From Haplodiscus bocki (Eukaryota): 64,000 nucleotides of DNA. A program made the translations under genes and the position numbers. This document shows positions 1-64,000 of this stretch, piece after piece. The stretch is taken from the NCBI GenBank assembly GCA_965655095.1, contig OZ296648.1, positions 155,930,001 through 155,994,000 on the forward strand, written 5' to 3'. Within the stretch, counting starts at the first letter, position 1, and each line of letters begins with the position of its first letter. The notes under the pieces were generated by a model, which worked only from the letters and a program-made list of their open reading frames with translations, had not been told where the DNA came from and ran no database searches.

Positions 1-659
1 TTTTTGGAGATAATCCTTCATATATATCTCCCGAAAACAGTCAAAGCCTACCCGCCCACAAAGTTTGTTGGGCCTTACGGGCGACACCGACTTTTGCCTT
101 CTGGGCTTGTTCTTGTTGACGGGCAACAGTAAAAAGCTAATTTCGGCCCGGGTGTTCTCCGCTCTAATGTTGTGTTCATAATTATTTGTATATTTAAAAT
201 ACATAAAAATATTTGTAGTATTATACATAAATATATTCTTCTAAAATTGAGGTAATTTTGAGCTGAATCAAGGGACACTTTTTATAAAATTTGCGCTGTT
301 TCGACGACTGATTTTGGGGAACATTGCAACCAGCCTTACTTTTCACATCAGGGCAGCTGATTTCGCTGTATTTTTTTGTATACAGCAGAAAACTCACGGA
401 GCGAAAAATCTCTAGCTTCATATTTAAAAAATTCCGAAAACCGTATACAATTAGAATGATTCCATTTTCAATTTGTATTTGAAAGCAATCTAAATCCAAA
501 TTTTCATGCTTTGAGTACCTGAAAGCACTGTGTAAATTCCGGGTTAACTTCTTTAATCACTCTTAGCTTCCTCCAAAAAAATTTAATGTAGAAAAAAATC
601 ATTTCAAAAATAATAGGAACATTAATGTACATACAAACTTGGACTACAAAAAAACAGTT

Positions 660-2143
660 TCAATCAAAATTCAGTGAACAATTAGATTGCAATAACGGAG
701 AGAGAAGTGTTGCGAGTTCAAGATCAGAACCTACCGCTAAAAACTCTCGTTTGGTCAGATCGGCCTCGCCAAGTTCATTGTTGTTAACATGTCCGAGCAA
801 GTACCCCCCGGCTTCTTTCAGGATGACTGCCGCAGCTGCAACATCCCATATATGAGGCCCAAATTCGAAAAAAGCATCAGCACTTCCGTCTGCCACACGA
901 CAGATGTTGAGAGCCGCACTTCCAGTGATCCGAATTGCAGCTATTTTGCTCTGTAATAGATTCGACATGTTTCGTGTCAAGTCTTTTATTGATTCCGCAT
1001 CCTGTCTGGAAGTTGTCTGGAAACAAATGAAAACATTAGAGACACGAAGTGAAAATATGTTTTAGCTAAGGGCGGATTCAGCGTGATCGAAGATCACTCG
1101 AAACCACATCTCTTTTTTAGGTATAGTTCCAAAATTGGTAAGATTTGACTTTTCATATTGATCAGTGGCTTGAAAAATATAAGTTGTTCGCAATTATCAA
1201 CAAAAGAAAAACGTCTTAATGGCTCGCATGTTCAGACGTTTTATGAAGCTCAGATTCAGTGTGAAATGAAGACAACTCACCTCAGTTAATATTAAACAGC
1301 TCTCAATTTCGCTGCAGTTGGAACATTTAAGTGGAATGCCATTGCAGAAAGCACCTTGTTTGGTCACAGCAGAATACATGTAGTCGTCCAACACGTCATA
1401 GACTATTCCAACCACGGGCTTCTTTTTGTGGAGTACTCCAATAGAAATGCAGAAACCTGGATACTTGTGAACAAAGTTCATGGTTCCATCAATGGGATCG
1501 ATGACCCACGTTGGACAATCTGTTATTTCTAAACGTCCTGCAACAAGCATCGTAATTCAAAGTGCGGGCGAATAGCACCGATAAAATTGACCTATGAAAG
1601 AGTTCAAATAATTTTCCCTGAGACATCGGCAAAGTAAATGAATCCAAAATGTACTTTTATTCAAGGTGGTCAGTTTTGGTCGAATAATTAAGCACACATT
1701 ACGCGATTAATTTGATTAAGTATTCAATTCCTGTGGCACAGGTCGCAGCTTTTCAATTCAATCGCGAAATTTCAGAAACAAGGGCTCCTCGCGAAATAAA
1801 TTATTTCTAGATTTCACGACTTTGGTAGCCGAACATGTCTTTGGCGTTGCTGACCTGAAGAACCTGCGATTGACTCCTCGCCGATGAATTTATGCTCCGG
1901 GTACTTTTCGTGAATCATGCTCCGAATAGTGTTCTCAATTTCTTGATCTATTTCTGTCACCAAATCTGCATTGTTCACTTTGATTGACACTTGTAAACTA
2001 CTATCACCGTTGCCTTGTACCTTGTTTGAACTACACAGCACATGTGACCGCTGGTGGAAGTTTTGCATGATTTTGGAACTGCATAATGTAGCAACTCCTA
2101 TTGCAAAACTTCTCCACTCAGTGTACATTTCCTCAGTAGACAT
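660..2143 (-). CDS. IMPA: Inositol monophosphatase (IMPase), 3 exons: 2143-1855, 1537-1281, 1016-660
   Basis: Family motifs DLVTEID, FIGEE, WVIDPIDGTMNFVH, GSAAL and WDVAAA. Donors TCAG|GTCAGC and GAG|GTGAGT and acceptors TTGCAG| and TTCCAG| keep the frame open to TGA at 660-662. The first donor could alternatively be 9 nt upstream. Confidence 0.93.
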
Positions 2144-2560
2144 GTCCACCACTGAAATTGCATGATACTCTTACTGACGAAAATATTATGAACTTATCAA
2201 ATCACGTAAAAAAAGACGATGTTAATGACGATGCAAAACACAGGGAACAAAAAATGCTCAGAACGTCAATCATTTTTCGTCTTTCCTGTAAATCGTAAAA
2301 CATTCCCATGTGCTTTGCCACCGAAATTATGGTGAATGAATCGCTGCGAAGAGGCAAAGCGTTTATCTTCACGTGTTTACCATGCTGACACTTGGATGAT
2401 ATATATTTTTTACGAAGTCCTTTACAGCGTTTCGTGAGTATCGAAACACGTGTTTCAAAAAGCAAACGTTTGGTGGATTCAGTACGGAAAATGTCCAATT
2501 CGTGAAACGTGGCAATCGAGTAGGATTGAATTTCAGCAGAAACGAAAAGCATTGAGTGTG

Positions 2561-3983
2561 TCAAAATTTAGAGAGTTTTTCAGGCAGTTCAGAATGCAGT
2601 AGAAAACCCTTCCGCTGGATAGGCCACCAGTGATGAGAAAGGGAAGTGAATGACGTCAGTCTCTCAAGATACATTCGTCCGTCCAAATGATCCATTTCAT
2701 GCTGCACAACTACAGCTAAGAAGCCCTTGCAGTTCAACTTTGTTGCCTTGCCATTCTCATCCGTGGCTAAAAATTTTGAGAGTTTTCAATTATTCCTCAA
2801 CATAAAAGTTCAACTACACTGAGAACGTATTTTTGAAGGGAGGGGAGGGGAGGGGAAGAAATTTGTTCAAAATTCAAGCCTGTAAAACAGTAAACAGTTT
2901 TCCTTCAGCCAAAAATTATTTAGTTTACAAAATCGCCACCTGCAAATTAAAATTTCAGCCCGAAATCAGAAGTACCACCTGGTAATCAAAACGTTGAAGT
3001 TTCATGACATCTTCACTAAAGGCGAGGAAGAAAAGAATGAAATAATCAACCTTCTAAACGGACTTCAGAGTAACGACTAGTGGTGCCTGACATGTGTGGC
3101 ACACTAACGCAGCCCTCTGTGAAATTGATCTTTGAGTTGTCCACAATCTTCATTTTCGGATTAACAAACACGGAGAAAGGCAAAGGCTCCCCATGGTTTA
3201 AACCTCTTTGCTTTTCAGCTAACATGTACCTGTAAATGACAACTTGTTGCCTGTAAATGCTTGAATCCAATTTTCATTTCCATCCAATGTTATTTTACCA
3301 ACTGTAAACAAGTTTCTATGAATGAAAATTCGCGATTAAAAAGTAAATGTTTCTCAATCATTTAACAGGCTGAAATATAATGTTCGAAGCAGTGCAAACG
3401 AATTGCATTTGCAACACTTGTCGTATTCAAAGAAAACATTCAAATGTTCAAATCGCAAGACGACTAACTCACGTGGCAAATGAAGGGCAAAGACTCTTTT
3501 GGGTATGCCGATTTGAGGGGCTGAAAGTCCGACTGTAAAACCTAATGGCAACTGCTTACCCACCTAAAACCGAAAAAGCAGTTTTAATCCAAAAATGCAT
3601 TTTGGCGATGAACGCTATACTTAAGCAACATTAGGAAAGTTCACTATCAGTTGGAAGATTTATCACCTTTAACAACTTCCATACTTTTAAAAGGCTATTT
3701 CACAGACAGTAGCATTTCCAATTTGACATGAACTCACCATTTTGCTAAGGATGATCTTCCAGCGAGGGCGCCTTAGTTTTTGGGAACAAAGAATAGACTT
3801 CAAGTTGTACACAATTCTCTTGAGCAGCAATCCATCTTCGGACCAGTTGATCGGCTCGCATTTCTGACTCAAGACGGGATCACCGATGAAGCAACATTTA
3901 TTCATTGGAGGCTCTTTGCGGACTCTTTTGCCTACGAACGGGTAGATCCATTTGCGAACCATAGTGGACAGCCGCAGGTTCAT
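2561..3983 (-). CDS. PDF: Peptide deformylase (mitochondrial type), 4 exons: 3983-3738, 3563-3473, ~3218-3051, 2766-2561
   Basis: All three PDF motifs are present in order: GLSAPQIG (exon 2), EGCVSV (exon 3) and QHEMDHLDG (exon 4, translated manually, absent from the ORF track). IGDPVL near the N-terminus and an Arg/Lys-rich presequence-like start. GT-AG junctions are in phase; the exon 3 acceptor is the least certain. Confidence 0.93.
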
Positions 3984-5989
3984 TTAAAATCTACATTTAG
4001 GAAAAACATCTGAAAATTCAAATTTCTGAGTCGTGGCCATTTTATCGATTATATTTTTTGTTAGTTCTTTTACCAAAAAGTGACAGTTCCTGACTATTAC
4101 AGAAAATTTCTTCGCAAGACGTTTGAGCTCTCATCAAATCGATCCACTTCCCGGAACATCTCGAAAGTTTTTCGGAGGGATTCGACATTTCTGTGCAGAA
4201 TCAAATCTTGAAAACACCAAAGGGTCATTCCTACGAAGCCTTGCGGTACTATGAGACAAAAATAAGACATCCCCCCATACTTCATCAAAGCTTTCTGAAA
4301 CCAGATTATTTTGAACATCAACCCCCATAGTTGTTTTTCGGCACAGTGGAACAAAAAGGTTGAAAAAATGACACATGAGTTGAAGAAGGATAATTGCATC
4401 TTCTTGGATTCAAAAATCTCTCGACGCGATGACCGACGGTGATGAATTTGATGATATGAAAAAATACCAATGTTGAATTGAATCATTATTCCCTGTGCTC
4501 AGAACAATAAAGCTGCGACGGTCAGAGGAATGGTTCACATGTTGTTCTATACAACATCTTCTTGAAACAATTTTCATGATAATTAGGAGATTGCGAAGAA
4601 CATTTTTAAAGCTTGTCAGTATTCGAAATATCCTTCGAAAATGTGCAACAATCATGTCCGAAGTTACAGTGAGCAGACTTGTTGGTAAAAGAAGTCTACA
4701 GACCATCACTTTGCCCTTTTCACAATTTAGAGGAAGCCCCACTGATTGGCTAGCCCAGAAATTAAAGATTGTATGAATGAGGTCAACGTCATATCTTACA
4801 CGAGAAGCTGCGAAGAGTCGCCAATTATTCTCCGCTGCTAATCTGAAGAAATTTTACGTCCTTTAGAGAATGCACATGTCCCGGTTGTTCTGCCCACTAT
4901 GTGGATGAAACAAAGAGGCAGCTTTCGATGCGCTGTTCCGAGCATTCTCGCATGTGACAGCCCAAGTGGATTAAATTCTAAAACTGTGTAATGGAACCAG
5001 TAATGCTATTGGTGTCAAAAAAATCATCGATGCAGCCAACAAAACTGATGACACTGAAATCAATACAAAATAGGAAACTAAAACCAGCATTGCTATCGCA
5101 GGAGGAGCTGGTGTGCAGCAAAAGGTCGCTCAGATTCTGATACTGGGATTATGTTCACACTTACTCAAGCACTATTGTTGATTTTGATATTTTGAAACAA
5201 AAACTTTGCTGCTTCTCCCAATGGCTTTTTTAAACACTGCTGATGGTTGTTCAACTACCGAAACATAAGCTTTTGATTTAAATTGAAAAATATTCGATAT
5301 CCTTATTTGCACATACCTAAAAAAGTTCGAAAACTCAAGCTCAAAAACATTCGATACCATTCCTATGCGGACACCGTTACCACATCGCCAACAATAAAAG
5401 TTTTCGTGATACTCGCATGTCACGAATTCCCGGAAAATTTCCGAAATTCCGAATGAAACATTTTCGTATTACTCTTCCAGCCTACACAAGCTTTCCGATA
5501 AAATACTTGCCAAAAAGTTTCGAGATGCCTCCTTTGAAAGGTCTCAAAAACTCCACAAACCAAACACCACTTTTCTTCTATTTTTCTGATACTAACAAGC
5601 AAGGTTTGAAGTTCCAAAAAATTTAGGTACAGGAAAAAAATGTGATATAGCACTTCTCATTAGCATCCCGTCTCGAAAAAACACTTCTAACATGAGACAT
5701 TCTTGCCCCCGAAACATTTTGAGCCATACAATCGGCGCCGAGTTGGGCTGCTCCCAGATTGTTTAAGTTAATAGACGCCAACTGGTGCTGCCAACTTTTG
5801 CGTGCGTAGCTACTCAAATGCTTGCTGACAAAAATAAAAGTAATGAAAAACAAAAGTTTCGAAAGTTGGGTTGTACCATACACTACTACAAAATCAAAAT
5901 CTAACATCAAGAGAAACTTTGAAAACTTCCAACAAGAATTGCCAGAACCAGACGGAAACGCGATCTAAGCCTGAAGCCATAGCCTCAAG

Positions 5990-8600
5990 CTCAAGCAAAT
6001 TTCAGGTCAATTGAAAGCTGAGGTGTCAAAATATAACGTTGTGAAAGTAGCAAAAACATTGAAAAAGAAGTAACTCTTCATTCTTCCAAGTAACTAAGTG
6101 AGAAATGCTCCGAAAGACGAGAAATTTTAAAACTCAGCTTTTTTTTGTTTTGCGGTAACCAAATTCCATTTTGCGGACAACCGAAAGATATAGTTTTGAA
6201 GACAGCAAGTCGAGAGCGAAATTCGGAGAATTCTTACATACTCTGCCGTAAACTCAACGGCAGGCTCATGGAACGTCATAGTCACCCGATATAAGAGTAA
6301 AGCTACTTTTCCTCAACTTCAAAATTAAAATTGAGCAGGCATGAAATTTTGAGTGTTAAGATATACCGCAGAGATTTTCATATGAAATCGTGGTAAGAGT
6401 CGCAGTTTTCACCTTGTTATCCGAGTAGATAGTAAAGATACCGTGGATCGTTTACGGCAACCCATAAAACAAAGAATTCAGTCGTTCTACTTGTCTTCTA
6501 CGATTTTGTTCTCGATGAAATCCGATGAAGGTGTAAATTTTAAATTTTTCTGGCAAAAAATTCGATGAAAACGAATGGAATGCCAGACATGCCTGATGTT
6601 ACTTTTGTGAAAACGCTAAAACAATTTTCAGTTCGATGGAACGCTGAAGTATCGAGATACACCGTTTTGAAAGCAGCAAAATGTTCGAAAAAGAATCAAT
6701 TTCCTTTCTTCTAAGTGAGTGAGAAAAACCTATTTCTGGGACCTTACACAGCTACCATTCCAATCTTTTCTGTTTTGACGGAAAGGAACTAATCAAAAAT
6801 GATCAACAGCACTTGAAACAAAATCAAAATAACTTTTCTGGAAACAGCAAACAAAATCCAGGTTTATTGAACGCAAGGGGGCAAGACATACCATTTTCCA
6901 GCAGCAAAATCTTTTGGCTGCGGCTTTTCTCGTTTTTCAAATAAAGTAAATGAGAAAAGCTCTGCGAGAGTTTTTGAAAACTCACAGAAAGAACAACCTT
7001 ATCTTTCTAATTGTTAAAAGGAGAATGCATTTCAACTTCAATCGGGTTGACATAACATTCGCATTAGTGATTCCAAAGCTAGGAACAACATCCTGGAAAA
7101 AGGCGTTTTTACCCAATTATTTTTATAAAGAACAATAAAAGCTACTGAAAGGCTACGGAACACTGACTGAAAACCAAAACTGCTCTCAAAAAACCCAAAA
7201 GAGCAAAAGTTAGATCGATTGAAGACAGAAGTTAAGAAGCACCGTCACCAAAGAAGAAAAACTATGGCATCATCTAGGACACCTCAGCATCCTGTCTTGC
7301 TGTTTTCTGCGACTAGCTTTGACTCCGTTCAAGGCAGCATTTAGAAAATACACGGTTTAGAACAAAACATACCTGGAAAGTTTTCCGGAAAAGGTCAATT
7401 ATGAACACGCTATTCTGAGAAATAACCAATGAATCACAAAGAACTACAGAAACCTTGAATCAACCCAAAAAGGAATTTTCTGAAAATGCGTGAAAAGTTT
7501 TGAAGTCAGTTCACCGCTAAAGTGTTAGTATATACCATTTTAAAAGCAGCAACATCCTCGGAAAATCCCACATTCTCTTGATTTTCACAGTAAGTTACCG
7601 AGAAATACACCTGGATTGCCTATAGAACCGCAACAAGCAATGAATCGAGTCTTTCTGCTTTTGTTAATTAAACTTCAGTTCATTAATTACCGAGTTGAGC
7701 TAAAAATATGGTTTTCAGAAACGCCAAATTGCCTCAGAATCCGGAGGAAAAGTAATTTTTCATTATAGTATCTGGTAAAAACTAACTCTAACGTCACAAA
7801 AACCTTATGTGAGTTCACAAAGGCTCTTTTAAAACGTCAAGAATTGCGAGGTCGATTGAACCAGTAGGTCTCATGATATACAGCGTGGAATGTAGTAAAA
7901 TGTCAAACTCTCTTGGTTTTCCAATTAAATGAGAAAATACTCGGATCGTCACAATACGTCAGCACGTTAAAAATTCAGTTTTCTCTTTTGCACTGAAGCA
8001 AATTGAGCTCATTTATAATCGAGCTCACTCAAAGTCAAGATATGGCTCTCAAGGCCGCCAATCTGCACCAAATAGCAAAGAAATGGTGTGTTTTCATGAA
8101 AAAAATCTGGAAAATTGAAAATGAAGCTTCTTGCAACCCCCACAAAAACTGAATTGAGCTCGGGAGTGCTCTTCCTGAAACGCACGAAAGATTTTCGGGA
8201 CATTTAAACGCTAAAGTGTAAAGACATACCGCTCGGAAATTATCGATATATTGATAAAAAAAAGTCAATTCCTCTTGGTTTTCTCAATAACAAATTGAGA
8301 AAATACTTGGACCATCGATGGTATGTCACAAAATTAAGAATTCTGTCTTTTTATTTTGAATCAAACCGATTCGAGTTCACTCATAGACGAGTTAAAATAA
8401 TATGTGGTTTTCAAGACCGCCAATCAGGGTCATGTTTTGAAAAAGGTGTTTTCCCTGATATTTTCTTCTGAAAGTTCAGTATAATCTACTAGAATGTCAC
8501 GAAAACTACGTGGAACTCCAAAACCACTCCTCTCAAAATGAGCAAGCATTGCATAGATTGAGCTCTGAGGTATTTCGTACGCAAAAAAAAACCTAGATAG
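5990..8600. repeat. Ancient degenerate tandem repeat, ~345-bp period (two ~175-bp subunits)
   Basis: Recurring 'gtgt..agataTACCg..ttgaaagcagcaa...ttctcttggtttt...tgagaaaatac' blocks near 6030, 6360, 6655, 7530, 7875 and 8225. These alternate with 'atatggttttcaagac.gccaa' blocks near 6185, 6830, 7705, 8040 and 8400. Confidence 0.6.
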
Positions 8601-11600
8601 AATTCACCAGTTGAAAAAAAAACTATTTCGAAACGCTGTCGCAAAAAAGTCAACAAAATATTTTCAAAAATGTAAAAAACAGTTCTATCTGTCCAAGGGA
8701 ATATTTTTCTGCATGATTTTGGAAATATTCAAATTTTTCGGCCAAGGCGAGAAATCTTCGGATATTGTCGAAGAAAATTGGTCAGCATCACACAACACCT
8801 CCATGGTGGTAAAAAGTTACAAGTTTGTCCTAATTCATTACATTGTGCTGAGACGAGGTTGCATCTTCCGTAGCCTGATGACCGAAGGCAGACAGCAAGT
8901 GATGACGTAAGAGTAGGCAGTTATCACGACCGTGGATGGCAACTACTGATTTGAATATTTTGCTAATATTTCGTATTCGGCAAAATAAAAAGGGTTTGCA
9001 TTTTGAGCCACCTCCAGACACGTCTTCTACCTAGTTTAACTCACTTTGGGTTTGATCGTTAAAACTGAATCATCAAATTGTATTTAGTACATCCGAGGAA
9101 AATATACAATATATACATTTTTCAATTTGAATGGAAATTTAGAAGACTATTTTGAATTTTCATTCTTTCCATTTGACTTACAATCAGGTAAAACCCGCAA
9201 AAAAGATCTGATGAGATTAAACTTTTAATCAGAAATTCCGGATAAATAGCTCTTTATCGCGGTATAAGTGACTTTTTAGATAGAAAGCTTGGAAATAATA
9301 CCAGCTTGAAATCACTGCTCCCGGAAGCCTTTTACACAAAACAGATTCTTAAGAAGTAAATCTAAACTTGATCTAAACTCGAACAATTAACGGAACGGTA
9401 ATCGCTTTTTTCCAAAACTTTGCGAACTCTGCTCTCCAACGATAGCTGTGCGCGTGAGCTTTCGCTTCTCCCCATTGTCGAAAATGATGATGAGCAGGAA
9501 TAAACGACCTTCGACTACAGGGATATTCTGGGTTAGATTACCAATTACAGCCAGGCATTTTTTTCTTCGCAAATTTAATAGAAGCTTTCAACAAAACACG
9601 TATTTCCTCCCGGAAAAAAGTGATTTAGGAGGCTTCAAAAAATTTCCTCAGATTCCCTAAAATATAGACTTTTTTGAGAAACACCGAATTTGAATATTAA
9701 GTTTCCCCTTTTATGGTATCACTTTCGAGTTTGAACAATTTCGACTTCTAAAACTAATTTGGGCTTCTTGGATATTTTTCTGCGAATTCTCAAAAACTTT
9801 TCGAAAAGAAAAGCCTAGGGGGAATTTAGCGAAGATTTACCAAAAACTTTTATTTTGACCTTCATTTTCAAGGCAGTGTGTAAGTTCTTGAGCACAAAGG
9901 GGTGGGACCCAAAAAAAAGAAGTTCTAAGAATTGAGCAATATGTCACAAAGTAATATGATCAATTTTACGCGTAGTAGCAGGACTGTTACACTTCGAAAT
10001 TCTGCACTGATAGTTTTCCAGTACTAATCAGCGGGGAAAAAGCTGCCTGGCTATGGCAATCCATAGTAAATCATGCGAAGTTGAATCTGCTCAATTCTCT
10101 CAAGACGTACAAATTGTAGGATTTTGTAAAGTTTTACGCTCAGACACAACACGAGATGTTCCGCTTAGTGTGGTCGTTAGAACACAGTAGTACCATTATG
10201 TGCAACTTGAAATGGCATGAGATTAAAAAAATATTGACTACGGAAGCCAAAAATGCGAGCTAACAGAAAGCAAGAGTAATTTGGAAAGCTTCTTGAACGG
10301 TCTTTGAGCTGGTTAAGGCATTTGCCAAAAACACTTTTTTAAACAAGAGTTAAATTCGATGCAAAAACTACAGAAGTAAATCCACGAAATTTCTAGCTCT
10401 AAAAATATCGGAGTAAACTTAATGCATATAAAAACTAGAGGTGAAACAAATACATTGAGAGCTGATCCAAAATTTCGTGGGCATATCGACGCAAAATTCG
10501 TTGTCAAATTAAAGCAAATAAGTCCGTAAGGCTTAAAATACTTGTAGGGGGGTTGATGCTCAGAAAATTTCTGGCTCTTTGGAAAATTCTATTCTTAATC
10601 GGAATTTTGTCAGGAAAATTTTCTCGGAGTGCGGAAAAATTTCTTAAGGTCACAGTTAGTAACGCCATTAAGACCGCGAGAACCTCAGTTGTAAGCAAAG
10701 AAGGACGCGTTTGAGGGGGTATCACGGAAAAACTTTTCGGTGGTAGAAATATATAGTGAATAAGAAAACAAATTGAACCGAATTTCTTTGGCAAAAGAAG
10801 CGTAGGGGCAACACATTTTTTTGGTATTTGTCTGCTCGAAATTTTTAAGATTTAAAAGGGGTATCACTTTTTTGCCTTTTTGTTGATTGGGAAAAACTGA
10901 AGTGCAAAAATTCACTTTGATATCTGCTTTATGTTTTGAAATTTTGTTGGATCTGTTTGTTATGTTTGAAGAAGTCCTTGCTATGTTCTAGGAATCTGTA
11001 GTATATATGTCGGTTAGAAAAAAAGCGTCGGTTAGTATTTATATCGCTTAGAGTCAGCTGTCATCTTAAAAAAACTACTCTAGTCGTGCTCTTCGTAAAC
11101 TAAAGCGCCCACTAAAAACAGTGATGGAATATGAAAACCACAAAAATGGAGCAATCAATTGCTTTTCAACTATTGCGAAAAATCTGAATAAAAAGTCACT
11201 GCATTCATGAAGAGATTTTAGCTGCATACGGTAATATATAGTTCAGATGTTCGAATATTCATTTGGAAAAACATTCGAATTATATTTGGATATTCGATAA
11301 GCTTCCTCTTCTATCAAAACGCTCCAAAACATCGAAAATCAGGGAAACTTCCGGACTAAATGTTAAGGTGTTTTTCTTGGGTCTAGGGTATTCATGCCCT
11401 CAAACGAGTATGAATGACCGTGGGAATAGAACAACCATCACGCGGTACCAAATTTTTCAAACAAACGGTCACTGGACCTCTTATTAGGCGCTTCACTTAC
11501 AAAGGGTTCCATTTTCCATGATGTCGCCTGTAAGAATTGCATCTAAATCGATATCGCTAACTGTTGATTCGTGATGATTTCAAGTTATCAAAGCCATCCA

Positions 11601-11719
11601 TCTACAGTAGTTCAAAGACTTTAATGATTTGAACAGAGACGAAGTGGAACTTCGCCAACACATTCTGACTTGCCAGTTAAGATCACGGAACCCTAATGAC
11701 ATTTGAAATCATGATCAGA

Positions 11720-12560
11720 GATGTGATCGACACTGTACTACACCAGCTGTCAACCAAAAGTTTGCTCGAAAAAGTGAAGGTGAGACAAGTTCTTGTCACA
11801 GAGTCTGATACTCGAAAATTTGATATGTCAATCATGTCTTTTTAGGTTACACCATCTTGCAGCCCAAATGCTTAGGAAGTTTGTATAGTAAAAAAACGGA
11901 AACGAACAAGTTATTGCCAAAACGAGGCCGTTTTTGACCCTTCACACCAGGTGACTAGATGATGTCACAATTGTGACATCATCTAGTCACCTGGTGTGAA
12001 GGGTCAAAAACGGCCTATTTTAAAATGCAAGTATTTGACAAGATAAAAAATTAAGCATGAGCTGCTTTCAATACACAATCTTCCTTTCAGTCAGAATGTG
12101 TGAAAATGCAAATATTGTTGTACATACGCCGATTTCACTGTCGTACGATTCAGTTGTATACAAAACATATCATGAACTGAACTGCAGGCAAGTGTAACTA
12201 AGCATCGTGAGGTCACATAAACAAAAAGTGAGGAAAAACTGTCCGATTACGCTATATCCTGTCTGTAAAACAAAATTCAAGGTCGTGCCTGTAATATCTT
12301 TCGCCTTCAATAATAAAAAAAATGATATTTCAATTTTGTTTCTCAAGTTACTCCATTTTGCTGCCCAATGTCTAAGAAATTTGAACAGAAAAAAATGCGA
12401 AAACTAACTAGTACCTTCCAAAAGTAGGCAGTTTTTCAGCGTTTACTCTAGATGACTAGACTCTCTCATGACGTCAAAAGTTCAAGTTTTGGACAGGACC
12501 AAGAAAAAACGAAGCAAAAACCGGTTTCGATACACATTCTTCCTTTCTGTCAGAATGTGT
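11720..12560. repeat. Dispersed repeat family, two tandem diverged copies (~460-bp spacing); homologue at ~44750-44960
   Basis: 'tactacaccagctgtcaaccaaaagtttgctcgaaaaagtgaaggtgagacaagt' (11735) matches 'tactacaccatctgtcaacgaaaggtttgttcgaaaaagtcaaattgagacaagt' (44762). 'atacacaatcttcctttcagtcagaatgtgt' (12071) matches 'atacacattcttcctttctgtcagaatgtgt' (12530). Confidence 0.75.
11925..12016. repeat. Perfect 92-bp palindrome (46-bp arms, no spacer)
   Basis: aggccgtttttgacccttcacaccaggtgactagatgatgtcacaa|ttgtgacatcatctagtcacctggtgtgaagggtcaaaaacggcct is its own reverse complement, centred at 11970/11971. Confidence 0.98.
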
Positions 12561-15500
12561 AAAGTCACCGCTGGGGGTGGGGAGATTGACTTCATCTCTC
12601 AAGAATTTTTAGGTTAATTGTTCAACAAATTTATCGCAATATCATCGATGAAAAGATGTCAACTCAAGACGTCAATGAAAGATCCCAGATTTGCTGTCCG
12701 AGCATGCAAAAGAATTATTTTTCTCTTAGGTCAATAAATCTTCGTCAAAATGGGTGATTTCTGCAGTGTTATTCAAACTGCATTGATAGTATTAGACCTC
12801 TGCTCAGAATACACCTTGAAATCCATCATAAATAGCAATTTGTCAGAAAACAACGTAATTTGCAGAAACAGCTAATACCGCGCCGATTTCTCTAGGATAC
12901 AGATACAATTTATATTTTGGACTAAGACAACGTCACATTTAAATTAGGAGGAATCAACTTTGCCAAAGACCAAATAAACCCCATCTGAACATCCAATACA
13001 TCGAAAAGAAATGCTTTCCAATAGTGCTGTTCCTCTAAATTTTATTCAACTATTTTCAAGTTTTCAAACCCAAGAAATAAACATTTAAAACAATTTAAAA
13101 ATTCAAAGCTCCAAGACATAACAATTCAAACATTCATTTCTAATCAAAACTTGCCGTTCAATATCGGTAGCAAGCGAAAGGAAAATGATATCCACTGTTT
13201 AAACTACTTTGTTCCGCCAAAAAGCAAATCATTGTATTAGAACAATCGTATTGCAACAATGAAGCTAGAGTTTACGATAACTTCTTCCTCAGAAAATTAC
13301 TCAAAAAAACCAGTCACAATAACAGAAAAATCAAACAAACTCGTCAGGTAAATAAGCGGATGAACGAATGCCCGCTGAAAGCCGAAGTGCGCCAAAAGCC
13401 GATATTGCATGAATATCAGGTGGTCGCAGTGCAACCAACGGTCTTCGAGAAAAAAAATTTGGAAAAAGACGCAAGTAATTAATTTTCGAATTTCAAAAGA
13501 GAAGTCAAAATATTTTGTGACTACAATGAAAAGTATAAAAAGAGACATGCCTGCTTTTTTAAGAGATTCCATATTGCAGGATTTGGAAAGAGCACTGGAT
13601 GGTTACAAACAGACCCTTTGCCTTCGAGAAAAATAACTGAAAAAAATATGGAAGAAATTTCAGATAACATGAGAAAATATTTCATGAGAAAATTACGGAA
13701 AAATCAAAACGGGGCAAACCCGTCTCTTGGCACATTCTTCATACTGCGAGACTCTGCATGGACGCAATCGAACCATTCGTTTTCTATAAACATAAAGCGT
13801 TCAATAAACGAAATGCCCGACTATATTATTGTGACCTATTTCTTCGGCTTCACAGACAGCTGAAAGACCAGTTTTAGTTGAAAAAATCGCTGCTCATTAA
13901 GTATCCTCGTGCTTAGGACAAAAGGGGCAAAACCTCCCCACCCTAACAGTACGGTGTGCCTTTCGAGTTTATTGAAAACAAGGGCCGGGTGAAAAGGTTC
14001 AAAGTCCAAGCCACACGCTAAGATATTTCAAGCCCAACTTATCAAAACGGACAACCCTACCTCTATAGACGTTTGTCCTAATGCTGGGCTTTTCCTGGGC
14101 ACTAGATGACCGCAATCCAACGAGTAGTTTCTCAGAAAAGACTTTGAAACGAGACGAAAGTTTGCAATTACAAAGTCAAAAAATTTCCTGTGTAAATTGA
14201 AAAAATGGACCCCCCTGCTTTGTCAAAAACAGTCCATATTGCGGTCTTTTGAGCAAACACTGGGTAACAGAACGCTAACCGGCAGTCTTGGAGCAAAATA
14301 TTGAGAAAAAGCGAAAGTAAAGACTTCGATCTTCACCCTACAAGTCGAGAATATTCGCGTGAAAGTTAGGGAACGGAGAAAACCCGGTTCTTCGTAAGTT
14401 TTCCATGGAGCAGGCTTTCGAATGAGTACTCGACTAATTCAACACGTAGTTCCCGAGGAAGGCCAATTTAAAATCCACAAGTAAAGACTTTCGCACTTCC
14501 AGCTACAGGTCCAGAAATTTTGTAAGAGAAGTATGCAACGGCATATCCCGGCTTCTTCAAGGATTCTCTAATTTGCTGGTTTTCGGTTCAGCATTGCATG
14601 GACGTACCCCTCAGATAGCCTTTCACGAAAATAAATTTCAAGACAAAGCTAGGAAAAACTCCAATTTCAAAGTATAAGTCGATAAACTTCGCGCCATAAG
14701 TTTGAAACCGAGTATTCCTGGTGCGACGCAGATTCTCGAAATTCAGAAAATTAAAATAAGCACTGATTGATAGCCATACTTCTAGTAGTTCTTGCGAAAA
14801 AGAATCTTGAAAAGACGCTACCAAAAATATTTCAAAATTCAAAATATTTCGCCAAGAATGAATAAAATGGGACATCCTTGTTACTCTGCAGATTCCCGAT
14901 GATGCGCATTAGTTATTGAACCATGGATGTTTTCATTGACAAAAAAATTTCGAAGAAATACAAAGAGAAAATGATTTTAGTGTCAAATATCACTTAGTTG
15001 ACACCATGTATTGAAGTTATCAAACAAAAAATTGCTTCGTAGTTTACTGCCTACTGATTTCTTATTTTCAATTCGTCATGCTTGCAAAGCAGGCAGCCCA
15101 AGCAGGCAAGACGTCAATTTCCAGACAAAACTTGACTACCGTATTGGTGAACAGTTTCGGATCGAGACAAAAAGTGATTGACGATTCTAATCCATACACT
15201 CACTAGTCGCCAGAGTAACACAGAGCCAAAGCGGAGCTCTGTAAAGCTGGCAAATCAAATCATCGACACAAATTTACAGCTCATTGAATAACTGAAACAT
15301 GCCAGGCAAAGTGTCAAAATCACTTCAGGATTTTTCACAGTGCAAAGTTCAATTCATCTTCCCAATTGTGGAAATGATACTTTTACATATGAGGTTTTAA
15401 GTTCGTCTTCGAAACCTCAACAAAACAAAGATGCACTAGGGTGCAAGGAGGCTTGCCCTCTGGCCAACAAGATTTCTGCGAAAAAGAGAAACATCAAAAA

Positions 15501-16712
15501 CCTGTTCAGAGTATTAAAACGTGCATTTTTATCCTATGTGATAATATTGTAGTCAAGAGGCTGACTTGCAGATTAAAGAAATTCTCAAACCTTAACCTTT
15601 TGTTATTTAATTCAGATGGATGCGTAGTTCATTTGAATTCCAAAAGAACCAGAAGCGAAAAGTCAACTACTTTTGCTAAAACTACCTTTTTATAGCAAAG
15701 AAATCAATGTTTCATGGTTGATTGAAAAGGATGTCCTGTCGACTGGTTTATATTGCACTTGCAACAAAGAAGCAGAATTAGAACGCCAAATAGCGAAGTT
15801 CCGCAGAAGTCGAATACCACCTCTTTCTCGGCGAACTTAAGCCATCGAAAACCTCAAAAATGAACTTCCAGCTCTATTGAGCTGTACTTATGTTTCTGCA
15901 ATGTTGAGCCAAACCAGTGGAAAAGAGCACTTGTTTGACTTAATTGCTAGAAAGTTGATATGGAAGGCAAAATGACGGAAATGGAAAAATCTTGTAATTA
16001 GCTATTTTTGGCCCACTTTTTTTGCGTCCAAAACACCATTCAAGGCATTGAAAAACCGCGATAACGAATGAAATCTGAAAACTCAAGAAGAGCAGTCTAG
16101 ATTTGTACTTCTTTATTGAATTACTTCGGAAAAGCAGCAATAAAATTTCCCCAAAGTCCTGGCAAAATCGGTAAATTAGCTACTTTTGGTGTGGCCTTTT
16201 TCAAAACGCGATCTTTCGAAAACTAAAAACCACAGAAATTAACGCTTCCTGTTGACTCATACTTGATGAGTAAATAGGAAGATGATTCATGAGACAAAAG
16301 ACCGAAAGTTGCGGTACATAAAGCAAAATACAACATAAAATAATAGCGCTGTTTCCAAAAAAAACCACACTTTTTCAGAAAGTATACGCTGCTATTATTT
16401 TCCTTGATTCTTCGCGAAAAGTTGACTTGGTAGGGAAAATAGTGCAATTCGGGTGCACGTAGTAAAACTTACTGTTAATGATCGAAAATTTAGCTCAATT
16501 TCGAAAATTATAACAGTTCTTTCGGTAACATTTCGCAATCTCTGCGATAATAGTTGATGTTGATAAATTTCAGATAAATTCAATTTTGAGTGAATTTGCA
16601 AAAAAAACCTCGAAGCAGAAAACAGATCGCTTTCCCCAATAGAGGAATTAGTTCGTTTTACCAAAAAAGATGCCTAAATGAGGAAAATGAAAGCATCGAA
16701 TGAAATAACTTT

Positions 16713-16801
16713 TGGTCGAGATGGGATTCGAACCCGCCCGGATGCTTGTTGGAACAGAGCGCACGTGGCGGTCATCATTAAACACTACGCCAAGAAGTAG
16801 C
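16713..16801 (-). other. tRNA-derived sequence (SINE head or tRNA pseudogene)
   Basis: The minus strand has A-box-like TGGCGTAGTGT and B-box GGTTCGAATCC and ends in ...GACCA, but the cloverleaf stems do not pair well. Confidence 0.55.
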
Positions 16802-17282
16802 TTCTTGTCCAGTTACAAGTCAAATTCATCCCACTGATTATCTTGTACGAGTTGTGAACGTTACGACAAAAAAAGCACGTTGATCGTAATAAGCAAGCGT
16901 TGCCAGCTTCAAAAGTTCAAATAAGTCACGAAGGCGCCGTTAGTTTCTTCGCAAAGATTGTACCACAAATCTCTAATAGCCACTAAATCTGAAAACGGGT
17001 GAAAATGGTTGTAGCATCACACATGCAAAGATCAGGGTAATTTAACGCTTTATTGTGACCCATCATTGTGTTTTTGCTGCTGTTTCTTACAAACAAGCAT
17101 ATTAGACGTGCATGCAGTAAAGCTGACAGCCACACATCTGTCATTTAGAGCAGTGTAAGCCATACAGCTGGCTGCCTTACTTGAACAACAGACCTGAAGT
17201 GAGCAACCGCTGTCGTAACCAAAGTAACAAGTCACCAAGTTACTTTACAATTCAGACGTTTACATTTTCAAACTACATGTCT

Positions 17283-17587
17283 GGACTAGTCGGCGGCACC
17301 CAAATGGTTCAAAATACTCATAGAGCGCAGTTGATTTTGATCATTGAAAAAAATTGTATTTCGGTATAAATTTTGGTATAAAATGTGAGAAAACTTACAG
17401 CTGAGGCTGGAATTCGAACCGGATACCTGTCAATTTTTTTTAATTTTAAAAGGGGATATCACAATTTTTTTTCGAGAAGAGGTAGATTTTTGATTACGTT
17501 TCTGGTAAAATATAAAATATACCGGGTTTCGAACCCTTGGCCTGCGGCGTACGGACCCTTCTGGTCTAACCACTAAGCCATATAACG
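17283..17587 (-). mobile_element. tRNA-headed interspersed element (SINE-like) with repeated B-box-like modules; second copy at ~24440-24740
   Basis: The minus-strand head has A box TGGCTTAGTGG and B box GGTTCGAAACCC (17587-17520). The body 17310-17480 aligns colinearly with 24458-24625 (aaaatactca..gcagttgattttgat..tggtataaaatgtgagaaaac..gctgg.attcga). Confidence 0.65.
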
Positions 17588-20500
17588 TATTAAAAATATA
17601 TAGCTTATACCGGGGTCTAAGCCCCCCGACCAGTATTTCCGGACTTTCTTGCTCTTCCTATTAGCCCATTTACAATGAAAACAAATTTGATGCTTCCGCT
17701 GACAGATTTGATCAAATTTGATTTGATTCGAACCATCAAATCTATCAATACAAGTCACTAAAAGAAAACGAAAAGTCACGCCAGTAGTCGGGCTTTCTAA
17801 AACGCGCTGACTAAAAAGGGTTAGTAACTATACTTTGCATTTTTTCGGCTTTGACATTCACAGGAGATTTAAAAAATTTGAAACTGAAAAACCGAATTCA
17901 GTTAATGATGTGAAAGAAAAACAGTTGTTTCAAAAATCGGCATCGCTCAAATCAATCTACACATATTCGGCTTCTGATGAAGCCTCAAATGGAAAAACAC
18001 TCGAGGGTCAAGGAAAACACTTTGAAAATAAGAACTTCGACGACATGCCCATTATAAAGATATGGAAGTGAAAGCAATACTTTGTGAGCCCTGGACGAAA
18101 AAAAATTCAATGGGTAGTTGAACATTAAAAATGAAAATGACTGAATACGACAGCAATTGCTGCTGAAGTAATCTTTCTAAGAACATTATCAAAAAAAATA
18201 TATGTCCATCATTTCCGGAAAATATTGAATGTCAAAACGTACTCCATTCCAATTAGTCTAAATGGAACACACTTTCGATTATGACGTAGTTTAGAAGACT
18301 CCAGCACCTGGTTAAAGAAAAAATCCATTCATAACTGTGGAAAAAATCGAAGTCCCAGTAAAAATATTGATAGATCTCTCGATTATGCCTTGGATGAAAG
18401 TTGGAAGGTAGTTTCAGAGAACTATTTTGAAAAACAAATTGACAACAAACGCTGTCGCAGCAATGTTTCGAACGCCACTTTCCCAAAATGGAACCAAAAT
18501 CGGAAAACCACCTCTCCTAAATGAACCTACACATGGGAAGTTATTAATTATGCCATCAAAGAAAAGATTTGAAAAGTTAGTTTAAGAGAGAAAAAACATT
18601 TGGAGAAATGACTAAAATCGATATCAAAAGTATGTACAGCGAAATTTGGACCAAAATAATTAAAACCAAGACAACTTCTTCCAGTTGAATGAATTTAAAT
18701 AAAATAACCTGTAGATCCTGCCGTAACTCAAAAGAACTGAGAAGTTCCATTAGGAGAGAAGATTCGAATAAGAAATTTGACATCATACGCATGAGCCGTG
18801 TTGTTTTTATATTTAACGCCATATTATTATTAAACATCTTTTTAAAAACATGGATGGAATTATTGAACGGTTCCAGTTAACAGAATACAGATTACAAAGC
18901 TGTCGATTAGGTCGTGATTGCTAAGTTAGGATGAAAAACAATTTGAAATTTGACTGACACTAGCATCGTATGCTTTTCTGGTAATCTTTGGGACAAAATT
19001 TTTGGAAAATGGAACAAAATCCAGAAAAACTGTTTCACTCGGATGAGGTGAACATTACCGACAAAAAGCCTTCGATCACATCAGGAACCAAAAGAAATGA
19101 GCGGGTAATCCAATGGAGAAAGCATTTCGAAGATCGACCTCATATGCACGAGCAGCAACATTTGGACCATAATTTCTAGAAAATGGATCAAAATCAGGAC
19201 ACAGCCTCTCAGCTCAATGAAAAACATATAAAATGCTGTCCAGTAAGCCGTAAAGGAACACAAGTGAGCGGGTAAAATAAGGGAGCATTAGGAAATTTGA
19301 CTGAAGTTGCCATGATATGCATAGGTAGCATTGTTTGGAGAGACTGAAAACACCTGGAACCAAGATCGGAGACGTGATTGACATTTTACAGTTGAGAGGC
19401 CAACGCTCAAAAAACTTGTGCTTAAAAGAAATAGAAAAAAAGCATCTACTATGTTTCTTGAATATGTCGTTTTGCACAGTTTAGGTGGCACTAACATTTT
19501 TTGCTAATGTCAGAAAATGCTAGTCTTGAACGAGACAATAAAACGTCAAGGATGTTAGGCACTAAGCGAATTTAGAAAAAAAATGAAATCAGAATTTATT
19601 CAGATCTCCGCGAGGAAAAAAACCAACTGGGATAATTCAGCGAAAATTCAAATATGCCGAACATCCAAGGCGTCGGAAATTTCGCAACGTTTCAAAAAAA
19701 ACTCCACGCTTTATATATTTCGCAATTTTAGACGCTTTGAGAATCAACAATTTTTCGACGCGATAAAAGGTCATCACTTTGGAAAAGCAGAAAATAAAAA
19801 ACAAATCTAATAAACAAATTTGAGAACATTTGATATTTAAGAGTAACACTCAGTACCACTAGTTGAAATCGAAAAGTAAAGAGCGATGAGTTGAGTTCGA
19901 ATAACTTGAGGAATCCAGAGTAAAAAAAAAACGAAAGAAAGCCAATAACTACTGTGCCCCCCTCAGTCGGTTTGGAAAGTCCCAACAACACATAGGCACC
20001 TAGAAAGAAAGTCATGAAGCACAAATAAATTAGACTAATGAAACTTAGAATTCCGCAGAAAAATCCCATCGTATTGAAAACCTGCACAATAATCAATGCG
20101 TCGAAAAATCCGGCAGATACAATTGTCTACTGGTCAAAATCGACGCTTTGAGAAGTTTGCAGTTTTTCCAAAATTTGGGAATTAACAAACTTTCAGACAA
20201 CACGCGATGAATGGTCACCATTCTGAAGAAGCGAAAAACAAGATGCTAATTATTGTGACAAATCGATAATATTCAAATCTAAGTAGATGATAGGGAGGAA
20301 CCATTGCGGTTCAATTTAGCTATCAGATTTGCCTAGTCGGTCAACCACGAAGACGTTTGCGAAGTGCGAAAAAAACTATCTCTAGGCATTAGGTTTCATT
20401 TACTGACCAAAACAAGCGGTGCAGTTGCACCGCAAAACTTTCCGTAAAGGGGGTAAAGAAATGAATAATGGAATAAATAACGTGATTTTCGATCGACACC

Positions 20501-21419
20501 TCGTCGGAAGAACTGAAGATTCATTTTTTCTTGATTGATTCTCTAGTTTGTAAGTTTATATTACACTCAGTCATTGATAAAATAGTTTCAGAGTGGCGAG
20601 AGCAGCGTTATTTCGCAGAAGAGCTTTAGAAAACTATGACTTCGTATACCAATAAAAAAACAACAACAGTTGAACTTTTCGGATTTTTCCGCCTACCATG
20701 ATAATTCTGTTGACTGTGCATAAAACAAGCAATTTGATGAGGAAGACCCTTCTACAGATAAAAAGCAATCCCTCATTACCTTGATGGAGGAAGTGAAACC
20801 AACAGTTGTGGAAAAGTGAGAAATTGAGTTATAGTCGTTTTTTGGAACTTTTGGACTATCAGGATTTCGACGCAAAGATCATAACTCATCATATCCTATC
20901 GAATATTCTTCCTCAACTGAAGAGGTGACACTTGAGTACTTGAGGGAAGAACTTAAGCTCGTGGTAATCGAAAAAAAAATGATTTCCGAAACCTACCGGC
21001 ATTTACTGATAACACTTTAAGCATTTTCGGCCGTTCACGAAACGGTAGCCAAGAAAAACCACACGCATTAACGGCTCAGTGCTGGGCTCTCGCGAACTTC
21101 CCAAAAACAAAGAAATCGTGCCATCACCATTTATATCGAACCTCGGTGCTTTACGGATTCGATATAAATCTACGCTTTTGAAGTATTGAAGATAAATTGA
21201 TTTCAATGTTTCAATAAAATCTGACAGCAACTATAACTGTGTGATAAACTGGAGCAACTTTGTTACTGCAGTGCTAAATCGGCCTCAATCTCAGTCCTTG
21301 CTTCTGCTTCCCGGATAGAGGACTAAAGATTCACAAAACACTCAAACGGCCAATGAAACTTGATCTCCAAGTAGGTTTCGTTAAGATTATATCGACAATT
21401 TTCAGATCCAAAAAAAATT

Positions 21420-21960
21420 GGTATAAAAAAAGCCGCCTTGTCGCAATAACTGAGAATTTTAGTATTTTTTCAACCTTAATTGCCCCAAGATGGTGAAATT
21501 TGACAAAAAGTAAAATCAACAGAATTTGCTCGGTTATCACGTTCTGTCGCCAAAACAACCAAGCAAAAAATGCCTCACCTCAACAAGAAACTGAAAAATA
21601 GGAGTCTCCTTGTTATTCTACAGATATGCAGGCATTTTGGAGCCCTACATGGAAAAAAACGCCCTATAATATGACAAATTTGGTCAAATTGGCCAGTATT
21701 AGATCGATTTTCAAATTTCTTTCGGACAAAAAAACTTCGAAAAAACGTCGGGCCGCAACCGAAAAGTAGTGAGTAATAGAAAAGTCTCCTCGTTCAGCCT
21801 GTGCAACATTCAGGCAATTTGGAGCCTCACATGCGGGAATAAAAGGCTTATAATTTGACGTTGGTCAAATTGGTCAAAATTTGTTCGGTTTTGAAGTTTC
21901 TATCGCAAAGAAAACAATCGAAAATTTATAATTTATCGGACCGCAATCAAAAGTATCGGA
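21420..21960. repeat. Three diverged ~180-bp tandem monomers
   Basis: 'agtctcct.gtt...caggca.tttggagcc..acatg...tataat.tgac...ttggtcaaattgg' occurs at ~21603 and ~21783, with a more decayed copy from ~21425. Confidence 0.65.
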
Positions 21961-22986
21961 ATTTTAGAGAAAAATTTTGGGCAGGGTTGTCAAAGCTGCC
22001 TTCTGCGTGTCCGGAGGAAAATTTTGGTTTAAAAAGTTCATAATTTTATGGGACTTTGAGCGAAAAATTTTCGAATCGGGATTGTCAGAACTGAATTTTA
22101 CGAGTCCAAAGGAACAATTTGAGGTTCCAAAAACATGTTCACTCCGAATTGGCAAAATATTCGGAGAAAAAATGAACCTACTGAAGGAAATATTTTCCTT
22201 TCGTAAAATATTTTGACGGAAAATAAGAAGGAAAAATTAAAATCTATACGCATGAAGTTTCAATTAATAGAAATTATGCATTTTAGAACCCTCTCTAATT
22301 TGGGCCCCATTACCAGATTTGTGATTGCGCCTCTCCCAATAAAACTTCTTGCACTTGCGGTCACTAGAATAGCTAAGTGTAAAGTCAACTGTCGGCACTG
22401 TCTCAAGCTGAAGAATTGGATTGTTTTTACCAATTACAAAATTTTTCATATTTTGAGTGATAAAAATAGGCACATGATGATCCTTTTTACATTCAAGTTT
22501 CAAGGTTTAAGTATCTATAAGTATCTAATTGCTCACCATGCATTAAGATAAACGCTGAATACGGCTAATTTTTCAATTGCGGTGAAATGTACTTTGGGTG
22601 AAAAGGGTCTTGGAGCGAAATGTCTTGAAACCATCTATTTACACTGGTTCTCAGATCTAACGCGTGGATACTTCAAAACTATTTTCTGTTCATACATTCT
22701 CCAGCGCGTAAGGTGGACACTGAACTATTTATTCAATGTTTTTGAAAAACATATATTGCATTCTAACAAACAATTCGATTTTTGAACATGCGTGAGTTTT
22801 CTTGTGGTACATTTCTTACTGTTTTTGAAAAATTTGACTAACTTAATCTACTTATTCTATTTCGAGCAGTATCAGGGAACTTTTCCAAGCTCAGGCACTG
22901 CTAATATCGCGGGCGACTCAGTTGTGCAATTCATGCAATGGTTAGCATCTAACTGATTACGACTCTGACACACATCGATGAGATCT

Positions 22987-24356
22987 TCAATTGAATAGGG
23001 CGTTTTCCTCCAAATCCGCAACGTGCATTGACTCCACTAGCAAATTACGAGACCCACTTTTGCGCTTGTTCTTCAGCCGAGATGCTAACTTTCGAATAAA
23101 CGACACTTTACCCAGAATGGCATCTCTTCCTGCTAAATTTGGAGATCTATAATTAGGTTCACTACTGTGATGCCGCTCATTAGTAATACAATTGGAACGA
23201 AGGAAACTGCTATAGCTTTAAAACATGGCTTGAACGTTCCGCTCATAAACCGAAGATGTTACGTTATGCAAGTCTTGCAGCTTATGTAATGATTATCCAA
23301 CAAAAAAATAACGTCGAAAGCAAACGTTATCACGACAAACCCAGATCTGATTTAGGTTTGAGCCAAATCATAGAGAAAACAAGAGAGTTTACGCTATACT
23401 AATTAGAATGTGAAATATATTTAGCTTTATTCTGATAGTAATCAGTGATTTCCAAATCGCTGATTATTGGAATCAATGAAAAATACCATACCGTATGTAT
23501 GAGCTGATTGGGAGCCAAATAAACCAGTAACAACTCTAGGTATCAATTGTGAAGAAATAATTTAAATTTGATGCAAAGTCAATGCGCTTTTTCATCTTAT
23601 TTAAATTTGAATTCAAAATGACTTTTCAAATCGATAACCGTCAGCCAACGCTTTCCTCATACAGACTGTAAATTAAGCTTTCAGACACCCGGACGACGAT
23701 TGCGTAACTTTAATCCCCGGAGTTTGTTGCCATTTCTCTAGTAAACAGGCTTGATAATTTCAAATTCAATATACATGTATCTCAAGAAGTATACCTATAA
23801 AAAACTCTCATTATATAAAAGACATGAAACTGAAAGAGTGAATTACTTTCAATAACATTTCCAAACCTCTGGGAAGAATGAGAAAGCTATTCATTTCAAA
23901 ACAGTCATTCACAATTTGTCATCTAGCCAGATGCGGATTTCTTTCCACGTTTGTTAACTTTATTCTGTGAACAAAACATCACACAAGCTTTAACACGGGC
24001 AGCCTTTGCCATAACCTTGCTATGGAGATAACTCTTTCCGGTTTGGTAAGCCAGTCTGTTTGCTCTTCGTGGCCCGGTCGAAGAAACTACCTGTCTTTTG
24101 CACTTTCCACTGGGGTATTGAGTCTTTCGAACAAACACAATTTTGTCCTTCTTGTTCGCGATGATGAGCTGCTTATTTTGAATGAAACCCACTTGAGATC
24201 GTCTGTTGACATTCTTGATGGAACCGGGATCCAAGGACATATCCAGTTTGGGAACCTTCTGACTTCGACGATAGCAGTTTGTTTTAGCAACAATGCTCCA
24301 GACCAAACTGGAATTGTTATTGGCAACAGGAGGACTTTTTCGAACCATAGGGCTAT
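22987..24356 (-). CDS. Possible exons of an unidentified host gene (24356 to ~23950; terminal exon 23129-22987)
   Basis: Three overlapping >110-aa ORFs at 23923-24459 in AT-rich DNA, acceptor TTCTTCCAG| at 24357, and a second acceptor TTTAGCAG| at 23130 opening 46 codons to TGA. No recognisable domain or strong donor. Confidence 0.25.
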
Positions 24357-24439
24357 CTGGAAGAACAAATTTATTGAACAAAGAATAATGTTATTCAGAG
24401 AATCAAGAAATTTTATAGCAAAACAAGCCAAGAATGGCC

Positions 24440-24740
24440 AGAGTCGGCGTTGCCCGTAAAATACTCAAAGGACGCAGTTGATTTTGATGTTGGAAAAAAA
24501 TTACTTTTTGGAATAAATCTTGGTATAAAATGTGAGAAAACAAAACTTAAGCTGGGATTCGACTCCGCTACTTGTCCATTCGGTAGATTTTATAAGGGGC
24601 ATCACGAAAAATTTTCGAGAACAGGTTCAAAATAATTTTTGAAAACAGGTGGAATTTTGGTATAAATTCCATATCAATAAAAAACAATGCTTATGCTAGA
24701 ATTCAAACCAACTACCTGGCGATTCGGTAGGCTATATACG
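24440..24740 (-). mobile_element. Second copy of the SINE-like element seen at 17283-17587
   Basis: Colinear similarity with 17290-17500; antisense B-box-like modules at ~24551 and ~24695. Confidence 0.6.
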
Positions 24741-24889
24741 TGGGGTATATTGAGGAAAAAATCATAAATTTTACATAAGGGCGTATGACGGGTAGACATT
24801 TTTTGTATAGTTTCAGTATTAAAAGTTTTGCCGAAAAACTTAGACCACGATGTACTACATTTATGTTCAAACCAGAGTTTTTTCTTGGC

Positions 24890-25260
24890 TACACAAAAAG
24901 GAAGTTCAGCAAACCCTCGATTATCCATCACTCGATTCTCCGCTGCCATTCGCGCTGGGAGACCAAATTGGTGTATAATCGAGTGATTGATATTCGAGGA
25001 ACAACCAGATACTACGATTAATTTTTCGTAACCATAATTAGATTGGCAAGAAAACTCAGTCTACGAAAAAGATATTCAGTAAACTCTCGATTATCCGCCC
25101 ATATTCGAGAATTGCCAGACCTACTTGGCAAAAATCCGAGTGGCGGATATTCCACTGAAAGCCAGATACTCAAGCAGTCTTTCGAAACCATACAAATCAG
25201 GAATAAAACTTATGTATTCTGAAAGAAGTTCAGTACTCACATGATTTCCCACTAAAAGTT
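24890..25260. repeat. Short tandem array (~165-bp period) containing a pogo/Tigger-like TIR motif
   Basis: 'ttcagcaaaccctcgattatcc' (24905), 'ttcagtaaactctcgattatccg' (25075) and 'ttcagtactcacatgatttccc' (25229), each followed by similar 'ccagatact' blocks. Confidence 0.5.
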
Positions 25261-25462
25261 AAGAATTTCGATAGAAACAAGCAACTTTCCTTCAATTGTG
25301 GCGCCAACTTTTATAGCGAGTGCGTTGGTGGCATTTTGTTGGCAGGACTTTTGAATTTTACGACAACAATTTTCACTAAGAGTGGGTGGATTCGAAGCGA
25401 TAAGTGCGTCTTACGAAACGTAGCCATTGTAATAAACGGCTTTTTTCAAAACGCCGAAAAAG

Positions 25463-26460
25463 AGTAGCTCAACTAAATGATGAAAAAAAATCCCGTGAAA
25501 ACTCTCATGAAGTTTTTACAGTAGCGTTTATTATTTCACTTATGATGTATACAAAGTTTTAAAAGGAACTCAATTTCCCCAACAAACACAATATTCATAA
25601 ACAAGATCGCATCTTTAGAAACTTGGAACAATACACAAAAATGGAAACGAAATTTAAAAAACGACTTAGATTTAATTGGAAGCGGGATGAGGTGAAAAGT
25701 AGCATAGATGACATTAGAAGCCGGATGAAGTATGATTGGGGCGATATGGGAAGCAAGATACTATGAGGATCATGGAAGTGGAATGTAAGGGTTGATATTG
25801 GAAGCTGAAAAAAATGACGATAATGGAAGCGGGATTTGATGGACGATCTTGGAAGCGGGATGATATTGCAGTGCGAAAGCGCGATAGCATAGATTTAACT
25901 AGAAGCAAGATATAATGGATATTGGAAGCTAAATACTAGAGATTTAATTGGAAGCGGATTATATTGGGGACGGGATATATTGGAAGTTGATTATGATGGA
26001 CCATGCTGCAAGCAGGACAACCAAGAATTGTTTGGAAGCAGGATTTATTGAAAGATATTGGAAGCAGGATAAAATGCTTGATAATGGAAGCCGGATATTA
26101 TAGGTTTATTTGGAAGCTGGATAAGATGTGGACGTAGGATTTAAAAAAATTGATATGAAAGTTGATTAAAAAAGGATGACATTAGAAAGTGCATGATAGT
26201 GGAATCTGGATGATATTCAAACCTGGATTTCTTGGATATCATTGGAACGAAAATTCTAATGAAGCATGATGGGTGATATCGGAAGCCAAATATGATTTGT
26301 AGAAGTTGGATGATAATGGAAGCTGTATACGTTGAAGGAAAGCGAGGATGATTTTTGGAAGTGATATGAAAAAGGAAGCTTGATGATGTGGCTGTAATTG
26401 AAAGCAGGACAAGATGAGGTTACTGGAAGCAGAATACGATGATTGATAATGGAAGTCATT
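25463..26460 (+). repeat. Left TIR of Polinton-1, with internal ~20-nt 'tggaagcgggat' minisatellite
   Basis: 25666 'ttagatttaattggaagcgggatgaggtgaaaagtagcatagatgac' matches the reverse complement of 44437-44484 'catagattcaattggaagcgggataaggtggaaggtaatatagatgac'. The match continues outward to 'actctcatgaagtttttacagtagcgtttatt'. Confidence 0.88.
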
Positions 26461-26678
26461 GAAAACTATTAGAGATGTAATTTGAAACAGAATAAAATGG
26501 TCACTTCCGATAAGTTATTTACACTGCAGCTATTATAAGAATTGGTGAGCTACTGTTTTATCGGCATTACGAAATTCTATAATCTTGAGAAACAAGAAAA
26601 AACCAGGCATTTACTAAGACTGGAGCGAATAAAAAAGACGACTTCTAATCACAATTTTCGATACAGTTGAAGAATAGA

Positions 26679-28150
26679 ATGACATCCCATGAAGAAATTG
26701 ATGAGTAACAACAACTTTGTATGTTAAAAAATTTAAGTTTAGCTGTAATAAATGAAATTAACATCAGGACAAATATCCAGTCTGTCCAATAAGCAGTATT
26801 GGAATTAGACACCCTCTACTGTGTAGTGATAGATACGTGTAGGAAGATAAATCTATTGAAGAATGGCTTAGGATTCAAGATTCGTTACAACACCAATAAC
26901 AAATTTTATTGAATATGTACAACCTTGTAACCTAAATCATAAACTATAACTAAATACACTATTGACAGAGAAGGTGATTCTCAAAGACATAATTTTGACA
27001 ATTCCCAAGACGATTCTCTAATTAATCATTACATTACTTAACTTGATGTTGGAGATGTTAGATTCAATTTTGATGAACAATTATTGAGGAAACTAATTAA
27101 AACACATCCATATGCTTTATATCATCCATCCCCTCTACAAAATGACATAGAAATCGATATGGATGCAGGTAAAAGATGTTCAAGCGTTACTCAACGTATC
27201 TGACGAACAAAAAATGAAAAAGAAATTGTTAAGAGAGCAATGGTATTACTTTAGAAGGAGCAGTTTTTGAATTGAAAAATCATAAAAGTTGTTAGGAAGA
27301 AATTGAAAAAAAAATGGTCTAGCGTCAGAAAGTCTACTGAACTACGAAATGATAGAGATTGATTGTTATGAGAGAAATGATTGTTATTGAGGCTGTTAAA
27401 AGAAATGGTAAAACTTTCATGAGGGGGCAAAAAATGAAGTACAAAAATGATAAATTGTTATGGAAGCACACAAACAATATAGCTTGGCTTCGAAAATGGG
27501 CATCTAAAGAAAAGATGAGAGACAAAAAAATAATTTCAATCGCAAAGAATTCATTCACCAGGGACGCTAACAAGGAAAGTGATCGATTGTAAGAAGTATA
27601 GGTTTTGCTATATCAAATGGAAGCTAATTATCCAATCTGAACAAAAAACGTTATTGTAATTAGACATAAAGTATTATGTAGCGACGGCTAAAAATATGAA
27701 AAACGCACCTATTCTTCGTTGTCGTCTCACGTAACACCACCAGTCAATCGTCAATTTAAAATTTTTTTAAAATTCAGTAAATTAAAAAAAATAAATTCAA
27801 GAGGGAAAAAGAAGCAAATAGAAAAAAAGTGAGTGCAAGGTAAAAAGGGAAAAGAAGTTAAAACAATAGTTGAGTAAGAACGATTAGTTTGGTAACATTG
27901 AGAACAGGAATATTCGAATAGATGATGGGAAACTTCTTCTTCAACTGGTTTAAAAAATTGTATTGCTATGAAAGTTGCTTCTGGAAAAATAAAAGAAAAA
28001 GAAACTGCGCTACATGCTGTAAAACAAACTAATGACGCCATAGGTTTTCTAAATGTTGAATTTAGGAAGATGTGGATGTCGTAACAGCAGTAATTAAACA
28101 AAACAGTGCTTTTGAAAAATACACCAAGATTTTAGAAAGTACCTCAACGA
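26679..28150 (+). pseudogene. U-box (E3 ligase) domain + DUF4116-type helical repeat protein, pseudogene, cargo of Polinton-1
   Basis: 26768-26905 translates DKYPVCPISSIGIRHPLLCSDRYV*EDKSIEEWLRIQD/TPITN, fitting the U-box pattern CPI..P...DG..YE...IEEWL....PIT. Downstream fragments LQNDIEIDMDAGKRC, ALLNVSDEQ/NEKEIVKRA, STELRNDR/EMIVIEAVKRNG, WASKEKMRDKKII, KEKETALHAVKQTNDAIGF and DVVTAVIKQNSAFEKY fit the S-E-L-K-N-D-R-E-I-V-L-E-A-V-K-Q-N-G repeat. Confidence 0.7.
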
Positions 28151-30559
28151 TAATCCACCATATGCAACTTGTATTAGGAGTAAATGTGGCTATATTTATT
28201 TACATTCAAGTGGATTTTTTGGTTCATTCTACCCAAATCTCGATCTGCGAAAGCGTCTACCTCCTTTGACACAGTTTTTCATTCTGTAGTTGAAACTGTT
28301 TCAGGATTAATTCCGTTAATGTTTAACTTTTCACCATAACTTAAAAAAGCTATTCAAATCCACATGCGACATAGTTCTTTATAAGGAAGATTCCCTTATA
28401 CCTATATCAGGACAAATACCTTATTTTTGTTGGCGGTTATCTGTTTTTGCTTCGTATAAATTATAAATTACATCATTTTTTCATCTAAAAACGAATTACA
28501 TCAAGAGTAACGTCGCCAATTGTATTGAAATAATTCATTTGTATTTGATCTACAGGAGCAAAAATGAATGAAGAATTTAAGTCAAAAGTTAGGGCTGACA
28601 AAAGAATCCGACAAGAAACAATTAACAGATTAGAAGAAAAAGAGAAAACAGGAGGCGCAGTCGCTCTGCGATACCTCCCGTCAATGAGGCGCAAAAAATT
28701 ATGATGGAACAAACACCAAATCACTTCAAAAAACCCGTTATTGACAAAAAAGTATCGAAGGAGACCTTGTCGGAAGAATGCAAGCCGGTAGCTTTAGCAA
28801 GAGAATTTTAGGATTTACGAAATATGTCAAATGAATCCTTTGGAATTTTCGAAACATCAAGATTCCAATTGAAGTGAAACTTAAAAATATCACTGTCAAC
28901 AAAATCACTGCTTTAAAGCACAAGAAATGATCCGAAGTTAACGAGGGCCCTGATCAAACAATTCTCAAGCAGTCCAGATTTAAAAAAAGACTGTATCTGA
29001 ACATTTTGGAAAAGAGCCGACTGGCTATTCCTGGCGGAAAGGTATCTTCAGAAAATTTTAACCTGAAGCAACACTCCTTAGATCCTTTCGTTGATCACAA
29101 TCCGAGTCTTTTTTGTTTGAAATTGGAGAATCCCATGAAGAAAAACTCAACTCTGCTCTCGAACATTCAAACTTTGTTCTGACTTATTACCATCAAAGTT
29201 ATAAAAATTAACGTACGGTAAAATCTGATCAAAGTTGATATATTCACCTGATTTGTCTACATAAAATCATCGCGTGACACTTGGAAGGAGTGAGTTCAGT
29301 GTGTCCACATTCCAAGAAAAAGATAAGATAAAATAGAATAGAAAACAAAAATGGGTTACCGAGTTTGAAGTTTATAAATACTGACATCCGGAATTAATAC
29401 TGAGAGCTGATAAAATAAAATGTGGCGTCACTACGGCGTTGAACAAGCACTTCTTATCAACTTGAAAAACCAAAATGACATCTACAAAAACAACATCAAG
29501 ATAAGTAATAATGTACTAATTTTCCATGAATTACTCAGCTTAAAATTTTTGAACTGCACAAACTAATCTATAAATTACTTTACACTGAAAATAAAGGAGG
29601 GGGGATTGTTCTACAGAAGTGAGCTCTTCATTTGCAAAGTCAGGAGCTTTTAGTTCCGCATTCTTTGAATAAACAATTCAAAAAAACTTGAGAAAACTTT
29701 ATCATGTCAATGAACTCAATAAAAAATTACTCAAATAGGTTATTTTCTAAAGAAGGAAATTGAATATGAAAAATCTGTCACATTCTGTAGTCCGAATCAT
29801 TTGGAAAATGAAGCAATACTACGCTGCTAGCATGGCTTTCGCACCTTAAATCGCAAAATTTTCAGATGAAAGTCAAAAGTTCGAGTTCAGAAAACCTTCT
29901 ACACTCTGTGAGTAATAGCGCCAAGAAACGTTGAAAAAGCCAAAAAACGAAAATCACCAGGATACGATTGTGCACTAGAGCAACGAGCTTGTATCTCGCG
30001 TAGTATGAGCGATCTGTTGTTCACGTTATTCAAACGATATCACTTCGGTTTTATTTCTTAATATTAAACTTTGGAAAAACGACACCAAATTAAAGGTGTC
30101 AAAATTGGTTTCTTGACGTTCGATTGTTTTTTTAAGGAATTGAAAGTTTCAGAGACTATTCAAGACGTTTCAAAGCTCTGACAGAACTGTAGGGAATTAC
30201 AGTTGGTTGAATGCCACGCCCAAATCAGTTTTGAACTGTCAACCAAAAATACACGAATTAGTTGCTTATGTTGACTTTTGTGTGGTGGCCCCAACAGTCA
30301 ATTCAGACATTGATACAAGAATTCAAACCGGTAACTCTGGGGAAGGACGAGTTGGAATACCGAGAAAACCCAATATGAATAGCAATTCTCCCATTTTTGG
30401 TCAATCAACAATATAATCTCGACGTAGAGAATATTTTTCATGATATTTAGTAATGAATAGTCCATTTCAAGTAAAAAGCTGTCGAATACCACCATGATAG
30501 AAAAAAATTCGAGTAGAGCTGAAGAAATATGAGTTTGAATATCTTGGCATCTCAAGACT

Positions 30560-32900
30560 AATAGCAATTTCTGACATTTAAGGTCCATCAGGATTCTAAT
30601 TCACGGAGAAAAACCAATGATTTAACACGTATTCCAACACAAGTAAAAAGTTTTAGAATGAGACTTTGAAAGAAGAAATCGAGCCACTTGGTTTGGATAA
30701 ACACGAGTTCCGAAATCAAATTGAGCCCATATTACAAACAATTCTCGCATTTCTGGTCCATGACGATTTCAATGGAGTAACAGAAATGATAGGTGTTCCA
30801 TCCAATAGCACTTTCTGATTGCGACTTTTTCCGAAATCATCAAGCCTGTAGTTTTGGAGAAAGACGAGTTCGAGTATAGACATTTATGAATATCATTAGC
30901 ATTCTCGGACTATCATGATTCCGACGCAAGTAGCAAAATCAATTTTTTGAAAGTCTATTCCTCTAACAAAAACAAAAAAGCTACAAGCAGACCTTGAAGG
31001 CAAAAATCATGTCACTCTTCAAAGAGAAATGTGAGTTGGAATAGCGGAAAAATGTCCAAAGCAAAAGCAGTTCTCTGGCATTTTCTAACTCTCGAAAGAC
31101 CAACGCAAGGAACAAAGTTTTTAGTTTCCAATTTCGTCTACGACAGAAAAATGGTCGATCGAGATTTTGACGCTTGATTGGAGAGACCTAGTCCGTAGTT
31201 ACGGCGAAAAAGTTCAGATATCAAGGTAGTTCAAAAGCAAAAACTTTCGATTTTTCGGACTGTTGGGACTCCAACGCAGAGAACGGAATGAATAGTTTCT
31301 CAGTGTAAAGCAGGCACACAAGCCAAAAAATTTCAGCTGAGACTTCGATGAGAGAAATCAAACCTGTAGTTAATGGAAAATTGACTTTGAATAACGACAT
31401 AAGTCAATAGTAATGACTATTTTTTTTGCATTTTTCGGACTATGAGGATTGCGATGAAATGGTCCACGTAAAAAAATTTACTATCAAATCCTCCTCTATT
31501 ATTGTGAAGTTTTCGCTGGACATATCGAAGAAAGGCATCAAACCTGTAGTTACAGAGATACATGTGTTCGATTATTAAGATAATTCATTGATAATCGCAC
31601 TTTCTGAAGTTTCGGACAATCAGCATTCTGATACAAGGGTCAAAAGGATCAAACTCTCCAATAGATCAGGCTCTACAAGTGCAAGGCGTTCGATTGCGAC
31701 CTCGAGGAAGAAATCAAACTTGTAATTACGCAGAAAAAAGACACTGAATAATGATATAAGTCAAAATTATTGACCTCATTTTAACAATATTCAACTATCA
31801 GGATTCTGATGCAAGGCTCAAAGCGAATGAAGTTGCAGAAAAATTCAACAGGACATATGTAAAGTTTTCGATAGAGACCTCAGTGGAAAAAGTCAAGCTC
31901 GTACTTACGTTTACAGATGAGTTTGAATAAGGAGATAAAAAAACAGCAAATTTCGGAATTTTTTGACTAACAAGAAAATTGAACCAGGGAACAAAAACAC
32001 TCGTTCTTCAACAGAAAACAGCAGTACAAATTTCTAGCTTTCGATTGAGACCTTGATGGAAGAAATCAAGCCCGAAAGCAAAGAGAAAAAAGTAAAGGGA
32101 AACAATAAAGAGAATCTCGCGATCAATCATGATTAAAAGCACATTATGCAATCCAATCTTCAGACTATCAAAAGTCTGAACCAAAAAGCGGAATATTTTC
32201 TTCTATCAATCTAATCCTCCTCAAATAGAATGAAATTTTCAATTGGGACATTGATATTACAAATTGAACTTGTTGTTACGGTCAAACGTGATTTCGAATG
32301 TCGAAATGTATCAAAATTGATAAACCTTTTTGGAATTTTTGGACTATTAAAAATCCCATGCAAGGATCAAAAAAAAATTTCTTTTGAACCCTCCTCTACG
32401 AAGGTAGAGTTTCTCAGTGAGATATTCATGGGCCAAATCAAACCTTAGTTACCGAAAAACATCAGTTCTAAAAGCGGCATATATCGAAATTAAAAATCCT
32501 GTTTGAGAAATCTTGGACTATCAAGTTTCTGATGCAAGGAACAGAATCAACAGTTTTTCAAGGGAAAGGTTTGGCACAAGTTGAAAGCTATCGATTAAGA
32601 TTTCGATACGACGAATCAAGCAAGTATTTAAGAAATAAAACATTTGATAATCGAGATCTCCAAAAACATTAACATTTTTTTCGCCTTAGAGGTATTTCAA
32701 GATTCTGACGCAAGGAAAGGAAGGAAAGATTTTTAAAAAGCCTACCGTTGTGCAGGTAGAGGGTTTTCGATTGGAACCCAGATGACCGAATTGAATCTTG
32801 TTTTTTCAGGAGGAAATTGAGTTGCAAATTCTAGGAATTTCAATACTGAACCCAGTTATAGGCCTTTCCTCAATGTGAGAGTCACAGAATGATACGTTCA
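30560..32900. repeat. Degenerate ~178-bp satellite array (~13 monomers) nested inside Polinton-1
   Basis: Variants of the anchor 'ggactatcaggattctgatgcaagg' at about 30585, 30757, 30907, 31086, 31257, 31437, 31614, 31793, 31965, 32163, 32341, 32515 and 32691. An orphan monomer lies at ~20850. Confidence 0.85.
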
Positions 32901-33265
32901 AGCAATTAAAAAATCGAACTAAAAATGTATTCTCTGGCCACGGACAAACTAGGCTAGCAAAAAAGACTAATTTCAAAAAAATACTTGAAAGATTTTTCAA
33001 TCAGTGACATTCATATTTAAATTTTTTAAGAGATCAGTCAACTTTTGCATTTTTTACGGATTTTCGGCGAAATCAAACAAATTTTCTCAGACTGGTGGAA
33101 AACATTCAGAAAAAAAACGATGTGCAGGAGTTACGCCCCAAATCGGATAATTGTTGCATAGGGCTCTTTTATCAAAAAACCTTGAATTTTGTCGAAAAAA
33201 CCGTTTTTTGATACTAAAAACAAAAACAAAAAAGTGTTGAGTGTCTGAAAATATGTCAAATTTAT

Positions 33266-33330
33266 GGCCAACAGCGGGATTCGAACTCTGCATTTCACGC
33301 TTCCCAACCGCGGTGACACCCGACATATGA
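33266..33330 (-). other. tRNA-derived fragment
   Basis: Minus strand ...GAGTTCGAATCCCGCTGTTGGCCA (B box plus CCA-like end); the 5' half is not recognisable. Confidence 0.35.
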
Positions 33331-33445
33331 ATCAAACAAGACATCAACGATTCTGCAGATTTCAACTCTGCGCGTCATGGGCAGTTTCAGGAAAAGGAAA
33401 AAACACCCCGACTACTGAATTGCATATCTTCAGAAAAAAATTTCG

Positions 33446-34900
33446 ATGGAAAATAACAATGCAAAAAGAAACCAAGGTGCTAATGGAGGATTGTTCGTTG
33501 TACAGGATAAAGTTGAAGACAATGTTGTTTTTAACATGGGTGATGTAACAAATGATTCATCTATGGAGACCGAACACCTTAGTGCGAAAATTGAAAATGA
33601 AATTGATGATCAAATTGCTCTGAAATCTTATGTTGAAAAAAAAACAACAACCGAGCCCAGAAAAACACGAAAGAATTCTAGCAGCAAAACTACCGAAACT
33701 AGAAGGTAGCAAAAGTTTAGCTTCCCAGATAACCACATAAGTTTCTTGAAATCGTCATTAGATGCTGACCTATTTTACAGAAAAATCTCATCTGAAAAGG
33801 AACTAGCTATCGACAAATTCATTTGCACAGAAGAAATGTTGCAAACAAGATTAATTGAAGGGATGGAGAAGCAACAATATTCTCAAGAAAAGTTAGCACA
33901 TGGAAAGATAGAAAATTTCGAAGAAGATATCAATAAAAATCGCCAAATGGTTAAGAAAAGAGATAACTGATATATCTGAACAGAAAGAACCAGTTGATGT
34001 AAATGCTAAAACTTTTTTGGAAATTGTACAAGATGGTCAAATCTTGAAAAAAGTAAGCATAGAGGGAAAAAGGCTGAACTAGCATGTCTCGAAAAAAAAA
34101 TGAAAAGATGACGGAAAAAAGGGAAACAGATTCAATAATTCAGATTATGAAATCCAAAATACAGCTTTTCTATAATAAAGTACTATTTTATAAATTTTCA
34201 AACAAATATCAAACTTTTACACCAATTTTGATTTAGATGATTCTTCAGTTTTGAAAAACATGGTAAGGCAATTAATCGTCGAGAAATAGATTGGAGAGGA
34301 GGATGACATTTATCTCATTTGGTTTGAAAATCTGTCGAACTAATTTATGCAATGATTATCTGATACGCCAGCAGCAGAAAAAAGACATGGTTGATATAAA
34401 ACAGAGTATGAACATATCAGATGCAGAAATATCTGGAACACGAATATAAAAAGTAAACCCAACTTCAGTAGAATCATCTGAGATTGTAGAAGAAATTATA
34501 GATAAAATGTTGAAAGAGGTCAATAGTTCAAATATTTCATTAAACAATATTAATGTAATAATTTCAAGAGATTAGGAAGTTGAAAAATACAAAAGGAAAG
34601 AAAACAAAAAATTCTAACGTGGAAAAAGATTTGCACACAACACATTGTGTAACGATTGAACGCTCTAAAAGCAAATCTATATCTCTTAGGGTAACCCAAC
34701 TCGGATTAACTGTAGTACAAATAAATACTAGTGTTCCCGTTTATAGACAAATATACGCTGGACTTACAACTAAAACTACCGAGAAAAATATATTCTTCCC
34801 ATAATTGACACCTCTTCAGAAAAATGTACTTTAGAGGTTTGGAAGATAATAAGGTAGATCAAGCAGAATTTAACAACTTCACCAATCTACATGATGAGGA
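33446..34900 (+). pseudogene. Decayed Glu/Lys-rich (coiled-coil-like) Polinton ORF upstream of the capsid gene
   Basis: A chain of short purine-rich + strand ORFs (33446-33709, 33746-33970 and following) broken by stops; no family assignment. Confidence 0.4.
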
Positions 34901-34982
34901 AACTTGAAAAGAAAAGATCCACCTTTTCTACCTTGAGAATTAAAACAAATTGCTGAATGAAACTAACTCTTTAAGTACTTAA

Positions 34983-36165
34983 AATGATAATCAAACAAAA
35001 TAGTACCAAAAAATTATTCAGAGATATTTAGAAAACAGAGTTTGTTAAACGCTCACCAAGCAGTTTCGAAACAGTCAATGCCAAAAAGAGTAATATAGAA
35101 TAAAGTCTTCCGCATGAACAAAACTATATACCCACAAAACAGTTAAAACTTTGAGGACAATGAGGTAACAAATCACACTGCTGCTAACACACAAAATGCT
35201 AAAATGACAATATCTGTTTAATGACTCATGGACCTCGTTCCCTATTCAGTGAAGCTAAACTTATATCAAGTACAAAAAAACGTCTTGAGAAAGCTGATAA
35301 TCTTCATACTGTTAGTTCAAGGCATCCGCTCTCAACATCCTTACCCGGAATAACTGATTGACTATATATATATTCGACCCTGAGGTTGGGAAAAGACGGA
35401 GAAATTCCAAATATTAACGCAGTAGGAGCAAAACGCGGTTTGTATAATAGAATGTGATTGATAGATATCTTTGGTTTTGCTGATCAAAATGAAAAAAAAA
35501 ACAGATGGATGAGGATATGATCTTATTCCGAAACGCACCAACAAAAAAGCAGCAAATTTAGTAGACGCAGCTAAAGCTGCGGATAAAAAAACTAATAGAC
35601 TTATATTATGCTATGTCGCAGATTTCAACCCTACTCTTGAGAATCAACAAACAGTTGCTACTGAAATACTAGCAAAAAGAGCGACCGAATTATATTATGT
35701 GGAACGGAGAGTTTTCCGAAAAGCAATCCTAAATAATGGTAGATGGACTCTTGAACTGGGAAAAAAGAGCGGAAAAGTATACCATCTTGAACTTTTGTGA
35801 GACTTATTAATAATAAAATTCTCACACATTTTTCGACTTCTGATCTACTCGATTATCTGAGAAAACGGTTTCATGAAGTATACTATGAAAAAGAAAATTT
35901 TCTGACTAAATACACCGCGGCGCTAGTAATGGAATCCTTAACAGAAACAAAAAGGTTTAGGGAAAAATAATTTATATGAATTCGATACAAGAGAGCGAAA
36001 AGATCACGAAGGTGCGCAACTAATTGATATAGCATTCAGATTCTCTGTAGCTGGTATTGCTGTTACAGATTATACAGCATTCGCAATGAGAACGGCTCAT
36101 GGTTTATCTAGTATTAGTTCTGATGGAAGGCGGACGTTTGATTCAAAAGTTATTGTTGAAGATTA
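34983..36165 (+). pseudogene. Polinton-1 major capsid (double jelly-roll) protein pseudogene
   Basis: Manual translation gives KTEFVKRSPSSFETVNA, HGPRSLFSEAKLISSTKKRLE, ATELYYVERRVFRK...WTLELG and C-terminal YEFDTRE...AQLIDIAFRF...SISSDGRRTFD. These resemble blocks I recall from invertebrate Polinton major capsid proteins. Confidence 0.7.
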
Positions 36166-36449
36166 ACTGTTCAAACAATTATTCCGACGAGTATTGAAGA
36201 AAATATTGCAAAAGATATTCAAAAGAGTGTTCCAGTAGTTATTCAAACCATTGTCCTGCAAATTGATTGAATATTCATTCCAAAAACTTTTTGTAAAAAC
36301 CATAATAGCAAAGAATGTAGAAAAATTAACAAGTAACTAAAGATGATAAATTTTCAAAACAATAGCTATCGCAAATGTAGAAAATTAATTAGTAAAAAAA
36401 GTTGAAAGTGACGTTTGTAGCAAATTTCTTAGTAAAAACATTCTATGCT

Positions 36450-36830
36450 CTCATAAGATTACAGAACACTACAGCAACGGGGTTGAAACATTCGTCATCA
36501 TCATCTTCATCTACTCATAAGAAAACCTCAAGATCCTACGTAGTGGAGCAAAGAAATGGAACCTCAAAAGTAGGTCCATATTTTTGTGGTGAAATACATC
36601 TTACGATCAAGAAAATACTTTTAAAAACTGGAGACAGAAAAATCAATGCTCGATCTCTTCTTCTTGAACAATATTCTTTCTTGGACGCCCCCCAATGAGG
36701 TAGATACACAGGATGTATCTTTGATTGACGAATAGAAACTTTGTGTTGTTGTAGTCCATGATATGTCAGATTCCAAGCAATCTGCACTTGAACCGGTTTC
36801 CACTCAGCTTACACACTAAAATACCGAAAA
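36450..36830 (+). pseudogene. Polinton-1 packaging ATPase (A32/FtsK-like) pseudogene, 3' truncated
   Basis: Decayed Walker A VGPYFCGEI (from GPSxxGKT) in ORF 36402-36698, and decayed Walker B CVVVVHDM (from hhhhDDM) at ~36740-36765. Confidence 0.65.
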
Positions 36831-37299
36831 ATTAGGGATGTACAGTATTCATCCCAACGCTATTTTAAAAAACCTGTGATAAATAGGGACAGCAGTATTA
36901 TTCTTATATTATTCACACAAACTGCTAATATGGTACAAAGTTTGTATAATTATATAGCCGGACTTGATGAGTTGAGAGGAATTGGATGATTTGTGTAGAG
37001 AAGCTATGAAAGCAAAACATATCTATTTTATGACTAATGTAATAGATGACCAAGAAAAATATTGCACATACAATGAATGTAATAATGATCGTGAAGTTAC
37101 AAAGCTTCAAATAGTCGTTCTATAAACAGGGTAAAGATTTCGCTGACTCAGTTTCACTTTCGAAAATTGATTGAATAGTTCGTTCGAGTTTGTAAATTTC
37201 GTAACCTTCGCGGTTCTTGATTGTGAACTTTTAAACAAACGACAAATGATATTAGTAGAGTTGTTTTTCCGTAGAGTTTCCTCTTTTCACTCTCAGGAA

Positions 37300-37700
37300 T
37301 CATACCAAAAAACAATCCCTCTCCTTGATGAGTAAAGTTTATAACAGAAGGAGCAGTTGCTGCAGTAACTAAGTTCTGTTCTTCTAGCAACAGATGATTT
37401 ATCAGCAACACTTTCTAATATTCCACTTGGATTTTCACCTGATTTAGTACCAAATTCTTACCAATTTACCAGTTCGCTTTCCAATCGACTTGAATGATCA
37501 TATAAGCCTTCTACTGTAGTATCCTTATAAACAATCCTAGCTTTACTTCTTTTCGTTTATTAGGAAACCACGAAACAACTCTCTCTTTAGCAGCTTTTAT
37601 ATCATACGCGGCCTAAAACTACAACTGCGATAAACCTAGTTGTTGCCCGATAACGCTTCCCTCCAACGCGATAGGAATTGGCTTCAAAATTTTGAAAACT
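37300..37700 (-). pseudogene. Polinton-1 small basic/core-like protein pseudogene
   Basis: Fragments NSYRVGGKRY, TVEGLYD and PSVINFTHQGEGLFFG (GxGL-type motif); lies immediately downstream of the minor capsid gene. Confidence 0.5.
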
Positions 37701-37744
37701 ATTCGTTTACTTTAATAAAAATATGAGTTTCAAAGTTTCAAAAA

Positions 37745-38790
37745 AAAATCTGTTGTAAAGGCCAAGTTTGTCCAGCAAAATCAAATCGACTAGGATAATC
37801 ATCATTAAATGAAGAAATTTCTCACTATGCGGCTCTTTGTTTATTTTCTCATAGAGTAGAGCAAAAGGTTCATTGAAAATTTTGGAACCTGGTGAGGACC
37901 CAAGACTGAAAGAAGATAGGATAACCTCACAAATTCCATTAACAATTGACTTATCAACAGAAAATCATTTAAACTGAACTTTATCCATATTTGGTGTGTT
38001 CAAAAGTTTTTCTGTTGTATTTGTTCCCGCCGAGAACTTTGTTTTTGTAAAGCCTAAAACATCATCAAACTGTGAAATGAAAAATATGAGGTGTTGTTAA
38101 ATATCATAGTCTTTACTTTAGCTTTAACCTCTATATCCTCCAACATTATTTATGTCCCTAACCTCCTATAAACCAGGTTGCAAAACGTGGGGTAGATCTA
38201 CAGCATCAATAAAAATTGGGCCCATATTACAATCAAATTCTAAATAATTCTAAAAAAGTAATTGCAAAATTGATAACAAATCTATATCTTCATCCCTCTC
38301 ATGTCGACCATATTTCAATTCCTTTAAACCTTCGATAGAATTAATCGTGGGTGTTTCATATTCAAAATCCGATGAATGAAAAACATCATGTCAACGATGT
38401 GGGTCCATTCGGTGAGGGATGTGAATTCCCTTCGCATATGTACTAGCTAGATCTATTGTTATTCAAAATTATTTTCAAGTGTAATCTGGTCCAATCAATT
38501 TAAACTGACTAACATCTCCAGCTTTTTGTTCATAGTCACCTGGGGTTAGAAGAGTGAATTTATCATTCCTATCAGTTATGTTACACACACTATTTTACAC
38601 TTGTGAATCAGTAACATCCATTTATCCTGCCATGCAGGACCATAAGGGACTGAAGGAAGATCAAATGTGAAATTCTGCTCAATTAAAATTAATCTAAATC
38701 TGAGTTCTTAGTGTCTATTATGGTTTAGTATGTGTATTCTCTTCAACTTTAATGAATATTTCTGTTCTAAAGGATGAACTCCACTTTCAT
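37745..38790 (-). pseudogene. Polinton-1 minor capsid (penton) protein pseudogene
   Basis: C-terminal block MDKVQFK*FSVDKSIVNGICEVILSSFSLGSSPGSKIFNEP..LYEKINK...RFDFAGQT matches the penton C-terminal pattern (CD...SxVNG....L.SF....PG.K...EP...DFxG). Confidence 0.7.
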
Positions 38791-38879
38791 TGGATTGTGC
38801 AAATGAAAATTGTGAGATATCCTTATTATTAATCACAGAAAAATAATTCTTCATAACCGCCAGCAATATTATTATTACG

Positions 38880-39227
38880 AGTATTATTGGAAAGTTTTTT
38901 TGAAGAATGTGTTCACTATCACTATTTCTGTTTTATTTGAAATGCATTCCTTTGCAGTTTTAGAAACTAATATATCACAAACACAAACCGTACGTCTTAA
39001 GCTTTCTACAAGTCATTCAATACAAAGAACCTGTAGCGCTATGCGGATTACAAAAGGACTATTTTGACACAGCTTTTCAAAAATCTATTGAAAGTAGATG
39101 CATCCAAAAAACATAAAAACAGTACCTCACACTATACGACCCTTTGATTTGCTCCTGTATCTAATATAAAATCATATGTTGCTTCACTTTTCACAGTATA
39201 CGTTGATTAAAACTCTTTTAAAACCAT
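38880..39227 (-). pseudogene. Polinton-1 cysteine protease (adenain/Ulp1-like) relic
   Basis: The ATG abuts the pPolB stop (TAAATG at 39230-39225). Decayed LDTGANQRVV (for GTHWV), CFYVFGC (for YFDSFG) and YGLCL*YI (for CG.YCLY) occur in order; catalytic residues are lost. Confidence 0.5.
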
Positions 39228-42200
39228 TTACTGCCAAGGTATACTTTCTATTTTACCAAAATAACGTCCTTTATCGTTGAAAGAAATGAGGGCAAATTTC
39301 TCAACTTTTTGTGAGTTCATTTCATGTCCACAATTTCTAGTCACAAAAAATCTGCATATTCTTTATATTCACCTCCAGTTAAACAGTCAAAATATTCTTC
39401 AGTTAATTTTTCCTCTAAATACATTGGAAACTCCTTTCGAATTAGCTTTAACTTCTTCCTCATCACTACAATTAAATGCGCAACATGACGCTCTCAATGC
39501 AATGAATTTTCCTTCTGTCGTAATTTTCCCAAATCCTCACCTATAGCTTTACTTTAAAAACAAAGAATAAAAGAATCACAGTCAAAATAGTGCAACTGTA
39601 GATCATCTGGTCCGAAAAAAGATTGCAGTCCAATATAACGTTACACATGAGGAATGTAAATTTAGCTCTGAAACAATACACCCTAAATATAATGGTTTAT
39701 GGAACATTTCATTTTTCAACGAAAAAGCTGGTAAATCATCATATGATTTTGATCCAGCGAACGGATACTTACTTCGTGAACTAGCATGACTCCGGATTTC
39801 GGATACAGATCTAACATTCAAACGATTGCGCCAGTTTCTAAAGTTTTTCCATAGGCGGAACTAACTATTGCAACAGTTTCCATTGTTTTTTCATAGAAAG
39901 AATTAACCTTTATGAAAGCCTCTCTCAATTTCACCGTTATTAGCAGCTTTGTTATTTCTTTTACTATCAATAAAACCTTTCAACCGCGGTTTTTCTTTAT
40001 AGCTTAAAACATCGTGTACGTTACCCGCATACCTTGTGGGATTAAAAAATATTGGAATTCTATAATGTACTAATAAAATGTTTTCTTTCTTGGTCCAATC
40101 ACAGCTTAAATTTTCCGGTACTTTAGACTACTTAACGTCACGCGCATGTTTTATGAATTTTCATTTCTTGGCAGAATGAGACATTACAAGATTCATCTGT
40201 AGCTTCTCAATCTGTCGTATCTCAATCAACTTGATCAAAGTAGCCAATATCAGCAAAAACTGGTGCCGCGAGAGTTGTATCGACATCAACTGAATTCTCG
40301 AATTCAACACAAACTCATAAGGTAAAAAATGTGAAAAAGCCCAACCATTAAAAACAAAGAATACATACAACACTTTGTTTAGGTTACACCACAAAATCCC
40401 CCGCGCATCTGTCGCCCATTGAAAAGAAGTAAATCTTCATCTTGTATATTCCATAGTTCTTTTCGAACACACTTCAAACCAGCGGTCGAAGTAAACCCTG
40501 GGTTAAATAAATTTATCAGGGTTGATAGTAATCTGTAGCTGCTTTTTTGAGAACTGTCTCAAACAAATCAGCCAGCAACGTTGAATTAGATTTCATATAA
40601 AACATTTTTGGACCTTTCCCAGTCTTAGCAGTAAATTCTTTCATTATATCAAACGTGCGGATCAAACAGACACCTCAGAGATGCTCACTCTTGAATTTGA
40701 GGAGTGTTTTTCTATGACATTCAAGTGAATTTAAAAAAATAGGACAAGCCAGCTTTTTAAAACTTTGTAAATTATCACTGATTCAGGTCTAGGGTATTTT
40801 CCATTTATAATTTTGAAGTCCTCTAATTTCAGTTACCACTAAAGCGTCAAAACTTGATTGAAGAATTCTATAGGAAGCTATGAATCTTAATCATTCATCA
40901 TCTATAAAAGTAAAACTTTCTGCTGTCGTTGGAATTAGTTTCCGTTTAGATTTATCATTTCTAAAAGTTGCTAAAACTTTGAAGAACAAGTGAGAAACCT
41001 AATTACTGAAATTGAGAAGGGTTATAGGGAGACAACTGGATCATGACTTTTAAACGTTCAAACCACAGGACTGAAGAGCAGTTCCTCTATAGTTTCCTTC
41101 TTAACAACAAACATTTCTAACGTTCATTTCACTATTTAAAAAATTGGTATCACAATATTAAATGTATTTTGTATCTACGAAAGCAGTTTCATTATCATCT
41201 GGAAATTCAAGCTCTCCATTTTTTTCCTAAAAAAAGAAAGTAATTTTGTTTTCTCATTTAATCATAGCATTAACCAAAGGTATCATAGAATTTTTTGCTG
41301 AGTGTGAATAATATCAAGTCGGAAGTTAATCATTTTCTATAACGGATACAAGACGTTAGCCAAAAAAACGGGGGTTTGGTGATATATATCAGTCGTTCTC
41401 TTTCGCTGTGACTTAGCGTTGGATACATTGCAAGTTTCAGCATCAACTCCAACAGGTATAGATTTTTAAATCGAATTTACTCTATTTAAAATATTTCTCT
41501 CTGGGAAAATGATAGTACATGCTTCACCGACTAAAAAGAGATCCCGGTGTTGGTTCGAAACTTCTTTAATGAAAAGACACGATGAACAATTTCTAAAACT
41601 ACGTCTTACATCAAGTTGGCAAAGAAACGAATGCAACTCTTTTCAATCGAAAAACAAAGACTTTCCAAGACCAGCAGACATAATTTCCTTTTGGGGTTCG
41701 CCTTGCGATTCACTCGATTACCATTTCAAAAAAAACTGAGAAATACTCAAGCTTCAAAAAAAACATTTTCATGATTTAAATCGAAGACGTTCACTTAGAT
41801 TTTGATTTTCTAAAAATTCACTATTCTCTTATTTCAAACCACTATGGAAGTCTATTCGATTTGTTTTGATAGTATTAAATGACTTTTGAAGCTCACAAAT
41901 TCTCTCAGCATCTCTTCTAACGAGATAATTAGATGTTTTAAAAGACCATATTGTACAAAATTTACCATCGTTTTATATGTTCAAAACTGATTTATTTTAT
42001 AAACGAAAGCTTTTAAAGGATGCATCTGTAATCGAAACTGTTTCATACAGACTATATGTAACAGATTCAAGTTCGTCAAATCTCCAACCAGAACCTTTCA
42101 ATTCTCGGTTTTCGACAGCAGTTTTTGGTTCAGATTCAAAATCTGATGAATCTAACTCCTTTTCTGCTTCTTATCTGATGCGTTTTTGAATAGATGAATA

Positions 42201-42500
42201 TCTCATGTCGTTCAAATCCTATCTCCTTTTCAGGATTTTCCGAAAACAGCATTGAAATCAGTTTGTAGTTTGAAAATTGGGTTGTTCAATCAACCTTGAA
42301 CAAAAATTACCACATTTTTAACGTTAGGATAAGCAACTTCAGGTTTCATACTTCATCATTCACTGAAACATTAACTGTTACATTACCAAAATATTCTCCA
42401 GCAGTTTCTATTTTCGTAGCAAATCCTTCATCTAGAGCCGGCCTATTCGCATTTGCAACTACAAAAAAATGGAATTGAGAGTTCTTTTTGAACTGATGGA
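39228..42500 (-). pseudogene. Polinton-1 protein-primed DNA polymerase B pseudogene
   Basis: In order on the minus strand: GNYRGTALQSC, NFSN*VSHLFFK, LRFIASYRIL, MRGG, motif A relic LYV....GWAFSHFLPY, motif B relic AYGKTLE, KPLYLG, motif C LHYFDCDSF and terminal FNDKGRY...SIPWQ*. The 5' boundary is approximate. Confidence 0.88.
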
Positions 42501-42999
42501 TTCACGTGTATCACAGAGTGTGTTGGTTGAGGTATTTTAATTTTTTCATGACTTTTCGATAAATTCAAGCGTGTAAGTACTACTTCGAACAATACAAATT
42601 TCACTCACTCTTTTACTATCATCGTTGGACTCACCAAAACTCAGATAAAGGGTTTTTGTCAAACTCATATACGCCTCAATTTCCTTTAGGAATACGAACA
42701 TGAGAGCGCAATAAACATTTTGATGCCTGAGATGATCCAGATTGTGAATAGTTCTCGAAATCAGAAGTTTGATGAAATTTATTTAAAAGACCAGACCTCG
42801 ATTTTTGTCCAAATCAGATATTTGTTTGATCGATCATTTCTTGCAACCAGAACACTGTCTTCTATCTTTTAATACTTCATTAATTGCTTCATATGCTTCC
42901 ATAACTCCTTCAAACGGTATAAATTTAGAAAATTGAAAATTTTCCTTTCCAAAATGGAAAGTCTTTCCATCACACTTTCAAATTTAGGGACAACAATTT

Positions 43000-43760
43000 C
43001 ACAACTGCTTCAACATAGTGCTCAGGCCACTAATGAACAGTCTACGATTCTGCTAACAACGAATAGTATCAACAAAAATTTGAAGAATTTATGAATTTAA
43101 AACTCCAATTTGTTATCTCCTCTAGAAAATATCTTCCTCGTAACAGCCGTCCAAACTAAGACTCCCATACTATAATTTTGATTTGTTTGTTGCGTTCACC
43201 GTAATGGTTCCCGAAAACGATCATCTCAATTTTTTTCAGAAAAGCATCAACTGGAGTCATCTCAATGGAACTATGGACAGTGTTGATGTTTTTCGGTGAT
43301 AGAGAAAGGTTGATCGATCCAAATACTATTACCTTTCACAGAAACTGGCTTTTCCAAAAAACTATAAATCTATTCACAATTTCAGCGAGTCCTGCTCCAT
43401 TAAACGCAGATCTATATCGCCCTATTCCCACTTCTCTGAATCAACCTAAAAACAAAACTTACAAACTCTTTACCATCTTCTTTTCTATTAGTTTAGTGTT
43501 TTTGTAGATGAAATCAGAACGTCGCGAAAGCATCAGTTATTGTTTAGGCAAAAAAATTTCTCGATGGAATCACCCATCAATGGAAGTTATCAACCACAAA
43601 AAATGTAAACAACATCCATTACTTTTTGTTCCACAATAAATCAAAACCAAAAAATCTGAGCGCCAATTGTTAACAAAAAGTTTGAATTCGGTTTTGTATC
43701 AAAATTCTCCTGAGGAGATTCTGAAGAACTTTTTGATAAAATCATCACCAGTTGTTTATC
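43000..43760 (-). pseudogene. Polinton-1 retroviral-like (DDE) integrase pseudogene
   Basis: Fragments NNWRSDFL, VDNF..W.IP, GAGLAEIVNRFI, VHSSIEMTPVDA and LVWTAVTRKIFSRGD/NWS occur in integrase order. Confidence 0.8.
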
Positions 43761-43849
43761 AATTTTTTGATATGACTCCACTTCGTGGAGGTTTCTTTTT
43801 TAATTATCGAGCTGAAACTCTGAATTTCACATATTTATTTCAGCCCTCT

Positions 43850-44676
43850 TCCACTATCAACATAGAAATTGAACCACCAATTATACCTATATTATCCTTC
43901 ATCAATTTCCAATATCAACCACAATATCCTCCTTCCAAAGCCATTTCAAACATCTTTCATTATCTTCCAATATCATTATTCGCACCTGGCTTTCAAAAAT
44001 CATTCACAGAATTCTGCTTCCAATGAAACCTATACTATTGTGCTTCCAATATGCCCACATTATCCTGCTTGTAATATCGTGCATCAAATTCAACTCCCAC
44101 TGAATCCCGCTTCCATCATCCACATCTCCTCTTTCCAATGTAACATATGTCATCGAGCTTCCAAGATGATCCATTTTATCCTGCTTCAAGTATTATTCAT
44201 TATATCTCGCTTCCAATTAAATCGGTTTCATCCCGCTTTCAGTATCGCCCATCAAATTCAGCTTCCAATAGGTCCCGCCTCGAATAATATTTGCTTCTAT
44301 TATTGTCCATCAAATCCGGCTTCAGTACCATCAAAATTTATTAGCCTCCAATATCAACCATTAAATCCCACTTCGAAGACCCCCATGTTATCCCGCCTTA
44401 CATATCACCCCAACCAAATCTCAACCCGCTACCACTGTCATCTATATTACCTTCCACCTTATCCCGCTTCCAATTGAATCTATGTCCTTTTCAAATTTCA
44501 CATCCAAATTTTGCGTATTATTCCGAATTTGTGAAGATGCGAGTAATGTTTTGGAATAGTGTTTTTTGGGGAAAACGACTTCGATTTGAATGTTTGTATT
44601 TATTTTGAGTGAAAAAATAAACGCCATTGTAATAGCTTCAAGAGAGTAATAAAAGGATTTCTTAAACTAAACTACG
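43850..44676 (-). repeat. Right TIR of Polinton-1
   Basis: Reverse complement of the left TIR, including the 'atcccgcttccaat' minisatellite. Confidence 0.88.
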
Positions 44677-45219
44677 TCAAATACCATCTGACTCACCAAT
44701 ACAGATCAAAATCTAAGACATTCGAAACTACGATCAGGGAAGTTATTGACACTTTCAATATTACTACACCATCTGTCAACGAAAGGTTTGTTCGAAAAAG
44801 TCAAATTGAGACAAGTACATGTTAAGAGTGTCTTATGTTTGAAAAGTTGATCTGTCAAAAATGTCTTTTGACGTTCTCATTTCACGCCATTCCGCACCCA
44901 ATGCTCAAGATTGTAGCAAAGTGAAAAACGTCGAGAAGAACATTTACCTGCCACGTTGTCTCACTCAAAAATAGGCCACCACCACCGCTCCAATATCAAA
45001 GCATATAACTCAGAAATCAATCTGCAGGTACATCAGAAATCAATCTCGATTTAATCCCTGACCACATGCCCATGTAAAGCCGGAGAGCATGCGGCAAGAC
45101 CTGGCGAGATTAAGCAGAAAACAATCAATAGATATAACAGCCGAAGTTGAAGGTAATCATTCTTAATATAAACAAAACTTAGCTGAAAAAGAACATTTTA
45201 TTACCTGCAAAGCCAGCGA

Positions 45220-46586
45220 AAAACAGCCACTGTTGGGCAAAAGCGGTCACATAGCAAGGGTGTTCCAAAAATTGACAATTAGGACATTGGGTAAAGACAT
45301 AAGAATCCGGAAACGAAAAAATCTTCCAAAAAGCCGTGTTTTTCTCAGAAAAATTGGTTCAAAGTTTCGAGCAACCCGAGGTTCACAAGAGCACTGAGGT
45401 ACTGAAAGAAATTAGGAGGTATATATTCAACGCTAGTTCAACCGAGATGAGGGTCGTAAAAAACTATCGCCAAAGGGAAGAAGAACTGAAAAAAATTGCA
45501 CTACATCTAAAGAGTACCTTGGCCCTATATCTAAAGAGTACCATGGCCCGACCACTTTTTTAAAACCAACCGTATCATCAAAAAACTTCGAGTGCTTCTG
45601 CAGGCTTTCCAGTGAGCCTCACAACGCCCAGATGACTTTCATTATTTGTACAACAGGCTGATAAGTTTTCAGAAAAGTCTTAACAAAACATATCTGTTGA
45701 GACTTTTCGGCTATTAATCCTTCAGAAAAGTCATTAAAAAATTGACTACGGAACAGATTACTTAGTCTTCTCTGCAATCCAAATGATATGCTTGACTTTG
45801 AGGCACAAATGAAAGCGGTAAATTTTGGATAACACAGAAGTTTATTTGAAAACTCAATTTTTTCAGAAAATTTCGGACCAAAACAGTGTGGGGAAAAAAA
45901 CTGGAAAGAAATCGGCTATAAACAAAATGCAACTAACGCTTCATTTTCCATCGCCTAACCAGCAAGGTGATACCCTACATGGAAAATTACGCCAGAGAAG
46001 TGCGATAATGTAACACTTGTTCTCTGAAAAAACCTGGCTTTTCAATTGTTCTCGCCAAAAGCTGGCCGCGGAAAAACTTTCGTCCACCCAATATTTTGGC
46101 TTCGGTCAATTAAGACCTAGCGAAGGCAGCTAAGCAACAACCAAACGGATCCTACAAAAGCAAATTTAAAAAAGAGCGTCAAATTTGACTTAAGGCCCAT
46201 GGGGAATGTCAAATCTGTTGCGGAAAGATTCAAAACTTTTCACTTTTTTGGCAATAAACATCACAGCAGGCCGTTCAACTAAATAGTGTTCCTTGGCTCA
46301 GCTCAAAATAGTAGCAATTCAGAGCTTACTACAGAGCGAGGGCTCAAAAATATAGCATTTGCCCTCCAAAAATACCCGAATTTGTTATTTTTCCCGCTAA
46401 TAACTCGCCGAAAAACTTTCGGCTGTCGATAGAATCGAAAACGATAGATCGTCAACCCGTCGGAGTGTTAATACAAAAATTGGATAAATGCGAACAATAG
46501 GTGCCGAGAAAAACAGATTTAAACAGACCAAACGGAGAGGGATGTCACGGACGGGAAAAACGGAAATCATGTCGCTCCACTCGCCT
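45220..46586 (-). mobile_element. Non-autonomous Helentron/DINE-1-like element, older copy
   Basis: Colinear with 46860-47053 plus 47591-48715. Its right end is 'cgctccactcgcct' with an internal 'acggacggg' (CCGT microsatellite on the minus strand). The repeat is certain; the classification is inference. Confidence 0.45.
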
Positions 46587-46859
46587 AAACACAGGCCGTC
46601 CAAAGTGCCGTCCACTTCAGAGAAGTGCAACATTTTTCAACAAAAAACAGGCGTTATGGTGCTCAGCGCAAGGCTCGCGAAAATACTCAATCTCTGGACA
46701 TCACTGACTACATGCTTATGCATTGACAGAGAGCAAGAAGCAAAATCTGTAGACATTAGGCAAAGAACAACAAAGAAAACAGCGGAGGTTCAAGGTAACT
46801 ATCCTGACTTCAAACAAAAAATGAAAAAACAACAAAATTTTGTATTCTCAAAAGTCAGA

Positions 46860-48715
46860 GAAGTCCGGCCGTTGCTTAGCAAATGCCGTCTCACAGCGAG
46901 AAGGTTGAAAAAGTTGACAACCAGGTGTTAAATAAAGAAAGACGAATCTGGAAACAAAAATTTTTCCCAGAAAGCCGTGTTTTCTCGATAAATCTTGTAA
47001 GAAAACTCGATTAAAAGACTTTTCGCGCAACTCCGAGGTCACATGAACACTCAGGCTAATGCAATCAACTTTAACCATAGCTCGAGTTTGAAATATTAAA
47101 GAAGGCATGTCCACAAGTTATACCGGCGAAGTCTGATTGGTTGTTCAAAGGGCCCAAAACCAATCAACTTTTCTATTTCTTGCCAGCCGCAGCAAAGTTG
47201 ACATCAAACTACAGTGAAGTCCTCCGGAAAGACTCTTTACAGCAAACAACGGTCACAATTTTACTTCAGTTTTCAGCCAGAAAACTACACCAAAAAATCT
47301 TGACTTCTTTATCATGCTAACACCTCAAACACTTGTTATTGATTTCGAAGGCCTCCGTTTTTTAAAACAACCTTTCACAACTAAAGAGTTACCTGTTTGG
47401 GGTTTTGTCTACGATACAATTCTTCTGAAGCCACCTTGTCCCGTCCATTTAGTCTCTGTCACGGCACAGTAAAGTTATATGTGGATTACGAAAACTATGC
47501 ACGTTTTGAACTGAGATTTTGGAATTTATGATTATTCTAGTTTCTTTCTAATCTTAAAATTCCGTTTCCAAAAAATCATCATTCGCGCCACAAAGAGTAC
47601 CTTGGCCTTACCACCTATCGACGACCGAGCGTACCTTGGAAGTCTCTCGACTGCTTCTCCAGGCAATCCAGTCTGCGTAACGAAGCTCAGTTCCTTTCTA
47701 TTGTTTGTGCAACCGAAGAAAAGTTTAGGAAGAGTCGACAAAGGTTGAGGAAACGTGATTTTTGACAATGTTTGTCAAAAGAATCCACAACAGAAGTTAG
47801 CTTGCAGTCAAAACTTGCATCATAACACATTGCTGTACAAATTGCCTAAACTGTCAATCAAGACAGGTGACATTGATTGCTTTAATGCACGCTGAACGCG
47901 ACAAACTTTAGATAAATGCAGAAATGTATTTGGAAAATATTTTTTCAGAAAATTTCGGCCAGAAAATGGTGGAAAAATCAGAAAACATTCAGCTAAAAAC
48001 TGAATGCAACCAACGTTTCCGTTTCCATCACTTAGCCACAATTGGGATGCCATACATGTGTTATTAAGCCAGAGAAGTGCGACAAAGTAACACTGACTTC
48101 TGAAAAAAAAAATGGGTTTTCATTATTTTCCCCGAAAACTCGCCGGCGAAAAATTTTCGTCCAGCAAAAACTTTGGCTTCAAAATTACGACCTTGCGAAA
48201 GCAGTTAAAAAGTAAGAAAACGGATCCTACGAATGCGTTTGTAGAAAATGCGCGTCAAAGTTGACTCAGTGGGCAATGCAGAATGTCAAATCTGCTTCGA
48301 AAATATTCAAAACTTTTCACTTTTTTCGACCGAAACTAGCAGGAAAAAATGGCAACAAACATCACAGCAAGCCGTTCAACTAAATAGTGTTCCTCGGCTC
48401 AGCTCAAACTATTAGCGATTCCGAGCTTACTACAGAGAGAGGGCTCAAAAATATAGCTTTTGTCCTCTAAAAAAAATTCCAAACAAATTTTTTTCGCTAA
48501 CATCTCGCCGAAAAAAAACTGTTGCCAGCCGAAAGAATCAAACATGACGGATCGTGAACCCGTTGTAGTGTTTATAAAAAATTGGATAAATCCGAGCAAG
48601 TGATGCCGAAAAAAAATACATCTGATGGGATGAAACGCAGAGGGAAGTCACGGACGGGAAAAAATGGAATCATTTCGACGTGTCCTTGTGCGAATAGGCT
48701 TCGCTCCGCTCGCCT
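46860..48715 (-). mobile_element. Second Helentron/DINE-1-like copy, interrupted at 47054-47590 by Polinton-2 DNA
   Basis: The minus strand begins after a T-run with AGGCGAGCGGAGCGAAGCCT (self-complementary ends), then CCGTCCGT. A hairpin cggc-cg-ttgct-t-agcaa-at-gccg lies at the other end (46866-46888). Confidence 0.45.
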
Positions 48716-51700
48716 GAAAAAAATCTAGCCTCATAGGTTGTCTTAAGTCCATTGAGAAATCGAGAATATTTCTGCTATCATAAAAATCCAATCATCAACA
48801 ATCCTCATTGAAATATTATCACTGACGTTGAAATTACCGTAAACGACGCTGTTTCTGACCGTTTACAGCCTGTGTCAAAAAGTTATCTCGGCGTCATGCC
48901 AAAGTTATACATGCGAACCAAGGTTGAAACGCCACTTTTTTGGCCTAAAACGTTTGCTCAAATTTATCATATAAAAAAAAAACAATTTTATTGTTCTTGA
49001 CATTCTGAAACTTTTGATGTCAAATTTTAGTGAAAAGTTTACGCAAAATTTAGCTCCAAGATATGCATTTTTACGTTGAAAGAGTATTGGCGGGACAAAC
49101 TTTTCACGCGAGCTATATACTAAAGGACTAAAATCTTCGATGAAGTCAATTTGGTAGAAGCTGGTTTCTTTTGGCCAGAATAGGTGAAGTGACAAATCGA
49201 TGTCCCTTTATTGACACTATCAAAGCATAGCACATACAGTTGCGCTGAAAAACGATTGTTATCAGCAAGAAATTAGCTGCACATCAATTGGAAGAAAAAA
49301 TAACTGCAAAAGACGAGGAGACAAGATTCGCCCGCGAAAAGATTGACGCAATTTTGGGATTGACCCGCGAAAAAAATTGTGATTCCTCATTGGTCAAAAA
49401 GATGATAGTTATAGAAACAATAGTGCTAAAATCTACGAAGACGCTTGATACTGTTTTTAGTGCTCTGTAGGTTGTTTTCTTTGAATATATAAAACGTGAC
49501 TACCTTCACGATAATGCACAACAAATACCTCACATGGTACAACCAGTTTCTTTCGTTCTGAAGGTTGAGGGTTCGAATCCAAAAGCCGGCAATAGTTTCT
49601 TCTCCAATATGGACTAGCAGCAGGAAAAGTCTGAACAAACAGTGACATCAGATTCTTAGTAACGTATAGTTGCAAGTATTCATTATTTAAATCCACAATG
49701 GATTGGAAAAAGCTGCTGTTCAAGATAGTGACAATAACTCTGGCTCTTTTAACAAATCTGGTTCCAATTTATTTGACACATCAAGGAAAAAATGGACTCT
49801 GATACGTTTGACTACGACCAACACGACTATATAAAATCATCTGAATGTTCGCCGAAATTTGACGGTTTCTGTCTGAACAACGGTGTTCCTTTTGTCCCTG
49901 CAGACACAAACGGAGTTGCTTGCATTTGCCAAATTTCATACTAAGGTCCAAGGTGTAATATGTGGTAAAAACAGCACTATAAACCCATTTCAGAGCCACA
50001 CTTTCATCAAAGAAAACGTGCCTGAACTGTCGCAGAACACTCATTATATTGTGTCCGATAACAATGAGCCAATTTTGGATTTCCTTGTTAGTTTGCAAAA
50101 AAAAACAACTCGGGGAGGTACAGATGTCACGTTCCGAGATTACTTTGAGGAATTTCAAAGGAATCCAAACAGAAATGAGGAAAACAGAATTCGCTTCGGA
50201 ACGTGGAAGAAACTTTGTTGGCTAATGCAATTAACTTTCACCATAGCTCGAGTTTGAAATATTAAAGAAGGCATGTCCACAAGTTATACCGGCGAAGTCT
50301 GATTGGTTTTTCAAAGGGCCCAAAACCAATCAACTTTTATATTTCTTGCCAGCCGCAGCAAAGTTGACATCAAACTACAGTGAAGTCCTCCGAAAAGACT
50401 CTTTACAGCAAACAACGGACAAAATTTTACTTTAGTTTTCAGCCAGAAAACTACACCAAAAATTCTTGACTTCTTTATCATGCTAACACCTCAAACACTT
50501 GTTATTGATTTCGAAGGCCTCCGTTTTTTAAAACAACCTTTCACAACTAAAGAGTTACCTGTTTGGGGTTTTGTCTACGATACAATTCTTCTGAAGCCAC
50601 CTTGTCCCGTCCATTTAGTCTCTGTCACGGCACAGTAAAGTTATATGTGGATTACGAAAACTATGCACGTTTTGAACTGAGATTTTGGAATTTATGATTA
50701 TTCTAGTTTCTTTCTAATCTTAAAATTCCGTTTCCAAAAAATCATCATTTGCGCCACAAAGAGTACCTTGGCCTTACCACCTATCGACGACCGAGCGTAC
50801 CTTGGAAGTCTCTCGACTGCTTCTCCAGGCAATCCAGTCTGCGTAACGAAGCTCAGTTCCTTTCTATTGTTTGTGCAACCGAAGAAAAGTTTAGGAAGAG
50901 TCGACAAAGGTTGAGGAAACGTGATTTTTGACAATGTTTGTCAAAAGAATCCACAACAGAAGTTAGCTTGCAGTCAAAACTTGCATCATAACACATTGCT
51001 GTACAAATTGCCTAAACTGTCAATCAAGACAGGTGACATTGATTGCTTTAATGCACGCTGAACGCGACAAACTTTAGATAAATGCAGAAATGTATTTGGA
51101 AAATATTTTTTTTTCAGAAAATTTCGGCCAGAAAATGGTGGAAAAATCAGAAAACATTCAGCTAAAAACTGAATGCAACCAACGTTTCCGTTTCCATCAC
51201 TTAGCCACAATTGGGATGCCATACATGTGTTATTAAGCCAGAGAAGTGCGACAAAGTAACACTGACTTCTGAAAAAAAAAATGGGTTTTCATTATTTTCC
51301 CCGAAAACTCGCCGGCGAAAAATTTCCTTCCAGCAAAAACTTTGGCTTCAAAATTACGACCTTGCGAAAGCAGTTAAAAAGTAAGAAAACGGATCCTACG
51401 AATGCGTTTGTGGAAAATGCGCGTCAAGGTTGACTCAGTGGGCAATGCAGAATGTCAAATCTGCTTCGAAAATATTCAAAACTTTTCACTTTTTTCGACC
51501 GAAACTAGCAGGAAAAAATGGCAAAAAACATCACAGCAAGCCGTTCAACTAAATAGTGTTCCTCGGCTCAGCTCAAATTATTAGCGATTCCGAGCTTACT
51601 ACAGAGAGAGGGCTCAAAAATATAGCTTTTGTCCTCTAAAAAAATTCCAAACATAATTTTTTTCGCTAATATCTCGCCGAAAAAAACTGTTGCCAGCCGA

Positions 51701-54700
51701 AAGAATCAAACATGACGGATCGTGAACCCGTTGTAGTGTTTATAAAAAAAATGGATAAATCCGAGCAAGTGATGCCGAAAAAAAATACATCTGATGGGAT
51801 GAAACGCAGAGGGAAGTCACGGACGGGAAAAAATGGAATCATTTCGACGTGTCCTTGTGCGAATAGGCTTCGCTCCGCTCGCCTGAAAAAAATCTAGCCT
51901 CATAGGTTGTCTTAAGTCCATTGAGAAATCGAGAATATTTCTGCTATCATAAAAATCCAATCATCAACAATCCTCATTGAAATATTATCACTGACGTTGA
52001 AATTACCGTAAACGACGCTGTTTCTGACCGTTTACAGCCTGTGTCAAAAAGTTATCTCGGCGTCATGCCAAAGTTATACATGCGAACCAGGGTTGAAATG
52101 CCACTTTTTTGGCCTAAAACGTATGCTCAAATTTATCATATAAAAAAAAAACAATTTTATTGTTCTTGACATTCTGAAACTTTTGATGTCAAATTTTAGT
52201 GAAAAGTTTACGCAAAATTTAGCTCCAAGATATGCATTTTTACGTTGAAAGAGTATTGGCGGGACAAACTTTTCACGCGAGCTATATACTAAAGGACTAA
52301 AATCTTCGATGACGTCAATTTGGTAGAAGCTGGTTTCTTTTGGCCAGAATAGGTGAAGTGACAAATCGATGTCCCTTTATTGACACTATCAAAGCATAGC
52401 ACATACAGTTGCGCTGAAAAACGATTGTTATAAGCAAGAAATTAGCTGCACATCAATTGGAAGAAAAAATAACTGCAAAAGACGCGGAGACAAGATTCGC
52501 CCGCGAAAAGATTGACGCAATTTTGGGATTGACCCGCGAAAAAACTTGTGATTCCTCATTGGTCAAAAAGATGAGAGTTATAGAAACAATAGTGCTAAAA
52601 TCTACGAAGACGCTTGATACTGTTTTTAGTGCTCTGTAGGTTGTTTTCTTTGAATATATAAAACGTGACTACCTTCACGATAATGCACAACAAATACCTC
52701 ACATGGTACAACCAGTTTCTTTCGTTCTGAAGGTTGAGGGTTCGAATCCAAAAGCCGGCAATAGTTTCTTCTCCAATATGGACTAGCAGCAGGAAAAGTC
52801 TGAACAAACAGTGACATCAGATTCTTAGTAACGTATAGTTGCAAGTATTCATTATTTAAATCCACAATGGATTGGAAAAAGCTGCTGTTCAAGATAGTGA
52901 CAATAACTCTGGCTCTTTTAACAAATCTGGTTCCAATTTATTTGACACATCAAGGAAAAAATGGACTCTGATACGTTTGACTACGACCAACACGACTATA
53001 TAAAATCATCTGAATGTTCGCCGAAATTTGACGGTTTCTGTCTGAACAACGGTGTTCCTTTTGTCCCTGCAGACACAAACGGAGTTGCTTGCATTTGCCA
53101 AATTTCATACTAAGGTCCAAGGTGTAATATGTGGTAAAAACAGCACTATAAACCCATTTCAGAGCCACACTTTCATCAAAGAAAACGTGCCTGAACTGTC
53201 GCAAAACACTCATTATATTGTGTCCGATAACAATGAGCCAATTTTGGATTTCCTTGTTAGTTTGCAAAAAAAACAACTCGGGGAGGTACAGATGTCACGT
53301 TCCGAGATTACTTTGAGGAATTTCAAAGGAATCCAAACAGAAATGAGGAAAACAGAATTCGCTTCGGAACGTGGAAGAAACTTTGTTGGCTAATGCAATC
53401 AACTTTAACCATAGCTCGAGTTTGAAATATTAAAGAAGGCATGTCCACAAGTTATACCGGCGAAGTCTGATTGGTTGTTCAAAGGGCCCAAAACCAATCA
53501 ACTTTTCTATTTCTTGCCAGCCGCAGCAAAGTTGACATCAAACTACAGTGAAGTCCTCCGAAAAGACTCTTTACAGCAAACAACGGTCACAATTTTACTT
53601 CAGTTTTCAGCCTGAAAACTACACCAAAAATTCTTGACTTCTTTGTCATGCTAACACCTCAAACACTTGTTATTGATTTCGAAGGCCTCCGTTTTTTAAA
53701 ACAACCTTTCACAACTAAAGAGTTACCTGTTTGGGGTTTTGTCTACGATACAATTCTTCTGAAGCCACCTTGTCCCGTCCATTTAGCCTCTGTCACGGCA
53801 CAGTAAAGTTATATGTGGATTACGAAAACTATGCACGTTTTGAACTGGGATTTTGGAATTTATGATTATTCTAGTTTCTTTCTAATCTTAAAATTCCGTT
53901 TCCAAAAAATCATCATTTGCGCCACAAAGAGTACCTTGGCCTTACCACCTATCGACGACCGAGCGTACCTTGGAAGTCTCTCGACTGCTTCTCCAGGCAA
54001 TCCAGTCTGCGTAACGAAGCTCAGTTCCTTTCTATTGTTTGTGCAACCGAAGAAAAGTTTAGGAAGAGTCGACAAAGGTTGAGGAAACGTGATTTTTGAC
54101 AATGTTTGTCAAAAGAATCCACAACAGAAGTTAGCTTGCAGTCAAAACTTGCATCATAACACATTGCTGTACAAATTGCCTAAACTGTCAATCAAGACAG
54201 GTGACATTGATTGCTTTAATGCACGCTGAACGCGACAAACTTTAGATAAATGCAGAAATGTATTTGGAAAATATTTTTTCAGAAAATTTCGGCCAGAAAA
54301 TGGTGGAAAAATCAGAAAACATTCAGCTAAAAACTGAATGCAACCAACGTTTCCGTTTCCATCACTTAGCCACAATTGGGATGCCATACATGTGTTATTA
54401 AGCCAGAGAAGTGCGACAAAGTAACACTGACTTCTGAAAAAAAAAATGGGTTTTCATTATTTTCCCCGAAAACTCGCCGGCGAAAAATTTTCGTCCAGCA
54501 AAAACTTTGGCTTCAAAATTACGACCTTGCGAAAGCAGTTAAAAAGTAAGAAAACGGATCCTACGAATGCGTTTGTAGAAAATGCGCGTCAAAGTTGACT
54601 CAGTGGGCAATGCAGAATGTCAAATCTGCTTCGAAAATATTCAAAACTTTTCACTTTTTTCGACCGAAACTAGCAGGAAAAAATGGCAACAAACATCACA

Positions 54701-57094
54701 GCAAGCCGTTCAACTAAATAGTGTTCCTCGGCTCAGCTCAAACTATTAGCGATTCCGAGCTTACTACAGAGAGAGGGCTCAAAAATATAGCTTTTGTCCT
54801 CTAAAAAAAATTCCAAACAAATTTTTTTCGCTAACATCTCGCCGAAAAAAAACTGTTGCCAGCCGAAAGAATCAAACATGACGGATCGTGAACCCGTTGT
54901 AGTGTTTATAAAAAAATTGGATAAATCCGAGCAAGTGATGCCGAAAAAAAATACATCTGATGGGATGAAACGCAGAGGGAAGTCACGGACGGGAAAAAAT
55001 GGAATCATTTCGACGTGTCCTTGTGCGAATAGGCTTCGCTCCGCTCGCCTGAAAAAAATCTAGCCTCATAGGTTGTCTTAAGTCCATTGAGAAATCGAGA
55101 ATATTTCTGCTATCATAAAAATCCAATCATCAACAATCCTCATTGAAATATTATCACTGACGTTGAAATTACCGTAAACGACGCTGTTTCTGACCGTTTA
55201 CAGCCTGTGTCAAAAAGTTATCTCGGCGTCATGCCAAAGTTATACATGCGAACCAGGGTTGAAATGCCACTTTTTTGGCCTAAAACGTATGCTCAAATTT
55301 ATCATATAAAAAAAAAACAATTTTATTGTTCTTGACATTGAAACTTTTGATGTCAAATTTTAGTGAAAAGTTTACGCAAAATTTAGCTCCAAGATATGCA
55401 TTTTTACGTTGAAAGAGTATTGGCGAGACAAATTTTTCACTCGAGCTATATACTAAAGAACTGAAATCTTCGATGACGTCAATTTGGTAGAAGCTGGTTA
55501 CTTTTGGCCAGAATGGGTGAAGTGACAAATCGATGTCCCTTTATTGACACTATCGAAGCATAGCACATACAGTTGCGCTGAAAAACGATTGTTATAAGCA
55601 AGAAATTAGCTGCACATCAATTGGAAGAAAAAATAACTGCAAAAGACGAGGAGACAAGATTCGCCCGCGAAAAGATTGACGCAATTTTGGGATTGACCCG
55701 CGAAAAAACTTGTGATTCCTCATTGGTCAAAAAGATGAGAGTTATAGAAACAATAGTGCTAAAATCTACGAAGACGCTTGATACTGTTTTTAGTGCTCTG
55801 TAGGTTGTTTTCTTTGAATATATAAAACGTGACTACCTTCACGATAATGCACAACAAATACCTCACATGGTACAACCAGTTTCTTTCGTTCTGAAGGTTG
55901 AGGGTTCGAATCCAAAAGCCGGCAATAGTTTCTTCTCCAATATGGACTAGCAGCAGGAAAAGTCTGAACAAACAGTGACATCAGATTCTTAGTAACGTAT
56001 AGTTGCAAGTATTCATTATTTAAATCCACAATGGATTGGAAAAAGCTGCTGTTCAAGATAGTGACAATAACTCTGGCTCTTTTAACAAATCTGGTTCCAA
56101 TTTATTTGACACATCAAGGAAAAAATGGACTCTGATACGTTTGACTACGACCAACACGACTATATAAAATCATCTGAATGTTCGCCGAAATTTGACGGTT
56201 TCTGTCTGAACAACGGTGTTCCTTTTGTCCCTGCAGACACAAACGGAGTTGCTTGCATTTGCCAAATTTCATACTAAGGTCCAAGGTGTAATATGTGGTA
56301 AAAACAGCACTATAAACCCATTTCAGAGCCACACTTTCATCAAAGAAAACGTGTCTGAACTGTCGCAAAACACTCATTATATTGTGTCCGATAACAATGA
56401 GCCAATTTTGGATTTCCTTGTTAGTTTGCAAAAAAAAAACAACTCGGGGAGGTACAGATGTCACGTTCCGAGATTACTTTGAGGAATTTCAAAGGAATCC
56501 AAACAGAAATGAGGAAAACAGAATTCGATTCGGAACGTGGAAGAAACTTTGTTGGCTAATGCAATTAACTTTAACCATAGCTCGAGTTTGAAATATTAAA
56601 GAAGGCATGTCCACAAGTTATACCGGCGAAGTCTGATTGGTTGTTCAAAGGGCCCAAAACCAATCAACTTTTCTATTTCTTGCCAGCCGCAGCAAAGTTG
56701 ACATCAAACTACAGTGAAGTCCTCCGAAAAGACTCTTTACAGCAAACAACGGTCACAATTTTACTTCAGTTTTCAGCCAGAAAACTACACCAAAAATTCT
56801 TGACTTCTTTATCATGCTAACACCTCAAACACTTGTTATTGATTTCGAAGGCCTCCGTTTTTTAAAACAACCTTTCACAACTAAAGAGTTACCTGTTTGG
56901 GGTTTTGTCTACGATACAATTCTTCTGAAGCCACCTTGTCCCGTCCATTTAGTCTCTGTCACGGCACAGTAAAGTTATATGTGGATTACGAAAACTATGC
57001 ACGTTTTGAACTGGGATTTTGGAATTTATGATTATTCTACACTGTTTCTTTCTAATCTTGAAATTCCGTTTCCAAAAAATCATCGTTTGCGCCA
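47054..57094. repeat. Recent tandem amplification, ~3166-bp unit x ~3.2 (units start 47054, 50220, 53388, 56554)
   Basis: Near-identical ORFs recur at offsets of 3164-3168 (e.g. 47532/50698/53866 and 49288/52457/55621), differing only by scattered substitutions and homopolymer lengths. Confidence 0.98.
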
Positions 57095-57280
57095 AAGATA
57101 ACGAAAAGGAATTGTTTCCACGAGACTTCTTCAGCCGGGTCATTAATTTGGATCATCTTTACTCTCCCAAAGAATCCAAAATCCAGCAAAACTGCAGTCC
57201 CAGTTGTCTCAATCACTCATTGTTTCCATGAGATCATTGCTCACGGGAGAAATCAAACTTGTTTCATCTCTGGCTAAGTC
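56814..57280 (+). pseudogene. DEDD/DnaQ-like exonuclease-fold protein pseudogene of Polinton-2 (5' half repeated in each tandem unit)
   Basis: MLTPQTLVIDFEGLRF...KELPV...LKPP...Q*SYMWITKTMHVLNWDFG...CAKDNEKELF...VINLDHLYSPK...DHCS, with an ExoI-like DxE and a C-terminal HC motif. Confidence 0.55.
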
Positions 57281-58132
57281 ATTGTCAGCAAAATCCTTAT
57301 GTCTACAGCTTCCCAATCACACAAAAGCAGGAACAAATTATTCCTGGCACTGTCGCGAGTTTCACATATCAGTATTAACAACCAACCAGGTCAATATCAA
57401 GAACGTCAATGAAAACATTAAAATTAAACTGGTGTAAGAAGAATATCGACAAGTGCGATTACATAAACTAATGCGAAAGTCAGTCATCCATTTATCTTAT
57501 GCTGAATTCGTTCTGCTCAAGTCAAGTACCGATTCTATTCACTCTTTCCTGAACTTCATAGGAAAACCTGTCAAATGCCCGATTGAAGCAGCTGATGAAA
57601 GACAACATCAAGCCTCTGAAACTTCCGCCACCCCCTAAACCTACAATTGTAACTGGAAAAGAGGATCCCCGTTTGCCCGAGCAAATCTTCAAGGAGCTAA
57701 AAGACGGCATTGTTGAAATTGCCGTATTCCCGTACACGCCTAGAAACCGGATGAGGCACTATAGAGTAACTCTGAAACAGTGCGATGATTTCAATAATTG
57801 TATCTTTTACATATAGAAAACGTACAACTCTTATAAAATTCTCTTAAACCATTTATAGCTAGTGATGGAAGAGCGAGCAGTTGACTGTCCAGACGTTATT
57901 GGAGTTGAACAATTCGTCTACCATGAAAATAACAGCGAACGCTCGTGGAAATTCTTGTAACTCAACAACGCTACAAAGATCTGAGATTGTCTTTTCCAAG
58001 CTGTAATTTTTCTGACACTCATCAATAGCAGTCTAGCAAAAGTACTCTCCTACGGAACACCTTCTGAAGAAATGCCAGTTTGGGTGTCTTTCTCATCAGC
58101 TATGCTGGTTATACACTTACCATTCGACATCT

Positions 58133-58810
58133 ATGAACAAAATTATCTTCACTAACCATAAGCAATTCATGTCTCTCATGGGTCCTGGAGGCTCATGTCA
58201 GACACGACATATAATTGCCATGTTAGCATCACCGACAAATTTTTATTCCAAGCTTCACAGAAGCTACTACTTTTACAAGGAATATCAGCCGTTATTCAGA
58301 AAAAAAGCAGAAAAACTGACTAGAATTTGTTCCATGTCTCGATTTGGAAATGATCAAGAAGCTTGAAAACTTTACTGGTTTTTGATGATTCTTGCGAAGA
58401 AATCTACCAAGAAAAAGAATTTGTTAAGATCCCCGTTGCTGGCAGACATGAAAAGATTCATTGCATCTTCGTCAAACATGATTTGTTCCATCAGAGCGAG
58501 TGGTCGGGTACAATTCACGTCAAAACGTCACATGTTGTCGTATTCGAGTCTCCGCGTGACGTTCAGCAAATTGATCGCTTTGGTAGACAAACAAATCGGA
58601 GTTCAATCGAGATTATTATCGAAAAGCTACTTAAGTCTTAAAATGGTCATTTTTTATTGATTTTGATCCAAAGACAAGTGAGTCGCTGAGGTTCTGTCCC
58701 AATATCACCGGACCATGTCCTACAATTTTCTATCTACCTTCTATGGCGAAAGCGACCGCGTTGACAAATGAAAGAGAAAAACGCACATATACTGAAGAAT
58801 TGGCAAAACA
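58133..58810 (+). pseudogene. Polinton-2 packaging ATPase pseudogene
   Basis: Walker A relic MGPGGSCQT, Walker B LLVFDD, AGRH and F.SPRD motifs across frameshifted ORFs 58133-58366 and 58363-58641. Confidence 0.88.
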
Positions 58811-59649
58811 AAAAGAAGCTTTCAGAAATTTTTCTAACTGCAGCGCAGATGAAGTTATATTTCTCTGTGAATGCGCCCTGAATAGAATTAACGGAAATAT
58901 TCCTTTTATTGTCGATCCCTGAATCACCTATGGAAAAGAGCTGAAAGTTTTATGCAATGCTAAGACATGCGGGAAGAAAAAACGACGAATTCGTACCTCC
59001 AAGAAAGGGATCAAATTCATGGAGATCAGTTGTCATGTCTACTCATATCTAAGACAGCTCACACAATTTTTTTACATTTAAGAAAGCTATGTTCAAGAGC
59101 GAGCAAAATCACCGGAAGTTTTGTTCGATCAAACAATCACTGAGAAAGCCTAACAACGACGTTGCTATAGAGACATAAACCTAAGGTAGGAAAAGATGAA
59201 AGAAAAGTCAATTGTCTCCCAAGTGGAAGAAAATCGGCCTGATATTGTGGAATATTATCGATGTTGAAGCCCGGGCAGCTCGAAAACACAAAGCGAATCT
59301 TCAAAAAGAATTACGATGCCTCGGATCTGGGAGTTAACGAAGACGGATTTCTCACAGTAGATGACCGCGTATCGACGATTGAAGCTACCAATTTCCTTTT
59401 ACAATTTACAGCAAACAAAGAAAGGACCACTTAAATAAAAACGTATTTTGGAGAAGATCGATACTTCCCCGAACTTGGCTGCTAACTCCGACGCAAAAAA
59501 ACTACTCCAACCTACTCGAAGCAAAACAATAGTAAGACCTAAAATCAAAATGCCAGGGAAAGCATCTGAGAAACGACTGGCTGACAAGAACTTTGCAGAG
59601 GATTCTCAAGCAAAAGAGATCTCAATGCGACCGTGGAAAACTATCAGAT

Positions 59650-60545
59650 TCTGAGAAATTAAAACTCGATAAATTATATAAGAAAGGACCGGCAGCGTAC
59701 GGAAGCGTTTCAAACCTGCAAAAAGTCAGTTCACTGTCTCGGGTGAAAGTCGGAACTTTCCTAGAGAGTAAAAAGTCAGATACGAAGTACAGACAATATA
59801 GAAGACGTTTCCCCGTTTGAAAGTTATTGCTTACGATATTATTGAGAACTGGTCTTTTGATTTAGCTCATGTAGACAAACTAGCTGAAAACAACAATAGT
59901 GTTAAAAAGTTTCTTGTCGCTTTTGATGTACTGTCACGAAGGCTCAAGAGTTCAGCCAATGCGAACTAAGAGTGCGGAGGAAACTGCTAAAACTTTTGGT
60001 CGCATGATCACCATAATTAAACCAATGAAAGAATGGTCTGATAGGGTACCAAGTTCAATGAAGCTTTCAAAAAGTCACGTGAAAGCAAAGGCATTAACAC
60101 TTACACCACAAAGATTGAAGCGAAATCGGCATTCGTTGCGCGCAATACTCAATCTCTCAAAAACATCACCTACAAACTTATGGAGAGCAATCGTGCTTAT
60201 CGCTACATGAACGAATTGCAGTCTTTCGTTAACACAATCAATTCTCAAATGATCACTTGAAAGGATTGGCTACCAATAAGGTCTCGGAGAAGCATGTAAC
60301 AAACTTGTTTTCACAGCTAGAGCAGCAGTCGAGAAAACTGGTAAGAAAAAAATTGAAACCAGGAGACAAAGTTCGAATAGCGAAGGAAGATAAACCACTC
60401 AAAAAACGGTACAAACAACGCTTCACTGAAGACGTCTTCCTGATTTCCAAAAAGCAACGATGAACCCAACCACCTATTTGCTGGTTGAATCTAAAGAAGA
60501 CTTTCAAGGGAAGTTCCAGGAGCCAGAGTTGACAAATTCGGTAGA
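59650..60545 (+). pseudogene. Polinton-2 integrase pseudogene
   Basis: LY..GPAAYGSV..L, WSFDLAHVDKLA, VAFDVLSR, WSDR(G) and KPGDKVRIAK...KRYKQRFTEDVF; multiple frameshifts. Confidence 0.9.
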
Positions 60546-60585
60546 AAACCATGAGTTTGACATATAATAAGGGTCAACCGAATCA

Positions 60586-61399
60586 ATGGAAACTTGTCGA
60601 CAAAACACAGTGGCATGCTTTCGGAACGTGCTGGCAGAACCTTTACAACTAGGAGATTGGAGAGTGGCTTTGGCAGAAATTTTCCCAACAACTATTAGGA
60701 ATGTTACCACCAAAAAGTTTTTCCTATACACACTGAAAACTCCTTTCAAAAATTCACCCTCAAATGGCAATACAAGATCAGGAGGCGTAATGGTGGAACG
60801 CGAAGATTGGTAAAACATTGTAGCTTTACCTGATGAAGAATTTAAAACCGTCAAGATGTTGTCACGCGTTTACATGTTGGGGTTGGTGAAAGCACGTCGC
60901 CGATTGTTACTACCACTGAAGAAGACAGAATAGAGTTCAACTTTGCAGATGGTTACGGAATAAGTCAACATGACAGAAGTCTTCGAGGTATCAGCTTTCA
61001 AGGGAGTGCCGGATCCCAACCGAGGTGGGTATTTTATTAGTAATAATAACAAAGTGAAGAAGCAAACACAACCAATCAAGGGTGATTTTCCGGCAGATAC
61101 TACAGCAGCAACCAACAATTGCTTCGTTAACTGTGATATCATTAAACACCAGCACTTCGCTGGAGTTAAAGCACCTTTTCACAGTGTCATTCATACAGAG
61201 ACACGCCCAACAAACGGTAACCTATAAATCAAGTCTGCAGTGAAATATAAAATAAATCGTTTCTAGAACTGCATTTTAAAAGCTAAGTTTGGACACAATC
61301 TGGAAAATATCTATTGAATTAGTTGCAGTGTCTGGAGACTACGTCCGACTTGTTCGAACCGGTAGTGTTAGGATAACGTTAAAGTTTCATAAATTCTAA
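60586..61399 (+). pseudogene. Polinton-2 minor capsid (penton) pseudogene
   Basis: N-terminal NTVACFRNVLAEPLQLGDWRVALAEI and C-terminal FVNCDIIKHQHFAGVKAP blocks. Confidence 0.8.
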
Positions 61400-61750
61400 A
61401 AAGGCAGTCTAACTATTCCCGGCAAGCTGTTATGCCTCACTTTTCGGGCCACACAAGACAGAGGAGGCGATTTAGGATCCTCAGCCGCTGCAGTTGAATG
61501 GGTTGCCTTACCTTTCGCAAAAGAAGTATTTCTACCAGCTGTCAAATTGAAAGGCAGGGAATTGTTTGTTCAATGTTTTCCAGAATTGATGGATGTCGTC
61601 ACGAAAAAAATCTCCCAAAGAAGCAGCGAAATCAGCCGTGAAAACGGCAATGAAAAAGCGAAACAGAAAAAGTTCACCAATCAAAAAGAGTAAACCTGTG
61701 AAAAGAAACAGTCGACGAAAAAAGAGGCTGCAGAAGTCGGTCAAATTTTT
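61400..61750 (+). pseudogene. Polinton-2 basic core-like protein pseudogene
   Basis: YYSRQA.MPHFSGHTRQR-G-G motif followed by a Lys/Arg-rich tail (KKSPKEAAKSAVKTAMKKR...), located between penton and major capsid genes. Confidence 0.55.
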
Positions 61751-61763
61751 AACGAGTGAAAAA

Positions 61764-62800
61764 ATGTCACTTAATATTTTATCTGTTGAAGCATCACACA
61801 GTTCATTGGATAATTTTGAGCGTCCCCTTCTTGTAATACCTTCAATACATCATTCGAGCGAAAAATTGGTCCAGTATATGCTCCAAAATGACCCACACTG
61901 GAGTTTGGAGTAGTTGGAGATCGAACCTATTCCATCGATTGACAAAACATCTACCTCGAAAAGAAACTTAGGAATCTCAGACCTAAGGGTGAAAAACTGC
62001 AAAACAAAGCAACTTATGCTCCGGCAACTGATTCAACATTCTTCACTAATATTACTCTTCATCCAATTCCTCTGAGTGTAGTATTACTGCCAATAGCATC
62101 AAAATTCTTCCGCCCGAAAAGCTTTCATTGAAACAGAAATTTCACACAACAGGGAAGCAAAAGATACTTGATTAAAAAATCAGGGATATTCCTATGAAGA
62201 GCAGCCTGATAACTTTATCAAAACACCTTTCACTGCAAGGACAGCTGAAACGCGCGAGTCCGCAGAAGTCTCTTTCATTCGCAAAAAAAGCGTCGGATTT
62301 CTTGTCATGTGATCAACACCTGATAAGTGGAGTTACATTGAAAATTTTGTTTTTCAGAAACCGACCTGATTATGCATTGATTTAGGATGATGAAACAAAA
62401 GATTATAAAATCGAGATGAACCAAGACAACTAAATCGTTCGAAAAATGACAGTAAGTGACAACGTTTACTCAGCTAGAGACTACATTAACCAAAACCCTT
62501 GCCCGTTTCCGTTATAATGAGATCATACCTAAAACGTTTCTCATTTCCGAAGGGGTGCAGAGTTAGAGTCACGAAGAGGTATTCACCAGACAGCCCATTC
62601 GAAAGTTTGTAAGAGCTATGACAACAAGAGGCCTTTCTGGGAGCTAGGCACTTAGAACCTTTCCATGCCGAGAAATTCAATCTGAACAGCATTACAGTTT
62701 ACCGTAAGGGTTATCCTGCTGTCGGAACTCCGCTCCAAAAAGATTGATCAAAAAATTCTATCAAACTTGCTCAAAGCTCTAGCCTTTCGAAAACATCGTC
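61764..62800 (+). pseudogene. Polinton-2 major capsid (hexon-like) pseudogene, 3' truncated
   Basis: SSLDNFERP, IGPVYAP..PTLEFGVVGDRTYSID*QNIYLE, HLISGVTLKI and PFHAEKFNLNSITVYRKGYP. Similarity ends at a 16-nt tandem duplication near 62790-62825. Confidence 0.8.
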
Positions 62801-64000
62801 AGGAGAAAACATCGTCAGGAGAAAATGTAGGTACCTGGGACATGGGCGTATTCTCTGCAGAAACAATTCCTATCTCACTCAACGAGAACACTTTCATTAA
62901 TGTGAACTCCGAAAATTCTTATGATGAACGGAAGCGTTGCCTCTTAATTTGTAACAAAGACGGAGTTTATCTATTCGGTGACCCATTGGTCTTACGCCTC
63001 GAAGCCTGAAAGAAAGTTAACAAGCGTCTGAACTATGCTAATTTCAGTTGTGAAGAGCTAATTCAAAAAACTCTTCAACCGCCTATATCGCATTTATGTG
63101 GACTTTAATGTTTTACTTTGATCATTGTTTTCAAGGGTTGCTACCATGTAATACCGCTAATGGATGATGAACGCTAATTAGGATTTGTAAAAGATTTATA
63201 TACTTTATTTTATCTTCGCTCACGTCATATTTAACAAGTTTTCAAAATCTTTTTTCAATACAGGTTGAATCAAAGTGGAAGGGAAGCATTTCATAGTTTA
63301 TAGTACCATAGCCAGAATAATAAATATCAACAATCATACAAAAAAGGCTGCATGTTGACCATCAAGTATCAGACAGTCTATTGTGAAAAAGTGGAGATAA
63401 GTCGCTGGTTTGCGCTGATCATTCATTTCAGTGGTTTGAATGGCTGATTCTTCATTTGGTTTGCGTAGTCTTTTCGTGTTTTTGAAAAAAAGGGTCCTGT
63501 CGTCCAGATTCCTGTTACATGTCACTGCTCGATTAGGTTTTTTAAATGTTTCACCGATCAACTAGTAGTAGGTATCAGACGAGAAAGTTGAGTATAAACA
63601 GGGCACAGCGTACCCCTTTTCTCGCTTTTGAAATTTGTATCTTGATTCCAGAACATGATAATGTTTTTCCTTAATGTCTTAGTATTCGCTTTCTTCAGAG
63701 GGCAACCCAGAAGCATAAAAGATGTCTTTTTCAAAATCTTTTCCCGCAAGCGGTTCTCCAAAACAAAGACGATACCGAAAGTTTTCAAAAAACTTCATGA
63801 AAAAAATTGGGCGATTGTTCGTCCATAGCCCCAACAACTGAAAAGGTCACAATTGGTAACATTCAAGGAACAAACTTACGGCTTCAAAAAGAAAATGCTC
63901 TTGGCATGGAAGATCGAATTGAAGGAAGATGTATGTTCACGGGTAAAAACGCTCAAAGGAAAAATTATATAGCTCCTGCGGGATATACACAATCTGGGAA

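Follow-up and report, generated by a model that had tools for sequence, protein, structure and literature searches.

The 64-kb stretch of DNA analysed here (the window) very probably contains a single capsid-encoding Polinton/Maverick. It would have entered the germ line of a eukaryote with introns, probably an animal, and then undergone neutral decay. The element is bounded at positions 25,463 and 44,676, both ends included (19.2 kb), and carries the features that characterize Polintons/Mavericks: long terminal inverted repeats (TIRs), together with relics of a protein-primed polymerase (pPolB), an integrase, an A32-like packaging ATPase, a double-jelly-roll capsid protein (MCP) and a penton. 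Among these relics, the identification of the MCP is strong, and that of the penton, the HNH/EndoVII-type protein-primed polymerase, the packaging ATPase and the integrase is moderate. We observe a TIR pair, five gene relics with real breaks, low copy number and two concordant measures of decay, from which we infer one integration event.

A preliminary description of the locus had proposed a full-length Polinton with a complete virion module, hidden in DNA with no long open reading frames (ORFs) and derived from an ancient whole-genome integration. The longest stop-free frame within the element is indeed only 203 amino acids, antisense over the right TIR, and one old insertion is supported by the genes, TIRs and decay. 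The element is full length in outline, in that both ends are present, although later host repeats account for about 4.6 kb of its 19.2-kb length. The completeness of the virion module was overstated: the middle of the protease was undetected, no core gene was recovered and, a short penton piece apart, all the genes tested are frameshifted. Degraded Polintons are already known, and this is one more, well spotted but ordinary: a broken, long-dead virus-like element and genomic fossil, unusual only in that it may carry a repeat-protein gene as cargo.

Terminal inverted repeats and target site

The left TIR (25,463–26,480, plus strand) carries the end motif AGTAGC, a unique arm of ~200 bp and then a ~26-bp GGAAGC minisatellite, while the right TIR (43,990–44,676, minus strand) ends ACTACG. 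Each end fits (AGT)2//(ACT)2 at five of six positions, a match that occurs ~0.0045 times per base in the window; (AG)3//(CT)3 and (AGT)2//(ACT)2 are given as Maverick end motifs in PMC8097293. The two arms had been recognized by eye as colinear reverse complements, roughly three-quarters identical, and self-blastn bears this out, pairing 25,485–25,856 with 44,663–44,293 at 75.2% identity (E = 1e-62) and recovering a further inner inverted block at 71% identity. Colinearity of the left TIR with the right arm reaches about 26,132, and the outer 380 bp are 75% identical (K2P 0.31; JC 0.30 ± 0.03). This similarity is not limited to low-complexity repeats, because, once the 26-bp GGAAGC array is set aside, the outer 205 aligned bases still share 73.2% identity and score 202, compared with a best score of 92 among 838 other windows.

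The anticipated 6-bp target-site duplication (TSD) was not recovered in clean form: the flanks agree at three of six positions, the one on the right belongs to a high-copy repeat, and a scan across nearby end positions returned low-complexity coincidences only. At an expected identity of 75%, three or fewer matches would arise with a probability of ~0.17 by simple arithmetic. Short-read contigs gave about 3,300 joints, and the 15 that were listed include no empty-site joint. A 633-bp contig with 83% identity and ~three-fold depth spans 43,745–44,372, in the region of the right arm.

Relics of the capsid genes

The best-preserved gene is a near full-length relic of a double-jelly-roll MCP (PF21738 family) at 35,002–36,148 on the plus strand, with six stops and five frameshifts across 374 aligned codons. 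One frame of 34,652–36,172, used as the query of an exhaustive phmmer search, identified 37 proteins at E ≤ 0.001 (best E = 7e-20), and PF21738 matched 8 of the 14 MCP relatives that were scanned (7 above the cut-off). When these relatives were mapped back with tblastn, they aligned to 35,002–36,148 over nearly the whole protein length (E = 8e-34). Identity to one capsid family (P0002, P0047 and P0003) is 35–50% per segment. A model of the best match, P0002, based on a 38-row alignment (pLDDT 67), resembles the capsid proteins of PBCV-1, iridovirus, mavirus and Sputnik; the single-sequence fold of P0003 reached a pLDDT of only 34.

The C-terminal third of a penton (minor capsid protein) lies at 37,765–38,084 on the minus strand and is most similar (E = 2e-10) to L004, one of five short reference contigs (L001–L005, at most 2.1 kb) that were retrieved with the MCP alignment. 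The query group is presumably penton, a label that derives from its position beside MCP genes, with no Pfam hit behind it. A profile of this group matched 37,833–38,084 (−) at 44 bits, versus 7 for the decoy, and the frameshift-tolerant score was 108.1, versus a maximum of 42.8 for eight decoys. The rest of the gene probably lies within 38,085–38,800.

Polymerase, packaging ATPase and integrase

Queries for the remaining genes came from nine IMG/VR loci that were retrieved by a motif and from the five short contigs; the ORFs of both sets were labelled via Pfam where possible and then grouped. The pPolB relic occupies 39,261–42,149 on the minus strand (best match 62 bits, versus 4 for the decoy), and its profile matches, at 39,270–42,149, take in the region of an endonuclease VII-type insertion. 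The C-terminal half of an A32-like packaging ATPase was detected at 36,633–37,059 on the plus strand (frameshift-tolerant score 106.6, versus at most 46.4 for eight decoys), and the catalytic core region of a retroviral-like (rve) integrase at 43,112–43,630 on the minus strand (E = 1e-5), with a moderate frameshift-tolerant score of 87.6, versus at most 48.6 for eight decoys. In the profile search the ATPase and integrase pieces were weaker than those of pPolB and penton. The pPolB, penton, ATPase and integrase all exceed reversed or shuffled decoys, although the ATPase, integrase and pPolB were compared with distant relatives only and a lineage shared with the capsid module is not backed by a tree. 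Profile and frameshift-tolerant searches thus agree with the order and strands first proposed for the MCP and ATPase (plus) and for the penton, pPolB and integrase (minus). The separate ORF placed between pPolB and integrase had no match in Pfam or PHROGs, and this gap could be the N-terminus of pPolB.

Polinton fossils of this kind escape standard Pfam and word-index searches entirely. A direct Pfam scan of 42 out of 78 single-frame chunks (plus strand, 25.4–37.7 kb; minus strand, 35.9–45.2 kb) returned no Polinton gene and one sub-cut-off DUF4116 match, Pfam searches of 31 and of 30 targeted pieces of the element returned no Polinton family, and PHROGs gave nothing meaningful for 21 pieces. 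Word-index searches with MCP and integrase frames scored none of 5,494 and none of 247 candidates, respectively, and the pPolB frame had no match in a phage collection. Another, distinct Polinton relic is found 13 kb off in the same window; viral-contig scans with its integrase, and with the MCP alignment, the protease motif and the DUF4116 piece, gave no matches. Scans for tRNAs and Rfam families likewise had no match.

A probable protease remnant and unassigned intervals

A probable adenain-like protease remnant lies at 39,062–39,227 on the minus strand, where profile positions 1–17 are followed directly by positions 93–133 and the piece comprising positions 1–17 begins beside the end of pPolB. 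The profile represents 120 relatives and was seeded from L005, whose protease adjoins an MCP of the same family; the protease family as a whole comprises 858 relatives, many of them on contigs of hundreds of kb. The profile match at 39,062–39,178 (−) reached 12.9 bits, versus 7.7 for the best decoy, and the plain local frameshift score was no higher than decoys. When one long gap was allowed, the minus strand scored 62.0, the top of 634 windows and a value reached by none of 300 shuffles, versus 39.5 for the plus strand, which was reached by 6 of 300. The central part of the protease was undetected on either strand. The minus-strand protease originally proposed is therefore retained as N- and C-terminal pieces, with a middle that is gone or unrecognizable.

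A plus-strand candidate at 38,864–39,268 was also considered; in full-length alignment it was the top of 634 windows and beat all 300 shuffles. It was dropped because the one-long-gap alignment prefers the minus strand, the central slice ranks 129th of 850 on the plus strand, and the strand skew is in line with the minus-strand genes. Its full-length score remains unexplained.

Upstream of the capsid gene, a decayed ORF at 33,430–34,990 (plus strand) is marked by acidic/lysine-rich stop-free stretches and a plus-strand purine skew, and had no significant match in searches that included Pfam and PHROGs. The interval at 37,100–37,760 (minus strand), which had been labelled 'core', shows minus-strand skew and no homology was found; queries for a core/pX gene scored no higher than decoys, but these queries are distant and the gene may be present.

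A possible DUF4116-like cargo gene

A decayed ORF with DUF4116-like helical repeats is located at 26,497–28,066 on the plus strand. It contains three Pfam matches, all plus strand and below the cut-off (27,072–27,155, 27,380–27,418 and 27,953–28,066), the best reaching 18.1 bits versus a cut-off of 24.9, with a best E of 0.002. The interval had been described as a U-box/DUF4116 gene; the DUF4116 repeats find support in these matches, and the U-box was without a match in Pfam or PDB. The segment is low copy with a GC content of 0.31, similar to the 0.33 of the core genes, and therefore fits a gene of the element, whose own cargo it would be. An alpha-solenoid repeat structure has been modelled for DUF4116 (PMC8078820), and the domain is listed among annotations of viral transfer in Symbiodiniaceae (10.1101/2022.04.12.488082). 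We found no paper linking DUF4116 or the U-box to Polintons, although supplementary tables, such as those accompanying PMC8502044 or the bioRxiv papers, could list such accessory genes.

Alternatively, the ORF could have been inserted later, or its weak matches could have arisen by chance, in which case the element proper is an ordinary core-only Polinton. In keeping with this, every match is below the cut-off, DUF4116 occurs in none of the 74 ORFs from the fetched loci, and the piece had no relative among the viral contigs. We nevertheless consider it unlikely, given three separate matches to one repeat family on a single strand, an ORF that begins at an ATG adjoining the TIR array, and a GC content and copy number that resemble those of the core genes and differ from those of the nested repeats. 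If the ORF is cargo, a more doubtful extension is that the element belongs to an undescribed Polinton lineage with a capsid <50% identical to anything sampled, whose members bear a DUF4116 alpha-solenoid gene as host-interaction cargo acquired from a microbial or algal source; that gene might also have encoded a ubiquitin-ligase domain at its N-terminus. The contig of three-fold depth and 83% identity hints at younger siblings, which may still hold the gene, and the ORF would gain weight if they proved it to be regular Polinton cargo.

Decay, age and the case for a single insertion

Across the aligned relics we counted 26 stops and 27 frameshifts in 1,421 codons (28 and 29 in 1,494 codons with the plus-strand protease row included). 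An analytic model predicts 0.012–0.020 stops per codon at a divergence of 0.10 substitutions per site and 0.018–0.028 at 0.15, and the observed load of 0.018 fits 0.10–0.16 substitutions per site, a clock that is biased low because the aligner avoids stops. Half the TIR distance, ~0.15 substitutions per site, agrees with this load. Together with the finding that the MCP and penton, from opposite halves of the element, have their best scores with a single contig family (L001 and L004), this agreement supports one old insertion. TIR divergence had been suggested as a means of dating it; it provides a relative age of ~0.15 substitutions per site per arm, and conversion to years needs a host rate. 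Because this heavily decayed Polinton retains its two ends and yields two independent, concordant measures of decay, the locus is usable as a relative clock, and an orthologue in a sister species would show how old the capsid lineage must at least be. The overall significance of the locus is modest.

The locus might instead be a chimera of two related Polinton halves, one comprising the left arm, MCP and ATPase and the other the right arm and the genes from penton through integrase, brought together by recombination or by adjacent insertions; the TIR distance would then measure a subfamily difference, not age. The lack of a clean TSD, the strands that converge mid-element, the related copies in the genome (the 83% contig) and the second Polinton relic 13 kb away are compatible with such a history. 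It is very unlikely, however, as no gene is duplicated, the MCP of the left half and the penton of the right half both lead to the L001/L004 family, and the stop load agrees with half the TIR distance. A single old integration, supported by the genes present, the paired TIRs and the two decay measures, is the reading we retain.

Part of the present length is due to nested high-copy host repeats at 28,780–33,430 (~4.6 kb, edges approximate), which include ~180-bp tandem repeats of one family and, near 33,200–33,430, a short element of very high abundance. Summed contig depth across this interval is 430–23,000, versus about 45–50 for single-copy contigs; by the same short-read measure the core genes are low copy. 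The stretch is present in four DNA runs from one study and two samples, three of the runs (X1–X3) being of one sample. In runs X1 and X2, a 9,798-base short-read contig matches 33,377–43,174 with 6 differences and 0–2 gaps; the figures for X3 are 15 and 3, and contigs in all three runs cross the left junction unchanged. That the element is young or intact and its breaks are assembly errors has a negligible probability: stops and frameshifts are equally frequent, a pattern that long-read errors can produce, but the short-read contigs reproduce 33,377–43,174, which refutes assembly errors unless those runs built the window and have its errors in common, and the two TIRs differ by 25%.

Relationship to known elements

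The element resembles Polintons/Mavericks (Polintoviricetes) in its TIRs, pPolB, rve integrase, packaging ATPase, MCP, minor capsid protein and, probably, protease remnant, and its size before the later insertions, about 14.6 kb net, lies within their range of 12.7–24.6 kb (PMC8097293, PMC11071308). It departs from them in that no PZ/PW/core homologue and no clean TSD were detected, a DUF4116-like ORF adjoins the left TIR, and the gene order differs from the two-module layout of vertebrate Polintons. Its state of decay has ample precedent, as 96% of 3,511 vertebrate Maverick loci are reported to be degraded by stops, frameshifts and large insertions (PMC8097293). TIR-bearing Polinton insertions are described as common in corals (10.1101/2023.10.06.561300), and Mavericks as 4.5% of one acoel genome (PMC6451197).

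The closest capsid-module relatives are the P0002/P0047/P0003 family and contigs L001–L005, which share the MCP, the closest penton and the protease family. Their arrangement is different: L001, L004 and L005 have penton, MCP and protease in that order on one strand, whereas here the MCP faces the penton. An IMG/VR element, L013, gave the best ATPase and integrase scores among seven candidates each, and its pPolB carries an endonuclease VII-type insertion, as does the relic; its MCP scores 64, versus 503 for P0047. The pX-bearing core ORF of L013 had no detectable counterpart in the element, and queries for adintovirus (Beta) pX core, GasderminX and Cupiennin-like genes gave nothing above decoys, each being a single distant query from L013. 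An HNH-bearing pPolB may correspond to the Beta class of adintoviruses. The relics do resemble elements described as animal-associated (PMC8502044), which makes an animal host likely, but we do not file the element as an adintovirus.

Nematode pPolB2 Polintons likewise carry an HNH insertion in pPolB (10.1101/2023.08.22.554363), and cargo-carrying nematode Mavericks offer a precedent both for cargo beside core genes and for pseudogenized copies (10.1101/2022.07.12.499685, 10.1101/2023.08.22.554363). The nematode cargo is a protease or kinase (10.1101/2022.07.12.499685), in contrast to the DUF4116-like repeat ORF found here, and the present element gave no sign of having moved between hosts.

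Proposed history

By analogy with the Polinton family, the living element would have had its linear genome copied from identical inverted ends by the protein-primed pPolB and packaged by the A32-like ATPase into a double-jelly-roll capsid, which pentons would have closed and the protease matured; the rve integrase would then have inserted the element into the chromosome. After insertion, each TIR arm would have gained ~0.15 substitutions per site while stops and frameshifts broke the genes and the middle of the protease was lost or eroded, and host repeats amounting to about 4.6 kb presumably landed inside the element later. The present copy is broken and predicted to be inert. To the left of the element, the window holds exons of inositol monophosphatase (three) and peptide deformylase (one), along with an ORF for ribosomal L28e.

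Possible related copies and family expansion

The right end of the focal Polinton is matched at 43,745–44,372 by a 633-bp contig present in three short-read DNA runs of one sample (X1–X3). This contig shares 83% identity with the window and has about three-fold depth, an indication that the genome holds a few other, related copies of this end. Among the adenain-like protease relatives (P0068–P0172), most of the 120 listed, from a total of 858, each occupy a separate ENA contig tens to hundreds of kilobases long, which suggests that a related Polinton family has expanded greatly in some host genome. Within the focal element, the protease profile also gives an unexplained score on the plus strand at 38,864–39,268, overlapping the minus-strand protease remnant (39,062–39,227).

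A second Polinton relic and a tandem array

Another Polinton relic, distinct from the focal element, was observed at 57,400–64,000. Its plus-strand remnants comprise an A32-like ATPase at 58,348–58,572 (Pfam Pox_A32, E = 0.01; 12 bits in the profile search) and an integrase at 59,650–60,457 (38 bits in the profile search), and weak matches to the protease profile lie on the minus strand at approximately 63,590–63,730. Capsid-like sequence, read by eye only, was noted to the right of the integrase; comparison with the focal family of double-jelly-roll capsid proteins gave no match. Self-comparison of the window revealed a 3.17-kb unit in three tandem copies (47,054–57,094; 98.8% identity), which either arose by tandem duplication not long ago or reflects an error in the assembly. 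Every copy contains a piece of about 800 bp that is 74% similar to 45,810–46,574.

Other features of the window

A short element at 33,200–33,430 is present at very high copy number (summed contig depth up to about 77,000) and is perhaps a tRNA-derived SINE; ARAGORN and Rfam searches of the element returned no match. A B-box-like stretch was noted in it by eye. To the left of the focal Polinton, the window carries on the minus strand intron-bearing host genes for inositol monophosphatase (three exons) and peptide deformylase (one exon) at 663–3,273, and a very divergent ribosomal protein L28e ORF at 23,926–24,390, with the left end of the Polinton located approximately 1.1 kb upstream of this ORF.

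Follow-up and report, generated by a model that had tools for sequence, protein, structure and literature searches.

The window analysed here, a 64,000-nucleotide stretch from a 1.5-Gb eukaryotic assembly, carries two broken tandem genes at 26679-28150 on the plus strand, just inside the left end of a 19-kb element. The element is bounded by inverted arms at 25485-25856 and 44293-44663 that are 74% identical; weaker inverted arms lie further in, and identity across all arms spans 64-75%. AGT-type end motifs, which the accessible text of PMC8097293 gives as the Polinton/Maverick motif, are found at 25463 (AGTAGC) and at 44671. Both terminal inverted repeats (TIRs) are decayed, the left one (25463-26130) containing 26-bp subrepeats and the right one occupying 43992-44676.

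The Polinton gene set is present between these ends as remnants: a major capsid protein (matched part 34987-35773, plus strand; tblastn with an intact Polinton ORF, E 4e-19), a packaging ATPase (matched part 36837-36968, plus strand; E 0.001), a minor capsid protein (37836-38594, minus strand; E 1e-16), a protein-primed DNA polymerase B (pPolB; 39518-42092, minus strand; E 2e-12), and a retroviral-like integrase (42976-43609, minus strand; E 1e-8). These core remnants were detected solely with intact Polinton ORFs from the same genome as queries, and Pfam gave no match on the raw frames of the core region. No tblastn match to the cysteine protease was obtained in the window, where that gene may be too decayed, and the flanks of this old copy contain no clear 6-bp target-site duplication. 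The window element is an old, thoroughly decayed Polinton, and the inverted arms and core remnants bear out the setting proposed for the interval in the initial annotation.

Between the interval and the capsid gene lie a segment also present in sister elements (28220-28470; nhmmer to L223, E 1e-13, and to L143), a later insertion absent from the sister L223 (28640-33430), and two further segments common to sister elements (33450-34900, plus strand). The insertion is a common genomic repeat with a period of about 178 bp and a tRNA-like end; similar sequence was found in 3 of 20 control stretches, and ARAGORN detected no tRNA in it. Elsewhere in the window we observed a second decayed Polinton of another family (58080-62620) with ATPase, integrase, minor capsid, and major capsid remnants, all on the plus strand; a 51-bp near-perfect palindrome in which a spacer is absent (11920-12021); and a repeat of about 3.17-kb period at about 46500-56500 with a tRNA B-box-like motif at 49569, 52738, and 55902.

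The interval consists of two tandem genes

Gene 1 (26679-27560) comprises an N-terminal extension, a U-box-like domain (26765-26934), a conserved linker with the first repeat (26955-27200; BLASTP to the unbroken relative P0081, 32% over 74 aa, E 1e-5), and about six DUF4116 repeats, whose remnants are scattered across three frames at 27120-27560. Its start may lie further upstream, since the DNA is conserved with other copies from about 26510. The residues from which the domain was originally recognised are present at 26783-26878, interrupted by a stop at 26840-26842 and followed by a frameshift near 26878, and the 'TPIT' part quoted with them lies in another frame. Gene 2 (27617-28150) has its own ATG at 27617, a U-box-like domain with two stops (27620-27775), and about three DUF4116 remnants (27900-28120). 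Domain 1 is 53-56% identical to the unbroken P0081, P0083, and P0085 over 32-35 aa, and the alignment of gene 2 to P0083 starts at residue 1. The window copies of both genes are dead.

A profile built exclusively from other copies scored 54 bits at the U-box-like stretch beginning at 26765 and 24 bits at the second stretch, while none of 10 shuffled 64-kb windows gave a match of 8 bits or more with the same profile. A DNA profile of 48 other copies delimited two units, 26608-27420 (E 5.5e-81) and 27594-28112 (E 2.6e-27). Scoring with a repeat matrix built on just nine units revealed eight repeat clusters spaced by about 75 nt, five in gene 1 (one of which spans two neighbouring repeats) and three in gene 2, whereas 200 shuffles gave 0.7 on average and never more than 4.

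The initial annotation had read the interval as one ORF with six repeats; the U-box-like domain and the DUF4116 repeats stand, but they belong to two tandem paralogous genes, as the second unit has its own ATG and relatives have a stop before it. In L061 and L143 the stop lies directly 5' of the second ATG (TAAATG context), and P0081, P0083, and P0085 start at the position of the second-gene ATG and end after 214-217 aa; on these grounds we rejected a single long ORF with two U-boxes. Tandem pairs occur at several other loci as well (L053, L061, L094, and L104). The TAAATG context was found for all 26 Met-started ORFs (at least 130 aa, right after a stop) of two young Polintons (E4 and E5; L114-L119). 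It resembles the poxvirus late-promoter motif, and literature listings yielded no clear description of it in Polintons.

The N-terminal domain resembles a diverged U-box

With Pfam cut-offs of 21.4 bits for the U-box (PF04564) and 24.9 bits for DUF4116 (PF13475), the window alone gave no U-box match, and the best U-box score among decayed copies of the family was 18.7 bits. Three unbroken relatives passed the U-box cut-off (P0079, 27.0 bits; P0098, 21.9 bits; P0081, 21.6 bits); P0083, P0084, P0085, and P0088 stayed below it, P0083 and P0085 having no match at E 0.01. When a 40-row family profile was compared with the PDB, all seven matches at E up to 10 were U-box proteins (best E 3.5e-4), the best being 7c96, 7xed, 1t1h, and 4wz3, and HHalign of the family profile to six host U-boxes gave 97.2% (E 3e-11, 45 columns). 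A search of 1.84 billion proteins retrieved the family itself first and then ordinary U-box proteins; 20 of the 150 listed matches were scanned with Pfam, and all 13 from outside the family passed the U-box cut-off, three of them passing the ankyrin cut-off also. By Pfam score the proposed U-box assignment is carried by P0079, P0098, and P0081 and not by the window copy; at the profile level it is carried by the family.

The best-kept columns are the first Cys (43/58), a Trp (46/64), a Pro (43/61), and an Arg (37/59), which in U-boxes serve to contact and activate the E2; the unbroken relatives retain the Trp, Pro, and Arg positions. Among the RING ligand positions, the first and sixth are mostly Cys and the other six are not, leaving a RING-like core without the full zinc set. 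The domain of the window family (family B) has an additional conserved Cys and His. A two-zinc RING finger was considered for family B and ruled out, as the eight zinc ligands are not present. The AlphaFold model of the domain was uninformative (pLDDT 58, pTM 0.30), and in the ESM Atlas the matches were Nucleocytoviricota RING clusters (0.77-0.78), which we regard as no more than a lead. A domain tree sets the family apart as a separate group with weak support (68/93); its 52 columns are too few to name a donor. Judged by homology, we file the domain as a diverged U-box.

The U-box-like domain and the DUF4116 repeats share one chain

The DUF4116 pieces of the window score 18.1 and 13.5 bits, short of the cut-off, which is passed elsewhere in the family by the genomic copy L182 (82.5 bits) and by P0081 (74.3 bits) and P0083 (92.7 bits), so that this assignment too is carried by the relatives and not by the window pieces. 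Within a single chain, both Pfam cut-offs are exceeded by P0081 (214 aa) and by P0098, and P0083 and P0085 have the layout of P0081. In this genome, L181, L182, L186, L187, and L194 read from U-box through linker to repeats in one frame. No stop after the U-box is shared, with at most 8 of 45 copies having one at any codon. Of 50 U-box segments, 24 had no repeat match downstream, and just 7 of the other 26 had domain and repeats in the same frame, a pattern expected from decay. The fusion claimed from the window is thus confirmed by the unbroken P0081 and by single-frame read-throughs in natural copies; the two parts did not prove to be separate ORFs.

Structure prediction gives the repeats with good confidence as an array of helices (pLDDT 74-96, residues 151-287), and the accessible text of PMC8078820 describes 25-residue DUF4116 helical repeats modelled as an alpha-solenoid. 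Foldseek found no match in the PDB at E 0.001, and the best VIA score (Z 5.6, to TOG/HEAT arrays) was not significant; the best BFVD matches were giant-virus repeat proteins (E 2.7e-4 and 8.8e-4).

P0081, P0083, and P0085 come from ENA contigs and are absent from this genome, where the best match is 36% over their length. All three match both window genes, and P0081 matches the window linker in addition. A word-based homologue search with the domain profile found no family member outside this species, and with the longer profile it found only generic DUF4116 proteins outside it. There was no match in a phage collection by DNA or protein, and an IMG/VR scan gave matches only to GFD-type low-complexity repeats. 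None of 12 other DUF4116 proteins (P0067-P0078) has a U-box-like N-terminal domain. P0072 carries a ubiquitin domain (PF00240) in front of its DUF4116 repeats instead, and the N-termini of P0067, P0069, and P0071 look ubiquitin-like in our reading.

The gene is cargo of a Polinton subfamily

We counted no fewer than 68 distinct, decayed U-box-like domains in the genome. With P0081 as the query, 143 matches were found among 150 scored of 456 candidates; none of the 143 is a stop-free copy spanning domain and repeats, and no introns were seen. The sister element at C11:77.81 Mb is flanked by TIRs of its own (66%); its core genes follow the order of the window element, and a pair of U-boxes sits immediately inside its left TIR. 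In this sister and in those at C10:92.22 Mb and C11:68.99 Mb, the gene lies upstream of the capsid gene. It is at these three loci that the next segment of the window has its longest matches, and all three carry the gene. Among 20 loci picked by capsid-region DNA, the gene lay upstream in the same orientation in 2, compared with 0 of 20 controls; the other 18 had no gene within 10 kb. Of 13 family loci surveyed with their flanks, one showed the full element order and three had no core match, and we tentatively ascribe the sparseness of the full order to age and nesting. Four of the 20 control stretches of 10 kb also contained Polinton core matches, and proximity to such genes is therefore weak evidence by itself.

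Because of the C11:77.81 Mb sister, the capsid-picked loci against their controls, and the three long-match loci, we conclude that the gene is cargo of the window's Polinton subfamily and not of all related Polintons. The absence from other elements of the family that the initial annotation had weighed did not occur. The youngest elements sampled carry neither the window-family gene nor that of the related family A described below, and the gene is therefore dispensable. For family B the N/S count is saturated (private variants 3.0, shared 0.52), so that only the codon-position pattern was used; it was 0.30/0.25/0.39, which lends weak support.

Inverted arms at C2:27.43 Mb were rejected as TIRs, as they overlap a second paralogue on the opposite strand. 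At C8:55.460-55.478 Mb about eight or more U-box-DUF4116 copies stand in a tandem array, and some of them contain few stops. The Polinton load of the genome is very heavy, with 10,958 pPolB candidates, many in frames of more than 1,000 aa.

A homologous, more RING-like family occurs on younger Polintons

DUF4116 is abundant in this genome (140 matches among 150 scored of 1,363 candidates), and many of the matches belong to family A, in which a RING-like N-terminus with one possible zinc site is followed by GFD-type repeats and DUF4116. Family A is homologous to the window family (HHalign 95.7%) and falls in the same weakly supported tree group. In three regions it adjoins the protease and minor capsid genes of younger Polintons, lying about 3 kb before them, and 4 of 9 loci read have unbroken frames of 244-284 codons. 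The N/S ratio is 0.38 for shared versus 0.79 for private variants, which shows that the shared variants are under purifying selection and the private ones are near-neutral. All 28 members have a DUF4116 match. The N-terminus has at most four ligands of one zinc site, its RING Pfam matches are all below the cut-off, and its model is mostly at pLDDT <50. Family A matches are mostly from this species, 7 of 65 being letter-for-letter identical to sampled loci. In this homologous, more RING-like family the design of the window genes persists on younger Polintons.

At C3:135.08-135.11 Mb (L141, L142, L165, and L166) there is a 5-kb Polinton-end tandem array of at least five units, each with a RING-like/DUF4116 gene, a protease, and a minor capsid gene; a 244-aa frame is still open in several of the units. 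Genes with DUF4116 alone, lacking any U-box or RING match, lie among Polinton core genes at L015, L019, and L021 (C9:68.2, C6:95.4, and C9:68.67 Mb); here the repeat is used as cargo in a third way.

Discussion

The interval is probably best explained as tandem broken Polinton accessory genes that combine a U-box-like domain with DUF4116 repeats and that, when active, likely encoded single-chain E3 ligases. U-boxes bind E2~ubiquitin. In the proposed mechanism, a ubiquitin-loaded host E2 would bind to the U-box and a substrate would be held by the predicted helical DUF4116 solenoid and then become ubiquitinated. The substrate would most plausibly be a host factor that limits expression or replication of the element. 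Host defence is our most plausible guess for the target, and degradation of silencing factors by the putative ligase, as suggested initially, is speculation. The position at the element end, the tandem duplication, and the turnover would suit a host-interaction gene.

The same origin and architecture would also fit a catalytically weak decoy or adaptor that blocks or diverts its binding partner, either E2~ubiquitin or an E3 complex of the host. The divergence of the domain (Pfam 14-27 bits) speaks for this, as does the match to Pfam positions 6-51 of 73 only, with none to the usual C-terminal U-box helix; family A moreover lacks the conserved Trp, and its HHalign value to host U-boxes is just 2.6%. 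However, conservation in family B is among the highest at the Trp, Pro, and Arg, which the unbroken relatives retain, so we hold this explanation to be unlikely, though less so for family A. A variant of the ligase explanation differs in its target: the putative enzyme would be aimed at the element's own proteins, as in turnover of polymerase or capsid, or at a rival virus or element, as in superinfection exclusion. Against it, the tandem duplication and end turnover would by analogy resemble those of host-range genes, a comparison drawn from poxviruses. In its favour, the genome is crowded with Polintons of several families, and E3s of Polinton-like viruses (PLVs) are discussed in tripartite virus systems in the accessible text of PMC6459981; we judge a target of this kind to be decidedly less likely than a host factor and improbable in itself.

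It is very improbable that the gene derives from a host family or from some small mobile unit of its own and stands in the Polinton by chance. Most of the copies surveyed with flanks have no recognisable complete element and tandem arrays of the gene exist, such as that on C8, but three independent sisters have it in the same place and orientation, the capsid-picked loci differ from their controls, the 143 matches include neither introns nor a whole stop-free copy, and relatives of gene 2 open with the TAAATG context of young Polinton ORFs. A chance landing is largely refuted by this synteny.

Little has been established about the accessory genes of Polintons. With a recurrent E3-like cargo that was once under selection and has unbroken natural members, the way in which Polintons of multicellular hosts cope with silencing and innate defence becomes testable, and identifying what the repeat domain binds would reveal the host barrier. 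Returning to the ligase explanation, we tentatively propose, as a broader scenario that has somewhat less than an even chance of being correct, that the Polintons of this host lineage waged a long arms race with ubiquitin ligases of their own, in which DUF4116 was joined to a U-box in the older genes or to a one-zinc RING-like domain in the younger ones, and that these genes were tandem-duplicated, moved between families, and finally dropped. If this were true, DUF4116 would gain its first function, as the substrate receptor of a viral E3 and the counterpart of the giant-virus ankyrin repeats, and integrase-bearing Polintons would gain a testable counter-defence enzyme.

Comparison with known systems

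The architecture had been put forward as undescribed in animal Polintons. In the open literature searched we came across no account of a protein joining U-box and DUF4116, or of integrated Polintons with such cargo; the accessible text of papers mentioning DUF4116 yielded no link to ubiquitin, and a 2026 preprint on polisuvirus mosaicism does not mention ubiquitin. The novelty is still narrower than was implied, since, as far as the accessible text of these sources goes, 61 Polinton-like viruses and virophages are reported to carry E3 genes (PMC7805220) and several giant-virus orders to have U-boxes (Nucleocytoviricota; PMC11915834).

The E3s of PLVs and virophages, among them that of CpV-PLV Curly (PMC6459981), are like the window genes accessory E3-type genes in small Polinton-type dsDNA elements, and a counter-defence role has been proposed for them, which would be analogous to the one suggested here. 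Those elements are free or protist-associated, whereas the window element is an integrase-bearing Polinton with tandem U-box and DUF4116 genes, and the accessible accounts give no domain architecture to compare. Animal Mavericks and adintoviruses resemble the window element in having variable cargo that flanks the core genes (PMC8097293 and PMC8502044); the accessible text names IAP, Bcl2, Oncoid, PLA2, and gasdermin as cargo, and we found neither U-box nor DUF4116 in it.

Nucleocytoviricota U-box proteins, in the accessible text of PMC11915834, and the U-box-ankyrin proteins P0094, P0126, and P0146 have a like class of N-terminal U-box followed by helical repeats; the repeats of P0094, P0126, and P0146 are ankyrin and those of the window family are DUF4116. 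The DUF4116 proteins of giant viruses, phages, and protists have the 25-residue helical repeats of the window family but not its N-terminal domain (0 of 12, P0067-P0078). Plant PUBs combine a U-box and a solenoid in one chain. Plant PUB-ARM proteins and Legionella LubX are cellular or bacterial, and although their likeness to the window family is limited to a 40-residue core, within that core they have the U-box register in common with it.
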